64,000 nt of DNA from Azolla caroliniana (lineage: Eukaryota > Plantae > Polypodiophyta): positions 7,750,001 to 7,814,000 of the forward strand of contig JBHGNT010000020.1 in NCBI GenBank assembly GCA_043228905.1, given 5' to 3'. The notes below the pieces were generated by a model, which was given only the letters and a program-made list of their open reading frames with translations, did not search any database and was not told the DNA's origin. Positions 1-64,000 of this stretch are shown one piece after another; positions within the stretch are counted from its first letter, which is position 1; the number at the start of each line of letters is the position of its first letter. The translations under genes were made by a program, and so were the position numbers.

Positions 1-1435
1 TAAGGGGAACTTCTCCGACATTTGTGATCGGATGCGGAGTGTCGTCTCCAGTTGCGACTACTCCCGGTTGTATCGGTTTTTCAAGGTATGAGAACCACTC
101 CTTATGGCTCGTCATGTGGTTTGACGCGCCGGAGTCTACGTACCACACCTCGTCCGATCTCGGGGTGGTCTGTTTCATTGAGTTTGCTTCGTGTCTCGTC
201 ACGAAGGCAGACCCTTCTCTGGCTCTCCCAGAGTCTTCGGCGTAGTGTGATCGCTGCCGATTTCCCTTGTTGGTATGTCCGGAGCCATTTCCGGAACCGG
301 TTCTCTCCGAATCGGCGCGCTTCTTCCAACACTCACTTTCCCTGTGGCCTTTCTTGCCACAGTACTAGCTCTCTGCGATGGCCTTCCCTTGCCTGTTCTC
401 ATCGCATCGACTCCCCCTGTTTCCGGAGGGTCCGGAGTTGCTGTCGGCATCACTTCAGTGCCTTCTTCCTTGATCTCGTCGGCCGCCTCCATTGCGCGCC
501 GACTCGCCTCATCCTCCATTTCCATGGGGCCTTTCTCCCTCTGTGTACAGCATTCTGATGTTGGTGTGCGTGCTTGTAGACACACCCACGTGGTTCTCCT
601 CTACCAGGAGCATTGACTGTAAGTCGAAAAAGGACGGCGTATTCTCTCGGGTACACATAGCCATTCGGAACGCTCCGAATTTCGACGCCAAACCTCCGAT
701 TTTCGACGCAAAGCAGTATAATACCCTGCTCGCCGATTGCTCCCATGACGGGAAGTCTCTGTGTGTCGATTCGGGTGCCGCGTCATTAGCTCCTTCGACA
801 TAACTGCAGTAACCGTGCCCGAGCAGGTACTGGTGCATCTTGTAGGACCAAGACGCGTAGTTGGTTCTATCGAGCTTCTCTGTTGGAAGCGAGCTCGCCA
901 TGCCTCTATCCATCGTTCTTCTTGTTCTTCTTCCTCAAGCTGTGTCGGCTGCAGAGAGGTTCTCAACCCTCGCGCTCTTATACCATGTAAAAAGTAATGT
1001 GCGGAAGCAAGTATGAAGACCGAACAGAAGGAAGAAAACTCAGGTTTAATGGAGAGCTTGAGCTTACGCAGTTTACGCGGGAGAGACAGAGAGAGAGAGA
1101 GAAACACAAGAGGTATATTCAAAAAATACACAATCTCTATTCACCACACTCTATACATATGTGTGCTCAATGAACACTTTTATACAAGTCTTAGAAGGAC
1201 TGACAGAAGTACCAATAGTACTTCAATGCTCATTAAGAGCTCCTACACTAACTCCCAAATATATTCCTCATGGAATATCTTTCCTAACGGCCTCCCGGTT
1301 TACGCACTGATCCGGCCCTACCTACGCACCGGTCTGCGTACCGGTTTACGCATTCGGCCTAACCGATCGGTCCCAACCGATCCGGTCCTCGGCTTCTTCA
1401 GCCGATCCGGCCAATGTTGAGCTTGTCTCTCAACA
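1..1435 (-). mobile_element. Ty1/copia element A, 5' part (LTR, PBS, gag); continues beyond window start
   Basis: LTR 986-1435 (TGT..ACA) closely similar to LTRs at 10717/16008; Met-type PBS 974-985; gag MDRGMASSLPTEKLDRTNY starting at 913, zinc knuckle and WYVDSGAS protease motif near 100-380; inserted into a gypsy gag (flank aatga 1436-1440). Confidence 0.9.
986..1435 (-). repeat. 5' LTR of copia A (450 bp)
   Basis: Follows PBS tacca (981-985); ends ctcaaca; aligns to LTRs of the element at 10717-16400. Confidence 0.9.
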
Positions 1436-2197
1436 AATGACCATATCCACCGTTTCCCCTTTCACGCTATTGTTGTTGAGCGTTGCCCGTATGGGTCGGC
1501 GTAACGCTGGCAAAAATGTCTCTCGAGCCTCGTCCTCCGCGGGGCTCCGTTCTAGTTTCCGCCGTAAATTTTGGAAACGTAAGCAGAAGTCTGTGATCGT
1601 CTCGGTCGGCAGCTGCTTAATCGTGTAGAACTATCCGAGGATTTCGCGTTGTGGAACCCTCCGATGGAAGAACAACAAGAAAGCGGATTGCAGCTGATCA
1701 AAGGTTGTGATGGCTGCTAAATCCATCTGTGAGTGCGAAAACGCCGCTCACCCATCCAATGTTAACCTGAACTCCGTGATTTTTTACTGGTGCGCTACCG
1801 CCTCCGAAAGGCTCTGCGCCATGTGGTTCACATTCCATACATTAAGGAACATGCGAATATGGGTTGTGGCGTCGGTTTCGCCGTTAAAGCGGGGAAAGGC
1901 AAAGGCCATGTTGGGGGCTACTGTGGGTCGGGAAAGACCATGGGGTGGCTGAGGTGAGCGTGCTCCCTGCGTATCGTCGAGGTATTTGGAGAGCAAAGAA
2001 TCACCTTTGTAATCACGGCAGGAAGTACTGAGGTCGCTGAGGCGAGGCTTTTGCCGTGCGCGTTCCTTTGCCTGGCGTGTGACAGACCTTGTGATTGGCC
2101 AGTCTTGTCGTGTTGGTTCTCTGGGGCGTCTGTGGCTAAACATCCATTCGTTGTTGTTCGTCTGTGAGAAGACACAGATCACCGGGCGTGCCAAAAG
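1436..2197 (-). pseudogene. Ty3/gypsy (Tat-like) leader and degenerate gag
   Basis: Gag-like FPRFNGETDATTHIRMFLNVW...TFDQLQSAF with stops; PBS TGGCACGCCCGG at 2193-2182 (Arg-tRNA type, typical of the Tat/Ogre group). Confidence 0.7.
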
Positions 2198-2904
2198 TGT
2201 TACCGATTAGGAACACGGTCTGCGGTCAGTCCTTCGACTTAGACCTCCAAGTGACTGTGGAACAACAAATGGTGGCGTCTATGCGTAATGCGTAGGGGAA
2301 TGTTCCCCCCTAACCTATCAACGTATAAGGGAGACGGCTACAACCGGCTCCTTATCAGTGGTTATACTCACGTTCTTACACGCTCAGGTATTCCAAACAC
2401 ACAGTAGATTAGCCATAGATATACACAGACTTTCAGAGAAGATAGAATTCTATTATGATACGCTTCTTTACATTCCCAAAATACACGCTGCCTCTATCAG
2501 AGGTTTTCTGCCCTTTATATACGCAGGGTCAATTTAGCCGTTCAGGGTGAAAGCATGAGAGTGGAAACAATTAGCTATGTCCTTGACATAGCTAATTAGC
2601 TATGCAAAAGCTACCATTGCTAAATAGTCATTTTAGTAAAAAGCCATCATTAATAAATTAACTATGCAAAAAACCACCATTGAAAATACTAGAGTGTTTT
2701 AATTACATATGTAAATTAGTGCCATAAATGTGCAACATAAACGTGCAACATAAATTGATATGTGCACCATAAATGTGTACCATAAATTATATATTGAATT
2801 CCTAGGTCCATTATGCATGATCCTTTGCCACATCATGTAGGCCATCTCTAGTTGAGTATTGTGGGTTAGTTGCTACCACTGTTGCTAAACCTTATTGAGT
2901 CCAC

Positions 2905-3420
2905 TTGCCGCCACTCTACACTTAGGGGCTGCTACTGTGCATTCCAAGCATCATCAAAGAGCTGTTCAATCTGACGGGGTTCTCTTCTCTGTGCCACTCT
3001 ACACTCAAGGGCCGCTACCGTGCGTTCCAAGCATCATCAAAGAGTTGTTCAATCTTACGGGGTTCTCTTCTCTGTGCCACTCTACTCTCAGGTGCCTTCT
3101 CTGTGTGTTCCAAGCATCGTCGGTAACTGTTCAATCTGACAGGGTTCTCTTCTCTGTGCCACTCTACACTCAGGTGCCTTCTCTGTGTGTTCCAAGCATC
3201 ATCGGTAACTATTCAATCTGACGGGGTTCTCTCCTCCATTGCCATCATTCTACACTCAGTTGCCGCTACTGTCCAGTCCTAGATTGCTTCCACATTTTGA
3301 TTTGACGGAGTTCACTCATCCAACGGCAACATTCTACACTCAGTTGTCGCCATTGGTAGGTCCTGGATCGCCTCCTCAACTGTTCGATCCAACGGAGTGA
3401 ACTCCTCTACTGTTCGGTCT
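2905..3420 (+). repeat. Tandem repeat, ~82-83 bp unit, about 6 diverging copies, upstream of the transposase
   Basis: ctgtgccactctac... recurs at 2989, 3072 and 3154, with degenerate copies on both sides. Confidence 0.85.
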
Positions 3421-3564
3421 TGGATCGCAATAACTTTCTGTCTATTGATTATCTTGTGTATTGTTGTGTCTAATCTTGTGTATTGTGGAATATTTTTGTG
3501 TATTGTTGTTGCCCATAGCCATCTTAAATACTTGTTTTTTTTTCTGGAAATTTAGGGTTTTAAT

Positions 3565-6500
3565 ATGTCCAGCCAAATGGAAGGGGAAGAAGGGTGTTTA
3601 GAATTACCCCTCAATGATCATAAGGATAGGGATGATGCTATCAGGACACAACAAGCCATACGAAACTATTGGGCAGAAAAAAAGAAGGAAACATCGTCAA
3701 TTGTTGAAGGATACGAAAGCCACACTCAGTAAAGGTAAGGATAGTTTAACTGAGAATGTAAGTAATGCGACTACCATCATAGAGAGAAAGGTTGTAGACT
3801 ATTTCAATGTTCAAACCAAGCACATCAGCAATGAAGAAAAGAAGGTAGTACTTTATGGAATATGTAATGATCCATCGATAAAGGACTTAGTTGATTGTGA
3901 TGGTCTTAATGCAAACATATCATCTATTTTAGTAAATAATCTTCGTAATAGTTTCATATCCATGAGCAGGTCAGAAGATGATCTTGTCTTAAAAAGGTCT
4001 AGTCTAATGATGTTACTTAATAGTGATGTTGACGATATAAACATCAATGAGCTATCTAAGGTAATTGGTGTTAGTAGAAAAACAGTGTACAATACAATGA
4101 ACCGTATAATTTCCTCGGGTGAAGGAACTAGTCTACTAAAGCTAACTACAAGATGTAAGCCAATGACACCCATAACATTTGAAATCAAGGATGTAATATA
4201 CATCACAATGTTTTGGACTAATGAGAGTAGGGTTTCACCCAATAAAAAGGATTTATGCAGGAAACATGTTGGAAGAAATCAATACGAGGAGCATCCCATT
4301 CATCTTCTTGATGTACCTCAGGTATTTACATTTATCTCAACATTTGTTTTGACTCTACATGGAAAGTTAATTAGCTCAGTTAGCAGAAAAGCTAATTAGC
4401 TTATCAATTACATTTACCTCAGTTAGCTACTAGGATAACTACTACATAGGTAACTGGCTACTCTCAATAGCTACTACCATGATAGCTAATTAGTTATTCT
4501 CAATAGCTAATTTAGTTACTACCAGATAATTAGCTACCAAAATAACTAACTAGCTACCATGATAGCTAACTAGCTACCAAGACAGCTAATTAGCTACTAG
4601 GATAGCTAATTTCGTTATTACCAGCTAATTAGCTACTAGGAAAGCTAATTACCTACCATGATAGCTAATTAGCTACTAGGACAGCTAATTAGCCACCATG
4701 ATAGCTAATTAGCTACTAGACCAGCTAATTAGCTACCATGATAGCTAATTAGTTACTAGGAAAGCTAATTAGCTACCATGACAGCTAATTAGCTACTAGG
4801 ACAGCTAATTAGCTACCATGATAGCTAATTAGCTACTAGGACAATTAATTAGCTACCATGATAGCTAATTAGCTACTAGAATAGCTAATAAGCTACTAGA
4901 ACAACTAATTAGCTACTAGAACAGCTAATTAGCTACTAGAATAGCTAATTAGCTACTAGGATAGTTAGCTAGCTACTAGGATAGTTAGCTAGTTACGAAA
5001 ATAACTAATTCCCCTTTATTATGCAGGTCGATTTATTTATTAGGTTCAAACGAATGCATCCAAATATCAAAGTTCAACTACGAACATTCGAGTCTCTTAA
5101 GCCACACTTTGTGAGACGCTTAAAGGATCGATACACATGTTGTTGCATTTACCATGTACAGATGGGTTTTCTGAAGGACTCTGTTAATCCACTACATCAC
5201 CATAGCGCATCCCTAACTAATACAGTTTGCACATGTGGGTGCCCAATCTGTCGATCAAGCCCGCAAGAGGAGTGTAAATCATCTGAGCACGTTATCTCTT
5301 CCATGAGTTATTTATTAGATTCAATATTGTGTCCGAGAGAAATTGACGCTATCTTCTATATTCATAAATGTGTCATGGGTTTATGTCAAGATTGTGGCCC
5401 TACTAGATTTAGGTGGTGTCCAAAGGAATTGAGTAGTGAAATATTGATCTCTGTGAAGTTATTTGAGTCAGTGAACACCAATTTCGAAGGAAAGGTGTGT
5501 AAAAGAAAGGATCTAGTTCGGAAGATGCTTAAACCAAGGGATTTGGTGTCTCTGTTTGTAGTATCTCTAGGAAAGTTCATTAAACACAACTTCATTTATT
5601 CATGGCAGGCCCATCAGTTTAAGACTTGCATATCTGATTTCCCAAATGATGTAGTAGTCTCAGTAGTAGATTTCGCAGAGAATTATACTTTCAAGTAGTA
5701 GAATGAAATTCAATCTATGCATTGGTGTTCAGTTCAGGTAACCATTTTTGTGCACATAACATATTTTCGAGTTTCAGATGATGTTAAAAAAAAAATTCAT
5801 TTCTTTATTTCTGATGATAAGAAGCATGATACCGTGTTCGTCCGACACTGTTTTAAGTTACATTGGCAGTGGTTATTAGCTCAACGTTTGGAGCTTACTC
5901 AACATTGGGTCTGGTCTGACGGAGTTGCGTCACAATTCAAGGCTCGACGTCCATTTTATTTTGTGGGGAGGTATCCTGCTATAACAGGTTTGGAGATGAG
6001 ATGGAATTTTTTTGGGTCTGGCCATGGTAAAGGTGAACATGATGGTGCAGGGGCTGTTATAAAGCGGGCAGTTACCCATGAACAACTAAAGACAGATGGT
6101 GTGCACATGAATTGTGCATCACATGTAGTTGAATTTTTAAGAACAAATATGTCAATGAGTGCAACGGGTGTTTATTCCTCGCAAGTCCGAGATATCAAAC
6201 GTGAATTTTGGGAAGTGAAGATAGATGAAGTAAATAGGGAGAAGACCTGGGAGTGCCAAGGAATTCCCGAATTGCGATCTCTGCATGCTGGTCGCGGTTA
6301 TTCAAGGTTGGATGGTCATTGTATTGCGGTTAGAGAATTGACTTGTTTTTGCTTCCATTGTGTGCAGGGAAATTGGAGATATTGTCTAAACAAAGCATAC
6401 ATTCAGAATTGGGAGTATCACACTCTGAATGATAAGGAAGCAGTTGATGGAGAAACAGGGCAGAATGTTGACTTCACATATGAGGGACTTGGAGATACTT

Positions 6501-6859
6501 TGAGTGATGTCCTGAACGTTGGGGATAACTTCGCTGTAAATGCTGAAGAAGGCAATTCAGAGGGTGCTGATTTCTATATATTGAAGTGCACAGTTAGTAA
6601 ATAGTGTGCGAGGCAGAATATTGTAGATGCATGGGGAAATTTTGTATCTGCCGGGACATTCTACATTGAAGGCCTTTTTTATGCAAAACTAGATGACTAC
6701 GAATATGTGTACAGGCTGTTAGAAGACAAACCAACGGCGTACATGTACTCTCATTTGGTCAGGTGCATCAACATCCCAATGTTAGAATACAATAGTTGCT
6801 CAGGTTTATACACTGTTGGTGCTAATGTGTATGAATGTATTTACAATAGTATGCCATAG
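3565..6859 (+). pseudogene. Sola2-type transposase, two exons (3565-4321, 5027-6859)
   Basis: GT..AG intron 4322-5026 joins LLDVPQ|VDLFIRFKRMHPNIK in phase 0; Cys clusters CCCIYH and CVMGLCQDCG; catalytic motifs VDFAENY, QSMHW, WSDGVASQFK, FFGSGHGKGEHDGAG; frameshift in the A-run near 3680; TAG stops at ~5696-5701 and 6602. Confidence 0.85.
4370..5000. repeat. Array of 20-bp units with AGCTAATTAGCT core (alternating -ACCATG / -ACTAGG variants) inside the transposase intron
   Basis: atagctaattagctaccatg and acagctaattagctactagg repeat in register from ~4560 to 4990. Confidence 0.95.
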
Positions 6860-7206
6860 AATTTGTAGCCACAAGTAGCAATTACCATGTTCTCTTGTAA
6901 AACAAACATGTATTTCGCGAAAACAGTTAAATAAATTCGTTTGAGAATCAATTTCTTGTATATAGTCTGCTTTCTGTGCTTCTTTCTCAATAAACATGTC
7001 TTTTTTGTTAAGTTTTAAGTTATAAGTTATAGCGAAATAGTCATCAGTAGCTAATTAGATGTACAAATGTAGCTAATTAGCTGTCAATAGCTAAATAGTC
7101 ATCTCAAATTACAATCTGCAACATATTCCTCAAATTACACAGTAGATAAGTACAGTGGGAACAAGTAATTAAATTCTTCATTGAATAATGTCATCTCTTT
7201 ACATAT

Positions 7207-8200
7207 TTATAAATTACCATTGGAAATGTCTACAAATCTCCTATAAAGAGCTAAGCTCTTGCTAGTCAGTGGAACAAGTCTACATATATTATTCGCATAT
7301 GGAGCTCGGTATGGAGTCCACAACCATGCACCTAGTTGGCAGCTCACTGTTTGCACCAAGTACTGTTCAGGCATTTCCTCGGGTAGAATGAGACAGCATC
7401 TCCGAATATTGAAGTAGTGCCAGAAATGTTCTGTATCCAAAATCAATGTGTTGTCGACATTATATTCAGGCCAGGTAGCCCAAAAATCAAAAAGTCTCTT
7501 GAATCTTGCAGCTTCCATTTGCTCACAATTTTCTCGTGCCCATTGACCTTTAAAACAACTTCGCCATTTTGGGAAGAATCTTGCTAAACACTTCCACACA
7601 TCTGATTTTGGTTTTTCACTCCAAATAAACAAATCAAAGTATTGCACAACCCACTCTAGAAACTGATTCGCGTCCCTCCTTGGCTGCATATATCTCACAC
7701 TCATCAAGACTTTATCAAGCTCCAAGATCAAGGCTCTTCTTTTGACTTCTAGTGGTTTACGTTTCCATTCCTGAAACTGAGCCACTGTTACACCATTTTC
7801 TGGTAGGACATGATCAATCTCAATAAGCTTAGATTCGGCCGACACAACTAGCATCCTTTTCCTCTTCAAACCCCTAGTAGACTGTGTTGGGCCTGGCTTC
7901 ACATTCTAGTGCTCTTGTTTTGTCGACTTAGTTATCAATCCTTGGATTACCTCGGTGCATGTAGTTACTAATCTACTCGATATCAGTCCACTGGTATCAC
8001 ATGTTGCATCTACCTACAACACCAAGTCATCCGTGCAACATGCTTGATCAACTTGTGTGACCAGATCACTTGTGTTAGTTGCTACATCTACTTTCAAGAT
8101 GGGGCCCTTTAAACACGCCGCAACATCAACAATATCCACGCTGGCATTGTCCTTACGAGCAATAGAATCAAACCCTTTAGACTCTCCAATATCAGAAAAC
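7207..8200 (-). pseudogene. FCP1/NIF (HAD-family CTD phosphatase-like) domain ORF carried by the Sola2 element
   Basis: RALILELDKVL...FLEWVVQYFDLFIWS...WARENC...FKRLFDFW...YNVDNTLILD follows the NIF/FCP1-homology motif order; ORFs 7207-7902 and 8014-8262 are in the same frame, separated by two TAG stops; 5' boundary uncertain. Confidence 0.7.
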
Positions 8201-8984
8201 ACCAACATATTCACACTCACAAAGTAACTAACAGTCTCACAAAACAACATCCTGAACATCAAAGAGTTTCAGTCATAGAACAACACTCTTCAAATTATCT
8301 TGGAAAAATATCATAGAGTTCCATTACATAATGTGGATCAAGCAACAACCAATCTGAGGTTTTACTTGTCCAACATGATAGTAAAACTTCATAAAACCCT
8401 AGCAAAATCCCTAAGCTAACAATCATATCCAACTAAACAGTATTTCGCTCCACTACGTCTGGGCCCCTTGACCGAGTAACTGGTCTTGTTCCCGATCGTG
8501 GCCCCTTCTTCAGCCTTTTTCTGGTCGGTTCCCCATTTAGCCTTGCTTCTTTCACCCAATGCGCAAGTGTGTCCTCCTCCAACAACCTTCCCATCGCCTT
8601 AGCAGCTAATTGCACATCAGTCGTTTCTTGAACTAGCTTTTCAAGTATAGAGGGATCTGTTTGGACATTTTCAGTAGTTGGGCTCGGTGGGGTGGAATCA
8701 AGGTCTTGAGATTCGAAGAAATGTTGCATCAAGTGTTCATAAACATTGTTGTTGTGAACCTCAGTTTTACATGTTGTTTCCACTATTTCATGGCATTTCA
8801 CATCATTGCCTAATTCAGTACACTGTTCCAAAAGAATAGGGTGGAGCTGATCTGAAGGAGATGTGATAGCAGGACTCTTACTTTCACCCACGTTGGCAGC
8901 AATATCCTCATCTGTTGCAGCGTCATTAGCACCAAACACATCATGTGCCGTCCTTAATCCACAAGATTCTACAATAGCATGGCA

Positions 8985-10310
8985 GCTATTTAGGATAGCT
9001 AATTAGCTACTTTACTAAAGTATGGTAGAAGCTAGGATAGCTAATTAGGATAGCTAATTAGCTACTTTACTCAACTATGGTAGTAGCTAGGATAGCTAAT
9101 TAGCTACTATGGTAGCTAATTAGCTACTTTACTCAACTATGGTAGTAGCTAGGATAGCTAATTAGCTACTTTACTAACTATGGTAGTAGCTAGGATAGCT
9201 AATTAGCTAATTTACTCAACTATGGTAGTAGCTAGGATAGCTAATTAGCTACTAGGATAGCTAATTAGCTACTTTACTCAACTATGGTAGTAGCTAGGAT
9301 AGCTAATTAGCTACTTTACTAACTATGGTAGTAGCTAGGATAGCTAATTAGCTACTTTACTAACTATGGTAGCTAATTAGCTACTTTACTCAACTATGGT
9401 AGTAGCTAGGATAGCAAATTACCTACTTTACTCGACTATGGTAGTAGCTAGGATAGCTAATTAGCTACTTTACTCAACTATGGTAGTAGCTAGGATAGCT
9501 AATTAGCTACTTTACTCAACTATGGTAGTAGCTAGGATAACTAATTAGCTATTAGGATAGCTAATTAGCTACTTTTCTCAACCATGGTAATAGCTAAGAT
9601 AGCTAATTAGCTACTTTACACAACTATGGCAATAGCTAATTACCTAGTAGGATAGCTAATTAGCTACAATGATAGCTAATTAGCTACTTTCTCAACTATG
9701 TAGTAGCTAGGATAGCTTATTAGCTACTAGGATAGCTAATTAGCTGCCAGTAGCTAATTAGCTACTAGGATAGCTTATTAGCTACTTTACACAACTATGG
9801 CAGTAGCTAATTAGCTACTAGGATAGCTTATTAGCTACTTTACACAACTATGGCAGTAGCTAAGTAGCTAGTAGGATAGCTAATTAACTAGTAGGATAGC
9901 TAATTAGCTAGTAGGATAGCTAATTAGCTAGTAGGATAGCTAATTAGCTTTTTTACACAACTATGGCACTAGCTAATTAGCTAGTACCATAGCTAATTAG
10001 CTAATTAGCTAATAGCTAATTAGCTACTTTATAGAACTATGGTACTAACTAATTAGCTAGTAGCTAACTAGCTGCCAGTAGCTAATTAGCTACTAGTAGG
10101 ATAGCTAATTAGCTAGTAGCTAACTAGCTGCCACTTAGCTAATTAACTACTGTAGTAAACTATGGCAGTAGCTAATTAGCTAATAGGATAGCTATTAGCT
10201 GCTTTAATCAACTATGGTAGTAGCTAATTAGCTACAATGATAGCAGCAAAATAGTTTCCATACTTTTTACAACTTAGCTAATTAGAAAAGACTAAGCTTA
10301 TTAGCTATAG
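8985..10310. repeat. Array of ~42-bp and 20-bp units with TAGCTAATTAGCTA core filling an intron of the accessory gene
   Basis: ggatagctaattagctactttactcaactatggtagtagcta repeated, with shorter variants. Confidence 0.95.
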
Positions 10311-10716
10311 TATGGTATACCTGTTAGTTTTCTCCACTCATTTGGTAGAGTTGTACTGCAATCTCCCAAACAGAATGCAACAATTCGACAGGCATGTTGA
10401 AAACAAAGCAGATGGTATGTGTGGTTGCATGGTTGTAGGTGAACCAACAAAGACACAATTTGGTCCTCCACACCTAACCCACAAGCGATGCAACGTGCTT
10501 GAACTGTCAATAAATCATTTTCTGGTTCTCCTTCATTTGGTAAGGGAGCAAGAATGTTCAGGTCCAAATCCTGTTTGGTCCTTACCATTCCCTCCACAAA
10601 ATGTAGCTGCTTCTTAAGGTAGCTAACTACCTGTTCTTGATAAATGTATTGTTCCTTCAACACAATAGAGAAATTTACCGATTAATTATTCCTGTCTGAC
10701 CCCTCTAATTCAAGCT

Positions 10717-13700
10717 TGTAGAAAGTAGCGTGCGGAAGCAAGTATGAAGACCGAATAGAAGACAGAAAACTCAGGTTTAATGGAGAGCTTGAGCTTACGT
10801 AGTATACTCAGGAGAGATAGAGAGAGAAAGAAGAACTATATTCAACAACAAAAGATCTCGATTCACTACTCTGTACATATGTGTGTTCCATGAACACTTT
10901 TATACAAGTCCTCGAAGGACTGACCGAAGTACTGACCGTACTTCAATGCTCATTAAGAGCTCCTACACTAACTCCCAAATATATTCCTCACGGAATATCT
11001 TTCCTAACGGCCTCCCGGTTTACGCACTCGGCCTAACCGATCGGTCCCAACTGATCCGGTCCTCGGCTTCTTCAGCCGATCCGGCCGATGTTGAGCTTGT
11101 CTCTTAACACTCCCCCTCAAGCTCAACTCGAGGCTCTTTGGAATCCTCGGGCTCACAGCTCCGGTTCCTCCTGGCTTCACGCCTCGCTCGCACTCCTCGA
11201 CCTGTTCGACTCCGCGCGCTTCGACCCTTCCGGTCGGCTTGTCTGCTCATGCGTCCCTTATTAGCTCTTCTGCTGTTGCGGTGTTGACGCTTCTCCTGTT
11301 GCCTATTCTTCCGCTTGGGCCTCGGTTGATTCAGCGTATCTGAATCAAACATCCGAATCGACTCGGCTACCTCTGATCGGTTTTTGCTCCCGTTCGAGTT
11401 TGCTGTCTCCAACTCCTCTTCGGTCTTCTCGCCCTTAGTGGCGTCATCTTCCCCTTGCGTGGTTGGCTTCGGCTCTCTCCTTCAGCTGCTCCCCTTCTGT
11501 CCGCTTTCAGACTTTTCCGCGGGTCCACCCTCGGCTTCTTCAGCCGATCCGAAGTCGAACTCAACAACCGAGTCAACAGCCGAGTCAACCGACTCGGTGT
11601 CGCGGTCTCCGCTCCTTTCCTCCTGCCTTGCTTGGTCGTTCGGGACTATTCTCCCCCTCAAGTTTGGCACGTCGAGGTGACGCAATCCGAGCGCACCTAA
11701 GAATTGCCGCAACTTGTCCAGACCAAGAGGCTTGGTGAAGATGTCGGCAATTTTCCGATCCGTCGGAACGTACTAAACTTCGACTTCACCGGAAAGGACA
11801 CGCTCACGGACGAAATGGTAGTGCACCTCAATGTGCTTAGTCCGTGTGTGGAAAACGGGGTTTTTCGCGAGCTGGATGCTGCTGAGGTTGTCGCAGTAGA
11901 TCGTCGTCGGATCTGACACCTCCTCTTGCAGGTCCTTAAGTAGCCGCTTCAACCATATGGCTTCGCATGTCGTGACAGCCGCTCCTCGGTACTCAGCTTC
12001 GGTGCTTGATAGTGCAACTGTCGGCTGCTTCTTACTGCTCCACCCGATCGCGGCACTCCCGAGGGAGAATGCGTATCCGGATGTGGATCGGTGATCGGCG
12101 GCGTTGCCAGCCCAATCAGCATCGGTGTAGCCGACTAATTGGACGGCTGCACTGGTCTGATATACCAGTCCCCGGTCCTTAGTGCCGTTGACATACCGAA
12201 GTATGCGTTGTGCACATTGAAGGTGCACCTCAGTAGGTCGCGGCATGAACTGACTGATCACTCCGGCCGCATAAATGAGGTCGGGTCGAGTGATGGTCAA
12301 GTATATGGGGCTTCTGACAATTTGTCGGAACCTCATCGGGTCGCATACCTTTCCCGTATCGGGACGAAGCTTGACGGTTCTGTCCAGGGGAGTCAAGACG
12401 GACTTACAGTCGGCCATCCCGAGTTTGAAGAGCATACTCAGCACGTAATGACTTTGGCTGATCAATATGCCTTCGGGGGTACGGATCACATCGATCCCAA
12501 GGAAGTAATAAAGGTCCCCCAGATCCTTCATGTCGAACGATGCCGCAAGCTGGAGCTTCATGCGGTCGATTTCACCTAGGTCGGCGCCGGTGATGACCAA
12601 GTCATCAACATATAGTAAAATACTAACCGGTCCGAGTCGACCTTTTCGGATGAACAGGGAAGAGTCCGATTTTGACGTGACGAAGCCCATCCGACGCAGT
12701 TGTTGCGTGATCTTCGCGTTCCAGGCACGCGGGGCTTGCTTTAGTCCGTAAAGGGACTTCTTCAGTCGGCATACTGCCGAGGAGTTCGTTCCGGAGTGAA
12801 AACCGGGGGGCTGTACCATGTACACCTGTTCCTCAAGGTCACCTCGTAGGAACACATTCTTTACATCCATCTGATGTAAGTGCCACCTCTCGGCCGCATC
12901 TACTGCGAGCAAAACACGGATGGTCGTCATTTTCGCGACCGGCGCAAACGTCTCATCGTAGTCCATGCCGTGTTTCTGCGCGTAGCCCTTTGCCACTAGC
13001 CGAGCCTTGTACTGGTTGACCGAGCCATCGGTGTTGTACTTGACCTTGTACACCCACCTACACCCGATCGGTTTAACCCCTTTTGGTGCGTCAACTAGGT
13101 CCCAGGTCTCGTTCTCCGCCAATGCATGCATCTCTTGCTCCATCACGGCATGCCAATTCGCGTCTTTAGCCGCTTCTACGTAGCTCTCCGGCTCACGCAC
13201 TTTCACTACACGGGTCATGTACGTATAATGATGCGCCATGTACTCGTTGTATCCGAACCTCAAAACAGGATTCTTCTGGCGAGTAGACCGGCATAATCTC
13301 ACATTAGTCGATGTCGAGGCCTTTTCGGTCGACGCGGTCTTCACCTTTAAAGACCCGTCACCGGTTCCCTCGGAGTCTGACTCGCGTTGGTCTGACTCGT
13401 TCTTATCCGTGCCGGAATCCGACACCTTCTTCTTCCCTTTCTGTTTGTGCGTAAGCCGTCTCCTTGGAATGCACGACCGAGTTTCCACTACTCGCCGGCT
13501 CTTCATTGGACTGGTTGTACCGACTCAGTCGTCCAATTGGTCCACTTAAACGGAGTGAAATCGGACTCTCTTCGCGGGTCTCGATTTTGGGCTCATCCGG
13601 AGGCATCTCGGCCTCGCTGACCTCATCGTCAAAGCTTGGATTGGAGTCGGGGTTCGGAGTCGGGGGCTGGTACCAGGACGCAGACTCGTCAAACACAACG

Positions 13701-16400
13701 TCGCGGCTAACACGCGCTTGTTTGGTGCGAGCGTTGTAGCACTTATAACCCTTCTGCTCGTCCGAGTAACCGACCAAGATGCACTTCTCGGCCTTTGCGT
13801 CCAGCTTCCTCCTTTTCTCCTTCGGTAGATGCACATACGCAATGCTACTGAACACCCTCAAGTGTCGCAAGTTCGGCTTTGTTCCGAAATATAGCTTGTG
13901 CGCCGACACTTTGTCTCCGATCCGGTTCTGGATATATACCGCGGTCCTTACTGCCTCGGCCTAGTAGAACTTGGGCAAGCTCTTCTCCTCCAGCATTGCC
14001 CGTGCCGCTTCCACAACTGACCGATTCTTCCTCTCGGCCACACCGTTCTACTCCAGCGTGTATCTACAACTGAATTTGCACCGAATTCCCATTTGTTGTA
14101 GATAACCGTTGAATTGACCCAAAAAGTACTCTTTCCCGCCATCCGACCGCAGGCACTTGATCTTTCGTCCCGTTTCCGTTTCCACGAACCCTTTGAGGTC
14201 ACGAAAACAGTCGAAGACTTCGCTCTTCCTCTCAATGAGGTAGATCCACGTGTGCCGCATGTGGTCGTCGATGAAGGAAACGAAATATCGGCTCCCGCCA
14301 AGACTAACGTTTTGTGCCGGCCCCCATACATCGGAGTGTATAAGGTCGACCTTGTTCCTGCTCCGGTTTCGCTCGTTGGGGAAAGGAAGTCGGTGGTTCT
14401 TCCTAAGCTGGCAGGCTTCACAAATTTGTGCCTTTCGGCCACTAAATTTGGGCAATCTGAACACTACCTGTTTCGATTGTAGATCTTGAAGCCGCTGGTA
14501 GTTGACGTGGCCTATCTGCTTGTGCCACAAGTCGATGTCCGACTCGGATGTTTGTCACTTCGTGAACATTGCGGTGCCGCCATCAGTGGAGTCGAGGATG
14601 AACATCCTCCCGTCTCTGCGCCCTTGCGCAATCACACGACCTTCTTCCTCAATGAAGCACCCGAGGTGTGTAAACCGAACCTCCATCCCTTGGTCGACGA
14701 TCTGTCCGACCGAGACCAAGTTCTTCGTGATTGTCAGAACATGCAACACGTTCATGAGTTTCCCTTTCTGCCCGACATGGCTAAGGGGAACTTCTCCGAC
14801 ATTCGCGATCGGATGCGGAGTGTCGTTTCCAGTTGAGACTACTCCCGGTTGTATCGGTTTTTCAAGGTACGAGAACCACTCCTTATGGCTCGTCATGTGG
14901 TTTGACGTGCCGGAGTCTACGTACCACACCTCGTCCGATCTCGGGGTGGTGCATTTCATTGAGTTTTCTTCGTGTCTCGTCACGAAGGTAGACCCTTCTC
15001 TGGCTCTCCCAGTGTCTTCGGCGTAGTGCGATCGCTGACCATTTCCCTTGTCGGTATGTCCGGAGCCGTTTCTGGAACCGGTTCTCTCCGAATCGGCGTG
15101 CTTCTTCCAGCACTCACTTTCCCTGTGGCCTTTCTTGCCACAGTACCAACACTCCGCGATGGCCTTCCCTTGCCGGTTCTCATCGCTTCGACTCCCCCTG
15201 TTTCCGGAGGGTCTGGAGTTGTTGTCGGCATCACTTCGGTGCCTTTTTCCTTGATCTCGTCGGCCGCTTCCATTGCGTACCAACTCGCCCCGTCCGCCAC
15301 GACCACGGGGCCTTTCTCCCTCCGTGTACAACATCTTGCTGTCGATGTGCGTGCTCGTCGACGCACCCGCGTGGTTCTCCTCTACTAGGAGCATCGACTG
15401 TAAGTCGAAAAAGGACGGCGTATTCTCTCGGGTACACACTGCCGTTCGGAACGCTCCAAACTTCGACGCCAAACCTCCGAGACAGATCTGGACCATCTCG
15501 CTCTCCTCGATGTTCACCTCTATGGAGCCGAGGGAGTCGCAGATATCCTTGATCTTCGAGGTATAGTCCGCCACCGACAGGTCGCATTGTCGTAGGTTGC
15601 TCAACTCCTGTCGGAGCTGAAGCTTCCTGGCTGTGGTGCTCGCGGCGAAAATCTTCTTCAGATTTTCCCACGCACCCTTCGGCGTCTTTGCATCCCGGAC
15701 ATAGCTCAATAGTTGTTCGCCTACACAAAACGCGAAGCGGTATAATACCCTGCTCGCCGATTGCTCCTACGACGGGAAGTCTCTGTGTGTCGATTCGGGT
15801 GCCGCGTCATTAGCTCCTTCGACATAACTGCAGTAGCCGTGCCTGAGCAGGTACTGGTGCATCTTGTAGGACCAAGACGCATAGTTCGTTCTGTCGAGCT
15901 TCTCTGTTGGAAGCGAGCTCGCCATGCCTCTATCCATCGTTCTTCTTGTTCTTCTTCGTCACTGTGTCGGCTGCAAAGAGGTTTTCAACCTTCGCGCTCT
16001 GATACCATGTAGAAAGTAGCGTGCGGAAGCAAGTATGAAGACCTAACAGAAGACAGAAAACTCAGGTTTAATGGAGAGCTTGAGCTTACGCAGTATACTC
16101 GGGAGAGACAGAGAGAGAAAGAAGAACTATATTCAACAACAAAAGATCTCGATTCACTACTCTATACATATGTGTGTTCCATGAACACTTTTATACAAGT
16201 CCTCGAAGGACTGACCGAAGTACTGACCGTACTTCAATGCTCATTGAGAGCTCCTACACTAACTCCCAAATATATTCCTCACGGAATATCTTTCCTAACG
16301 GCCTCCCGGTTTACGCACTCGGCCTAACCGATCAGTCCCAACCGATCCGGTCCTCGGCTTCTTCAACCGATCCGGCCGATGTTGAGCTTGTCTCTCAACA
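10717..16400 (-). mobile_element. Full-length Ty1/copia element B
   Basis: 393-bp LTRs 10717-11109 and 16008-16400 (11 differences counted by eye); TSD aagct (10712-10716, 16401-16405); PBS tggtatcagagc 16007-15996; PPT from 11110. Confidence 0.97.
11104..15937 (-). pseudogene. Copia B gag-pol (Gag, zinc knuckle, PR, INT, RT, RNase H, C-terminal extension)
   Basis: CWYCGKKGHRESEC, WYVDSG, HSDVWGP, RSDGGKEY, YVDDL, YTDADWAG, ADIFTK; several nonsense codons and a frameshift. Confidence 0.95.
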
Positions 16401-17234
16401 AAGCTCTTGTTGCGCAACCTATTCCAGATAATGCTTGATTAGCACATTTTACCCTTAAAGTTATTTATAACACAATCACATACCAACAAAACAATAGTTA
16501 CCTGATTCTTATTTCTAATCGTTCTAACAACGGAAGTAACTTTGCTCTCCATTGCAGAAGCCATTGTGGGTTTCTCTAAATCGGTCTTAAAAATTGCCAA
16601 TGTCTCACAGGCTTCATGGACATTTTTTAGCATATAGCTAACCAATGTCTCACCTATATCATTGACATTGGCTTTCCTTGGGTGTCGGTGTGGTGTATGC
16701 CCCCGGTTTTGCTGGGAGTCGGCAGTTGCATCAACAGCTGCCATGCTCCAAAATCTGTCTATTTTTTGTGCCAAGGTCCCCATCTTTCGACATCTTTTAC
16801 CGATGCCTCACCATAGACTGCCCAAGCTACCCTATACATTTCAGGGTCTCTGGATTCCTTCGTTGTTTTGCAGTACTCATATGCAAATGCTCTAGCAAAT
16901 GAAACTGATAACTCATTGTTGGCTGAGATCTCCTGATGAACTTTCTAGTGCAGCCTCATGCAGTCATCGTACAAGTCGGCTTGTACATGCTTCAGCTTGA
17001 CCTTGCCTTCTACTCTAGGCACTGTATATACTGTCATCCAGTCTACATCACTAATCAATTTATCACTTAGGACAGCAGGGTCAACACCCTCGAGTGACAA
17101 TCCATAGGTGTTGTGGAAGTCCTCCTTTGTCTCGCAAAATTTTGCGAAGTTTAGCACTTTCGGATACGGAGGAACGAGCCATCTTAAATATCATTTCAGA
17201 AATCAGAAATAGTGCAAAATCAGAATATGTCAGA

Positions 17235-17690
17235 ATTAGAAACCCCAATCAACAACAACAGAAATAGTGCAAAATCTTTAACTTAGCAAATCTGAAACCC
17301 TAATCATAATTTGTATTCAGAAATTTGAAATTAAAAAACCCTAATCAAAATCTGTAATCAGAAGTTTGAAATCAGAAACCCTAATCAAAATCTGTAATCA
17401 GAAGTTTGTAACCAGAAACCCTATTAAGAAATTCTAATAAAAAATTTATAATCAAAAACCCTATTTAGAAATTCTAATCAGAAATTCAAATCTGTAATCA
17501 AAATTTGTAACCAAAAACCCTATTCAGAAATTCTAATTAGAAATTTATAATCAAAAACCCTAATAAGAAATTTCAATCAGAAACCCTAATCAGAAATTTC
17601 AATCACAAACCCTAATCAGAAATTCTAATAAGAAATTTATAAACAAAAACCCTAATCGGAAATTTCAATCAGAAACCCCAATCATCACTA
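17235..17690. repeat. Degenerate AAACCCTAAT/AGAAATT repeat (telo-box-like) in an intron of the accessory gene
   Basis: About a dozen aaaccctaat-like motifs interleaved with cagaaatt. Confidence 0.8.
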
Positions 17691-18333
17691 AAGACAAGAT
17701 TAAACACAAAAAAGTAATATAAACACACCTGCTGCTACTCCCTGATCTGGGAGACATCCTTGTATGGGACTCCAAGGACTTCGCCCCATTCGATTTTGGG
17801 GAAATATGAATCGACACCAAAGTTTAGACAATAGTCAAAAAGAAAAAACAAATGTTTGGGGTTTCTATAACTGAAACATACCTGGACGATGATTGAGTAG
17901 GTTCTGTGTTGTAGCTCTCAATCTGCAATGTCGATTTTCTACTGCTGCGGGAGCTATGTCTGCGTTCGTGCTCTGAGTACTCCATCTGCATTCAAAATCA
18001 AACTTAGGCTAAACAGGAAATTGATGACATTGAAGTCGACCTTAGATGATGGTGTTATTCCCCAAGCTCCACTACGTCTGAAACAGAAGTTCAAATATTT
18101 GAGTTTTTTCATAAATTAGTTTTTCAAATATTTGATTTTCCCACAAAAAAGACTAGCTAAACAAATAGCTAATTAGCTATGGCCATTTTAGTAGCTAATT
18201 AGCTAAAATAGTGTTTCCACTCGCATGCTTTTACCCTTCACGCTTCCTACGTGAACCGTTACATGCATTATGATCTTATATTATTTCCTATTCCTACGCT
18301 CTTGTCCGTCGGTTACTATTCCGGCAGACAACA

Positions 18334-21300
18334 GATCATCTATAGACGCTTGGGCCGTCTTAAAGAAGTCAAGAGAGACATCCTCATCTTCAAACACCAT
18401 GTCGCTTTCATCCTCAAATCTTGCCCTCGATAGCATATCTGCCATGGCATTGTTCTTCCCTGAAATGTGGTGAATCTCTGGGTTCATTGATTTGATGTAA
18501 GCAATCCACCTTAGCATAGCTAGGTCAGGTGTTGCACATCCCGAAACCATCCCTAGGATTGGAAGGCAATCCGTCTCTATTACCACCTCTGACCCGATTA
18601 GGTAATCTTTATCCGCCTTTACTGCGGACACAATACCGCAAAGCTCACGTTTTACTTGGGCGTATCCTCGTTGTCGCTCGCTTAAGACCTTGGCTCCGAA
18701 CCGGATGGTGTAGCGTGTACCATCCTCTCCTTCTTGGTTTATGACCCATCTGATCCCTGTTGGACTCGTATCTACCATCACGTAGATGGGCACCCCTTGT
18801 ATACGGCTTTTCGTAAAGCTGGTGCTGCTACCAACATTCCTTTGAGCCTCTTCATTGCCTCTGTGTGCTCTTCCTCCCACTTGAACTTCCGCCCCTTCTT
18901 GAGTAGCCCATACAAGGGCTCGGCTACGTGAGCATAGTGCGGGATCCAGAGGTGGTAGAATGCACAGGCACCAAGAAATCGCCTCACCTCTGTTTGTGAT
19001 TTACATTTTTCCCTCATGTCTGTGATGGCGTCCACCTTTGCCGGGGACGGCTTCCGTCCGTACGCCTCGCACAAGTGTCCCACCACAAGGATCTCTGGTT
19101 GGCCGAATGCTGATTTCTCACCCGAGAAGGTCAAGCGTGCATCTTTGAGTCTTTGTAGAACCTTCTCGCAATCGGAGATGTGATATGCCACAAAACGTCT
19201 GCACCCATCCTCGTCCAAGGTTTCATCTCTCTCCGCTTCAGAGCACCCTTTTATGGGGACGTCATCGAGGAACGACATGGTGATGTTGGGGATGCAATCT
19301 CTCAATACCTTGTTCATTGCACTTACCATGTGGGCTACAGAGTTAGTGCCTCCTTGTGGCAAGGTACACATTCGCACTAGGCCGATAGGGGTCCGCATCG
19401 TTGTGATGTCCCTACTCTCCACAGCTAGTTGGAATTGATCATACCCCGAGTATAGATCACCAATCGAATAAATAGACCTTCCAGCGAAGGCCTCGGCGAA
19501 TTCGTCAACGCTCGGTCCGACCCCGACATTTCGAATTGTCAGTTGATTAACAGGTTGTAGGTCCTGGATGAAACGTAATGTGCCGTTCTTCTTTGGCATA
19601 GTGAACCACCGATTCGAGTATGGGGCGCTTGATAGCTCTTGTACTTTGTTTGCACCTTGACTTTCCTCGCTTCCTCAATCAACCGCCCAAGCTCTTCGAT
19701 GGCGGTGTACATGTCAACTGAGTTGACTGGAATTACCTTGTCTTCATTGAGGCCCGAAACGACTACCCTCTCCATCTCTCTGAGAGTGTCTTCGAACGAG
19801 ACTACCTCCATGGCACCGCTTATGGTGTCATCTTCCCCCGATAAATTACATTGTTTGAGATACCTTTCGTATCTCTTGGCCCTAGACTTATCTCTATCAC
19901 TTAAACTAGTAATTTTACAAGCTCCATTTTCGGAGAACCAAAATTGTTTCCTATTACATTTAATAGTTTTACAAGGGTTTAGGGTCTTAGTTTGCCTCGG
20001 GCTATTGCGGCCCCACTCTTTAATAGCCTGAATCAAAAATCCTCTCGGCTATCCCCTTTGAGGGAGGCTCGATTGCGCTCATGGTTGGGCCTCACCGAAA
20101 GGAATTGGACCGAATGCTTCCCATATTGGCTCTTGACCCTCGCATATGCCGACCCGTTCTCTAGCACCTTCGTCTCCATGCGAGCCACCGTTATGTATGG
20201 TTCACCCAAGATGATGGGGTGCGAGGACGTCTCTTGAACAAAGAAATGTTGATCTATTTCTACATCCCCCACCTTGACACGTACATTCGTGCAAGCCCCC
20301 GTATAGCTCCTCGGTTGCTCAAATCGCCGCTCTAATCTTCCACCCGTGCTTCGTGTTGATCGGACACTTTCCCTTTTTATAAAAGTCCATGGACATAAGG
20401 TTGATCTCAGAGCCATGGTCGATCAATGCTACAACCGGCTCTTTTACATCTCCGACCCGTACCGGTGTCTCCGTTGTCGCTCTCGTCCAATGCGGCCTCG
20501 TGTAGTGACTGTCCGCATAGTCTTCGTCTTCCTCGGGAACCTCAGTTGACAATGCATTTACAATCGCGGGCTTTGCCACTTCTTGCTCCGTCGAGAGCCG
20601 CTTCCTCTTCATTAGGTCGATGATGACCTCGTGGAATTCTTTCTTGGCAATTCCGAGGACCTCTCACAGAGTAAACTCTACGCGACTATCGAGGATCCTC
20701 TCCTCCACTACCTTCTTCAAGTCCGTTGCTTGTTCGATCTCCGAGCAAAGCTTGAAGTTGGGGGGGTTCCCCTTCTCTTTCCATCTTTCATCGCGTGCTT
20801 GAGTCTGGTTCGGCTCTTCCCTTCTTCGTGCACCTCGAGCGTCATATTTCCTTGATGGACCGGCTCCCTCGTCATTTCCTACCTTCTTCTCTTCTACCAT
20901 TACTTTGTAGTCTTGGCAAGCGGCTTCCACTAAGCGTGTCTTTTCTTCCACCGGATCCTTCCACCCAGTTGCTTCTTGGACCCTTCTTTCCGCTTTGTCC
21001 GCTTCTTCTCTTTTGAACTTCCCCTTAGAGAGGCTTCCAAGGATTGACAGCCAAAAGTCAAACTCTTTCTCCTCTTGCCTCCTCACCTCTTTCCCCACTC
21101 AGATCCCAGCCAACGCCGAGTAGTGGACGGCTTCAACATGTCGTGCTTTGGCCTCCTCCATTAGCCTTCTCATGCCCCCTCGGCCTTGATTCAATCCCAA
21201 GGGGTGCCTTGTCTCCATCGAATAGACCCTATTGTTCCAAAGATAGACAATATCCTTTCTTAGAGCCTCTTGGAAGTCTCCACACTCCCTTCGTAGGTGG

Positions 21301-23998
21301 TCGGGGTTGTCGCACCACATACATCTTTACACCAATGGGGGACGTCGATCTTGAGGGCTGCCACTCTCTCTCCTAGCTTGCGCTATTTGGAGATCTCGCA
21401 CCATCTTTGTGAGCTCATCTATTGCCGACCCTCTCGACGGTGCTTCAACCACGTCTCTCTCAGGGATGAACCTTGCATTTGGTTGCTCTCTTTCTTGAGG
21501 TATTCTACCACCCCTGGGTTCGTGTGTCTCACTAATGGAGCCTAGGGATGTTTGGCAGCTCAACGGAGACCCGTCATTCCATTCCCTTCTCTTATCGAAG
21601 CAGTTACAAACCCATTTTACCATAGCCCAATCCGTTGTGAGCCCATCATCAGTTTCGAGGAGGGACCCCACCTTCTCTCGGTCTCGTGCATCAACAGTCT
21701 TTATGAATAGTAGGACTTTGCTTGTGTCAGGCACCATCCTATCGAGCGTCGAGAGTCGCGCAAAGCGCTTCTCAAATTCTTGTAAAAGTACCATAGTATT
21801 TCTCCTCTTGCCGGGAAGCTCCACCCACTCCATTAGATCCCTTTTCGAAATTCTGAGTGAGTCATCAAGGCCGTACTTCTCAAGGAGTCTTTCTTCGAAC
21901 TCCACCCAATTGCAACAGTCCACTTGGATCTCGAGTACCTCTGCGTGGATACTCGGCGTTACCACTCTAGCGAATCCGGTTAGCCGCCTATCTTCGGGGA
22001 CGTTTTGCATAAGCATTTCGGCCTTATAGGCATCCAAGTGGCTCGTGATATCTCTTCCATTGAACCGACCCGTTGTGTTGACCACCATCTCTATGGCCCG
22101 GTCTAGGCCGGTGATGCCTTCTCGGGCATTTACCAAGTGGTCCACCACCGTCGCCATCGCTTCAGCGAGTTCTCCTCCTCGCATCTTGGTTCTCCCTTGC
22201 CACCCTTTCACGTCAGGTTCACCAATTTATGTCCCGAAGTTTCGCGCACGTGTGTTACTTGGGCGGGACCACGGGGGTCTTGGACTAGGGAGTACTCAAG
22301 GGATAGAGAAGACCCGAGGTTTGCTTTATGACAATAGTACTTCCCGACCCCTTCCCGAGCAAGGTCTCGTTGCCCTTTGTTTTGTGAGGCCGGTGGCTCT
22401 CGTTGATCACGACTCATCGACCTTTCGAGATTACTGCACGAGCCAAGGGACCAAACGGGTACAAGCAAGATGAGCACGCAAGATGAACGCACAAGGGGAC
22501 TATAACACAAACATGAATGTCCATATGTCTTTATGAGGAGGAGAGGTGCATGGGCACGCCCGAACGCTCCCTCATCACAAGACGTCGAACGTACGAGGAA
22601 GACACAAAACACACGCACAAATGCTCGTACGCCTTTATGAGGAGGAGAGGTGCATGGGCACGCCCGAAACGCTCCCTCGTCACAAGACGGCCGAATGTAC
22701 AAGGAAGACACCAATACACACACAAAATGCTCTTACGCCTTTATGAGGAAGAGAGGTGCATGGGCAAGCCCAAACGGTCCCTCGTCACGAGACAACCGAA
22801 CGTACAAGAAAGACACAAACACACGCACAAATGCTCGTACGTTTTTATAAGGAGGAGAGGTGCATGAGCACGCCCGAAACGCTCCCTCGTCACAAGACGG
22901 CCAAATGTACAAGGAAGACACAAACACACACACAAAATGCTCGTACGCCTTTATGAGGAAGAGAGGTGCATGGGCAAGCCCGAACGGTCCCTCGTCACGA
23001 GACAACCGAACGTACAAGAAAGACACAAACACACGCACAAATGCTCGTATGTTTTTATAAGGAGGAGAGGTGCATGGGCACGCCCGAAACGCTCCCTCGT
23101 CACAAGACGACCGAACGTACAAGGAAGACATGAATAAAGAAAGAAGGAGAGAAAGAAACACGAATGATATCGACCAAAGAGATAAATACTTGTTCGATTC
23201 CAACGCAAAAGGACCCTTTATAAAATAGGGTTTTGTTTACAATGGCAACTTATAGTTAACCACAAGCTCAATCAAAACAAAAATATTAAATGCCCTTCGA
23301 GACAAAAGCAAATCCGAACACGGCGAAGATGAACAAACGAGCACCACCAAAATGCCAATCCCAACGAACCATGACCACCCGAACGGCGAGCACACGGGCT
23401 CACAACAACGAACCGGGCGGAGCAACATCGAACCAACGAAGTTTGGGCTCACGAGCACTTCGAGTGCCGACGCGAAGAAGACGAGCACGTGGTGATGGGG
23501 GGGATGAAGGGGTATGAGATGAAGAGAAGTGGTGAATAAGAAGATGAAGAGCTCCGAAGGAAAATTGGCGATAGTCTCCTCCTCCCAAAACGTCCTCCGA
23601 AATGAGCCCCCCTCGACCTCCTTTTATAGGAAAAAAAGAAGGGGGGTTGCCAATTTTGTCTTCAATGAGAAAGGAATAAAATTCCTTAAATCACGCTACA
23701 TTGTAAGACTAGATTTGAACCATGCACCTCTAGCTAATAGTCAATGTAACTATCCACTAACCCACTAGCTCATAATCCTATCTCTATAAATTCTTAGCCT
23801 GTCTCTCCTCTACATTTTATCTCTCTTCTCTCTTACTTTTTGCACGGGCTTCTATGCATCCTTTCCACCCTTTCTTTTCCCTTTTATTTTGCATATGCAT
23901 AACGAATCGCTTTTGTGGGCACATACATTGCACATGCACATTTTTTATCCCCCCCTTTCGCCGGTTTTTCCCACTCTCAAGCACGCCACATCACGACA
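18334..23998 (-). mobile_element. Ty3/gypsy with tRNA-Trp PBS: 5' LTR, gag, protease, RT, RNase H; interrupted after RNase H by the Tat-like element
   Basis: LTR 22230-23998 (tgtc..gaca); PBS TGGTGAACCTGACGTGA 22224-22208; gag 21327-22211, knuckle CMWCDNPDHLRREC, protease LIDHGSEIN, RT DLYSGYDQ/FLDD, RNase H ETDC..NAMADMLSR; frameshifts and a deletion near 19630. Confidence 0.88.
22515..23130. repeat. LTR-internal tandem repeat, 104/106-bp units forming a 210-bp dimer, ~6 units
   Basis: ttat(g/a)aggaggagaggtgcatg-like motif at 22531, 22635, 22741, ~22845, 22951 and ~23055. Confidence 0.9.
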
Positions 23999-24644
23999 AC
24001 GTGTCAGTACTTCTGTCAGTCCGTATGGACTTGTATAAAATTGTTCACTGAGCACATCCTATGTACATATTGAGTATTACTTTTTAATTGAGTTTGTGTT
24101 TATTCTCTTTATCTATCTGTCTCTCCCGCGTATTGTGTATATTCAAGCTCTCCATTAAACCTGCATTTCTGTGTTCGGTTTTCTATTGCTTCCGCACGCT
24201 ATTCTTTTTACATGGTATCAGAGCACAAGGGTTGAGAACCTCTGCAGCCGACCTTAGCTCAAGAAGAAAACCTAACATTTGTAAAGAACAAGAAGAACAA
24301 AATGAATAGAGGCATGACTAGCTCGCTTCCTACCGAGAAGCTCGACAAAAACAACTACGTGCCTTGGTCGTACAAGATGCACCAGTACCTGCTCGGGCAT
24401 GGATATTGGAGCTATGTCGACGGAGCCAATGACACAACACCTGATTCGACACACAAAGATTTCCTAGTGTGGGAACAGTCGGCGAGTAGAGTCCTGGGGG
24501 CTTCACTATGAAAACTTGTATGATAGCACGTGAGTTCATCAAAAGGGGTTTAAATTAACCATTGAGATACAAAACGTATATAAAAATGCATAAAAAATAT
24601 ATTTACATAAGGGTATTATCAATTATGCTATAGAAAAAAATTAC

Positions 24645-25190
24645 ATAAGCCCATGAAATATTAGATATTTCAATGAGATAATAAAGAATATATTGTGCCA
24701 ACAATAGTCAAATTTGGAGTTGCATGCATACATACATACATATACATGCATATATGTACCTACATTTAAACATTACATCCATAAATATGTATATACATAC
24801 ATTACACCCATTTATACATGCATACTGACTAAACATGAATATATATTATCATATGTAGATATGTACATACACATACATAAATACAAATATGTAAATGCAT
24901 ACATGATACATATAATAAGCCCATGAAATATTAGATATTTCAATGAGATAATAAAGAATATATTGTGCAAACAATAGTCAAATTTGGAGTGGCATACATA
25001 CATATACATGCATACATGCATATATGTACCTACATTTAAACATTACATCCATAAATATGTATATACATACATTACACCCATTTATACATGTATATTGACT
25101 AAACATGAATATGTATACAAATATATATTACCATATGTAGATATGTACATACACATACATAAATACAAATATGTAAATGCATACATGCTA
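24645..25190. repeat. Tandem duplication, 270-bp period, rich in (TACA)n
   Basis: ataagcccatgaaatattagatatttc at 24645 and 24915 with collinear continuation. Confidence 0.9.
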
Positions 25191-25758
25191 CCTACATATT
25201 ATAATAAGCCATATGTATTGACAAATGTTAACACATGCATAAAAATTACATATTACATATCATATGATCCATTCATATCACACAATATACAAATTTATAT
25301 ACACATACATACACATGGGGGGAGAGAGAGAAAGATTCATTTTTGTTAACTTCTTCTCTTCCTTTTTCTCACAGAGGAATGAGATAGAGAGAGACAAGGT
25401 TTACTTGTATCTGTGGCTGTCTTCACCTTCATCGGCAGAAACGGCGGCGGCTCTTGGAGTGCTAAGCAACACCTTGCTTTTGAGGATGGAGGTTGCCATG
25501 AGGGATCCGCTAATTCTTCCTTCAATCTTTAGCACTTGCTTATGAAGCTCTCACTCACTCACTCACTCACTCTCTCTCTCTTTTCTGGCGCTTTTGGATT
25601 GCTCTTGCAGGTAATCATTGGCCGTGGAGGAGGGGCGGCTTTGTGTCTAGTGGAGCAATAACATCGGTTGGGGTGGGGGAGGGGGTAGTGGTGGTGCTCC
25701 TATTGTAGAAGAGAAGGAAGAAGTAAAAGAGAAACAAGAAGAAAGCGATGATGATATG

Positions 25759-28700
25759 TATTATAGATCATAGTACTAATGTAAGCTTAAGATAAGGATA
25801 ATAAAAAGATAGATAGAAAGGAGAAAGAGAAAAAAGGGTGCCGATCCACCCGACCACCCCCGAGCGAAGGGATCGAGACGGACTCGAGCCTCGATCGGCG
25901 TCCCATACCACCGCCGTGGCGTCGAGTCGTACCTGGTGCTGGCGCGCTCGCTACAAGAGTTGACCCACCACACGAGCAGAGTCTCGATGTAGTCAAAAGA
26001 TGATCAAATGAGGGTAGCTAGGCCTCTTATTTATAGCGAAACCCAAGGCCCCCAGGCAAGTTCACACTTGACCTAATGGGTTGTCTCAATCCCGAGGATT
26101 AAAAGTAATCCTCCCCTTCTTTACACTCTCCTTTAACCCTCACACTTATCCACGTGTATAGAATACTACGGTAAATTCTTACCACGGGATATTATATGGT
26201 CATGCCCGTAACATACTCCCCCTCTTTAAAACATTGCACTCTTGCAATGGAAAGTTAGGGAAGTTAGTTCTAAGTGTATTTTCGCGTTCCCATGTGGCAT
26301 CTTTTATTGATTTATCCATCCATTTTATTTTGAATTCTCGGATTTCTTTAGTACGTAATTTTTTTGTTTTAACATCGAGAATTCTTTCTGGTACATGTGG
26401 TTTAGAAGATAATTCTTCAGAAGTAACCAGAGTTTCAGTCGTAGCTGTATTGTCGCCAGAACCTAGAAGTTCTTTTAGACGACTCACATGAAAGACTGGA
26501 TGAATTCCGACACCATCGGGAAGAGCGAGACGATAGGCTGATGACCCAATGCGTTTGAGGACTGTAAAAGGTCCACAAAACCGTGGGGCTAACTTAGCGC
26601 ACTTACCCGTAGACAATGTCTTAGAATTGTGAGGTACACGTAAAAATACCTTCTGTCCAGGGTTGAATACACGAGGTTGCCTATGATGATCGGCATAAAA
26701 ACGCGCTCTATCTTGAGCTGTTTTTATATTATCTCGTGCAATATGCAACATATCTTGCATATCCCGAAGAAAGTTTTGCGTACTTCGCAACTCATCATGA
26801 TGTATAGTAACATCAATCGGGGCTCGTGGCTGAAAACCATACATCAACATAAAAGGACTATATCCCGTCGACGTATGCTTGGAGCTGTTATAAGCAAACT
26901 CCAAAATTGGGAGATAACGTTCCCATTTTGTTGGTTTTGCACCAACGTATGCTCGAAGCATGTCCTCAATAATTTGATTTACTCGTTCTGTCTGTCCATC
27001 GGATTGAGGATGATCCGTGGAGCTCATGCTCAACGTAGTTTCTAACTTCTTAAAGACCTGTGTCCAGAAGTCACTAGTAAACTTTGGATCTCGATCACTC
27101 ACGATATCCATCGGTAACCCATAAAAACGAAACAATTCGTCAACGAATTGGTAAGCCAATTCAGGAGCTGTTATCGTGGTTTTAGTAGCAATAAATCTGG
27201 CCATTTTAGTTAGTCGATCAACGACAACCCAGATGGCATCATGACCTTTTTGGGTGCGAGGAAGGCTAACAATAAAATCCATGGATATACTTTCCCACTT
27301 ATTATTGGGAATGTCCAAGGGATGTAAAAGTCCTGCGACTTTAAGTCGCTCGGCTTTGTTAACCTGACACTGGTGACATTTAGTCACATAGCTATGTATG
27401 TCAGGACGCATCTTAGGCCAATAAAATTGAGTGGAGATGAGAACGAGTGTACGATGTATTCCAGGGTGCCCTGCTGAGGGTGCATCATGGCATTCAAAAA
27501 GAATCCTCTTTTTGACCTCGGGTAAATCTGGAACACAAACCTTCCCATTACGGTAGAGCAAACCGTTAGCAATGTGGAAGTATTCCTTCGAGGATGTGGT
27601 GGTGTCTGTTCCAGACTCAACTCTTGCCCAGTATTTTGCGAAATAACTGTCATCAGGATACTTTCCTCGAAGGTGATCATAAAGATCTGATGATATTTCA
27701 GTGAAGCTAAGCGTGTTAACTTCACGGATGCGACTTAGTGCATCAGCGACAGTGTTCATGGAACCTTTACGATATCGTATGGAAAAATCAAAGTCCTGGA
27801 TGAGATCAGCCCATCGTGCCTTACGACCTTTCAGGTCTTGTTGGTCACAAAAATATTTCAAGGACTCGTGGTCCGTAGTTACCACAAAGTGATTTCCATA
27901 AAGATAATGGCGCCATGTTTTGAGCGCATGTATAACTGCAAATAATTCCTTTTCTTGAACGGTATACCGACATTGAGCAGAATCAAGTTTCTTACTCTCG
28001 AATGCTATCGGTTTACCATCTTGATACAAGACAGCACCTATAGCGTAATCGCTGGCATCGGTTTCAACCTCAAAAGGTTTTGAAGGATCGGGTAAAAGAA
28101 GTGAAGGAGCCTTGCAAACCAAGTCCTTGAGTTCCGTAAAGGCAAGGTCTAGTGTAGCATTCCACACAATAGGTTTTGTAGACTTACGCGTTTGACCTTT
28201 TAAAAGATCAGTAAACGGCGTCGTCAATTGGGAGTAATTACGAAGAGACTTTCGCAAAAACCCCACAAAACCAAGGAATGATCGAACTTCTCGAATATTC
28301 CGAAGAGTGGGCCAAAGCTTGATTTTCTCAATGCGAGAAGGATCAATTTCAACTCCTCGTTCGGTTATGAGATGTCCTAGATAAGTAATTGATTTCTTGA
28401 AGAACTCACATTTTGAGATCTTCGCATAAAACTGTTTGTCACGCAATGTTTGTAAAACAAAGCGGACATGTCTAGCATGTTCTTGTAATGTACGGCTATA
28501 AACTAAAATATCATCCAAGAAAATAACGACAAATTTTCCAAGTTGTTCTCGGAAAATGTCATTCATTTCTTGTTGAAAAGTAGCCGGAGCATTGGTCAAA
28601 CCAAAAGGCATAACCAAAAACTCGTAATGGCCATAGCGCGTACGAAATGCCGTTTTAGGAACATCGTCCTCACTTATTCGTATTTGATGGTAGCCAGTAC

Positions 28701-31700
28701 GGAGATCAAGTTTCGTAAAATACCGAGCTCCCTGGAGACGGTCAATTAGATCGTCAGCCCGGGGCAATGGATACGAATTCTTGATCGTCACTTTATTCAA
28801 GCGTCGGTAATTAATACACATACGCCATGTGCCCTCTTTCTTTTTAACCAAGAGAACTGGTGCACCCCATGGAGATTTACTATAACGTATATAACCCATT
28901 CGTAAATAGTCCTTGAGTTGCTTAGATACCTCATCTTCTTCGGATCGACTTAAGCGATACGGAGGTATACTTATTGGTGCAACACCAGGTACAATATCTA
29001 TACGATGGTCTATATTACGTTTAGGAGGTAACCCATCAGGTAGTTCACTTGGAAAAACATCATGAAAATCATTTAAGATTTCATCAAGTTGTTGTTGTTC
29101 AAAATATGTTAATTGAATCGGGACATTATCGATATTGTAAACGTGAATGTCCGGATCAAGTACACAATAAAATAACGTAGAACAAGACAACTCGGATATT
29201 GATGGACACGAGGAAACAATCGAGAGGGATTGTTTTTTTACACATTGAATAAAATGCGTACAATCGTTCAGTACAAAAGAAATGGAATGACGAACCCAAT
29301 CAATAAATAAAGAAGAGTTTTTATTATAAAACCAGGGATAACCCAGTATTACATCGGTGGTACAAAGATTCATTACATGGAAGTCTACTTCCTCTATATA
29401 AGTATCAATAGAAATTCCTAATGAATGAATCGCCCCGTTGATGTATTGTACTCTTCCATCAGCCAAGTGCACCGTGTAGGTGTGATCACTTACGGTGGGT
29501 TGGATTCCCCATATCTGAACCAAACGATCATTCACAAAATTGTGTGAGCTTCCCGAATCAAATAAAAATTGTACGGGAGATCCATTGATATACCCGTTTG
29601 CACGTAGTAAATCATTGGGACCCAATACATAGTGAGGGAAAGAACATTGACAATTACTTAAATGATGTGTATAGACCTGAAGGACATTAGGAATCTGACC
29701 TTTATGGTCTGCAGCTTTAGCTTTGTTGTCGTGCTCTTTCCGTTGGAGCTTTCGACATTGATCTTTTGTATGACTCTTCTTTTTGCAGAATACACAAAAA
29801 GGATGTTGTCGCTTACAATCGCGATCCAGGAATTCGTTGGGTGTCTTGCGTTTCCCAACAAATTGCGACTGCTTAGTCCCGGGCGCTTCGTTGGGTTTGT
29901 TATGGTCCTTCTTCGAAGTGCGTTGATAGCGAAGAACTATTTCAACGGCCTCTTCGAAGGATTTTGGATCCTTATCGTGCACTATCCAGTGATAGTCCGA
30001 ATTGGGGATGCCATTGACAAAACAAGCTATCAACCAATTGTCCCCTTCTAGACCCGATTTTTGGATTTGGGTTCTAGCATGGTGAACATAGTCTTCTAGC
30101 GAGGAAAATTTCCTGCTAGAGAGGTTCATTAAAGCTTGTGCTGCCTCGGTTCGAGAGGGAGGTTGCAGAAATTGGCCCTTAAAAACCGTGACAAAATCTG
30201 TCCAGGTATCGGGCAATTTCCCCATAGTACGGAGGCCACGCCACCAGGCGGCGGCCTTACCCCCGAGTTCTCGGCCGACATATGCAATCTTCGTACTATC
30301 TGGCGTGGGATAGAGCTCAAAATGAGACTCCCATCGTCCCAGCCATGTGCAGATTGCTTCTTCGGTTCTTTCCTTTTTGTCTCCCGTAAATGGCTTAACG
30401 ACAAATGATGGTTCACCTTGTCGCTCATCAGGTCTATTAGTCTCACGTTGTAGGCTAATGACACGTGCCTCAAGAGCACTCTGAGATTGCCGAAGTTCGG
30501 TCATCTGTTGAGCGGTGAAACTAAGGAATTGGGTTATTTGTGCCAAATACATCTCAGTGGACATTTGTCCAGGAGGATTCCCTTGAGTTCCTTCCGCTTG
30601 AGCGGATGACATCGGGTCGTTAATTTGAGCCATTAAAGATTATTTCTGGAAAAGAAATAGGATAAGGTCAGAGATATAGTCATAACATCTTGTCGTGATG
30701 TAAACATATCATGGGCGAGCATTAATCGATATCATTATCTCACGTCAATACCCCTCTAGACGTATGAGATGAGGTTCAAGATCAGGTTACTATGGTAACA
30801 CAAAGGTGTTTTAAAAACCATGGGGGTGACAAATAAATGTCTTTCCCTGATCTCTATATCGATTTTTTCATGGTGGCTCCCCGAGGCTCAACCATGTATG
30901 TTCACGTCATGAATAGTTTATACACGAAAAAAAATGTTAACAATAAACTATGTTTCGGTGCCCACATAAGTGGTTTCGGCTCTTTAAGTCCGATTACGAG
31001 GACCCCGAGGTGCACTTAGACCTTAAGTCTAAACATGTGTTATAGTCATATGTATCAAGGATGTTGTATGGTCTTGGTCATATTTGAACTCGAGACCTCG
31101 AGAACAAATACATTAAACACTTGAGCCAACCAAGTAAGTTGCTCTTCTCGAATGCTTAATGTTTGATGCGTATAAGAGATATGCGAGGCAATTGATCATA
31201 TACGTTTTTTTAAAAGAACATATATGTCAAGGGTCCTTATTTCGCCCTCATTTACCAACACTATGTTGGTACGTTACCTAACCTCAAGTCTCGTAATTAC
31301 GATGGCATATGTCAAAGGGCAACCTAATGGGTTGTCTCAATCCCGAGGATTAAAAGTAATCCTCCCCTTCTTTACACTCTCCTTTAACCCTCACACTTAT
31401 CCACGTGTATAGAACGAGCTCATGGTGGCATCGTATCCATGTAACGAGGGAAGGATGTTGGATACGTGCGTCATTGGAGCGACCTCACTTGAAGTGGGTC
31501 AAGCCCTACGTACTCAACATCATTTTGGCTATTGGCGTTTCTTTACGTAACGAAATCGAGGTCGTCAACGGGGTTATCAACAATAAAAAAATGTTGAAAA
31601 AGGGATGGTGACAACGCCATTCTCACAAAAATGTGAGGACGGCCACCAACATCCTTTTCCCGATCATGACAACTTTCGATATAATCACATAATAACGAAT

Positions 31701-32750
31701 ATACACATATGGTTACTTATCACATATATACGATCAAATACGTATATATGTGACCACATATGCCTATATTCAACATATCGTTATAGTAAATAGCCACAAA
31801 TGATGTGATCGAGATACGTAATCGAGGTATATACCTCTACGCACACGAAATATCCACAAATAAGAGATCATCGTAATACGCAATGGAGGTATTGACCTCT
31901 TACGCATAAGAGACCAAACGCATATCGTTTACAACAAATCAAGGTATTAAATTCATACGCAAACGTAACATATGTTCGTGAACGTAATACGTAATTGAGG
32001 TATTAACCTCGTACGCATACGACACTCATCACATATTATTAACATGTCAAACGAGGTATTGACCCCGTGCACATATGTAAACGTTTTAGATAATCAATTA
32101 AAGACCACTACAACATCATTGATTTAATGAAAAAAATTACATATCAACTAAACACATGATTAGATGGGAGAAGAGAGAATAGAAAAAAAAATATGGAAAG
32201 AGTTACCGAAGTTCTTTGTTGATCGTTGTCTGGATCAAGGCCAACCGCACAATGATCGATCAGCATCAATCAAAAGACAAATGAAAAACAAAGAAACATT
32301 AGTAAAAAAATCTGATACCAAATATTATAGATCATAGTACTAATGTAAGCTTAAGATAAGGATAATAAAAAGATAGATAGAAAGGAGAAAGAGAAAAAAG
32401 GGTGCCGATCCACCCGACCACCCCCGAGCGAAGGGATCGAGACGGACTCGAGCCTCGATCGGCGTCCCATACCACCGCCGTGGCGTCGAGTCGTACCTGG
32501 TGCTGGCGCGCTCGCTACAAGAGTTGACCCTAAAAGATGATCAAATGAGGGTAGCTAGGCCTCTTATTTATAGCGAAACCCAAGGCCCCCAGGCAAGTTC
32601 ACACTTGACCTAATGGGTTGTCTCAATCCCGAGGATTAAAAGTAATCCTCCCCTTCTTTACACTCTCCTTTAACCCTCACACTTATCCACGTGTATAGAA
32701 TACTACGGTAAATTCTTACCACGGGATATTATATGGTCATGCCCGTAACA
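25759..32750 (-). mobile_element. Full-length young Ty3/gypsy chromovirus
   Basis: LTRs 25759-26213 and 32323-32750, identical by eye except one indel; TSD atatg (25754-25758, 32751-32755); Met-type PBS tggtatcaga 32320-32311; PPT ~26216-26225. Confidence 0.97.
26200..30633 (-). CDS. Intact 1477-aa Gag-Pol polyprotein with chromodomain
   Basis: Knuckle [38 protein letters not shown], RNase H ETDAS, integrase HHCC and SMDF/SDRD/GQTE, GPF, chromodomain PERILD..KIKW..ATWE; stop codon lies inside the 3' LTR. Confidence 0.97.
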
Positions 32751-32974
32751 ATATGGGATTCTCATTGTTTGATTATAATTAATTAATTCAACTATTAGAG
32801 TAGAAATAGTGTCTTTTTGTTTGCATTTTGTATTCGGCCTTTTTTCACTTTATTGAGTCTAGTTGCTTTGAAAAAGTGGCTATTGGGAATTTATTTATAA
32901 GGGTTTTTTCTTCATGACATGGATGTATGTGTGTTTACATTCTGGAGTTATCAATAGTAAGTGAGTTGCTTTGG

Positions 32975-32976
<2 letters not shown>

Positions 32977-33016
<40 letters not shown>
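32977..33016. repeat. (AG)n microsatellite
   Basis: Pure AG run of about 20 units. Confidence 0.95.
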
Positions 33017-33021
<5 letters not shown>

Positions 33022-36000
33022 GAAAGCAAAGAGAGCAAGAGAGAAGGAGCCATGAGTGTGATCAACCTCTTCGAAGTGGCCCTCCTTTGGCAAGCAAGGA
33101 TGTGTAGGATGAGCTACAAGAAGGCGAGAATTTGTGGTCATTAGGATCCAACCACTTTTCGAGGGTTATTGGTTTAATACCATATCAATTTTTTACCATA
33201 TTCATATGTGTGCATGTGTATTTGCATATGCATGGTTGTGTTTGTATGTGTCTATTTGTATGCATGTATGAATGCATGCACACATGCATTTGTAGCATTC
33301 CATCTCATGTTCTTTTTTTACATGTTAATTTGTGTATTTGCTATTGTCATTTCACAAGCAAGAAGAGTTCTTTTGGTCTTGAGAAGCCTCATGCGGAGCT
33401 CATGATGGCGATGCTTTCTCTATAACTATGGATGGTCTTCATTCCTTTCATGAATTTTTGGATTTGGAGGTTGACATTTATTAGGAACATTTCTGAAGCC
33501 AAGTGGGTGTTTATTCATCGAATCCCACCCACTTTAATCTTCACTAACCATGTCTGTGGATTTTTATTATTACCTAACATTGTATTCATCTTTCTTGGTG
33601 CTACATCATTAGGAGAATGCAAGGTCCTCATTTCTACTTGTTGTAAAGGAAGGAGATTGATAAATAAATCATTGCATGTGTTATAATATATTACTTTCCT
33701 CTCATCTAATGAATTATTGTTTGTTTGAAACATTATTTGAACCGTAGGTATGTCATTATTATAGCAAGTTGGTTTTGCATGTGTTTGTTTGTTGCAAACT
33801 ATATAATCTAAGGAAAAGGTGTATTAGAAAGAGATGTTGTATTACCAATAGTGTGATTGATATGTATGGTAAATGTGGCTTGACCCATGTAGCACATATA
33901 TGCTTGATAAGCTTCACATATTGAATCAGTCATATATTAATCTCTTCCTCGTTAAATAATGTTGTGATGTGAGAAGTTATTGAGCATTTGAAGGAACTTC
34001 TTGTAGTGATGGGGTATTCATGATGATTGTTGATGAATTTCATAAAGTTTAAATGTAGAATAACTATCAAACCAAATAATGAACTCTTGAGTCTTTATTA
34101 GTAAAAAAATATCTATGATTTAGGTGCAAATAGACACGGGCCCCTACACACATAGATACATACACACATGTTATACAACTAAGATATACTACACATACAA
34201 TATAATACATACATAAATAAACATGGAATACAATACATACATGCAATGCAATACATACATATGAACACACACATAACACATACATACATAAAGTATATAT
34301 AACATATGCAATACAATATAATACATACATACACACATGTATAAAACATACATGTGTCTTCTATATAAGGGCATTTAAAATGAGTTGTTGTCAAAATATA
34401 TATTGGCACTAAGGGATATTTTTATTAATCGTATTTTTATAGAAGGGTATCTAAAATAGTAAAAAACATACGTATAAGGGGTTTATAAAAGGCGCCGCGA
34501 ACGCACATGATATAACCTCTTTATATATACTGGAGACCTTGGGAGTAGAGTTCTCTACTACTTCGCGTCTTGTGTGGGCGAACAGCTTCTGAGCTATATT
34601 CGGGATGTGAAAACGACGAAGGATGGTTGGGGAAATCTAAAAAAGATTTTCACCGCAAGCACCACAACTAGGAAGCTTCAACTCTAACAGGAGCTGAGCA
34701 ACTTACGACAATGCGACTTGTCGGTGGCTAGTGACACCTTGAAGATCAAAGAGATATGCGACTCCTTAGCCTCTATCGATGTGAACATCGAGGAAGGCGA
34801 GATGGTGCAGATTTGTCTCGGGGGACTAACGTCGAAGTTCGGAGCGTTCCGAACTGTTGTGTGTACACGGGAGAATACACCGTTGTTTTTCAACCTATAG
34901 TTGATGCTCCTTATAGAGGAGAACCATGCGGGTGTGTTGACGAGCACGTACGCCAACATCAAGATGCTGTACAAGGAGGGAGATAGGCCCCGTGGTCGTG
35001 GCGGACGAGGCGAGTTGGTGCGCAATGGAAGCGGCCGACGGGATCAAGGAAGAAGGCATCGAAGTGATGCCGACAGCAATTCCGGACCCTCCGGAAACAG
35101 GGGGAGTCGAGGTGACGAGAACCGGCAAGGGAAACTCGTCGTGGAATGCTGGTATTGTTGCAAGAAAGGCCACAAGGAGAGCGAGTGCTGGAAGAAGCGC
35201 GCTGATTTGGAGAGGACCAGATCCGGATCAGGTTCCGGACAAACCGACAGGGGTAATCGGCAACGATTGCACTACGCCGAAGGATCTGGAAAAGCCAAAA
35301 AAGGTTCAGCCTTGATGACGAAACACGAAGCGAACTCGATGAAGAAGTCCACCCCGAAATCGGACGAGGTGTGGTACGTCGACCTCGGCGCATCAAACCA
35401 CATGACATGCCATAAGGAGTGGTTCTCATACCTTGAGAAACCGATGCAACCGGGAGTAGTCGCAACCGGAGACGACACTTCGCACAATCGCGAATGTCGG
35501 TGAAGTTCCCCTGAGCCATGTCGGGCAGAAACGGAAACTCATGAACATGTTACACGTTCCAACAATCACGAAGAACCTGGTGTCGGTCGGACAGATCGTC
35601 GACCAAGGGATGCAGGTTCGGTTTACGCATCTCAGGTGCTTCATCGAGGAAGAAGGCCGAGTTATTGCGGAAGGGCGTAGAGACGAGAGGATGCTTATCC
35701 TCAACTCTAGTGACGGTGGCACCACAATGTTAGCGAAAGGACAAAATGTTGAGTCAGATATCGACTTATGGCACAAGCGGATAGGCCACGTCAACTATCG
35801 ACGGCTTCAAGACCTGCAATCGAAATAGGTGGTGTTCCGATTGCCCAAATTTAGTGGCCGGAAGGCACAAATTTGTGAAGCCTGCCAACTAGGGAAGCAA
35901 CACCAACTTCCTTTACCCCGACGAGCGTAACCGGAACCGGAACAAGCTCGACTTGATACATTCCAATGTATGGGGGCCGACATAGAATGTTAGTCTTGGC

Positions 36001-39000
36001 GGGAGTCGATATTTCGTCTCCTTCATCGACGACTATACGCGACACACATGGATCTACCTCATTCAGAAGAAGAGTGAAGTCTTCGATTGTTTCCGGGACC
36101 TCAAGAGTTTCGTCGAAAGGGAAACATGAAGAAAGATCAAGTGCTTGTGGTCGGATGGCAGAAAAGAGTACTTCTCTGGTCAATTCAATGGGTATTTGCA
36201 ACAGATGGGAATTCAACACGAATTCAGTTGCAGATATACGCCGGAGCAAAACAACGTGGCCAAAAGTAAAAATCTGTCGGTTGTGGAAGCGGCGCGGACA
36301 ATGCTAGAAAAGAAGAGCTTGCCCAAGTTCTATTGGGTCGAGGCGGTACGAACCGCGGAGTACATCCAGAATCGGATCGGAGACAAAGTGTCTGCGCATT
36401 AGCAGTATTTCGGAAGGAAGCCGAATCTATGACACTTGAGAGTTTTTGGTAGCATTGCGTATGTGCATGTGCCAAAGGAGAAACAGAGGAAGTTGGACGT
36501 GAAAGCTCAGAAGTGTATCTTAGCCGGCTATTCGGATGAGCAGAAGGGTTATAAGTGCTATAACCCCCGAACCAAACAAGCTCGTGTAAGCCGCAATGTT
36601 GTGTTTGACGAGTCCGCGTCCTGGTACTTGCCTCCGACTCCGAACCTCAACTCCAATCCGAGCTCTGATGATGAGGTCAGCGAGGCTGAAGTGCCTCCCG
36701 ATGAGGGTGACATCGGGACCCTTGAAGAGAGTCCGATCTCGTTTTGGTTGAGTGGACTGAATGGACAACTGAGTCTCTTTGACCAGTCCAAAGAAGAGCC
36801 GGCGAGTAGTGGAGACTCGACCGTGCATTCCCCGCGCAGGAAGCCGAGGAGATGGCTTACGCGCAAGTAAAAAGGGAAGAAGAAGGTGTCGGATTACGGC
36901 ACGGATAGGAACAAGTCGGACCGATGCGAGTCCGACTCCGAGGGAAGTGATGACGGGTCTTCAAGAGCGAAGTCCGCGTCGGCTAAGGAAGCCTCAACAT
37001 CGGCTAATGAGCAATTACGCCGATCTACCCGCCAGAAGAACCCTGTTGTGTGGTTCGGATACAATGAGTACATGGCACATAACTATGCGTACATGACCCA
37101 TGTAGCGGAAGTGTGTGAGCCGGAGAGCTACGCCGAAACAGCGAAGGACGCGAATTGGCATGCCGCAATGGAAGAAGAGATGCGCGTATTGGCTGAAAAG
37201 GAAACTAGGGACCTAGTTGACGCACTGAAAGGTGTGAAGCCGATCGGATGTAGGTGGGTGCACAAGGTCAAGTACAACACTGATGACTTGGTCAACTGAT
37301 ACAAGGCCCGGTTAGTAGTGAAAGGCTACGCGCAACAACACTGCATCGACTAAGATGAGACGTTTGCACCGGTCGCAAAGATGACGACCATCGGCGTTTT
37401 GCTCGCAGTAGCTGCGGCCAAGGGGTGGCACTTACATCAGATGGATGTAAGGAAGGCGTTCTTGCAAGGTGAGCTTGAGGAATAGGTGTACATGGTACAT
37501 CCCCCCTGATTTCACTTCGAAACGAACACCTCGGCGGTGTGCCGGTTGAAGAAGTCCCTTTACGGACTAAAGCAAGCCTCACATGCCTGGAACGCGAAGA
37601 TCACGCAATGATTGCGTCGGATGGGCTTTGCGATGTCAAAATTGAACTCCTCACTATTCATGTGGACAGGTTGACTCGGGCCGGTTAGCATTTTACTTTA
37701 TGTTGATGACTTGGTCATCACCGGTGCCGACCTAGGTGAGATTGACCATGTGAAGCTCCAGCTTGTGGCATCATTCAACATGAAGGATCTGGGGGACCTT
37801 CATTACTTCCTCGGGATCGAAGTGATCCGCACCCCCGAAGGCATACTAATCAGCCAACGACATTACGTGCTGAGTATGCTCTTCAAATTCGGGATGGCCA
37901 AAGTATGCGACCCGATAAGGTTCCGACAGATAGTCGGAAGCCTTATATACTTGACCATCACTCGACCAGATCTCAGCTACCCGGTCGGGGTGATTAGTCA
38001 ATTCATGGTGTGACCTACCGAGGAGCACCTTCAGTGTGCGCAACGCGTACTACGATACGTAAGCGACACTAAGGACTGGGGGCTACTATATCGGACTGGT
38101 ATAACCCTACAGTTGGTCGGCTACACCGATGCCGACTAGGCTGACGACATCGCCGATCGCCGATCCACGTCTTGTTTCACGTTCTCTCATGGGAGTGCCG
38201 CGATCGTGTGGAGTAGCAAGAAGTAACCGATAGTTGCGTTGTCGAGCACCGAAGTCGAGTATAGATGAGCGGTTGTTGCTACATGCGAAGCCATATGGTT
38301 GAAACGACTACTTAAGGATCTGCAGGTGGAGGTATCCGATACAACAACAATCTACTGCGACAACCTTAGTAGCATCCAGCTAGCAAAGAACCCTGTTTTC
38401 CACGCTCGGACTAGGCACATTGAGGTGCACTACCATTTCGTCTGTGAGCGCATCCTCTCCGGTCAAGTCGGATTTCAGCATGTTCCGACGGATTGGTAGA
38501 CCACCGACATCTTCACCAAGCCTCTTGGTCTAGACAAGTTGCGGCAATTCTCGGGTGTGCTTGGGTTGCGTCACCTCGATGTGCCAAACTTGAGGGGGAG
38601 AGGCATCCCAAATGACCACAGAAGGGGGAGAGAGGTTCTGGAAGACCGCGACGCCGAGTCGAATGACAAATTTGATTTTGGATTGGCTGAAGAAGTCGAG
38701 GGCGGATCTGCGGAAGATTCCGAAAACGGACATAAGGGGAACAATCGAAAGAAAGAGCCGAAGCTAACCAAGTGTGGGGGAGACGAAACCATCAAGGGCG
38801 AGAAGACCGAAGACGAGTTGGAGACAACCAACTCGAACGAAAGAGAAAATCGATTGGAGGAAACCGAGTCGGTTCGGATGTTTGATTCGGATACGCCAAA
38901 TCAACTGAGGACCAAGCGGAAGAGAAGGCAGCAGAAGAAGCGCCAACACCGTGACAATAACAGAGTTGAGAAGGGTCGTGCGGGCACGCAAGCCGACCGG

Positions 39001-39218
39001 AAGGGTCGAGGTGCGCGAAATCGAACAGGTCGAGGAGCGCGAGCAAGGCGTGAAGCTAGAAGGAACCGGAGTGTAGATCCGGAAGAGCGAATGGAACCTC
39101 AAGTTGAGCTTGAGGGGGAGTGTTGAGATACAAGCTCAACATTGGCCGAATCAGCTGTGCAAGCCGAGAACCGGATCAGTTGGGATCGATCGATTAGGCT
39201 GGATCGGTGCGTAAACCG

Positions 39219-41253
39219 GATGTTCAGTAACGACTATAGTCGGAAGACATGGGCCTTTGTACTGAATTTGAAGGATCAAGTAATGTCATTTTTCAAGGAG
39301 TTCCAGGCAAGAGCCGAAAGAGAGTCAGGTTGGAAGTTGAAGGTTGTTTGAATCGACAATGGTGGCGAGTATAGAGGGCAATTCGAGGAATACTGCAAGT
39401 GCCAAGGTATTCGGATCGAACACACAGTTCCAAAGACCCTAGAGTTGAACGGGCTTGCAGAGAGGATGAATCGAACAATCATGGAGAGGGTAAGGAGCAT
39501 GCTCTCTCATGCGAAATTGCCGAAATCTTATTGGGCTAAGGCAATGTACACAGTTGTTTATCTGGTCAACAGGTCTCCCTCAGTACCATTAAAGGGTGAT
39601 GTCCCACAGAGAGTGTGGATAGGGAAGGATGTCTCCTACCAACATCTGAGGGTGTTCGGATGTTTGGGGTATATGCATGTACCGAAGGATCAGAGGTCAA
39701 AGCTCGACAGTAAGTCGAAGGCATGCATATTCATGGGATACTAATGAGTTCGGCTATAGGCTATGGGATTTGGTCGACAAGAAGGTAGTGAGAAGTCGGG
39801 ATGTAGTCTTTCTTGAAGATAAGACTATTAAACACTGGAAGCAACAGAAGTCAGATACAACTCCCCAGTCAACCTCGACTATTGTTGATCTAAGGTTAAG
39901 TGAACCAACAACGTCGACTGTTTGGAGACGGGCAGTTAGCATAGCCGAATCCGAGTTGGTCGACTCGGAGAGACCAACCGACTGTGAGTCAAAGTCGGTA
40001 GAGCTGCTAAGGTCAAGTGAAGAGTATGAGTGGAGTCGTCCAACCTGAAGATGCCGATTGACGAGAAGAATCCCGAGTGGAGAGAAGGGTTGGCAGAGAC
40101 ATCCGAAAGAGAGCCAACAACAAGTTGAAGAAGATACCCACTCAGAGAAAGGAAAGCATCGACTACATATGCCAGTCAATACATCCTCTTGACTGATGAA
40201 GGTGAACCGGAGTGCTATGAAGAAGCCATTGCCGACGAGCACAGAGAAAAATGGCTGAGCGCGATGCAAGATGAGATGGAATCCTTGCACGAGAACTACA
40301 CCTACGACCTGGTAGAGCTGACGAAAGGTAAGAGAGCACTCAAGAATAAATGGGTCTACAAGGTGAAGACTGGAGAAGCCGATAGTGAGCCCAGGTATAA
40401 AGCCCGCATAGTGGCGATTGGTTTTCAACACAAAAAGTGCGTCGACTTTGACGAAATATTCGCACCAGTCGTGAAGATGACATCCATTCGAACTGTTCTG
40501 AGCATAGTGACCAATATGGATCTAGAGATCGAACAGTTGGATGTCAAAACCACATTTCTACATGGGGAGCTAGAAAAAGAAATCTATATGCAGCAACCTG
40601 AAGGCTTTGAGGAGAAAGGGAAAGAGAATCAGGTGTGTCGACTGAAGAAAAGCTTGTACGGTCTGAAACAAGTTGCACACCAATGGTAGAACAAGTTCAA
40701 GTCCTTCATGATGGAACACCGGTTCCAAAAAGCCGATCACTGTGTGTTCTTCAAGAGGTACGAAGAAGGAGACTTCTTGATTCTCTTGTTATATGTTGAT
40801 GACATGTTGATAGTCGGTCAAGATACAAGGAAGATTCGAAGCTAGCAGAAAGCTCTCGGCAAATCGTTTGCCATGAAAGACCTTGGACTGGCTAAACTTA
40901 TCTTGGGAATGCACATAGTTCGAGACAGAACTCAAAAGGTGCTATGGCTGTCACAATAGAAGTATGTGACAAAGATCCTAGAGAGATTTAACATGTTAGA
41001 TGCAAAGCCGGTCGGCTCAGTATTGCCGACAAACTACAAGTTAAATGCAAAGCAGTGCCTGAGGGAGGAGAAGGAGAATGCCGAGATGAGGAAGGTACCA
41101 TATGCCTCGGTTGTCGGTAGCCTAATGCATGCTATGGTTTGTACGAGACCAGACATAGCATTTGCTGTAGGAGCAGTAAGCCAATATATGAGTAATCCAG
41201 GGAGAGAACACTGGCCAACAATGAAGTGGACACTCAGGTACTTAAAGGGAACC
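39219..41253 (+). mobile_element. Fragment of a Tnt1/Tork-like copia (integrase to RT)
   Basis: NDYSRKTW, DNGGEY, NGLAERMNRT, QLDVKTTFLHG, YVDDML, LRYLKGT; both ends truncated; related to the element at 59128. Confidence 0.88.
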
Positions 41254-44200
41254 TCGAGGGAGATGTCAAGTTCTTCGATTATGGTTTTGATCCACAATCC
41301 TTCTTTGGTCGTTAGAGCGGCCGCCACTTACTCAGCTTCAACGCTCGAAAGTGCTACAGATACTTGTCGTTTGCTTTTCCAAGTGATTGTGGCACCACCA
41401 AATATAAGAACCATGCCTAATGTTGAATGAGAGGTATCAAGATCCCCCCCAATCCGAATCCGTCCAACCAACCAAAGAAGTAACGATCCATCCATCCACT
41501 AGGTTGTGACGAATTCTTGGATTGGAAACTTCGATATGTGAGACCCATATCCTTGGTATATTGGAGATATCGTAGAACACGTTTAAGAGCTTGCCCATGT
41601 GCAAGTCCAGGATTTTGCATAAATCTAGAAAGAAATCCTCCACAATAAGAAAGATCGGGACGAGTGCAACTCACGAGATACCTTATACTGCCTAAGATTT
41701 GGTGATAAGGGAGTGATTTCATAATTTGTTCTTCTTCAATTGACATCGGGCTAGCATTTGTTGAAAGTTTGCATTAAACCGGCATAGGAGTTGAGATTGG
41801 CTTACAATCAACCATCTCGAACTTTTGAAGAATATCATCCACCAATTTTCGTTGTGTTAAGGTTAGAGTTCCTTCTATGTGATTTCGGGTGACCTTGATT
41901 CCAAGACAATATTCGAGATGTCGAAGATCTTGCACCGGGAACTTCTCCTTTAATTGATTTATTGTGTTCCTTATTGAAGCTATAGAATTAGAAGCAATTG
42001 GTAAATCATCCACATAAACACCAATAATAACATAGATAGTGCCATCCTTGTGAATATAGATATTTCGGCTTGAAGACGATTGAAGCCGATGGAAACAAGA
42101 TAAGTATGTAATTTGAAATGCCACATCCTCGAAGATTGCTTTAGACCATATAATGATTTGTGGAGTTTACAAACAAAGTTCCGAAATTGAGGATCTAAAA
42201 AGTGACTTGGTTGCTCCATATAAATCTCCTCCTCGAGATCTCCATGTAGAAAAGTGGTCTCAATATCGAGATGATGGAGTTTAAGGTTAAGGCTAGCGGA
42301 AATCGAGAACATTAACCGAAGAGACACCATCTCTTAAGGTAGGTGCAAAAGTATCTTTAAAATCTATGCCGGGGATTTGTGAAAATCCTCTAGCAACAAC
42401 ACATACCTTAAATCGAACCACAATGCCTTGGGCGTCCGTTTTTTTGGTAAGGACCCATTTGCATGAAATAACATTTCAATCTTTGGGGTGTGGAACTAAG
42501 GTCCAAGTCTTATTCCAACTTAAAGCATCGATTTCGGCTTGCATTGCGGCCTCCCATTGCGTAGCATTGGAACCATGAAGGGCCTTTTCTGGTGTTAAGT
42601 CAAAAACTTGATCATGATCATCCATAAAATCATCATCCATATTGTTATTGTCGACATCAACCAATAGCATTTCAATTGGTTCAGTAAATTAAATCTCCAT
42701 AAGTTCATTAATATTCTTAAATTTTCTTTTGATTTTAGGTTTTCTTGATTTTAATTGTTGAAAATACTCTTCATCCTTAAATTTTGAGTTTGGTGAAACG
42801 TGAAGAATTGAGTTCTTGGAGAAATTTTCATGTAAGAAATCCTTATTAGTTCCTCCAAGGCCATTGAAATTATCACCAACTTTAGGGGAAATATCAAGAG
42901 AGGATGAAGACGACAAAACATGAGTTGGAGTAGATAGACTTTCTTCATTCATTCGATGAAGTGAATTTGATTGTTGTTGTTGTTGTTGTCCACCATCTTC
43001 ATCTTTACTTGGTTGATGGATGGTAGTGGTGGACACTCAATTGAAATGGAATTTTATGATGATAATGTGTTACTTCACTTTGAATGGTTGCATCCTCATC
43101 AAGCTTTCATACTTGTTCTCTAGTAATAGGGCCTTTGTACTCTTTTCTATGCGAGATATTCAAAGGCATTAGTAAATTTGTATTAATATTTTGATGAGAA
43201 TGTTCTTCTACCTTCGTTGGGAGATTTGATAAGAGACCCTCCCCATCGAACATAACCGATCGGCTAAATAAAAATTTCCTTGTCTTGAGATCAAATAATT
43301 TGTAGGCTTTGACTCTTACTCTGGCCGATTCTCCATAACCAACGAAAATTCCTTTTCTAGCATGTGGATCTAACTTTCTCCTTTTCTCTTGTGGAATATG
43401 ATTGTATGTCGTGGCACCAAATGCACGAAGGTGCGAAAGATTTGGTTTATGGCCAAACCACATTGCATATGGAGTATTCAAACCAAGAGCTTTATGAGGT
43501 GATCGATTTTGAAGGTAGCAAGCCGTTGCAATCACCTCTTGCCAAAATTGATTGTGAAGTCCCGCAACTTCTAGCATACTCCGACTAGCATCCAAGAATG
43601 TTTGATTCTTATGTTCGGCGACTCCATTTTGTTGTGGATTATAAGGAACGGTATGTTAATGCCTAATGCCATGCTTTTGACAAAACTTTATCCATACATG
43701 TGAGAAATATTCACCACCATTGTCCGTTCTTATTGTGTTTATTTTACTTTGACATAGATTTTCCACATAAGCTTTATAAGTTGTGAAAGCATTAAAAACG
43801 TCGTATTTTGCTTTCAAGAAATATATAATTGTGAATCTTGCATGATCGTCAATAAATGAAATAAAGTACTTGTTACCATTCAATGACGTAGTCGGCATCG
43901 GTTCACATAAATCCGAGTGAACTAATTGTAGTCTTCTTTCGGTTTGACTCACACTGTGTGGGAATTGTTGACAACTTTGTTTTCCGAAAATATAACCTTC
44001 ACATAATGGTAAGTGCCAAAAAGGTGTTGACGACATTCCTCCACTTAACTTGTATATTTGAATGGTTTTCATCAACTTTGGATTAAGATGTCCAAGATGA
44101 TAATGCCAAAGTAGGGTGGTATTGGTCATGATGTTGCCTAATGTTGTGTGTGCTTCAATTTGAAGAGGATAAAGGTGGCCAAGTTTTGGGCATGATGTTA

Positions 44201-45972
44201 TTAACATTTCACCATTTGGTAGATTGTGTTTAATAATAGTACAATTTGAATGAAATTCAATAATAATTCCATTTGTGGTTGCTTCACTAACCGATAATAA
44301 ATTCTTTGTGATACCTAAAACATAGTGAACATTTGGAATAATCATTCTCCTTGTTTGATTAATGGAAAGGTGAACTTCTCCTTTTCCAATGGCAGCTTTT
44401 GTGCCGTTGTCTCCAAATCCAACTTCTAGAGCTTGTGGAAGTGTTTTATAATTTTGGGGCAAGTTCTTGTTGTGAGTGAAATGTGTGTTGCCCTAGTGTC
44501 AAGGAACCATAGATTTGAGGCATTCTCCGATTTTGCTACCGCCATATACGCTTCTATTTTGTTGGATCCTCTTTCACCTTTTGTTTGTATTACTTCCATC
44601 TCACACATGAATGCTTGTATAAAATTGTTGTCTTCATCTTTAGTATTGGATTACAATGAAGCATTGTTTGCTTGTGGAAAGAATATTCTACCTTTCCCCT
44701 TTTGGTCGTATTGTTTCTTTCGACACTCACGTTCAAGATGGCCCGGTTTGTTGCAATATCTACAAAAAATTGTAGACATGTTGATTGATCCCAGTCCTCC
44801 TTGAGGAGGCTTATTCCTTGGATGAAATTTTTGGAATGTCTTCGGCTTGTGGTAATTGCCTTTGTAATGATGTCTCATGGACGCCGCCATTGCCATGTGA
44901 CTTGTGTCGGTTTGACCATTTGGTTTCTTCCTCCGTAGTTCGTCTTGCTTGATTTTCGCAATCAAGGTTGGGAGATTGAGATCCTTCTCATTGATATGGA
45001 TGCTCATGAATGTTATCCATGATTCCAGAAAGGAACCCATTAGTATTTCACATTTTGATGTTTCATCAATAATGTTACCTGTTGAGATTGCAGAATCTAG
45101 TTGTCTTTGCCAATTGCTTATGAAGGTGTTCGTTGGTTCTCCTTCACGCATCTCCATGTTCATTAGGGTTCGGTAGGAGAAGATTTTGGTTGTACCGTCG
45201 GAGGGTTGGTGTAATTGTTGAAGATGATCCCACACTACTCGTGCAGATCCAAGACTTCGAACATGATCAACTTGTCGATCACATAGATGCATAATTTTCT
45301 CCATTCTTGCATCTAGATCTCTACTTTTCCAATCACTCAATTCAGGTTCTATTACGAACAATTTACGATTCCTATAAGGTTTTTTCTTTTGAGAATTAAC
45401 TCCATTCTCGTTCTCCACATTCAATAATTGTGATCAGTGAGTTTCTCCACTACATACTTTCTTGCCATTTGGTTCGATGATGCAACATTGATTGGATTTC
45501 CAATAAAGTCTGATTGGTTTTAAGTATCAGTGGTCGACGACATCTTGTATAGATTGTTCAGATCAATCTAACGTGATTTACGTCACTTATTTATTCACAT
45601 ATTACTTATGTGATGAATGTCACTCTAATACCATGTGAGAAATTAAAGAGAGAGAGAAAAGAAAGAGAGAAAGAGGGGTAGAGAGAGAGAGAGAGAGAGA
45701 TCACTTACAACTTGTAATAGTGGGTTTTTTTACATGCAATTAATATAATTGTGTGATTTTACCAAAGAGAGAGAGAGAGAGAGAGAGAGAGCAAAATTGT
45801 GTAGTACATATTAAAATCAAGTATCAAGATACATCATGTTTGTTATATCTAGGAGAGGTTACAAGAGGTACACCTCTTCATCTAAAGTTGTATGAAGGGG
45901 TGCATCTATTTCGTAACAATAAATGGCTAATAATAGGTTAGGTAAAATGTTTCTATATTAATTATTCTAACA
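41254..45972 (-). mobile_element. Degenerate AT-rich Ty1/copia element D, 3' end missing
   Basis: LTR 45634-45972 (tgt..aca); PBS 45633-45622; gag with CRYCNKPGHLEREC, WFLDT, HSDLCEP, TDNGGEY, YVDDL, TDSDWG. Confidence 0.88.
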
Positions 45973-46176
45973 AGATGATTTTTCCTAGGAAGCGAGGATG
46001 CAGAAGGCATCGTCGACTAAAGAACAAGCCACGAGAGGCGCGAATAGTGCAGCAACCGCGACGGGTATGTATCAAACGAACAGGAGGTCGGCTATAGAAC
46101 AACCACATACGCCATCTATAACTGGACTGTACATGCGAGCAGGGGAGTCCAATGCATCCCCCAACCATTGCCTCAT

Positions 46177-49100
46177 TGTAAATGTTAAGGTGTTGAAGTG
46201 TTAGACAGAACTAGCTCAACTGGATAGCAACAATGAATAAGATGAAGGTTTAATAGAGAAGCTTAACACACATAGAATATACACGGGAGAGACAGAGAGA
46301 GCAGAACGTAAACGTCAATTCTAAATAATAAAAACACTCTGTACATACAATGTGCTATAACAACACTATTTATACAAGTCCATAAAGGACTGATCGAAGT
46401 ACTGACAGGTACTTCAATATTCCTACATGCAACTGACACTAACTACGAGACCATGATTACCTAGTAGTCTAGGCTACTACTAGGCTTCTGATTCGCACTC
46501 GAATCCATCTCCTCGATCCAGCACTTGTTTCTGAATACCGATCCGGCTCAGGCTTATTCAGCAAATTTGGATCCAGTTGAGCTTGCTCACTCAACACTCC
46601 CCCTCAAGCTCAACTTGAGGTCGGATCGTGGTGTTAGTGTCCGTGGCAGCCGATTCTTCTAGCCTTCTCCTTCTAGCGTCACTCCGCCTTGCTCACGCTC
46701 CTCGTCCGGTCCGGTCCTGTTTGCCGCGACCCTTCTGGTTCTGCGCACCTCGACCTCCTCGGCCGGCGTGTCTGCTCAATAGTCCCATTTCAGCTCCATC
46801 GCTATTGCGACTTCGGTGCTTGTGTACCAGTCAGTTCCTTCGTGTCGGCGTCGACTTCCACTGCATCCATGTCCGCTTGGGCTTTAGTTGATTCGGCTTC
46901 TCTGAACCCAACTGTTGAAGCGAATCCGTTGTCTTCGATTCGTTACCGCTCTTGTCCAAGTCAGTGTTCTCCAACTCGTCTTCCGGTACCAGGCCCTTCA
47001 CCACATCAGACCATGTCCGGGTCTTGGCCTTCTCCTTCCGGTCGGCTCTGTCCTTCTTGATTCTGTCGCCTCTACCACTCGTTCCGACTTGTTCGAATGT
47101 GCCGACTTCCTTCGTCGACTCGGCTTCCTTTTTCCTCTTGTCTCCCCCTTTGTTGGTTCTTCCCTTTACGGTTCCTCGTCTGTTGCCGTCAGCAGTTTCC
47201 TAGCCTTTGCCCATTATGGCACCGGTTTCTTTGCTTGTGCCCGTTCTCCCCCTCAACTGCGGCACGTCGAGATGCTAAACACCAAGCATTTCGGTGAAGT
47301 GTTGCACCTTGCCGATTCGAGCAGTTTGGTGAAGATGTTGGCAACCTGCCGATCCGTCTGAACATACCAAAGTTCGACTTCGCCACTCAAGATTCGATCA
47401 CGCATGAAGTGATAATGCACTTCTATGTGCTTTGTACGAGCATGGAATATGGGGTTCTTGGTGAGCTATATGTTTCTTATGTTGTCGAAGTAGATTAGGA
47501 TCGGGTATGACACCTCGATCCGGAGATCTCGCAGCAGTCGCCGAAGCCAGATGGATTCCCCGGTATTCAGCCTCAGTTCTCAACAGAGCCACTATTGGCT
47601 GTTTTTTGCTGCTCCATGCAATAGTTGCACTACCAAGGGAAAACTCTACCCGGAGGTGGATCGGCGATGTGATGCATCACCAGCCCAATCACCATCTGTG
47701 TATCCGACTATCTCTTCAGTTATATCGTGCCGGTATAACAGTCCCCGGTCCTTCATGCCACTCACATATCACAATATTCGATGCACGCATTGAAGGTGCT
47801 CCACGGTTGGCTTTTGCATGAATTGGTTGATCACACCGACCAGATAACTGATGTTGGGTCATGTGATTGTCAAGTATATCAGGCTTTCGACTATTTGTCA
47901 GAACTGTTTCTCATCGCAGGCCGGTCCGGAGTTGGGACAGACCTTCTAGTTCCAGTCCAGGAGTGTGGAGATAGGTTGGCATTTCGTCATGCCGAACTTG
48001 ACCAGCATATTCAACACATAGTGTCGTTGTGAGAGCAATATGTCGTCGGGGGTTCGGATCACCTCGATCCCAAGGAAATAATGAAGGTCCCCCTGGTCCT
48101 TCATCTCAAATGCGTCCGACAGTTGGGCCTTGATATGGCCGATTTCATTGAGTCCGGGTCCAGTATTGACTAAATCATCTACATAAAGTAAGATGGAAAC
48201 CGGACCGTCCGGACCCCATCTTACACAACCGGTGCATGATCTTCGCATTCCAAGCTCAAGGAATCTTGTTTCAAACCGTAAAGTGACTTCTTAAGCCAGC
48301 ACACTACCGAATTGTTCATCTCCGATTGAAAACCGGGAGGTTGGATCATATAGACCCGTTCTTCAAGGTCACCTTGAAGAAACGCATTCTTCACGTCCAT
48401 CTAGTCAAGATGCCACCACCTTGCCGCAACAATCACCAGTACCACATGAACCTTCATCATCTTCACTACCGGAGCGAAGGTCTCGTCGTAGTCGATTTCG
48501 TGGGTTTGTGCGTATCCCTTCGCCACTAGCCGGACCCTGTACCGGTTAACCAAACCGTTGGCATTGTACTTTACCTTGTACACCCATTTGCAACCGATCG
48601 GTTTACAATGTCGGGGAGGGTAAACGAGGTCCCATTTCTTCTTCCATAGCGGCACGCCAATTTGCATCCTTTGCCGCTTCTGCATAGCTCTCCGGCTCAC
48701 GCACTTCCGCCACTTTGGACATGTACGCATAGTGATGCACCATGTACTCATTGTACCCATACCGGGTAACGGGGTTCTCCGATTGAGTGGTCCTTGACCC
48801 ACTCGCGTGGTTTTCTTCAATTATCAGGATCGATTGCAAGTTAAAGAAAGTCAGTGACTTCTCCCGGGTGCAGAGCGCTGTTCGGATTGGCCCGTACCTT
48901 TGCGTTAGACCACTAAGGCAGATTTGTACCATCTCGTCTTCGTCCACCGTCACGTTGATGGACCCAAGTGCATCACAAATCTCCTTTACTTTGTTGGTGT
49001 AATCTGTAACTGACATGTCTATTTGTCGGATGTTGTTCAGCTCTTGTCGGAGCTGCAACTTACGGGCTGTGGTACTAGCGGCGAATATCTTCTTCAGATT

Positions 49101-49912
49101 TCCCTAAGCCTCCTTCGACGTTTTTGCATCTTTATGTAGGCGAGCATCTGGTCCTGCACATAGGACGCGAGGCAGTACAATACTTAGCTCACTCCTTGCT
49201 CCCATACCAGGAAGTCCTCGTGTGCCGGCTCTTGCGCTACCTCATTCGCTCCTTCCACGAAGCTCCAATATCCATGCCCCAGTAGGTACTGGTGCATCTT
49301 GTATGACAAGGACGCGTAGTTGCTCCAGTTGAGCTTCTCTATTGGAAGTGAACTTGCCATTCCTCTGCCCATATCTTCTCTCTGTTTGTTGTTACTGGGT
49401 TCTAGGATTCGTCTACGAAAGCAGTGTCGGTTGCGGAGGTTCTCAACCTTCGCGCTCTAATACCATGTAAATGTTAAGCTACGGAAGCGTTAGACAGAAC
49501 CGGCTCAGGCAGATAGGAACAATGAATAAGATGAAGGTTTAATGGAGAAGCTTAACACACAAAGAGTATACACGGGAGAGACACAAAGAGTAGAACGTAA
49601 ACGTCGATTCAAAATAATAAAAACACTATGTACATACAATGTGCGATAACAAGACTATTTATACAAGTCCATAAAGGACTAACAAGTACTTCAATATTCC
49701 TACGTGCGACTGACACTAACTATGAGACCATGATGACCTACTAGTCTAGGCTACCACTAGGATTCCGATTTGCACTCGAATCTGGCTCTCTGATCTGTCT
49801 CCCCGATCCAGCCAGTTGTATCTGGATACCGATTCGGCTCTTGTTTCTAGATACCAATCCAGCTTGGGCTTATTCAGCCGATCCGGATCCGGTTGACCTT
49901 GCTTGCTCAACA
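46177..49912 (-). mobile_element. Internally deleted Ty1/copia element E (relative of B/C)
   Basis: LTRs 46177-46596 and 49466-49912; TSD ctcat (46172-46176, 49913-49917); PBS 49465-49454; gag joined to the pre-RT region near 48780 (no PR or INT). Confidence 0.92.
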
Positions 49913-51975
49913 CTCATGTATGTGATGAGACAGTCGACTTCGTGTTGTTAGAGGAGGATAAACTCACGGTGATAGGTGATGTACATAGGTTGGAGGCATT
50001 TTCCCTGGTTGTGTAGGTGTAGGGTTCAAGATTTAATCAATCAGAACTCCGACATATTTTATATGCCGCTTTTTCAAAGGAAGTGGCCAACATCCTTGAC
50101 ATTCAATTTATGTCAAGAGGATGTTACCATGTGGAATTGGCAGATGAGGAGCTTGTCAACAAGCTTTTAGTGATTAAAGAAGCGGGTGTGGAAGGTGCAC
50201 GGATTTCCTTTCACAAATGGTCGCTTAATGTTAAGGTGGATGACATTTTGCAGGACCAGGAATCTAGCATGGTTTTTACGTTAGTATTCCCTGGTCTGAG
50301 GAAGGAGTGGAGGAATGTTCTTCCTCGCATTGGGGCTTTGCTAGGTAAAGACATTGCTACGCGCGATGGATAGGCTTCTGGGACAAATAGAGTGGGTGGG
50401 GTTCTAGCAGTTCGGTTGATCGCACCAAGAAATGTTCGGTTGCCTATAACTATATCTTTACCTAATTTAACTTTTTAATAAACCTCCGGTGCTGCAAAAG
50501 GTGTATTATCAAGGTTTGCTTGATCAATGTTTTGTGTGCTATCAATTTGGTCATTTAGGTCGAGATTGTCAGAAGCGACATCCGAATGTAGAAGCCCATA
50601 TACCCAATCGAGAAGTTGTTAGTAATGATGGTTGGTCTACGGTTTCAACTAATACAGTGATTAATCCAGTCTTATTACTTGAAGCTAACCCTTATCACTC
50701 TTTGTAGGAACTGGAAAAGGATGCGAGTAATTTTTAAATGGATAGTGGACTTTCCCCATCTGTTTGTACAAAGGAACATCGTGTGGCACATAAGTCCAAG
50801 GACATACTTTCGTAGGTACAATCTTCGGAATCTGTTAATAAAGTTAATCATCATTTTTCAAATGTAGGTAGGACGAAGGAAGAGACGATGTAGTAGATAG
50901 GAAAAGAACAGGTCGCGTATTGTGCGAACAGCGTGACCACAAAAACAGGTGATCCCAACACGAGCAGGAGTTTGACTGTAGACCAGCCTCTTACTTCATC
51001 TGCGGCTGGATTACATACGCAAGCAGGGGAGTTCAATGCACCCCCCCAATTTTTGCCTCATCTCAATGATGAGACAATCGACCTAGTGTTATCGGAGGAG
51101 GATCGAGCTTTAGTTTTGGGCGAGGTACAAAGGTTGGAGCCTTACAGTTCCTTGGTAGTGCAGGTACAAGGTTTGAGATTAAATCGTTCGGAACTTCAGC
51201 ATACTTTGTACGTGGCTTTCTTGGAGGAAGCAGATAACGTAATCAATAAACAATTCATGTCTCGAGGATGTTACGATGTGGAATTTCCAAGCAAGGAGGC
51301 CGTCACAAGGCTACTAGCAATTAAGGAGGCGGATGTGGAAGTTTGGTCATTTAGGTAGAGATTGTCAGAAGCGTCAGCCGAATGGTGAAGCACATTCACC
51401 TACTCAACCGAATGTTAATAATGAGGGTTGGTCTAGAGTTGCTGCTAAACATGTTTTTAAACCGACTCGTAAGTTGGTTAATCCAGATTATTACTTGAAG
51501 TTAACCCTTATCACTCTTTGCAGGAAGTGGAAAAGGAGGTGGGGATTAGTCAAGTGGATGGCGGTTTTTCCCTCCCAATTTTCACAAAGGAGCAACATAA
51601 TTCGCAAGCCACATTTTCGAAGGTACAAGACATTGTATCTAATCTGTTTTTAAGGCCAATAATCAATTTAGTAACGATAAACAACTATTTTTAGATCAAG
51701 TACAACAAATTGATAGATTCATAGCTTTGGAAGAGTTTAAAAATAAATAAATGAAGTGGTCAAGGTTGACCTGACCTTACACATGTTGGCATGAATTGTG
51801 GCAATATAGTTGCTAAGTCGTCCGATAGGGTTTCTATTATAAGTTGACTAGGAAAGACATAAGTTGACTAGGAAAGACATTTGGTCAAATAAGAGACAAT
51901 TATGGGCCTCGGAGGATGGAAGGAAGGGTAGAGATGTTGCACTTGCTGAAAGGAGAGTAGGAGTGCAAAACATGA

Positions 51976-54900
51976 ATGATGGACAGGTTAAATATTATTT
52001 CATGGAATGTAGGGGACTTGGGAGGCAAACATTATCATAAAGTAAGGAGTGTTTTCCGATGTCAATTAAGGAAGTCTTTGATAGGTAGGATTGATGTTCT
52101 TCTTATTCAAGAGCATCATTTAAATGAACAAAGGATACAAAAATATGGAAATTTGTTGCCAAGCCAGTGGAGACAGTTCTAGGTGCCTGCAACTGGGGAT
52201 AATAATCTGAAGGTAGGACTTTGCATTGCAATAAATGACATTTGGTGTTCTGGTTTCTTACATTACGGAGTCTTGACTTGTGGTAGAGGTCATTATGTAA
52301 TTCTTCAAATTGGTTTGAAAAAATGGGGATTGTTGAATATATATGCACCGAATCATACCAAAGATAGAACAATATTTTGGAAGAGCCTAATGGCACAATT
52401 ACCGGTTGTTGACCACTAGGCAATTGCGGGTGATTTTAATATGTTGGAGGATGGGTGTGATAGGTTAGGAAGCACATTACAAACAATATCTAGTTTAGAA
52501 CTATATGAATGGGAAGGTTTAATTTTTTCGTTAGGTTTATTGGACTTGTGGCATGTGTCTTCTTTTGCAAGGATACATGATTCCTTAGAGTATTCAAGAT
52601 CAGATAGAAGACAACCACATACGAATTTGTCTAGGTTAGATAGATTCTATGCTGATAAGTTTTTATGGGACAAAGGAGGTTCCATTGGAATCATACCTTC
52701 ATTGTCTTTTTCTAATCATGCACCTCTTTAGTTAGTTATAGTCTTGCAGGAGCATTATAAGGACTCTAGGTTTAGATTTCCGAATCATGTGTTTCTTAGC
52801 CTAGATTGTGCTCCTACTATGCATAATATTTGGAATAAGAATGACTACTCCTATGATTATTCATTATCTAGTGTCCAGAAGGATATTATTGAAACACAAC
52901 AATTTTTTAACGGTAAGGCTAAACAAGTATTTTATGCATTTTTGACTAAAATAGGTAGGCTTCGTAGGGGATTGAAATCCCTGCAACATTTGCAAGAGAG
53001 AATACCATATTCGAGTTATATAAGTTCTCGAGTGGTACAAGTAGGGAATCAAATATTGGACTTAGAAAAGATTTCTGTTGATTTTAATTATCACAATATA
53101 TCATCCATATGGGCATAATCGGGACACAAAGTCAATAAGTTGTTCTTTGCAGTGCATAATCATCATAAGTCATCGGCTAGGATTTCTAGATTAAAATGTC
53201 CTGATGGCTCCTATACCACTGATCCTAGTCAGATGCAGCAAATAGCCTCTGATTATTATGAGGCTTTGTTAAAAGTTAGACCCTTTTCTGAGACTGATTT
53301 GGTTAAGAGGGACATCATATGGTCTAGGATTCATAATAGGGTGTCTGTACAACTTTTAGGTTGTCTTTTGCAACCATTAAGTCCTCAAGAGGTTTTTAAA
53401 GCATTAAAAGCCCTTGCAAAGGATGTTTTTCCGGGTTTGGATGGGCCACAAGAATGGAAGGAGGGTTTATTCTATATGATTCCTAAAACAAATGGGCAGT
53501 TAGAAGAGCTTAGCCATTGGAGACCAATCACCTTGTTAAATGTTATTTATAAGATATTTGCAAAAACGATAGCTAGACGGTTACAACCTTATCTTTCGGA
53601 GTTGATTCATGATACCCATACTGGTTTTTGCAAGAGTGAAGTATTTTTTATAATATTATTCTCTTTTGGGAAATGCTGACCTTTGCTAAATTGTAGAAGC
53701 AAGATCTGGCAGTGTTATTTCTTGATTTTGAAAAAGCTTACGACAGAGTGGACTAGGATTTTATGGAGGGAACACTTTTCCGGATGGGTTTCCCAAGCAT
53801 ATGGATAAGAGGAGTACCATCATTATATCATAATACAAATACTTCTCTCTTATTTGCAGGGGACATTGGTAGGCGGTTTTCTATTTCAAGATTTGTATGG
53901 CAAGGATGTCCACTTGCTCCTTTCTTGTTTTTGCTAGTATCTGAAGCATTTTTTGTACATTTAAATTCTCAATATGTAAATGTTAGAGGTTTAGTACTAC
54001 CAGTGGCAAATGTTGGTCTGGATAGCGAATTCGCTGATGATACAGCTTTATATGTTCAGGCCTCACATTGTAATTTGTTACAGGTGCAAAGGGTCGTGGA
54101 TGATTTCTCAGATGCATCGGGTGCATTGATAAATTGGGATAAAGCATCAGGTTTTTGGGTTGCTTTGGAGATCCGCCCGTTAATGTACCTTCCTTAGGAT
54201 TCACGTGGATACCTCAAGGTCAGTCCATTAGGTATCTAGGTTGTTGAGTGGGTGTGGGATTAAAGACAGAAGATATGATTGTGCCCTTATTGTTAAGATT
54301 AAGGAATAAACTAGTATATTGGAATAAGGAAAAAGTATCCTTAGCTGGACGTGTAGTTGTAGCTAAGTCAGTGCTTCTGTCCTCGATTTGGTATATAGCA
54401 TCTACATGGTTGTTTTCTAGGTCAATAATGTTGAAAGTTCAACGTTTAGTAAGAAATTTTATTTGGGAGAACAATAGGTTAGACAAGTTTGTAACAAAGG
54501 CAGCTTGGTCTGTTTTGATACAATCTAAACAAAAAGGAGGTTTGATTGATCCATTTATGCAAACTAAAGCCTTACTTATCAAACATGTTGTTAGGAGTTT
54601 GTTGCTGGAGAGTCCTGAGTTATGGAAAAAGCTATGGATTCAGCATTTACATAAGGTCAAGCCTTCAGTAGGTGGTCAATGGAATGATATTCTTAGATGG
54701 TTTTTTAATGCAGATTTTCAGCTACCTAAGTCCAATGTTGGATCATTACATTTCTTCAATGGAATTTTTCGGGCATGGGAAAGTCTTTGGCAAGCACTTA
54801 GTTTTCTTGCCACCAAAAAGCTATCATCAATTTCTGCGTCAACCATTGACATGGAATCCTTTATTTACTGATGAAGCTGCATGTGTTTTGGGTTTACGCC

Positions 54901-56220
54901 CTAGGTTATCATGGGCTGCAATGGACAGTGGCCCAGCTCGTACGGTTGCGGATTGGATGAAGTTTATGCAATCTTCTACGCAGGATCAAAGGAATAGGTT
55001 ATCTAACTTAAGAGGGGCTAAGATCATGTTATTGCAATTGTCCACGATGTATCACGTCACAGTGCCAAAATTGCAATTCGATCATTTTCAAAGTTGGTAT
55101 GGTGTGTTCTCGACAATCAATATACTCATAGGAGCTCGGTTATATCATCAAAATGGCAGCCTCTATTTTTATGAAGTTCTGGACAATGGTAGGTTGATAC
55201 TAGTGGATGAGGAGTATCCAATCATGTCCGTTGCGAAGCAATTGCTAGTGCGAGTAATTGCTAGATTAGATAAATATATATATATCGATCCTAGTCAACT
55301 AATTGCTAATTTCTCATCTCATATTTGGGTGTTGGACTCTAGGCCAATTGATGACCTGCAATGGGATCCATCAAATTATGGTTGGAAATTGTCCATGTTT
55401 GACTCTTCGATTAAGGTCCCTTTTTTCACGTATTCGGTGGTGTTTGGAAGGAATTTTATGTTGAAGCAGACCGAGTCGATACCTGCTCAAAAAAAGAATT
55501 GGGAGGAAGCTAATATCTCATCTTCTCATATGGGGATGTTTTGGAAATAGTTTTGGTCAATTAAATGCATGAATAAGATATTGCATTTTCGGTGGTTGAT
55601 GATTCATTATGCATTTCCAATAGGTTATTTGTTGAGGGGAGCGGTGAGTAATCGGTTGTGTATTATGTGTGGGTTTGCGGCTGAGACATTGCATCATGTA
55701 TTTTGGGAATGTGTTGCTGCAAAAAAAAATTGTTGTCGAATTCTTAGGCTTCTAGGTTTTAAGTATAGGTCGGCTCTTTTCACGTGGGGTGGAGTCTTCT
55801 GGGGAATGTTGGATACACAAAGGGCTTTTTATCATTATCATCACTCTTCCTTGTCTTTACATATAAGAAGTTTTCACGTATATTCTACTTCAAGCTCCTT
55901 GTAGGGAATCAAGTTCCTCTCGTGGAGTTATGTTTGGCAAATTGTCTCCTCGTTGGCTCTATGGGTTCTTTTGAAAGCTAGGTGTTGTAAGTTATACAAT
56001 GATTAAGGCACTCACGTTGTGGACCATGTAAAGTCTTTTTGGAACTTATTGGTACATACAATTAAAGGTGATTATGACAAATCTATTCGAAAAAGAAGGA
56101 GAATTTGACAAGTGTGGTCAGCTATTCCTATAATGTTAGATGCAAGCGCTGAGGTTAGGTGGAACTATGCACCACCTCGTTGGTTGTTCCCACCATTGAC
56201 ACCATTCTTACTGCACACAA
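51976..56220 (+). pseudogene. LINE ORF2: APE endonuclease, RT, zf-RVT
   Basis: ISWNVG, LIQEH, NIYAPN, GDFN, SRLDRFY, SNH; WRPITLLN, LDFEKAYD, QGCPLAP, FADD; CIMC..ETLHHVFWEC; many stops and frameshifts. Confidence 0.92.
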
Positions 56221-56279
56221 CATGAGTCAACATGGAGGAGGTGGTTGTAGCATGTAGGAAGGGTCTTTTAATGTACAAG

Positions 56280-57450
56280 GTGTTGATGATAATCGAAGAT
56301 AGTCAAATGGTGGATGTGGACTTGAGGATGAGGGATGATGTTGTGGGTACTGAAGTAGTGTAGTATAAGAAGGTAGGAATTTTTTTTGACTCAATTTTGG
56401 CTGCTAGTATAGGATTCCAACCGTATTCGGCAAAATTCCTATGATATTCGGAGATAGTGAGATGGTGGATGTGGACATGAGGAAGTTGGTTTTCTATTTT
56501 TGTGATCAGGATGAGCGATGTTGGTGTGGGGGCTGAAGCAGATTATTATGAGAAGGTGAGAAATATTTTTCCACTCATTTTTTGGCTATTAGTATAGGAT
56601 TTTCGAGGTAATCAGCGATATGGCAAGAAATTCAACGAGATGCTTCCTTCAGAAGTGGGCTGACTTATGAAGATGTTATGGTTCTCATAGGTTGAGGCAT
56701 GATGGCGATGGGGTATGAAGTATATTTGTTATGTCAAACGTATGCGTGGTGATGGTGTGAGGGTTGTTGCAGATCATGAGGGGATGAGGAAACATTTTTC
56801 ACTTATTTTTTGTTATTTGCACAAGACCTTGGTGGATTTTAGCGGTAATAGGCAGGAATCCTGAGATAATTGGAGATAGCGAGATGGTGGATGGGGACAC
56901 GAGGAAGCTAGTTGTCTATTTTTGTGATCAGGATGAGTGATGTTGGTGTGGGGGCAGAAGCAGATTATTATGAGAAGGTGATGAATTCTTTTTCACTCAT
57001 TTTTGGCTGCCAGTACAGGATCGTGGTAATCGGTGTGATGGGAAGAGGGTCAACGAGATGCTCCAGATATGGACTGAGTTAAGAAGATATTATGGTTCTC
57101 ATAGGTTGTGGGATGATGGCAATGGGGTTTGCAACATGTTTGTCATGACGAGAAGATGAGTGGTGTTGGTGTGAGGGCTGAAGAAGGTCATGAGGGGATG
57201 AGGAATCATTTTTCACTTATTTTGTTGTTATTTGCACAGGACATTGGTGGTATTCGGCGAGATGGTTGATGTGGACTGAATGAAGAAACTTGTCTGTTTT
57301 TAGGAGTGATGATGGTGGGGGGGACCGAAGCAGATCATGAGGGGATGAGAATCACACTAGACTCATTTTGTTGGTAGTAAGTGGCGAGATGGTTGATGTG
57401 GACCGAATGAAGCATAATTTTGTTTACTATTAAGGTTGAGTGAAGATGGT
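56280..57450. repeat. Diverged tandem repeats downstream of LINE ORF2 (~420-bp period, built of shorter subunits)
   Basis: ggagatag(t/c)gagatggtggatg...gaagcagattattatgagaaggtga blocks at ~56444 and ~56865, with shorter related units around them. Confidence 0.75.
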
Positions 57451-58314
57451 GTGAGGTGAGGAGGACATAGTTCATCTTGTTTTATAGGGAGATTAATTAC
57501 AAGTACATTTTCAATTTTCGTGGAGATGAAGGACATGGTCATTTTCATACGGGAGATGATAGATGGAGGGGGGCTATCAAAGGCAGTCCATCACGTTTTA
57601 CCCCAAGCGTCAAGTGCATCATGAACTACTTTTGTGTCTTCAACTGCTATGTACCAAACATTTGTCCAATAGCATCACCTAGTGGACAGCCAAGTGATGG
57701 TGAACAACTTCAGTATATGTGGAACTAAATGCAAACAGGGAGTTTTTAGACTACTAGCCAGGGTGGACAACCAGGGTATGTTGTCTAGGATTACCACCAA
57801 GATATGTAAAGATATGTATTCTCTTGGACCGCAAGAATTTGTTTATATGTTGAGAATGGGTCTTGTTGGCAAAGGCTGAGTGAGTTTTCATGGATATAAA
57901 TAGCCTTATCTTGCCAAATGCCATCGTTTATATTTGGTCCTTTTTATGATAGTTACTTGTGGAGTGGAAACTATTATGTACAATTTGTAGATTGCCTTTG
58001 GCATTGTTAATTTTAATACCAATGGAGTATAGTTTTTATGGAAAAAAAAGAGTTAATCATCAACTTAATAAGGGTAAACATCATGTTTTTTATAATGTAC
58101 AACAATATGATATGCCCCTACTCCTAACTGACATTCAACACACTGAAGTGGGCAAGGTAGACCTTGCACATGTTGACATGGATTGTGAAGCTATAGTTGC
58201 TTTCACTTCAACGGATAGGTCTTCTGATAGGGTTCATACAGTAAATATGGAAAGAACTTTTGTCTAATAAGAGACAATTCCAGGCCTCAGAGGATGGAAG
58301 AAAGGGTAGAGATT

Positions 58315-59127
58315 TGTATGGAATAGCACCCAGCCAAAAAACCGAGACTCGGACACTTAATGAAAGAACAAAAACAGAAATGGAGGTTAATACACTTACA
58401 CAGAAGAGATGAGGCGGGATGTTTACGTGGAAAACCCTAATAGGGAAAAACCACGGGAGCCCACAGACTCCAACTATCACTATATGAGAAAGGAGGTACA
58501 ACAGGATACTCAAAGGCAACAACATCGAGCTCTATGTCTTCGCCAACCGGCGGTTACAACATAAACTCATTCTGTATCTCTCTCTCTCTCTCTCTCTATG
58601 TGTGTGTGTGTGTGTACAACACAATGATGATAACTAACTCATTCAAAATGATTGCCCTAAGTCACATTTATACTTATATGACTTTAGGACTATTTACAAG
58701 TATAGCCTTTACAGGCACACCATAAACATATTTGTAGATATGTCCCTAGATTCGGATCACACCGGATCAATCCGTATACCTTCCGGTCCGGTCCGGTTGC
58801 TGCTTCGGTCCGGTTCCATCCTTCGACTCATCCGATCCGGCTCCTCCGGTTCTCATCCAGATCCCATCCAGAGGAACCGAATTCCCAACAAACTCTCGCT
58901 TCTCTCTGGCATGGGATGTCTTGTCAATCCAATCTATCTCCGGTATGTGTCCAGTTTGTCGGTTGATAGCACCTTGGTCAGCATATCCGACCCGTTCTCC
59001 TCCGTGTGGATCTTCGTCAGCATGAAGTCTTTATCTTCTACCTTCTCCCGGAGCCAATGATATCTTCTCTAGATGTGCTTGGTCCAACAGTGGTAGGCCG
59101 CATTCTCTGCAAGGTGGATGGCACTTT
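58315..59127 (-). mobile_element. 3' LTR and RNase H end of an older Tnt1/Tork-like copia
   Basis: LTR 58315-58890 (tgt..aca) related to 59128-59860; followed by PPT and RNase H end (SAIHLAEN..GSDMLTK); inserted into a LINE spacer remnant (58266-58314 resembles 51888-51938). Confidence 0.75.
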
Positions 59128-62100
59128 TGACAGGAACTACACGCTCCCTATGCGCAACGCTCGGCCACAACCGAGCTTAGAATCAAACACAGAAAAAAAC
59201 GGGGAATGAATACATGACACAAAGGAGAGAAGAGTACACAGGATGTTTACGTGGAAAACCCAACCTAGGGAAAAACCACGGCAGCCCACAGACTGCGAAC
59301 TATCACTATATCACGATGATTACAACAGTGAGCTCACGGAGGCAACGACCTCGTGCTCATGATCTTCGACACAGGCGGCGGTTACAACAGAGGCAACGAC
59401 CTCTTCGTTTCTTTCTCTCTCTCTCTCTCTCTCTCTGTACACTTTTGCGCTCTAATCTTACGCCAACAAGAATGACAACTCTCTTTTTACTAAAGTTTGC
59501 CCTAAGTCATATTTATACTAATATGACTTTTCGGCTATTTACAAATATAGCCCCGATGGACTCTCAGAAACATATTTACGAATATGTCCCTTCATCCGGT
59601 GAGCACTCTTCATCGGGCCTGCATCATCTGGCGCTTGCCGGGTACTCGTCATCCGGTTCTCACCGGGTCATCCGTAGCCGGGTACTCCTCATCCGGTTCT
59701 CACCGGGTCATCCGTAGCCGGGTACTCCTCATCTGATTCTCACCGGGTCATCCATAGCCAGGTACTCCTCATCCGGTTCTCACCGGGTCTTCATCATCCG
59801 GTTCTCATCGGGTCATCTGTAGCCGGGTACTCCTCATCCGGAGGGACCTGTTTCCTAACAAACTCCCCTTTCACTCCGGCATGGGGTGTCTTACTAGTCC
59901 GACCCACTTCCGACATGCATCCAGCTTGTCAGGTGTTAGTACTTTGGTCAGCATATCTGACCCATTCTCGGCCGTGTGGATCTTTGTCAGCGCGAACTCT
60001 TGGTCATCTACTCTTTCTCGGATCTAGTGATACCTACGCTGGATATGCTTTGTCCGGGAATGGTAGGCCGCATTCATAGCAAGGTGGATGGCACTTTAAC
60101 TATCGCAATAGAGCCGGTATTCATCTTGCCGGATACCGAGCTCTCCGATGAAGTCCTTCATCCATAATATTTCCTTGCCGGCTTCCACAGCCACCATGTA
60201 CTCCACCTCCGTGGTTGACAACGCAATCGTCTTCTGCAGCCTTGACTGCCACGAAACAGCTCCCCCTGCATATGTCATTACATACCCGGATGTAGACCGG
60301 CTGGTATCCACATCAGCTGACATGTCTGAATCGGTGAAACCGTCAAGTTGAGGTTTACCGGAGCTGAATCGGAGACACATATTTGAAGTTCCCTTCAGGT
60401 ACCGGAGTATCCATTTGACCGCGTTCCAGTGCTCCTTACCGGAATTGCTCATAAACCGGCTCACCACTCCGACTGGGTATCCTATAACCGGTCGGGTACA
60501 CACCATTGCGTACATTAAGCTCCCGACGGCAGAGGCATATGGAATCTTCATCATATCCACCTTCTCTGCTTTCGTCTTCGGGCTTTGCTTACCAAATTAA
60601 CCTGCAGTTTGCCGGAAGTGTCGATCCGACCGGTTTTGCATCTGACATGTTGAACCGCTGAAGCACCTTTGTCACGTACTTCTCCTGTGACAGCCACAAT
60701 TGCTTCGTTGGCCGGTTCCGGATGATATGCATCCCCAGCATCTGTCTTGCCGGACCCAAGTCTTTCATTGAGAAGGTCCTGTTGAGAGCCTTCTTCAGCA
60801 TCCGTATTTTGGATTGGTCCCGTCCGACGATCAACATGTCGTCTACGTACAGAAGGAGTATCAGGAAATCGCCTCCTTCGAACTTCTTCACAAACACGCA
60901 GTGAGCAGCCTGCGTCTTGTGGTACCCTTGATCGGTCATGAAGGGGTCGAACTTCCGGTACCATTGTCGGGGGGCTTGCTTCAACCCGTAGAGGCTCTTC
61001 TTCAACCGCCAAACCAGGTGCTCCTTCCCTTTCTCAACGAATCCTTCTGGTTGCTGCATTTAGATCTCCTCTTCGAGATCACCGTGAAGGAATGTCGTCT
61101 TCACGTCCAGCTGCTCTACCTCGAGGTCCATGCTTGCCGCTATACTCATCACCGTCCGAATGTAGGTCATCTTTAATACCGGGGCAAATATCTTGTCGAA
61201 GTCCACGCCCTTCTTCTGCTAGAACCCCTTCACCACGATCCTGGCTTTGTATCTCAGGGGGTTGCCGGCATCTCCCGGTTTCAACTTGTACACCCACTTG
61301 TTTCGGAGTGCCCGCTTTCCTTTCAGCAACTCCACCAATTCGTACGTATGGTTCTCATGCAGGGAATCCATCTCAACTTGCATGGCACTTAACCATTTGC
61401 GGTTGTGGGTGTCATCCTTCGCTTCTTCGAAGCTTTCTGGCTCCCCCTCATCGGTCAACAGCACATGCTCTACATCCGGAAATATCCGGGGGGGGGGGCT
61501 TCTCTCTCTGAGAGGATATCTCCGTCTTTGGGCTTCGGTAACCGGCTCCTCCATTTGATCTTCATCCAAATCCGATTCGGGGTCTTGGCCGGTTTTGGTT
61601 TCAGCTTCCTCTACTTCTTCTTCTGCCGGTTCGGTATCCTCACCGTAACCGGCTGGTTCCTCGAGTGCTAATCGATCTCTTGCCGATTGGGTCTGCTCAT
61701 CGTAGAGTCGATCCTTACCGGTCGACTCAGAGTTCATTATCTTCTTTTCCGACTCCTAGTCGGCGAGCGTCTTGTCCTCCATGAAAATAATATCTCGACT
61801 CCGGAATACCTTCTTGTCGACCAGGTCCCACACTCGATAGCCGAATTCATTGTCGCCGTAACCGAGGAATATGCATGGCCGGGTCTTCGGATCTAGTTTT
61901 CCTCTCCGGTCCTTAGCTACATGCACATACGCAAGACACCCGAATACCTTAAAATGCCGGTAGGACACTTCCTTACCGGTCCAGACTCTCTATGGCATGT
62001 CTTCGTCCAAGGGTACTGAGGGTGATCTGTTTATCACATATGTCGTCGTTGACAGTGCCTCAACCCAAAACTTCTTGGCTAGTTTTGCATGCGCCAGCAT

Positions 62101-64000
62101 ACTCCGGACCCTCTCCATTATGGTCCGGTTCATCCTCTCAACCAGCCCGTTTAGTTCCGGCGTCTTCGGCACGGTAAATTCGAGCCGGATTCCCTTCGAG
62201 CGACAGTACTCCTCGAACTGCCCCCGGTATTCACCTCCGTTATCTGCTCGAACTTCAGCTTCCGGCCTGTTTCTCTTTCCACTCTCGTGTGGAGCTCTTT
62301 GAAGACGGATAATACCTGATCCTTCGTCTTCAACGGTGTGGCCCATAGCTTCCGGCTGTGGTCATCTATGAACGTCACGAAGTACTGTGATCCTGCATGT
62401 GACTTCGTGTCCACTTGACACACATAAGTATGCACCAACTCCAGTGGTGCATTACGTCTCATCGGTGGCCTTGGCCGGAAGGAGGTCCGGTTTTGCTTAC
62501 CGGCCAGACAATCAGTGCACTTCTCCAAGTCCACGTTCTTCCCTGGAATGAGGTTGTCGTCTGCAAGCCTCTTCATCCCCTTCTCGCTCATGTGACATAG
62601 CCTTTTGTGCCACAGCTCACCGGCAGTGTCGGATGCCATGTTCACTTCCTCCGAACATAACCAGGCATTCATCAGGTACAGTGTGTTTACCTTCCAAGCC
62701 TGAGCCACAATCAGGCTCCCTTTGCTGAACTTCATAACACTGTTCCGGATGCTACCCGTGTAGCCTTCATCATCTAGCCGACCGGCAGATATCAAGTTCA
62801 GACGAACCTCCGAAACGTGTCAGACATCCTTCAACAACAGCTTGCATCCGGTTGGTGTTGTCAGCCACACGTCTCCTATGCCGACAATTCGGCATGTACC
62901 TTCATTCCCCATCCGGACACAGCCGTGATCACCGGCTGAGTAGGATGAGAAGCATTTCCGGTCCAGGGTAAGGTGGAACGACGCTCCGGAGTCGACAACC
63001 CAGGTCATCTCGTCGCCGGCAAGGTTTAGCTCACTCTCCTCGATGATGAGCATCAACTCTTCTTCACTTGCCACGATTGCCGTCGTTCCCTTCCGGTCCG
63101 GCCCCCTCCGGTCTTTACCGGTCCGGTCCGGTGTCCGCTTCGAATCGGTACCGTCGGTTTCCTTGTCTTTTCGGAAATGCCGACAGTTCTTTTGGAAGTG
63201 TCTCCGCTTGCCGCAATAGAAGCAAGTAGGCCTCCCCCTTGACTTTGACTGTGTCCCCGACTTCTCCCGGTTCTGGGGACTATGGTTCCTTTGTCTTCCG
63301 CGTTCCGATTCGGTTAGGAGCGCTTTGGTGTCAGAGCTCATATCCTTATCTTTCCGACGCGCCTCCTCATCTAGCAAGCTCGACTTCACTCTTGCTAGGG
63401 ATAACCGTTTCCCTTCTGGCCCGACGTTGCCCAAAGTGACAACCAACATCTCCCAGCTATCCGGGAGGGAACTGAGCAGGAGTAGCGCTAGTACCTCGTC
63501 GGCGAGAAGTACTTCCAATGATGTTGCCTGGTGTATCAGCCCCTAGAAGGCATTCATGTGCTCTGCCATGCTGGAGCCATCTTCGTATCGGAGTCTTACT
63601 AGCTTCCGGAATACCAAAACCTGTTTAACAACATTTTTGTTTTGAAACATAATGTCGATCTTCTCCCAGAGCTCATGAGCCTTGCTCTCTTCATTGAAGT
63701 TGTTGTATAGGCTCGTGTCGATGAAACACCGTATGTAGGTCGTTGTCTTCATGTGCATCACCTCCCATATCGTGGCGTCGATTTAGTCCGGTCTCTTGTC
63801 CCCGAACTGAACTGGCAACCAAAGATCTTTAACCACGAGCATGTCCCTCATCTTCGACTTCCACACAGAATAGTCGGAGCCGGTGAGCTTGAACATGCCT
63901 CCCAACGATTCGTCCATTTTCTGTGTCATTTTGCTCTAATACCACTTTGACAGGAACTACACGCTCCCTATGCGCAACGCTCGGCCACAACCGAGCTTAG
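59128..64000 (-). mobile_element. Tnt1/Tork-like copia, near full length, degenerate; 5' LTR runs off the window
   Basis: 3' LTR 59128-59860; 5' LTR begins at 63948 with the same tgacaggaactac; PBS 63944-63933; CFYCGKRRHFQKNC, WVVDSGAS, FIDDHSRK, YVDDML, FTDSDMSA. Confidence 0.93.
59636..59841. repeat. 40-bp tandem repeat in the LTR U3
   Basis: gccgggtactcctcatccggttctcaccgggtcatccgta, about 5 copies. Confidence 0.9.

Follow-up and report, generated by a model that had tools for sequence, protein, structure and literature searches.

Whether a transposon can encode a protein that recognizes arrays amplified in its own non-coding DNA is the question raised by a locus in the window, the whole 64,000-nucleotide stretch of Azolla caroliniana DNA that we analysed. 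The element at 2545-18236 is a real Sola2 transposon copy, and its family is young, recently active and present in several hundred copies of 10-12 kb each. It forms a single decayed unit with a Copia element nested within it, delimited as follows:

2541..2544, no strand: left TSD, 4 bp, identical to the four bases at 18237-18240
2545..2569, + strand: left TIR, 25 bp, starting GGGTG, 23/25 identical to the right TIR
2910..3272, no strand: palindrome-free 83-bp tandem repeat upstream of the transposase, present in 17 of 20 other copies
10717..16400, - strand: nested Copia LTR retrotransposon, 393-bp LTRs 97.2% identical, 5-bp TSD AAGCT
18212..18236, - strand: right TIR, 25 bp, inverted match to the left one
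18237..18240, no strand: right TSD, pairing with the left TSD

An earlier note had described a 10-kb unit bounded by TIRs and TSDs. Both ends hold, and the unit measures 10.0 kb without the 5.7-kb Copia; however, both genes of the window copy, transposase and cargo, are broken. The flanking TSD is TTCA on both sides, and among 13 copies with both ends located the 4-bp TSD was exact in 10, carried one mismatch in 2 and was ambiguous in 1. Bao et al. (2009) reportedly described Sola2 TIRs as short and starting with GRG. The GGG termini of the element fit this start, and the moss Sola entries in Table S2 of PMC12973397 begin alike. The youngest copies are 99.7-99.8% identical to each other, and all seven checked exons are intact in 6 of 20 copies. 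Paired ends, 32 of them among the first 100 of 600, span 5.0-24.6 kb and include no short non-autonomous derivative. Queries with distant homologs returned only the present family, and no other Sola2 family of this genome, among the best-scored candidates.

The Sola2 identity proposed earlier is confirmed by the TIRs, the 4-bp TSD and the transposase, which is encoded by two exons:

3565..4321, + strand: transposase exon 1, HTH-encoding; the window copy has a 1-bp insertion near 3684
5027..6868, + strand: transposase exon 2, Sola2 DDD core, D codons at 5669, 5918 and 6041

The intron between them (4322-5026) is of the GT..AG type. The DDD transposase contains the motifs DFAENY, SDG and HGKG..DG, and comparison by eye showed agreement with the published Sola2 alignment (DF[AS]ENY, QxE[IV]QSxHW, SDG..Q[FY]K, HGK..DG.G and CxC; PMC3627910 file S10); these signature DDD motifs and the 4-bp TSD are common to the element and to Sola2 of the Repbase Sola superfamily. 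The three Asp of the catalytic core are invariant across 41 transposase homologs, and the HTH in exon 1 has a profile match with E 6e-05. Exon 2 contains four premature TAG stops in the window copy and stays open over 619 codons in many others. Among subfamilies A-D the transposase is 85-90% identical, with dN/dS between subfamily pairs of 0.15-0.26.

Convergent to the transposase lie the parts of the cargo gene:

17729..17757, - strand: probable first coding exon, ATG at 17755-17757, splice join seen in a relative
17183..17728, - strand: first coding intron, with a 13-bp degenerate repeat and 10 telo-box (AAACCCTA) copies
16502..17182, - strand: main exon for an undescribed domain of ~145 aa and a coiled coil, interrupted in the window copy by one stop and a 1-bp deletion
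10321..10654, - strand: RING-H2-like exon, eight Cys/His ligands kept in A-D, last pair C-x3-C
8433..8968, - strand: acidic exon with basic patch and its own stop, acceptor conserved in A-D, phase equal to that of the RING donor
7207..8183, - strand: last exon with linker, basic NLS-like patch and NIF/FCP1-like domain, Glu for the first motif Asp (7708-7722)

The spliced transposase, RING-H2 gene and altered NIF ORF reported earlier could all be located, but the RING and NIF ORFs, previously taken as two accessory genes, most likely belong to one convergent multi-exon cargo gene, in which an N-terminal domain (N-domain) and coiled coil are followed by the RING-H2-like finger and then by the acidic and NIF exons. 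The shared phase, the splice sites conserved in A-D and an annotated fern protein, P0061, which has the N-domain, the RING-like finger and NIF in one chain, favour a single gene, and the two-gene model is the less likely one, although an in-frame ATG precedes the NIF exon. Judged from its acceptor and phase, the acidic exon is a probable alternative last exon. The first-exon ATG is found in the listed copies of subfamilies A-D and is altered in two B copies. Contigs of a relative with ~95% identity show the first two coding introns, which flank the main exon, spliced out; they come from three 'RNA?' runs of one study, no run recorded as RNA having contained the stretch, with reads matched to array-free stretches only. 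These contigs depart from the element sequence 43 nt into the next exon, short of the RING and NIF joins, and a relative of the NIF exon in the same runs, with 3 stop codons among 38 listed differences, was excluded from the selection evidence. In the window copy, the Copia insertion splits a coiled-coil exon of 48 codons, part of which is deleted as well, and the NIF exon has two premature stops.

The accessory ORFs occur in all copies examined and are not neutral, as the earlier note had required of them, and single-copy gene capture was rejected since the cargo recurs across the family: in 20 other fetched copies the NIF, RING and acidic exons were each found 20 times and the N-domain exon 19 times, and the transposase was in range in 9 of 10 copies picked via the cargo gene. 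The best-conserved part, the N-domain at 16502-17182, had gone unnamed in that note. Its exon has a dN/dS of 0.13-0.21 in all five subfamily pairs, estimates that put purifying selection on the N-domain on a par with that on the transposase, and 52-57% of its fixed differences are synonymous compared to 27% of private mutations (p<=2.5e-4). Singletons served as the neutral control here; the full set of copy-versus-majority differences is inflated by shared sub-lineage changes (NIF 0.34). The signal is weak for RING (p 0.09-0.27) and for NIF (p 2.6e-3, 0.06 and 0.10), and the acidic and linker parts were indistinguishable from neutral in the same tests. A neutral cargo gene is ruled out by the dN/dS values together with the comparison of fixed and private changes.

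The finger has the eight ligands expected of a C3H2C3 pattern but ends in the C-x3-C pair, and its Pfam zf-RING_2 matches (E 0.066 in the window copy, 8e-4 in a homolog) both fall below the cut-off. The NIF match (PF03031, E 6e-07) lies above it and is shared with the FCP1/SCP phosphatases, whereas the catalytic DxDxT/V of those enzymes is replaced by E-L-D-K-V in subfamilies A, B and C and by D-L-N-G in relatives and the fern protein; from these motifs, activity on the Pol II CTD appears unlikely. RING and NIF are absent from many relatives, and the N-domain is more likely than either to hold any DNA-reading role.

Motif and repeat searches placed the copies of a 14-bp palindrome, none with an assigned strand, as follows:

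2589..2602: subterminal copy
4483..4984: array with 20/40-bp period in the transposase intron
7070..7083: copy between the two convergent 3' ends
8996..10234: main array, in the predicted cargo intron 8969-10320
18166..18205: two subterminal copies

The window holds 60 matches at <=1 mismatch (0.03 expected), all within the element, and 0 of 113 copies are exonic in an intact copy, in line with the dozens of palindromes nearly absent from exons described before. Copies next to both TIRs and between the genes are likewise present, although only 1-2 full palindromes stand beside each TIR and the largest array lies within the cargo intron. The motif copies sit 20-45 bp inside both TIRs, the TIR itself being motif-free, and introns 2-8 kb away from the element ends hold ~95% of copies. 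The TAATTA core, we presume, recalls homeodomain sites. All nine unselected array clusters were within elements and 57,443 bp of flank contained no palindrome, which rules out a generic satellite and bears out the claim that the arrays are restricted to the element. The core is identical in subfamilies A-D whereas spacers and periods differ (20 bp in A, 19/33 in B).

At least eight related Sola2 families carry different palindromes, mostly located in a transposase intron or immediately downstream of the gene, so that the motifs are indeed family-specific. N-domain homologs are convergent and 3-8 kb downstream of the transposase at 7 of 15 distinct loci with at least 4 kb of downstream DNA; because TIRs of the metagenome relatives were sought and not found, this linkage rests on orientation and distance. 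The N-domain homologs diverge faster than the transposases, and their distances follow those of the transposases (Spearman 0.74, Mantel p 0.0006, n=7), showing, at the level of sequence, that the N-domain co-descends with the transposase. Distant N-domain or RING contexts with enough DNA (L100, L101, L106, L144, L151 and L168), as well as L165, had tandem repeats and no palindrome common to at least two arrays, and the contigs of palindrome-bearing relatives are too short to show the N-domain exon; palindrome and N-domain are therefore seen together only in the present genome. What stands is that a moss and fern Sola2 lineage has co-inherited a second gene, which belongs to no known domain family, and carries family-specific palindrome arrays.

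The N-domain resembled no known DNA-binding fold in structure and profile searches. Its core was modelled with pLDDT 93.9 and pTM 0.88; the fold search gave a best Z of 2.5 among 48,161 chains, and Foldseek no match at E<=0.001 in the PDB. The longer model had no match in a viral structure library, neither version gave a usable match in the ESM Atlas, and sequence comparison with the PDB returned only coiled coils. A full HMMER search found 139 homologs, where a word-based search among longer proteins gave 0, and Pfam had no match, DUF1985, DUF287 and PMD included, on 64 of the homologs. The VANC21 chain 9lnj matched the N-domain model with a Foldseek E of 7.1 and Z <2 on re-alignment, and was absent from the core-domain lists; this model-based evidence points to non-homology, although a missing match is not proof.

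Sola is rare among active plant transposons: in a survey of 1007 plant genomes, Sola and Ginger together made up 9 of 3203 active clusters (PMC12973397). Its Table S2 has entries for four active plant Sola clusters, three in mosses and one in a fern, of 9.9-11.2 kb with 4-bp TSDs, and these entries give transposase domains only, alongside sequences cut at 400 characters; the first 11 bases of one Ceratodon Sola TIR listed there equal those of the window element. In our literature search, no account of plant Sola mentioned a second gene or a motif array. The statement that Sola elements are essentially transposase-only nevertheless has to be withdrawn, as Sola2 elements of slime moulds carry Fanzor1 cargo (PMC3627910), which is unrelated to the cargo gene found here.

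A close parallel is with the Arabidopsis VANDAL elements, which are Mutator-like and thus of a different superfamily. In both, the accessory gene outpaces the transposase (VANC versus VANA), a short motif is tandemly amplified in introns, intergenic and terminal DNA, and the motif differs among related families (PMC5735166); the bulk of the motif also lies 2-8 kb from the ends, like the introns and intergenic DNA bound by VANC21, away from the termini. In contrast, the cargo protein has no DUF1985, DUF287 or PMD match and has RING and NIF attached, the VANC motif is a same-orientation 9-mer rather than a palindrome, and VANDAL motifs change rapidly between families whereas the present motif is constant in A-D while the N-domain diverged by 20-30%. 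Spm/CACTA offers a second likeness, as its TnpA is also a second element-encoded protein, which recognizes motifs of its own element and switches cognate copies on (bioRxiv 2026.08.24.746577). However, TnpA has a tandem transposase-derived HTH and acts at termini, while the N-domain has no HTH match and the motifs here are mostly internal.

We tentatively favour the reading that the N-domain binds the palindrome and keeps the element's own copies transcribed or mobile, while holding it short of probable. One cargo gene with alternative last exons would join RING either to the acidic or to the NIF exon; the N-domain protein, as a coiled-coil dimer, would bind the two-fold symmetric palindrome, and the RING-like finger and catalytically dead NIF may be recruiting modules for the ubiquitin machinery and phospho-protein docking. 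Silencing would then be relieved in the manner of VANC or TnpA, independently evolved; we infer such anti-silencing by analogy. The N-domain has a net charge of only about +2. It is also possible, if doubtful, that the transposase HTH binds the palindrome, the arrays loading the enzyme or activating the element, with the cargo as a MURB-like partner that does not bind DNA. The HTH and the motif copies just inside both TIRs suit this explanation, as do the constancy of the motif in subfamilies with so similar a transposase and the distant N-domain elements that lack the palindrome pattern; transposase-only anti-silencing has been published for AtMu1 (bioRxiv 2026.08.24.746577), as has the MURA-MURB interaction. 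However, the motif-free TIR and the mostly intronic, internal position of the copies speak against it, as does the lack of short non-autonomous derivatives among the 32 paired ends. MITEs are frequent where ends plus transposase sites are enough.

Three further explanations concern the arrays themselves. They could be neutral slippage products in introns, with the cargo selected for an unrelated role: an 8-mer identical to its own reverse complement, repeated 1.75 times, makes up the core and forms runs at 9990-10129, individual A copies carry between 26 and 127 palindromes, and in many relatives the corresponding intron contains tandem repeats that are not palindromic. We consider this unlikely, as separate arrays, the gap between the genes and the DNA next to both TIRs all share one core, which was kept in four subfamilies while spacers were replaced, neighbouring units differ ~2.5 times less in core than in spacers (partly ascertainment), and other families each independently have a 10-16-bp palindrome of their own at two or more sites. 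Enhancers for a host transcription factor, switching the element on in particular cells, seem improbable: palindromes suit dimeric host factors, and of the 16 telo-boxes in the window 13 lie inside the element, the telo-box being an established host motif (bioRxiv 2024.09.27.615353 makes use of it), but the palindrome is absent from the examined flank and differs per family, which would need a different factor each time. It is very improbable that the array introns act as RNA, folded into long hairpins from which small RNAs arise or which influence how both genes are spliced; folding of both arrays is far stronger than in shuffled sequences (z -18 and -16) and the subfamily A period is near small-RNA size, but such folding follows trivially from palindromes, the period differs by subfamily and single subterminal copies cannot form these hairpins.

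The broader form of the favoured reading, that moss and fern Sola2 elements have an old and independently evolved self-recognition system in which a domain unmatched among solved structures reads a family-specific palindrome amplified in the introns and brings RING and a pseudo-phosphatase to its own copies to escape silencing, is a possibility that we hold with low confidence. If the cargo protein does read the palindrome and relieve silencing, sequence-specific anti-silencing would have arisen again outside Mutator, CACTA and the flowering plants; the N-domain would be a new DNA-binding fold and the system a third solution beside VANC and TnpA, with a natural panel of protein-motif pairs. 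The naturally intact copies and the many protein-motif pairs make the anti-silencing idea directly testable in a model moss.

We regard the anatomy of the Sola2 element and the selection acting on it as solid. The copy in the window, which measures 10.0 kb without its nested Copia, is laid out as follows, with terminal inverted repeats (TIRs), a target site duplication (TSD) and the element's own 14-bp palindrome:

2545-18236: Sola2 element; TIRs agree at 23/25 bases, TSD TTCA
4483-4984: palindrome array, in the transposase intron
8996-10234: palindrome array, in the predicted intron of the cargo gene
2589, 7070, 18166 and 18192: single palindrome copies
10717-16400: nested Copia, with 393-bp LTRs 97.2% identical

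Compared by eye, the transposase motifs agree with the published Sola2 alignment (PMC3627910, file S10), a source that gives a 4-bp Sola2 TSD; homologs occur in Ceratodon, Calypogeia, Adiantum, conifers, molluscs and a sea cucumber. The window copy is dead: its transposase is frameshifted and interrupted by four premature TAG stops, and its cargo gene is broken by stops, a 1-bp deletion and the Copia insertion. All seven premature stops are TAG (5696-5701, 6602, 6857, 7906, 8014, 16945), the pattern that C-to-T decay of methylated DNA would leave. Upstream of the transposase lies an 83-bp tandem repeat (2910-3272), which lacks the palindrome and differs in copy number among element copies. The element also holds 13 of the 16 telo-boxes (AAACCCTA) in the window: the cargo gene's first coding intron (17183-17728) has ten, and others are at 3553, 4228 and 8394. 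A word resembling the telo-box is repeated in a metagenome relative, L165. The same Copia family occurs twice less than 10 kb apart, at 1-1375 and nested in the element. On its right side the element is flanked by Gypsy RNase H sequence. A Ty3/Gypsy polyprotein with a chromodomain is open for 1479 codons at 26200-30639 (minus strand), and the remaining window is mostly decayed LTR retrotransposons.

Exact TIR ends numbered 600 in the 523-Mb genome (control 0). First-look candidates, which are not copy numbers, came to 679 for transposase exon 2 (40 scored, all at least 98% identical) and 598 for the cargo exon (150 scored). We fetched 20 copies, ten chosen by transposase and ten by cargo gene: the NIF (FCP1/SCP phosphatase-like), RING and acidic exons were present in all 20, the N-domain exon and transposase exon 2 each in 19, and all seven exons checked were intact in six. 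Of the 13 copies having both ends, counting the window copy, 10 had an exact 4-bp TSD, and over 5.2 kb the closest copy pairs were 99.7-99.8% identical. The layout of A is shared by the older subfamilies B, C and D, whose NIF exons are 82-86% identical to that of A. No MITE was found among 32 paired ends from the first 100 ends listed (spans 5.0-24.6 kb).

In intact copies the cargo gene runs on the minus strand as a short first coding exon followed by 227-codon, 48-codon, RING, acidic and NIF exons. In a ~95% identical relative, the 227-codon exon is followed by a 78-nt GT-AG intron that contigs skip in three of the four runs compared; these three belong to one study and are presumed to be RNA. 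A loose contig end fits the upstream exon in two of the three; the contigs then depart from the element sequence, and coverage ends before the later joins. Conservation in A-D extends to the RING donor and to the acceptors of the acidic and NIF exons, with both of which the donor is in phase, and subfamily B has a stop directly after the acidic exon. The simplest reading is a gene with alternative last exons, which would end in either the acidic or the NIF exon. In a predicted Adiantum nelumboides protein (P0061, 752 aa), a single annotated chain combines the N-domain and coiled coil with the RING-like finger and NIF, and another gene prediction, P0123, matches both finger and NIF. In A-C the NIF motif is ELDKV, and thus the nucleophile has been lost there; relatives have DLNG. 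At the end of the acidic exon stand a short D-x-[PT]-L-x-x-[WF] word and, after it, a basic patch (8433-8560); both recur in distant relatives (L091:4283-4588, L094:4148-4729 and the protein P0100), although the whole exon evolves near neutrally.

By NG86 counts on subfamily majority bases, dN/dS was 0.15-0.26 for transposase exon 2, 0.13-0.21 for the N-domain exon (five subfamily pairs), 0.14-0.27 for the 48-codon exon and 0.25-0.37 for NIF. RING gave 0.23-0.27 among A, B and C and 0.49 and 1.0 in pairs with D, and acidic and linker parts gave 0.4-2.0. Against singleton mutations as a neutral reference (26% synonymous overall; p values uncorrected for multiple tests), the N-domain was significant in 3/3 pairs (p<=2.5e-4), NIF in 1/3 (p 2.6e-3), RING in 0/3 and the acidic exon in 0/1. 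The ~95% identical relative, presumably expressed, had a pN/pS of 0.31, from 30 listed of 33 differences.

The N-domain (core residues 12-146) had 139 phmmer homologs among 1.84 billion representatives, and the named ones looked up were hypothetical Adiantum proteins. No Pfam family matched the core in 64 aligned members. Its model is confident (pLDDT 93.9, pTM 0.88) and found no fold match in the PDB (best Z 2.5); with a longer model, VANC21 (9lnj), an anti-silencing protein of Arabidopsis VANDAL transposons, came up at a Foldseek E of only 7.1, and re-alignment gave a Z below 2. Conserved basic residues are K60, R67, K80, R97 and K140, and the net charge is about +2. The family extends far beyond the phmmer matches (L100:6857-7903; L165, L144, L151, L168), with 15-39% identity among members, and probably merits a Pfam entry of its own. 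The L100 ORF matched the Azolla family's own N-domain profile at E 3e-4 (profile-profile probability 97.5%, E 6e-12) and was the starting point for finding further homologs. Because the profile used last had been trained on these hits, its E-values are circular; the best reversed-sequence control gave E 1.3.

The window holds 60 palindromes at up to one mismatch, all within the element (0.03 expected). Exact adjacent pairs numbered 3931 genome-wide (control 0), and the first nine array clusters listed all lay within element copies. None occurred in 57,443 bp of flanking DNA, and none of the 113 in an intact copy fell in its exons (5.5 kb). The core is identical in A-D, with varying spacers and unit lengths (mostly 20 in A, 19/33 in B, and 19-33 in both C and D). 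We fetched 80 metagenome loci with related transposases and searched 39 for palindromes: a motif of its own occurs in each of at least eight other families (L091, L092, where it is imperfect, L094, L095, L096, L097, and the L110/112/113/158 and L154-156 groups). In L091, L092, L094 and L095 it lies within the intron preceding exon 2, in L092 at the same position as in the Azolla element. A convergent NIF exon is present too in L094 and L095. At L092:1-1790 a LINE-like endonuclease/RT remnant, read by eye, adjoins the Sola2 copy.

Because it is confined to non-coding DNA, two-fold symmetric, kept despite spacer turnover and different in each family, the palindrome behaves like a protein-binding site, and its putative binder is rather likely to be encoded by the element. 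The cargo protein is slightly favoured over the transposase, since most sites are internal, as PMC5735166 describes for VANC21, and since the gene is retained alongside the transposase while diverging faster. Nineteen loci had at least 4 kb of DNA downstream; with four near-duplicate pairs merged they made 15 distinct ones, of which seven had an N-domain homolog downstream of the transposase on the opposite strand; N-domain and transposase identities were correlated (Spearman 0.74, exact Mantel p 0.0006, n=7 elements), and three pairs cluster alike in both trees. Counting against the cargo protein, the other eight loci had no N-domain match, and the distant N-domain elements yielded neither a palindrome common to separate arrays nor TIRs. 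Binding by the transposase itself is a close rival, and indeed the AtMu1 transposase, acting by itself, lowers methylation at the AtMu1 termini (bioRxiv 2026.08.24.746577). The longest contig is 8136 bases for both P0016, an N-domain homolog, and P0172, a transposase homolog, which hints that the two are linked in another organism.

Some Sola2 elements carry Fanzor1, as PMC3627910 reports, and therefore Sola2 cargo as such was already known. Table S2 of PMC12973397 records active plant Sola elements in four clusters, 9.9-11.2 kb long, and the entries name transposase domains only. In the open-access literature searched, neither an accessory gene nor a motif array is described for plant Sola. 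A regulatory mechanism in the Azolla family is plausible, and by analogy with VANC21 and AtMu1 its outcome may be anti-silencing.

What the first reader, a model, noticed from the sequence alone, without database searches (positions are those of the whole stretch)
4322..10320. The same 14-bp palindrome expanded separately in two introns of oppositely oriented genes
Seen: intron 4322-5026 (+) holds 20-bp units with 40-bp alternation, and intron 8969-10320 (-) holds ~42-bp units. Both are built on TAGCTAATTAGCTA and stop just inside the splice sites; isolated copies occur at ~2589, ~7070 and ~18167/18192. Periods near 20 and 42 bp are about 2 and 4 helical turns, and the core has no CG or CHG site. 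Inference: phased, methylation-insensitive binding sites for a dimeric protein, removed from the mRNA by splicing.
Basis: partly seen in the sequence, partly recalled or inferred. Interest (0 to 1): 0.7.

Follow-up and report, generated by a model that had tools for sequence, protein, structure and literature searches.

The report
Transposon's self-addressed palindrome arrays
The two repeat-filled introns belong to one young, multi-copy plant DNA transposon, and their palindrome, which also sits at the element's ends and in an unrelated retrotransposon's terminal repeat, is likely a landing site for a protein made by the transposon that would help it escape silencing.

Summary
The arrays are real, but the two genes are not host genes. 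They are the transposase and second gene of one Sola2-type DNA transposon (window 2545-18236, 25-bp TIRs, 4-bp target duplication in 18 of 18 complete copies), split by a nested Copia. The conserved core is 12 bp (AGCTAATTAGCT). It occurs at both ends, between the genes and in both introns, whose length varies among copies. "Expanded separately" is only partly right: a sister subfamily carries intron-2 units inside intron 1 (9 of 12 parsed copies). Helical phasing and methylation insensitivity are not established. Inherited variants avoid the core more than post-insertion ones (odds ratio 0.54, P 0.005). Relatives fill the same intron with about six different family-specific motifs, which recur in their own non-coding DNA. 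A Copia family carries the same core in 20 of 20 LTRs. Best reading: VANDAL/VANC-like binding arrays for the accessory protein; binding is untested. The two array-intron junctions have no RNA test. The scan noted what looks like this family earlier on other DNA of this genome (e1-10618503).

The parts
2541..2544 (.). left target-site duplication TTCA
2545..18236 (.). whole Sola2-type DNA transposon (about 10.0 kb without the nested Copia); this copy is broken
   Evidence: catalytic motifs
2545..2569 (+). left 25-bp terminal inverted repeat, starts GGG
2569..2602 (.). left subterminal inverted repeat (..ATGTC-3 nt-GACAT..) overlapping one palindrome core (2589-2602)
   Evidence: the ATGTC-nnn-GACA part is kept in 5 of 5 left ends compared
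2910..3272 (.). unrelated 83-bp tandem repeat upstream of the transposase
3565..4321 (+). transposase exon 1 (long helix plus weak HTH match); frameshifted in this copy
4322..5026 (+). transposase intron, phase 0, with palindrome array (cores 4365-4984; 20-bp units, 40-bp alternation); splicing inferred
5027..6868 (+). transposase exon 2, DDD catalytic domain (D215, D298, D339 of the exon); premature stops in this copy
7048..7083 (.). two intergenic cores where the convergent genes end
7207..8290 (-). gene 2 last exon, NIF/FCP1-like phosphatase domain (approximate 5' edge)
8436..8968 (-). gene 2 low-complexity exon (donor not fixed)
8969..10320 (-). gene 2 intron with palindrome array (cores 8997-10306; 20, 42, 33, 18-bp units); splicing inferred
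10321..10681 (-). gene 2 RING-like Cys/His exon (acceptor not fixed; Pfam match below cut-off)
10717..16400 (-). nested Ty1/Copia insertion with AAGCT duplication; it has no palindrome core
16502..17182 (-). gene 2 exon with the conserved N-terminal domain (no Pfam family) and coiled-coil; broken in this copy
17183..17728 (-). gene 2 upstream intron with a different repeat (10 x AAACCCTA); spliced in contigs of a relative
17729..17985 (-). gene 2 first two coding exons (intron 17785-17880 spliced in contigs of a relative)
18166..18205 (.). two right subterminal palindrome cores
18212..18236 (-). right terminal inverted repeat
18237..18240 (.). right target-site duplication TTCA

Best explanation
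The arrays lie in the non-coding DNA of one Sola2-type transposon and are likely clusters of binding sites for the element's own second-gene protein, which would dock on them and keep cognate copies transcribed against host silencing, as VANC does for VANDAL. Shown: the element, the motif's positions, array turnover and exchange, family-specific motifs in relatives, moderate constraint on the core, and the same core in a Copia LTR. Inferred: introns are the only internal places where an array can grow without breaking either protein; slippage or unequal exchange changes unit number; exchange between the introns keeps one motif per family. Also inferred: the N-terminal domain of gene 2 reads the DNA, its RING-like and NIF-like parts act on chromatin or polymerase, and the Copia family borrows the same signal.
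For: Anatomy matches VANC targets (introns, intergenic and terminal non-coding regions; PMC5735166 passages): cores at the left end, intron 1, intergenic region, intron 2 and right end in 18 of 19 elements mapped; the other lacks intron 2. Motifs learned from the intron alone recur downstream of the transposase in 6 of 8 families and in the first 120 bp in 4 of 5, and not in families with another motif. All eight lie in one 100/100 clade. Inherited unit variants fall in the core less often than singletons do (pooled odds ratio 0.54, P 0.005 over five unit classes). Symmetric core variants, expected if hairpin self-repair kept the palindrome, number 1 of 1259 and 0 of 1395. The left-end repeat ATGTC-nnn-GACA is kept in five left ends with four different array motifs, which suggests the array reader is not the end-recognition function. 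Gene 2 is kept open (15 of 19 to 18 of 19 copies per exon), and three upstream introns are spliced in contigs of a ~95% identical relative (one study, RNA status a guess). Its N-terminal domain folds confidently (pLDDT 92, pTM 0.88) and recurs with RING or NIF in relatives. 20 of 20 LTRs of a young Copia family carry the core as an 18-bp array; VANC6 motifs likewise occur in the unrelated AT9TSD1.
Against: No binding, methylation or expression effect was measured. Gene 2 shows no Pfam DNA-binding domain, while the transposase has a weak HTH. The constraint is about two-fold; the two single-intron Fisher tests were not significant (P 0.43, 0.48); singletons were also core-poor in two of five classes; and the test rests on heuristic unit parsing of related copies. 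An identical core in the two subfamilies is not significant (P about 0.18). The element also holds unrelated tandem repeats (83 bp, 13 bp), so it accumulates repeats generally. The motif is not a clear palindrome in L063 and is mostly half-sites in L062 and L067. None of 15 more distant families shows a shared short intron motif. The eight families were chosen as the closest clade with visible arrays, from 80 loci kept of 374.
Confidence: 0.42

Rival explanations
1. The arrays are self-amplifying filler: a short subterminal palindrome seeded minisatellites that grow by slippage where introns tolerate them and are homogenised by exchange, with no selected binding role.
For: Lengths vary 1156-1802 and 1031-2517 nt among copies 0.5% apart. 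Inter-array exchange is shown. Other unrelated repeats occur in the same element. The arrays fold into DNA hairpins. Note e1-9896733 reached this reading for a peat-moss element.
Against: The core is depleted of inherited variants; symmetric variants are near absent; single copies of each family's motif sit at its terminus; a Copia family keeps the core in 20 of 20 LTRs.
Confidence: 0.22
2. The transposase itself (coiled-coil plus HTH in exon 1) binds the palindrome; terminal copies serve end assembly and the internal arrays serve self-activation or titrate the enzyme.
For: HTH_11 match E 6e-5, below cut-off; predicted long helix plus HTH, a layout suited to a dimer (inference); the HTH sequence differs among families; cores lie 45-71 bp from both ends. 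AtMu1 transposase activates cognate copies (bioRxiv 10.64898/2026.08.24.746577, section 7).
Against: A separate left-end repeat is conserved while array motifs change. AtMu1 and TnpA binding is reported at termini, not internal introns.
Confidence: 0.18
3. The motifs are host transcription-factor sites used as intronic enhancers; the TAATTA centre resembles a homeodomain site, and Sola and Copia both exploit it.
For: The array sits near the 5' end of a Copia LTR, where enhancers are expected (general knowledge). Relatives' motifs contain TTAATGG, GTAC or CACGTG cores, recalled as WOX, SBP and bZIP sites (from memory, no call).
Against: Motif turnover within one clade (about six motifs) would need repeated switches of host factor. 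Almost any short palindrome resembles some factor's site. The Copia array shares 19-bp strings with the Sola intron 2 and intergenic region, which points to transfer.
Confidence: 0.18

Closest known systems
Sola2 DNA transposons (Repbase Sola superfamily)
   Same: DDD transposase with DFAENY, SDG, HGK..DG motifs matching the Sola2 alignment (PMC3627910 Additional file 10, part 1 of 2 read); 4-bp TSD and short TIRs (PMC10741241 passages); Sola2 elements are known to carry a second gene (Fanzor).
   Different: The second gene is an unnamed N-domain + RING-like + NIF protein; motif arrays in introns were not found described in my searches.
VANDAL (Mutator-like) elements with VANC anti-silencing proteins, Arabidopsis
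   Same: Short family-specific motifs in tandem repeats in introns, intergenic and terminal regions; arrays expand, contract and change between families; motif shared with an unrelated element (PMC5735166, PMC10398659 passages).
   Different: Different superfamily; no Pfam link between gene 2 and VANC; motifs here are mostly palindromic; anti-silencing untested.
Spm/CACTA TnpA and AtMu1 transposase as sequence-specific activators
   Same: Dense motif clusters bound by an element-encoded protein (bioRxiv 10.64898/2026.08.24.746577; abstract, section 3 part 1 and section 7 read).
   Different: Those act at termini; here most sites are intronic, and gene 2 shows no transposase-derived Pfam domain.
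Sola1-1_Ec32 of Ectocarpus with ParB-methyltransferase accessory gene
   Same: A Sola element with an opposite-strand accessory gene proposed to bind and modify its own element (PMC12477816 passages).
   Different: Sola1; ParB and methyltransferase domains, which Pfam did not find in gene 2 here.

Membership tests
Sola superfamily / Sola2 | 4-bp target-site duplication | tested here: met
   18 of 18 complete copies plus the window copy; 2 of 20 copies lacked one end in the fetched DNA
Sola superfamily / Sola2 | terminal inverted repeats | tested here: met
   25 bp, 1-3 mismatches; a 5'-GRG start for Sola2 is recalled from Bao et al. 2009, which was not held
Sola superfamily / Sola2 | DDD transposase with Sola2 motifs | tested here: met
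   D215, D298, D339 invariant in 28 of 28 aligned sequences; motifs match the published Sola2 alignment by eye
Sola superfamily / Sola2 | phylogenetic placement among Repbase Sola1/2/3 references | not tested
   the tree held no reference sequences
VANDAL/VANC anti-silencing system | Mutator-like transposase | tested here: not met
   transposase has Sola2 motifs and a 4-bp TSD
VANDAL/VANC anti-silencing system | [quoted passage not shown] | tested here: met
VANDAL/VANC anti-silencing system | accessory protein homologous to VANC | tested here: inconclusive
   Pfam scans of gene-2 exons and 87 relatives name no VANC-type family; no direct comparison with VANC sequences was made
VANDAL/VANC anti-silencing system | protein binds the motif and removes methylation in trans | not testable with these tools
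   needs EMSA/ChIP and bisulfite data
Spm/CACTA TnpA system | CACTA termini and 3-bp TSD (recalled) | tested here: not met
   GGG termini, 4-bp TSD
FCP1/NIF phosphatases (gene 2 C-terminus) | NIF domain | tested here: met
   PF03031, 32 bits over a 21.8 cut-off; also in L065 and L066
FCP1/NIF phosphatases (gene 2 C-terminus) | catalytic DxDx(T/V) motif (recalled) | tested here: not met
   reads LELDKVL here, LDLNGLL in L065 and VDLNGVL in L066: probably a pseudophosphatase

The most novel reading that the evidence does not exclude
A clade of Sola2 transposons of seed-free plants evolved its own sequence-specific anti-silencing system, independent of VANC and TnpA. An accessory protein with an unnamed N-terminal DNA-binding domain reads a family-specific palindrome amplified in the element's introns; gene conversion between the introns keeps the address uniform; and a Copia retrotransposon has captured the address into its LTR to be switched on by the DNA transposon's protein.
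Probability: 0.28. Interest if true: 0.8.

Novelty: new variant of a known kind. Interest (0 to 1): 0.56.

Why it matters
Sequence-specific anti-silencing by transposons is established for Arabidopsis VANDAL and Spm elements. A matching layout in an unrelated superfamily, in seed-free plants, would show that the strategy arose again with another protein. The set of families with about six different motifs gives ready protein-motif pairs for binding tests, and the Copia LTR gives a direct test of hitch-hiking between transposon classes. If the arrays are filler, the locus is still a clear case of repeat exchange between two introns of one element.

Tried and rejected
RNA: no RNA holder on record was listed. 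Homodimer prediction for the gene-2 exon product gave no verdict. Fold searches of the gene-2 N-domain model found no clear match: best Z 2.6 among 48,161 chains, and no Foldseek hit at E<=0.001 in PDB or BFVD; this does not show the fold is new. PDB sequence searches gave only coiled-coil hits for the N-domain profile and none for the transposase. Atlas leads were weak and unrelated. The transposase exon-1 model gave only Z<=6.2, mostly coiled-coil, with HTH repressors at 5.3-5.5. Searching the own genome with distant transposases returned only matches that look like this family. Core identity between subfamilies was rejected as evidence. Long-range helical phasing was rejected as a general rule. 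Host genes: no obvious one among ORFs of 110 aa or more in three scanned stretches, so the lineage was left open; my first guess of a moss was dropped. Bao et al. 2009 was not held. Supplements of the two bioRxiv preprints were not seen and may list relevant motifs. In one search the printed intron-1 lengths were inflated by a misplaced anchor and were corrected.
Full report
1. Observation. The 14-mer occurs 37 times in the window against 0 in 100 shuffles: 5 in the first interval, 29 in the second, one at 2589 and two at 18166/18192; the ~7070 copy has one mismatch. Both intervals are GT..AG and join open frames when removed. The conserved unit is the 12-mer AGCTAATTAGCT. Intron 1 is a 20-bp array with 40-bp alternation; intron 2 mixes 20, 42, 33 and 18-bp spacings.

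2. What it is. Everything lies in one element, 2545-18236, with 25-bp TIRs starting GGG and a TTCA duplication, interrupted by a Copia at 10717-16400. A search with exon 2 gave 583 candidates, 40 scored, all about 98% identical (not a copy number). Of 20 copies fetched, 18 had both ends, all 18 with a 4-bp duplication, 9.0-12.6 kb long; their exon 2 differs by a median 0.5%. The + gene is a transposase with three invariant aspartates (28 of 28 sequences) in motifs matching the published Sola2 alignment (PMC3627910 supplement). The - gene has an N-terminal domain without Pfam family, a RING-like exon and a NIF-like end that lacks the recalled catalytic motif. Two relatives carry the N-domain and NIF in one protein, and RING matches are weak but frequent. 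Contigs of up to three runs of one study, RNA by guess and about 95% identical, splice three upstream introns of gene 2. The host is a seed-free land plant by inference from named homologues and earlier notes; moss versus fern was not determined.

3. Array behaviour. Intron 1 measures 1156-1802 nt in 20 of 20 copies and intron 2 1031-2517 nt in 18 of 20, with near-constant margins at the splice sites. Cores also sit 45 bp from the left end, between the genes and twice at the right end. A double-core pattern matches 9340 times in the genome, the reversed control 0 times. A sister subfamily (87-88% transposase identity) keeps the core with other spacers. In 9 of 12 parsed copies (20 fetched), and in 1 of 2 seen earlier, the middle of intron 1 consists of intron-2-type 19/33-bp units in the same genomic orientation. 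The arrays therefore exchange units, and the converted form went on transposing (inference).

4. Is the core protected? Among unit types shared by three or more copies, changes per site were lower in core than spacer in all five unit classes (significant in four). Singletons showed a weaker bias (significant in two) and the reverse in one. Pooled odds ratio 0.54, P 0.005. The first, single-intron contrasts were not significant, the parsing is heuristic and copies are related, so this is moderate support. Symmetric variants are nearly absent, which argues against hairpin repair as the cause. Identity of the core between subfamilies is uninformative.

5. Relatives. A metagenome scan kept 80 of 374 loci. 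A tree of 37 chosen rows puts this family in a 100/100 clade of 11. The intron sits at the same Q|V position in 5 of 5 clade relatives with both edges. Motifs differ by family: ACCATTAA, GGTAATTAG, TGCTA..TAGCA, AGGTGAAA and AGTACCAA. Learned from the intron alone, they recur downstream of the transposase in 6 of 8 families (at most 2 of 300 shuffles) and in the first 120 bp in 4 of 5; exons show 1-5 hits. Two pairs among the eight share a motif, so about six are independent. None of 15 more distant families shows this. A left-end repeat is conserved across four motif types.

6. A second carrier. A Copia family has the core as an 18-bp array near the 5' end of its LTR in 20 of 20 LTRs fetched. 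One element's LTRs match at 510 of 511 aligned bases, and the array shares 19-bp strings with Sola intron 2 and the intergenic region. The window's own Copia, 67-72% identical in internal stretches, has no core. The direction of transfer is unknown.

7. Mechanism. The layout matches where VANC21 binds VANDAL21: introns, intergenic and terminal non-coding DNA with family-specific tandem motifs, and VANC6 motifs in an unrelated element (PMC5735166 and PMC10398659, passages). Rivals are neutral filler (0.22), the transposase as reader (0.18; weak HTH; precedent in bioRxiv 10.64898/2026.08.24.746577) and host factor sites (0.18). Every step from motif to protein to chromatin is inferred. Phasing is weak: 0% of Copia spacings and 52-87% of Sola spacings fall near whole turns. 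The lack of CG/CHG is real (2 and 1 CG in the introns), but its meaning depends on whether the host methylates CHH.

8. Novelty. It is a Sola2 member by TSD, TIR and catalytic motifs. It is not a VANDAL or CACTA, but may work like them. Six paper searches found no description of such arrays or of this accessory gene; PMC7466625 (passages) does not mention Sola. The library lacks most subscription papers and Repbase. The scan noted what appears to be the same family elsewhere in this genome with a similar reading (e1-10618503), palindrome arrays in Sola elements with a ParB-methylase gene (e.g. e1-10617656), and a filler reading for a peat-moss element (e1-9896733); these are unchecked notes. 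Also seen as passages, with little use: PMC4455052, PMC5751038, PMC10294476. Verdict: new variant of a known kind, interest 0.56.

Noticed in passing
L141:8624-L142:4201 (G000:C1:10404624-10410201) and L153-L172: Ty1/Copia family with the same palindrome as an 18-bp array in its LTRs; several copies appear to cluster within about 120 kb on G000:C2 (15.19-15.32 Mb).
   Followed up: partly
window 17183-17728: Gene 2 upstream intron holds a 13/40/92-bp repeat with 10 AAACCCTA (telobox-like, label recalled) copies; a second possible binding array.
   Followed up: partly
window 2910-3272: 83-bp tandem repeat upstream of the transposase, unrelated to the palindrome.
   Followed up: no
P0169, P0266: The gene-2 N-terminal domain also occurs in proteins with a Ty3/gypsy Gag domain, so it may be shared across transposon classes.
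   Followed up: no
L087, L088 (about +1200 to +1900 from exon 2 start): A neighbouring clade has its palindrome array (TTAGTACTAA) in what looks like a different intron, inside the catalytic region.
   Followed up: no
L127, L132, L138; L118-L120; L135-L136: Distant relatives have CG-containing palindrome clusters (GCCACGTGGC, CGCATATGCG, TTCGGCCGAA) upstream of exon 2.
   Followed up: no
L178: A sister-subfamily exon 2 is followed by a main-subfamily-type intron-2 array: possible recombinant or nested copy.
   Followed up: no
L029-L030: 9.0-kb copy with an intact transposase frame and a deletion of most of gene 2, flanked by a perfect 4-bp duplication.
   Followed up: no
window 26203-30639 (-): 1479-codon open frame of a Gag-Pol-like element; a 93-bp segment is identical at 26071, 31322 and 32608.
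   Followed up: no
window 22529-23130 and 59637-59841: 105-bp and 40-bp tandem arrays in other repeats.
   Followed up: no

What the first reader, a model, noticed from the sequence alone, without database searches (positions are those of the whole stretch)
7207..8200. Transposon-borne FCP1/NIF pseudo-phosphatase
Seen: the motif order of the FCP1-homology domain, but DxDx(T/V) reads ELDKV and the terminal DD reads DT; a KRKR basic patch precedes the domain. Established: FCP/SCP enzymes need the first Asp as nucleophile and act on the Pol II CTD or similar substrates. Inference: a dead enzyme acting as a phospho-peptide reader or decoy. It is unclear whether this is the last exon of the RING gene or a third gene.
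Basis: partly seen in the sequence, partly recalled or inferred. Interest (0 to 1): 0.7.

Follow-up and report, generated by a model that had tools for sequence, protein, structure and literature searches.

The report
Fern transposon's RING-linked dead phosphatase
A jumping DNA element with hundreds of copies in this (probably fern) genome carries a second gene whose phosphatase-like domain has lost key catalytic residues in nearly every copy yet is kept by selection; it is likely the last exon of a RING-finger gene and likely a docking module, not an enzyme.

Summary
Observation confirmed. 7207-7905(-) is a NIF/FCP1-type HAD domain (Pfam E 6e-7; confident model, best matches SCP1, TIM50, UBLCP1), with ELDKV, DT and a KRKR patch. 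It lies in a Sola2 DNA transposon (2545-18236, 25-bp TIRs, 4-bp TSD). ELD is the family state: 236 ELD against 6 DLD sites genome-wide; the five DLD copies read are old and broken. The domain is under purifying selection between subfamilies (dN/dS 0.27) and drifts after insertion, so it serves the element. This copy is dead (two stops, altered acceptor, Copia insertion). The domain comes from a DxN-type NIF branch that already lacked the general acid, not from FCP1/SCP. Within a fern clade the nucleophile was lost more than once, while the phosphate-contacting Ser/Thr and Lys stay (22 of 22). The sub-branch shared with Ceratopteris also lost a Mg ligand and the cap. Adiantum gene models show the same order: unknown domain, RING, NIF. 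A phase-compatible splice joins the exons here, but no RNA shows it. Best reading: a non-catalytic docking module of a transposon accessory RING protein. Pol II CTD reading is unlikely. Not found in the literature searched.

The parts
2545..18236 (.). Sola2 DNA transposon, about 10 kb without the nested Copia; 4-bp TSD TTCA at 2541-2544 and 18237-18240
   Evidence: 9 other full copies 10.4-12.7 kb, 8 of 9 with perfect 4-bp TSD
2545..2569 (+). left terminal inverted repeat (GGG...)
18212..18236 (-). right terminal inverted repeat (...CCC)
3602..6868 (+). Sola2 transposase, spliced (repeat-filled intron about 4323-5026); three premature stops in this copy
   Evidence: DDD core dN/dS 0.15
7207..8183 (-). 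exon G: 13-aa tandem peptide repeat region, basic patch, IEIDR segment, NIF pseudo-phosphatase domain; two premature stops and altered acceptor here
7708..7722 (-). motif I ELDKV (nucleophile Asp replaced by Glu; acid/base Asp present)
7432..7437 (-). motif IV DT (direct Mg ligand replaced by Thr)
7855..7866 (-). KRKR basic patch, likely nuclear localisation signal (inferred)
   Evidence: similar patches in P0064, P0081
8433..8968 (-). exon F, acidic Ser/Thr-rich linker ending in a basic stretch; internal phase-1 donor at 8882/8881
   Evidence: dN/dS 0.51, no indel in 495 nt between subfamilies; donor kept in 57 of 59 copies
8984..10234 (.). intron array of palindrome TAGCTAATTAGCTA
4503..4991 (.). 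same palindrome array in the transposase intron (also at 2589, 18166, 18192 beside the TIRs)
10318..10654 (-). exon E, RING-H2-like zinc finger (below Pfam cut-off)
   Evidence: dN/dS 0.37
10717..16400 (-). Copia LTR retrotransposon inserted into small exon D of the cargo gene; LTRs 97.2% identical; about 150-170 bp missing beside it
16502..17182 (-). exon C, domain A (unknown family, shared with Adiantum proteins); 1-nt gap in this copy
   Evidence: dN/dS 0.19
17728..17985 (-). two putative short 5' exons (17985-17881, 17785-17728); read by eye, not tested

Best explanation
The domain is a NIF/HAD fold with family-fixed loss of the nucleophile and one Mg ligand, carried and selected by a Sola2 transposon, and it is likely the C-terminal, non-catalytic docking module of one nuclear accessory protein (domain A, RING, linker, NIF) that would bind a probably phosphorylated host chromatin or silencing factor and bring it to the RING for ubiquitination or sequestration. 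Shown: fold, motif state across copies, element anatomy, selection between subfamilies and drift after insertion, fern-wide clade, repeated loss of the nucleophile. Inferred: loss of catalysis (from the Fcp1 mechanism), one spliced protein, E3 activity, phospho-binding, an anti-silencing role.
For: Against SpFcp1 (passages): Asp170 is E, Asp298 is T (both direct Mg ligands, the first also the nucleophile); Asp172, Thr243 (Ser), Lys280 and Asp297 are kept. 236 ELD against 6 DLD pattern matches genome-wide. DT in 60 of 62 distinct copies, DD in none. NIF dN/dS 0.27 between subfamilies, off-frames 1.3, p 1e-5; private changes neutral (21 syn, 68 nonsyn, 4 stops). In the 22-protein fern clade (100/99) Lys is 22 of 22 and Ser/Thr 22 of 22, while the nucleophile is D in 13, E 5, N 2, gap 2; the E-types are not one clade (AU p 0.003). 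Same domain order in Adiantum models: domain A E 4e-23, RING E 1e-9 to P0064; 9 of 77 models hold RING and NIF together. Exons C-D-E-F join in phase with conserved splice sites; phase-1 donor in F fits phase-1 acceptor of G. Intronic tandem motif arrays and a variable peptide repeat resemble VANC anatomy.
Against: No transcript shows the F-to-G joint. The 3' part of exon F that this splice would skip also looks coding (dN/dS 0.54, no indels), and none of its own donors fits the G acceptor directly. An in-frame ATG just before the acceptor is conserved, so a separate start is possible. The Adiantum proteins are computed gene models; 68 of 77 do not hold both domains. The RING scores below Pfam's cut-off. 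Ser and Lys may be kept for structure; Glu could fill the phosphate pocket, and HAD phosphate binding normally uses Mg. The cap is lost. Copies carry a C-to-T excess at CG, CHG and CHH (3.8, 4.5, 2.8 against 1.1 per 1000), so they are mostly methylated. Domain A has no known family.
Confidence: 0.42

Rival explanations
1. The protein is a transposition cofactor. It binds the palindrome arrays or the transposase, and the HAD fold is a plain scaffold with no phospho-specificity, as second proteins do in other two-gene DNA transposons (recalled: CACTA TnpA, Harbinger ORF1).
For: The palindrome also sits beside both TIRs (2589, 18166, 18192) and only inside elements (50-98 copies, 0 in flanks). 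Cap and metal site are gone. Selection acts at the element level.
Against: Pocket Ser/Thr and Lys are invariant across the clade. Sola2 elements elsewhere carry unrelated cargo (Fanzor; PMC3627910 passage), so this gene is not a general need of Sola2.
Confidence: 0.27
2. The NIF exon is a separate third gene or alternative transcript that makes a free decoy competing with a host NIF protein (DxN-type or UBLCP1-like) for its partners.
For: Single 353-405-aa open frame with in-frame ATGs and its own basic patch; exon F has its own stop; several Ceratopteris models hold NIF without RING.
Against: The stretch before the acceptor has 0 synonymous and 7 non-synonymous changes and sits in a region with 5 indel events, which is intron-like; there is little room for a promoter; Adiantum models join the domains.
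Confidence: 0.14
3. The domain is still a slow or atypical hydrolase that uses Glu as nucleophile with the Asp two residues on as acid/base, perhaps with the adjacent Lys replacing metal.
For: E-x-D-K is fixed in 29 of 29 readable database proteins; Asp at the acid/base site is a gain relative to the DxN parent.
Against: Both direct Mg carboxylates differ from Fcp1; the sister Ceratopteris family reads EVE and has a gap there; Asn versions exist in the clade. That D-to-E abolishes FCP/SCP activity is recalled; the paper read shows this only for D170N.
Confidence: 0.1
4. Neutral passenger: a captured host fragment that is decaying.
For: This copy is broken; 24 of 62 distinct copies have stops in the domain.
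Against: dN/dS 0.27 between subfamilies; intact in all 9 young full copies checked; shared signature with Ceratopteris at about 40% identity.
Confidence: 0.03

Closest known systems
Sola2 DNA transposons
   Same: 4-bp TSD, TIRs, transposase motifs DFAENY / HD / SDG..QFK / FF..HGK..DG.G as in the published Sola2 alignment. Sola2 with cargo genes is known (Fanzor, PMC3627910). Sola elements are reported abundant in the fern Azolla (PMC6786969 passage).
   Different: Cargo is a convergent multi-exon gene with domain A, RING and pseudo-NIF; not found in the papers searched.
DxN-type NIF proteins (C1271.03c-like; name recalled) and UBLCP1
   Same: Nearest relatives by sequence and tree; UBLCP1 is the best solved structure by profile (E 8.6e-15). 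Two host-type DLNG copies are in this genome and one relative is on a giant-virus contig.
   Different: First Asp is E, motif IV is DT, cap lost, fused or linked to RING, mobile; no UBL domain detected.
FCP1 / SCP1 / CTDNEP1 / TIM50 (NIF family)
   Same: Fold (VIA Z 13.9-16.4), motif II Ser, motif III Lys. TIM50 as a non-catalytic NIF receptor is a functional precedent (recalled).
   Different: No DxDx(T/V), no DD/DN, no SCP insertion domain, no BRCT; separate branch from the genome's SCP/CPL exons (98/97).
VANC / KIU anti-silencing proteins of VANDAL (MuDR)
   Same: Accessory gene in a DNA transposon, captured host domain, tandem motifs in introns with variable copy number, tandem peptide repeats in the protein (PMC5735166 section 9; PMC13317346 passage).
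   Different: Different superfamily; no sequence link to VANC or PMD found; binding and hypomethylation untested; the motif also lies beside the TIRs.

Membership tests
Sola2 | 4-bp target-site duplication | tested here: met
   window plus 8 of 9 copies with both ends perfect, 1 with a mismatch; 1 of 10 fetched lacked the left end; feature from PMC3627910 passage
Sola2 | TIRs with GRG...CYC ends (rule recalled) | tested here: met
   GGG...CCC, 25-bp TIR; the source paper was not held
Sola2 | Sola2-type DDD transposase motifs | tested here: met
   compared by eye with Additional file 10 of PMC3627910, part 1 of 2; no Pfam family exists for it
NIF/FCPH fold (PF03031) | Pfam hit above cut-off and HAD fold | tested here: met
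Active FCP/SCP phosphatase | DxDx(T/V) with Asp nucleophile | tested here: not met
   ELDKV; 236 ELD against 6 DLD; E first in 59 of 61 readable copies
Active FCP/SCP phosphatase | motif IV DD/DN Mg ligand | tested here: not met
   DT in 60 of 62, DI in 2; ligand role
Active FCP/SCP phosphatase | motif II Ser/Thr and motif III Lys | tested here: met
   S 61 of 62, K 61 of 62
Active FCP/SCP phosphatase | insertion domain after motif I (CTD proline pocket, recalled) | tested here: not met
   20 residues from motif I to the conserved Phe against 42-46 in other clade members; host SCP-like exons have the long form
Active FCP/SCP phosphatase | phosphatase activity on CTD | not testable with these tools
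   needs assay
UBLCP1 | N-terminal ubiquitin-like domain and DxDxT | tested here: not met
   no UBL hit on any cargo exon; motif absent
RING E3 ligase | C3H2C3 zinc-ligand pattern scoring as RING | tested here: inconclusive
   pattern present; zf-RING_2 E 0.043, below cut-off; best relative zf-RING_11 E 0.001
RING E3 ligase | E2-dependent ubiquitination | not testable with these tools
   needs assay
VANC-type anti-silencing system | tandem target motifs in non-coding parts of the element | tested here: met
   37 exact palindromes, all inside the element, 0 expected
VANC-type anti-silencing system | homology to VANC/PMD | tested here: inconclusive
   no Pfam, PDB or Atlas hit for domain A; its model failed
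VANC-type anti-silencing system | motif binding and sequence-specific hypomethylation | not testable with these tools
   needs EMSA/ChIP and bisulfite data

The most novel reading that the evidence does not exclude
Fern Sola2 transposons encode their own ubiquitin ligase whose substrate receptor is a dead HAD phosphatase that reads a host phospho-mark, and whose new domain A tethers it to the palindrome arrays of the element: an anti-silencing system that works by destroying host factors, evolved independently of VANC.
Probability: 0.15. Interest if true: 0.85.

Novelty: new variant of a known kind. Interest (0 to 1): 0.52.

Why it matters
What accessory genes of plant DNA transposons do is known for few cases. 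Here a recently expanded family (young copies 99.0-99.6% alike, some with transposase and cargo both open) keeps a three-domain gene whose relatives occur in Ceratopteris and Adiantum. It offers a testable case of a mobile pseudo-enzyme with a visible series of steps from DxN/DD to ExD/DT, a possible transposon counter-defence in ferns, and a new domain (A). It also means many fern 'FCP1 homology domain' gene models are probably transposon cargo, not host CTD phosphatases.

Tried and rejected
RNA: no RNA holder listed (the stretch sent was the RING exon plus repeat intron, not the NIF exon); two guessed RNA runs laid on a 10-kb intact copy gave no cover of the cargo exons; no evidence either way. 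Domain A: no Pfam, no PDB sequence hit, Atlas below 0.9, model pLDDT 40 and no fold match; this is not evidence of a new fold. An apparent likeness of exon F to the Adiantum linker was rejected (426 of 1000 shuffles as good). No second, DxN-type transposon family was found in this genome with two distant queries (lower-bound searches). The two host DLNG copies have no Sola2 transposase or palindrome within 1.5 kb; they are neither shown nor excluded as the source (AU p 0.17). Whether distant clade members lie in Sola2 elements could not be shown: one 2.1-kb contig without transposase, one scan empty. A transposase-NIF complex prediction was not run. Earlier scan notes: nothing. Literature searches without a description of this cargo; subscription papers and Repbase were not searchable, so a Repbase entry may exist. 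No paper found for D-to-E mutants.

Full report
Observation. The minus-strand frame 7207-7905 reads RGLKRKR, then RALILELDKVL, FIWSE, RFKRL and NTLILDTEHF. It scores above the Pfam NIF cut-off (E 6e-7). A model of an intact copy built on 47 sequences is confident (pLDDT 88.5) and matches SCP1, TIM50, UBLCP1, CTDNEP1 and Fcp1 best (Z 16.4-13.9; Foldseek E 3e-8 upward).

The element. Ten copies fetched with flanks share one unit that maps to window 2545-18236 once a nested Copia is removed. Ends are 25-bp TIRs, GGG...CCC, with 4-bp TSDs in the window and 8 of 9 copies with both ends. The transposase motifs match the published Sola2 alignment by eye (PMC3627910, passages and Additional file 10 part 1 of 2). 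The GRG/CYC end rule is recalled. A protein search gave 651 candidates, of which 150 were scored, all at 90% identity or more. Seven young copies are 98.8-99.6% alike, the window copy about 96.5%; three of nine have no stop in the transposase exon tested or in any cargo exon. The host is probably a fern: the named close relatives are Ceratopteris and Adiantum proteins. This is inference.

This copy is dead. It has two stops in the NIF exon, GAG for the CAG acceptor, a Copia in exon D, a 1-nt gap in exon C and three stops in the transposase.

The odd motifs are the family state. Of 88 locus hits, 62 were distinct: E is first in motif I in 59 of 61 readable, motif IV is DT in 60 and DI in 2. In 40 database proteins, ELDK was in 29 of 29 readable and DT in 31 of 31. 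Exact patterns genome-wide gave 236 ELD and 6 DLD. Five of the six were read: all belong to old subfamilies (73-79% identity), all carry stops, the three readable at motif IV keep DT or DI, both Asp codons occur, and with L083 they do not form one clade (AU p 0.004; two rows were partly unrelated DNA). They look like late reversions.

Selection. One young copy against the majority of ten older copies gave dN/dS 0.27 for NIF (29 synonymous, 38 non-synonymous; off-frames 1.3; p 1e-5), 0.19 for domain A, 0.15 for exon D, 0.37 for RING, 0.51 for exon F and 0.15 for the transposase core. The segment just before NIF gave 1.33 on 25 codons. Private changes in 58 copies are neutral (21 synonymous, 68 non-synonymous, 4 stops) and enriched for C-to-T. 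So the gene is selected while elements multiply and decays after insertion: it serves the transposon, not the host.

Origin. The 64 representative hits are DxN-type NIF proteins. I aligned 46 relatives, leaving out short fragments. Outside the fern group, motif I is D-x-N in most (Asn in 20 of 22). So the canonical DxDxT was gone before capture. Twenty-two proteins, grouped by eye before the tree, form one side of a 100/99 branch, also with the motif columns removed. This family is sister to Ceratopteris proteins with E and DT/DS (100/98; 99/97 without motif columns), and both have a short segment where others have a cap of about 23 more residues. Another E-type falls elsewhere (AU p 0.003) and two N-types exist, so the nucleophile was lost at least three times while Lys and Ser/Thr never changed. 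One outside relative lies on a giant-virus contig; the source of the capture is open.

Active site. In SpFcp1, Asp170 is nucleophile and Mg ligand, Asp298 a direct Mg ligand, Asp172 the general base, and Thr243, Lys280 and backbone amides hold the phosphate (PMC4436666 passages). Here the first two are changed and the rest kept. Loss of catalysis is therefore likely but not measured. A retained phosphate pocket is possible; Glu could also block it. Loss of the insertion argues against SCP-like CTD reading (role of the insertion recalled).

One gene or three. Exons C, D, E and F join in phase through splice sites kept in both subfamily groups. Between F and G lie 5 indel events and a non-coding pattern. 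The G acceptor is phase 1; the only strong phase-1 donor is inside F at 8882/8881 (57 of 59 copies). That splice would skip the rest of F, which also looks coding, so two isoforms, with and without NIF, are plausible. In Adiantum nelumboides, 77 related gene models show the order domain A, coiled coil, RING, basic patch, NIF; 9 hold both RING and NIF, 2 all five parts; motif I there is DLNG in 21 of 24. These are computed models. I put one gene at about 70%.

Mechanism. A basic patch, a RING-H2-like finger and a pocket-retaining dead phosphatase in one selected transposon gene suggest a nuclear adaptor or ligase. A 14-bp palindrome occurs 37 times in the window, only inside the element, in both introns and beside both TIRs, and 50-98 times in other copies (12-bp core). 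A 13-residue peptide repeat varies in number (frames of 353, 366, 379, 392, 405 aa). VANC genes show similar traits (PMC5735166 abstract and section 9), but the same arrays could be transposase sites. I give the docking-module model 0.42, a transposition scaffold 0.27, a free decoy 0.14, residual catalysis 0.10.

What is known. Sola2 cargo (Fanzor) and captured domains in VANC genes (PMC13317346 passages; PMC13547354 passages) are precedents. Sola abundance in a fern is reported (PMC6786969 passage). PMC9477723, PMC5751038 and PMC8774115 (passages) and PMC6911153 (no hits) add nothing on this cargo. Eight searches seen as listings found no description. Repbase, the original Sola paper and unread supplements of fern genome papers may hold one.

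Verdict. Real, family-fixed, selected and apparently undescribed; a new variant of a known kind. Interest 0.52.

Noticed in passing
window 26200-30639 (-): Intact 1479-aa chromodomain-bearing Gypsy polyprotein frame; the region matches flanks of other fetched loci at up to 94%.
   Followed up: partly
window 8200-8184 and upstream 40 bp (L031 9190-9250): About 60 bases around the NIF acceptor are almost invariant across subfamilies, with no synonymous change; suggests constraint at RNA or DNA level.
   Followed up: partly
window 2910-3272: 83-bp tandem repeat (4.4 copies) upstream of the transposase, variable between copies.
   Followed up: no
window 17288-17684: 13/40/92-bp AT-rich array with AAACCCTAAT units, close to the plant telomere repeat, in a presumed cargo intron.
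   Followed up: no
L061/L062 (G000 C15, 26 kb apart): Two near-identical intronless DLNG-type NIF frames, the only host-like members of the parent family found.
   Followed up: partly
L151: A DxN-type NIF protein (P0093) is encoded on a giant-virus MAG contig.
   Followed up: no
P0212: A Klebsormidium gene model joins leucine-rich repeats to a related Sola2 transposase.
   Followed up: no
P0101: A distant, long-branch NIF protein outside the fern clade also reads ELDG and DS: a possible convergent pseudo-enzyme; its locus was not found.
   Followed up: partly
window 1-2200, 18300-24000, 35000-64000: Largely nested Copia and Gypsy remains; no host gene seen among frames of 170 aa or more that were scanned (10 of 20).
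   Followed up: partly

What the first reader, a model, noticed from the sequence alone, without database searches (positions are those of the whole stretch)
11104..11712. Copia lineage with two polypurine tracts and a conserved ~180-220-aa acidic-then-Arg-rich Pol tail
Seen: where copia Pol normally ends (LRG at ttgagggggag) the frame continues to a second ttgagggggag and stops just inside the LTR (PQVELEGEC). This holds in B (PPTs 11651/11110, one stop), C (38590/39110, no stop) and divergent E (47246/46597, 221 codons, three stops). Length differences are multiples of three, and the motifs EDELE, PNQLxxKR and RTGRGARARR recur. Inference: the tail is under protein-level selection (NLS, nucleic-acid chaperone or targeting function); the upstream tract may be a second plus-strand primer.
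Basis: partly seen in the sequence, partly recalled or inferred. Interest (0 to 1): 0.7.

Follow-up and report, generated by a model that had tools for sequence, protein, structure and literature searches.

The report
Copia Pol tail between twin PPTs
An abundant plant jumping-gene family keeps an extra 170-260-codon reading frame on the end of its reverse transcriptase gene, between two copies of the purine signal that starts second-strand DNA; the frame likely makes a floppy, charged, nucleic-acid-binding arm, and relatives suggest the doubled signal likely came first.

Summary
B, C and E are Ty1/copia elements whose Pol frame runs 185, 178 and 221 codons past RNase H, from an upstream PPT to a terminal PPT, and stops inside the LTR. 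The family has over 2,300 copies, none tail-less. Frame selection is strong: 75 of 107 tail indels are multiples of three (LTR control 52 of 226), and all 10 youngest copies are in phase with no fixed stop. Amino-acid constraint is only weak to moderate (omega 0.40-0.58 on shared alleles, 0.75-0.85 tree-wide). Relatives form a series: one PPT without tail, two PPTs with a short closed spacer, two PPTs with a long open tail. The doubled PPT therefore likely predates the coding tail, and it is conserved at nucleotide level. Only the terminal PPT defines LTR ends. Best reading: a disordered, charge-segregated RT-RNase H extension, likely nucleic-acid binding, plus a likely second plus-strand primer. 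Multiple PPTs and the flanking inverted repeat are known from Sireviruses, which this is not. My searches found no description of the fused tail, and the scan had not noted it before. New variant of a known kind; function untested.

The parts
10717..16400 (-). Element B, 5.7-kb Ty1/copia, LTRs 97% identical, 5-bp target duplication AGCTT
16008..16400 (-). B 5' LTR (393 bp), starts TGTTGA, host DNA before it
15996..16007 (-). B primer-binding site TGGTATCAGAGC directly after the LTR (3' end of full initiator tRNA-Met; identification from my own knowledge)
11662..13524 (-). B integrase-RT linker, RT (PF07727) and RNase H; one stop at 11773-11775
11651..11661 (-). B upstream PPT (PPT1), read LRG(R); no TG attachment site, no inverted repeat reaching the LTR
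11104..11661 (-). B Pol tail, 185 codons, acidic then Lys/Arg-rich, one internal stop
11529..11551 (-). 23-nt CGG/CCG palindromic box in the B tail (FGSAEEAE codons), identical to the U3 box
11110..11120 (-). B terminal PPT (PPT2), abutting the TG of the 3' LTR, read LEGE
11090..11127 (-). 10-bp inverted repeat around PPT2 (left arm 11118-11127, right arm 11090-11099 in U3)
11061..11083 (-). U3 copy of the 23-nt box
10717..11109 (-). B 3' LTR
34543..39219 (+). Element C, 5'-truncated, 79-83% identical to B; 3' LTR cut at about 39219 by another copia
38590..39126 (+). C Pol tail, 178 codons, open; PPT1 38590-38600, PPT2 39110-39120
46177..49912 (-). Element E, divergent clade (about 68% to B), internal deletion of protease and integrase, target duplication ATGAG
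46591..47256 (-). E Pol tail, 221 codons, three internal stops; PPT1 47246-47256, PPT2 46597-46607
1..1435 (-). 5' part (LTR, gag, protease) of a fourth family member that runs off the window

Best explanation
This copia family carries two copies of its polypurine tract with a conserved open frame between them, which is likely translated as a disordered, acidic-then-basic extension of RT-RNase H that likely binds nucleic acid during reverse transcription, while the upstream tract likely primes a second plus strand. Shown: the anatomy, frame conservation in thousands of copies, modest amino-acid constraint, nucleotide-level conservation of PPT1, LTR ends set only by PPT2, and a three-step series among relatives. 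Inferred: (1) an ancestor duplicated its PPT-LTR junction and the upstream copy lost its TG attachment site; (2) the spacer lengthened and was recruited into the single Gag-Pol frame; (3) RNase H leaves RNA primers at both tracts, PPT2 makes the strong-stop DNA that is transferred, and PPT1 starts a second piece about 0.5-0.7 kb upstream that ends as a displaced flap; (4) the Arg/Gly-rich block acts as a tethered, sequence-tolerant nucleic-acid-binding or annealing arm, offset by the acidic block. My odds: frame selected and translated 0.9; protein acts through charge on nucleic acid 0.5; PPT1 primes 0.55-0.6.
For: Frame: 65 of 89 pattern-chosen copies with both tracts are in phase over many lengths; 58 of 77 tails vs 55 of 77 RNase H stretches in phase; stops per 100 codons 0.79 vs 2.79 and 5.70 in the other sense frames, 3.94 shuffled, 0.40 in RNase H; indels x3: tail 75 of 107, LTR 52 of 226; youngest copies 10 of 10 in phase, 7 open, no stop column above 5 of 32; gag start in phase with the tail in 11 of 17 near-full-length copies. 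Amino acids: shared-allele omega 0.41-0.56 vs singleton 0.85-0.90, pooled p about 2-5e-5; LRT against omega=1: 2dlnL 24 (E) and 4.3 (B/C). Character: GRAVY -1.66, no hydrophobic segment, median charge -7 then +11; no fold, pTM 0.14; no Pfam or Atlas match. PPT1: 95 of 100 exact under a degenerate pattern; same LRG codons in four lineages whose comparable codons match only 31-48%, with AG kept across an Arg/Ser change. History: long-tail clade (100) sister to a short-spacer two-PPT clade (99), jointly 99, beside single-PPT families; a U3-like box in the tail exceeds all 30 shuffles in 21 of 30 B/C copies. Precedent: internal PPTs prime plus strands and flaps in Ty1, HIV and EVADE (PMC7197481, passages).
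Against: Tree-wide omega is 0.85 and 0.75 against 0.47 and 0.61 for the integrase-RT linker and 0.42/0.39 for RNase H; the basic half alone gives 0.93 and 1.07, which conflicts with the shared-allele result for that half (0.45-0.50). The B/C shared-versus-singleton contrast is marginal (p 0.05-0.28). Whole modules are lost in frame (tails of 355-802 nt). Two antisense frames are also stop-poor (0.91 and 1.24 per 100). No protein, binding or priming data exist. No integrated copy begins at PPT1 (0 of 31 dated copies). The U3-like box is significant in only 7 of 34 E copies and could be later copying between tail and LTR. Sister-group copies are metagenome fragments of unknown age, so their closed spacers may partly be decay; the tree is a quick, midpoint-rooted one.
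Confidence: 0.45

Rival explanations
1. The frame is kept open to protect the genomic RNA. A stop at RNase H would leave about 0.8 kb of 3' UTR and invite nonsense-mediated decay, so the peptide is only a tolerated hydrophilic passenger.
For: Frame selection is much stronger than amino-acid selection. Large in-frame deletions are tolerated. Sister elements with short spacers (55-267 nt) have closed frames. Long 3' UTRs are proposed NMD triggers for copia RNA (PMC5580714, passage).
Against: Shared-allele omega is about half the singleton value and omega=1 is rejected in the E clade. Motifs and the acidic-then-basic order persist across clades about 68% identical.
Confidence: 0.27
2. The tail is a nuclear-import or chromatin-tethering signal that brings the RT-containing complex into the nucleus or to preferred sites.
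For: KRKRRQQKKR-type clusters and Arg-rich blocks are present. The family is very abundant (2,341 and 3,873 exact pattern matches).
Against: The tail sits on RT-RNase H, not on integrase. The integrase-RT linker already has its own basic cluster. The 150 scored copies lie scattered over many large contigs, with no tight clustering seen; centromere positions are unknown here.
Confidence: 0.2
3. PPT1 is kept for a reason other than priming (a local RNA hairpin, packaging, or a recombination site between the two RNA copies), whatever the tail does.
For: PPT1 lacks the attachment site and the LTR-spanning inverted repeat. A short upstream stem is predicted but is no better than shuffles (z -0.6 to +0.5). 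Bousios et al. leave the role of upstream PPTs open. 2 of 100 copies (L039, L112) carry local duplications that include PPT1.
Against: The conserved bases are exactly the PPT octamer shared with the working terminal tract.
Confidence: 0.35
4. The spacer is non-coding and looks open only because it is T-poor, or because of an antisense frame.
For: T is 11.5% of the sense strand; antisense frames have few stops.
Against: The other two sense frames and shuffles have 3.5-7 times more stops. Indel phase is 70% vs 23%. Antisense frames show no shared-allele constraint except the one that shares the wobble position.
Confidence: 0.03

Closest known systems
Sireviruses / SIRE lineage (Bousios et al. 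2010, PMC2829016, passages read)
   Same: Extra copies of the identical octamer AGGGGGAG within about 0.5 kb of the 3' LTR; an inverted repeat only at the terminal PPT; upstream PPT without attachment site; CGG/CCG palindromic boxes in both LTR and pre-LTR region; extra coding sequence between RNase H and the LTR (SIRE1 reads through one stop into its env-like ORF, as cited there; original paper not read).
   Different: Two tracts rather than about four; no AT between PPT and TG; 5.5-5.9 kb with 0.39-0.45 kb LTRs vs 10.5 kb and 1.28 kb; the extra frame is fused with no stop, lies between the PPTs, and is short and hydrophilic with no membrane segment.
Classic compact plant copia (Ale/Alesia/Lyco/Gymco-type; Neumann et al. 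2019, PMC6317226, passages and Additional file 5)
   Same: Single Gag-Pol frame, tRNA-Met PBS, 5-bp target duplication, about 5-6 kb; nearest named proteins are angiosperm RE1-labelled or unnamed copia Pol at about 50% identity.
   Different: These lineages are listed with no 3' extra ORF (threshold 250 codons, so a fused tail of this size would not have been scored). Nearly all of the 120 database relatives end within about 25-55 residues of the ADxFTK motif. Bousios reports a single PPT in all classic elements.
Central PPTs of Ty1, HIV-1 and Arabidopsis EVADE (PMC7197481, passages)
   Same: A second purine tract inside the coding region, which there primes plus-strand DNA and makes a flap.
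   Different: Those are central; here the tract is the ancestral Pol-end PPT, only 0.5-0.7 kb from the LTR, and priming is not shown.
Unnamed single-PPT and short-spacer sister families in metagenome contigs (L131-L209, P0001, P0003)
   Same: RT-RNase H 55-66% identical; the same junction, with IR arm, PPT, TGTTGA and right arm.
   Different: No tail (33 of 58 readable loci), or a 55-267-nt spacer in mixed phases with stops (9 of 9 with both tracts readable).

Membership tests
Ty1/copia LTR retrotransposon | LTRs TG...CA, target duplication, PBS, PPT, order gag-PR-IN-RT-RH, RVT_2 | tested here: met
   crude TSD test positive in 16 of 31 dated copies
Sirevirus (SIRE) | Multiple identical AGGGGGAG PPTs near the 3' LTR | tested here: met
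   two tracts in most of 89 copies; two vs an average of four in Sireviruses
Sirevirus (SIRE) | Inverted repeat bordering the terminal PPT | tested here: met
   also present in about half of classic elements, so not diagnostic
Sirevirus (SIRE) | AT/TG attachment site after the terminal PPT | tested here: not met
   PPT abuts TG directly; TGTTGA in 80 of 89 copies
Sirevirus (SIRE) | Large element and LTR (about 10 kb, 1.3 kb) | tested here: not met
   mostly 5.1-5.9 kb with 386-476-bp LTRs
Sirevirus (SIRE) | Separate env-like 3' ORF | tested here: not met
   fused frame, best 19-residue hydropathy window 0.22
Sirevirus (SIRE) | RT/RH clusters with SIRE references | tested here: inconclusive
   tree held no row labelled SIRE by a source
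Bryco / Osser | Half-tRNA-Met PBS | tested here: not met
   TGGTATCAGAGC type in B, E and most dated copies vs table
Ale / Alesia / Lyco / Gymco | Full tRNA-Met PBS, 5-bp TSD, single ORF, about 5 kb | tested here: met
   shared by several lineages, so not discriminating
Ale / Alesia / Lyco / Gymco | RT, RH and INT placed in the REXdb lineage | not testable with these tools
   REXdb FASTA and element table are too large to read here; they could name the lineage and might hold elements with such a tail
Functional internal (central-type) PPT | Plus-strand 5' ends or a flap mapped at the tract | not testable with these tools
   only conservation was tested

The most novel reading that the evidence does not exclude
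A copia lineage grew a new Pol domain de novo inside a duplicated PPT-LTR junction. The second PPT creates a short 3' flap, and the new charged arm on RNase H manages it, by annealing or strand displacement. The lineage thus re-evolved Sirevirus-like 3' anatomy independently, and the ancestral, intermediate and derived states all survive.
Probability: 0.25. Interest if true: 0.72.

Novelty: new variant of a known kind. Interest (0 to 1): 0.5.

Why it matters
In copia elements Pol normally ends at RNase H, on top of the PPT. Here a family with thousands of copies keeps about 200 more codons there, and its relatives show the steps by which that arose. It is a clean case of new coding sequence growing inside a retroelement. 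It also offers a simple two-tract system for the open question of what upstream PPTs do: one tract makes the LTR end, the other does not, and they lie only 0.5-0.7 kb apart. Annotation tools that look for the PPT at the end of RNase H, or only for separate ORFs of 250 codons or more, would misplace or miss these features. The gain is within transposon biology; no new chemistry is shown.

Tried and rejected
Pfam found nothing significant for the tail (best E 0.52). The ESM Atlas gave no usable hit. AlphaFold on a 31-row alignment gave mean pLDDT 54 and pTM 0.14, so no fold search was run; a shallow alignment cannot prove disorder. Protein searches returned only unnamed relatives of the tail itself: 3 longer, 63 near-length, 299 by profile, of which I read a sample; cluster look-up gave no useful names. 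Tail-less copies: 0 matches with TGTT after PPT1 against 2,341 PPT1 matches. Copies starting at PPT1: 0 and 1 matches for two tail-start motifs, and the one (L210) is a small duplication after an intact PPT1; power is low. Three protein-search loci flagged as lacking RNase H: two have it, one is a rearrangement. Expression: no RNA holder listed. Poly(A) reads of a related label lay at 80-95% identity across the tail at depth about 4-21, mostly in the orientation expected for sense RNA, but about 65% ran on into unlike sequence; I take this as neither for nor against translation. PQVELEGEC as a protein motif was rejected because it overlies the cis signal. Sirevirus and Bryco membership were rejected (membership table). 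REXdb placement was not possible. Earlier scan notes for this genome concerned a different Gypsy family, and sequence and word look-ups were empty. One copy (L047) was put in the wrong clade and corrected from then on; L039 and L040 are one locus counted twice.

Full report
Observation. The 11-mer TTGAGGGGGAG occurs exactly at the six stated places (7 matches at one mismatch, 1.07 expected). Read from LRG, the frame gives 185 codons in B (one internal stop), 178 in C (none) and 221 in E (three), and ends VELEGEC-stop within the first six LTR bases. The PPT distances 541, 520 and 649 are all 1 mod 3, so the two tracts are read in different phases. B is a 5.7-kb copia with 97% identical 393-bp LTRs, a tRNA-Met-type PBS and a 5-bp target duplication. 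C is 5'-truncated. E is a deleted member of a clade about 68% identical to B.

The family. The own genome is 523 Mb; I did not determine the host clade. The PPT1 context matches 2,341 times and the PPT2 context 3,873 times, and no PPT1 match is followed by TGTT. I took the first 100 PPT1 matches on one contig, chosen by DNA pattern and not by the tail protein. In 89 a second tract was found within 1.5 kb: 65 in the B/C/E phase, 13 and 11 in the others, with in-phase lengths from 355 to 802 nt. RNase H splits the copies into two deep clades, B/C-type and E-type, and tail type follows the split. Gag start and tail are in phase in 11 of 17 near-full-length copies, as expected for one Gag-Pol frame with some decay.

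Is the frame selected? Yes. Among 77 copies with both anchors, 58 tails and 55 RNase H stretches of similar length are in phase. Stops per 100 codons are 0.79 in the tail frame, 2.79 and 5.70 in the other sense frames, 3.94 in shuffles and 0.40 in RNase H. Two antisense frames are also stop-poor (0.91, 1.24), as the low T content predicts. In nucleotide alignments that include frameshifted copies, 75 of 107 tail indels are multiples of three against 52 of 226 in the adjacent LTR; for shared indels the counts are 18 of 24 and 13 of 73. Of 29 dated copies, those with LTRs at least 96% identical are 10 of 10 in phase and 7 open; at 90-96%, 10 of 11 are in phase; below 90%, 4 of 8. No stop exceeds 3 of 30 or 5 of 32 copies in a well-filled column, and 83 of 99 stops lie one step from CGA, CAG, CAA or TGG. 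This is the pattern of decay after insertion.

Are the amino acids selected? Modestly. Alleles shared by two or more copies give omega 0.41-0.49 in the E clade against 0.86-0.90 for singletons (p 4e-4 to 4e-5), and 0.54-0.56 against 0.85 in the B/C clade (p 0.05-0.12). The integrase-RT linker gives 0.30-0.41 and RNase H 0.14-0.23. A tree-wide codon model, with about three quarters of its length on terminal branches, gives 0.75 (E; 2dlnL 24 against omega=1) and 0.85 (B/C; 4.3), with off-frames at 0.89-1.06, the linker at 0.47-0.61 and RNase H at 0.39-0.42. For the basic half the two methods disagree (0.45-0.50 vs 0.93-1.07); CpG decay of Arg codons may explain this, but I did not test it. The tail is built of short modules (Cys/His, FDFG, WSDVVKG, ELExxNSD, MFDS-NQLxxKR, basic block, RTGRGARARR) that are kept or dropped in frame among subfamilies and database relatives. 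It is very hydrophilic (GRAVY -1.66), net acidic then net basic (-7, +11), has no Pfam or Atlas match and no predicted fold. Charge and frame seem to matter more than exact sequence.

The two tracts. PPT2 abuts TG and sits in a 10-bp inverted repeat whose arms co-vary in a sister subgroup. All 31 located 5' LTRs start at the PPT2-defined boundary with no PPT before them, so only PPT2 sets element ends. PPT1 is exact in 95 of 100 matches to a pattern that left seven of its positions free. The same LRG codons are used in both clades and both sister subgroups (10 of 14 sister copies exact), where comparable codons match in only 31-48% of cases; the next codon keeps AG while changing Arg to Ser. 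Multiplying over three roughly independent edges gives about 1e-4 (hand estimate). PPT1 is therefore conserved as nucleic acid. That it primes is an inference from Ty1, HIV and EVADE (PMC7197481, passages). Searches for copies starting at PPT1 found none, as expected if the product is a flap, and also if it never primes.

Origin. A metagenome scan with the nearest outside protein (P0001, 66%) returned 79 loci, 58 with a readable RNase H end. In 33 of them (a few families, not independent) Pol ends on a single PPT with the same IR arm and LTR start as PPT2 here, read LSLRGSVE. A second group has LP(S)LRG on a PPT followed by TACT or similar, then a spacer and the true junction. In the 9 of 15 where both are readable the spacer is 55-267 nt, in mixed phases, with stops, though some have partly open repeat-derived frames. 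A quick RT-RH tree of 95 rows (L196 and short matches dropped) puts the long-tail clade (SH-aLRT 100) sister to this group (99), jointly 99, next to the single-PPT families (96). The simplest history is one duplication of the junction followed by growth and recruitment of the spacer. A 23-nt palindromic box, in some copies with about 40 nt of U3-like context, is shared by tail and U3 and beats all 30 shuffles in 21 of 30 B/C copies but only 7 of 34 E copies. This fits a U3 origin or later copying between the two.

Mechanism. I commit to a translated, disordered, charge-segregated arm on RT-RNase H that binds nucleic acid during reverse transcription, with PPT1 as a second plus-strand primer (0.45 for the whole). 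The main rival is that the frame only shields the RNA from decay caused by a long 3' UTR (0.27; the general idea is in PMC5580714, passage). Nuclear import or chromatin tethering gets 0.2. A non-coding spacer is nearly excluded.

Comparison and novelty. Sireviruses have multiple AGGGGGAG tracts, the terminal IR and CGG/CCG boxes, and SIRE1 reads through into an env-like ORF (PMC2829016, passages; PMC3599292, first part). This family fails their attachment-site, size and env-like tests, so it works partly like a Sirevirus 3' end without being one. Bryco is excluded by the PBS (PMC6317226, passages and Additional file 5). Lineage placement needs the REXdb files, which could not be read and might contain such elements. 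Nine literature searches (listings only, apart from the papers named) showed no description of a stop-free copia Pol extension between two PPTs; most subscription journals are outside this library. Verdict: real, a new variant of a known kind, interest 0.5.

Noticed in passing
window 26200-30639 (-), LTR-like repeats 25759-26213 and 32323-32750: Chromovirus-type Gypsy element with a 1,479-codon open frame carrying capsid, protease, RT, RNase H, integrase and chromodomain matches.
   Followed up: no
window 4424-5050 and 8986-10244: Two related tandem arrays of about 20-21-bp units rich in the palindrome GCTAATTAGC, about 70% alike in both orientations.
   Followed up: no
window 17322-17689: Degenerate array of 13-40-bp units containing AAACCCTA, resembling the plant telomere repeat (resemblance recalled).
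   Followed up: no
window 39219-41255 and 60385-63542: A second copia family, two copies about 69% alike; one interrupts the 3' LTR of element C.
   Followed up: no
window 24003-24492: LTR plus PBS-side fragment of the tail-bearing family, about 75% to B, on the opposite strand.
   Followed up: no
L033, L044, L048, L078, L090, L093, L117, L123; P0122, P0172, P0186, P0199, P0307, P0322: The longest tails hold a Cys/His module (C-x5-8-C-x2-C-x2-HH type), seen on both sides of the deep split and absent from most copies; possibly metal-binding.
   Followed up: partly
L039/L040 and L112: Local duplications of the RNase H end including PPT1 give three tracts in 2 of 100 copies.
   Followed up: no
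L140, L141, L143, L149: Sister subgroup whose terminal tract reads AAGGGGCG and whose inverted-repeat arms both differ from this family's yet still pair.
   Followed up: partly
L137, L148: Sister elements whose 267-nt spacer is partly a tandem repeat read as QAEARTSQLR-like units for up to about 60 open codons: a possible early stage of a tail.
   Followed up: partly
L020; L036/L037: Rearranged copies: what appears to be inverted gag sequence joined just before PPT1 in L020 (my reading), and two PPT1 sites 204 nt apart on opposite strands in L036/L037.
   Followed up: no
window 3602-4399 (+) and 7207-7905 (-): Open stretches with HTH_11 (E 6e-5) and NIF phosphatase (E 6e-7) matches.
   Followed up: no
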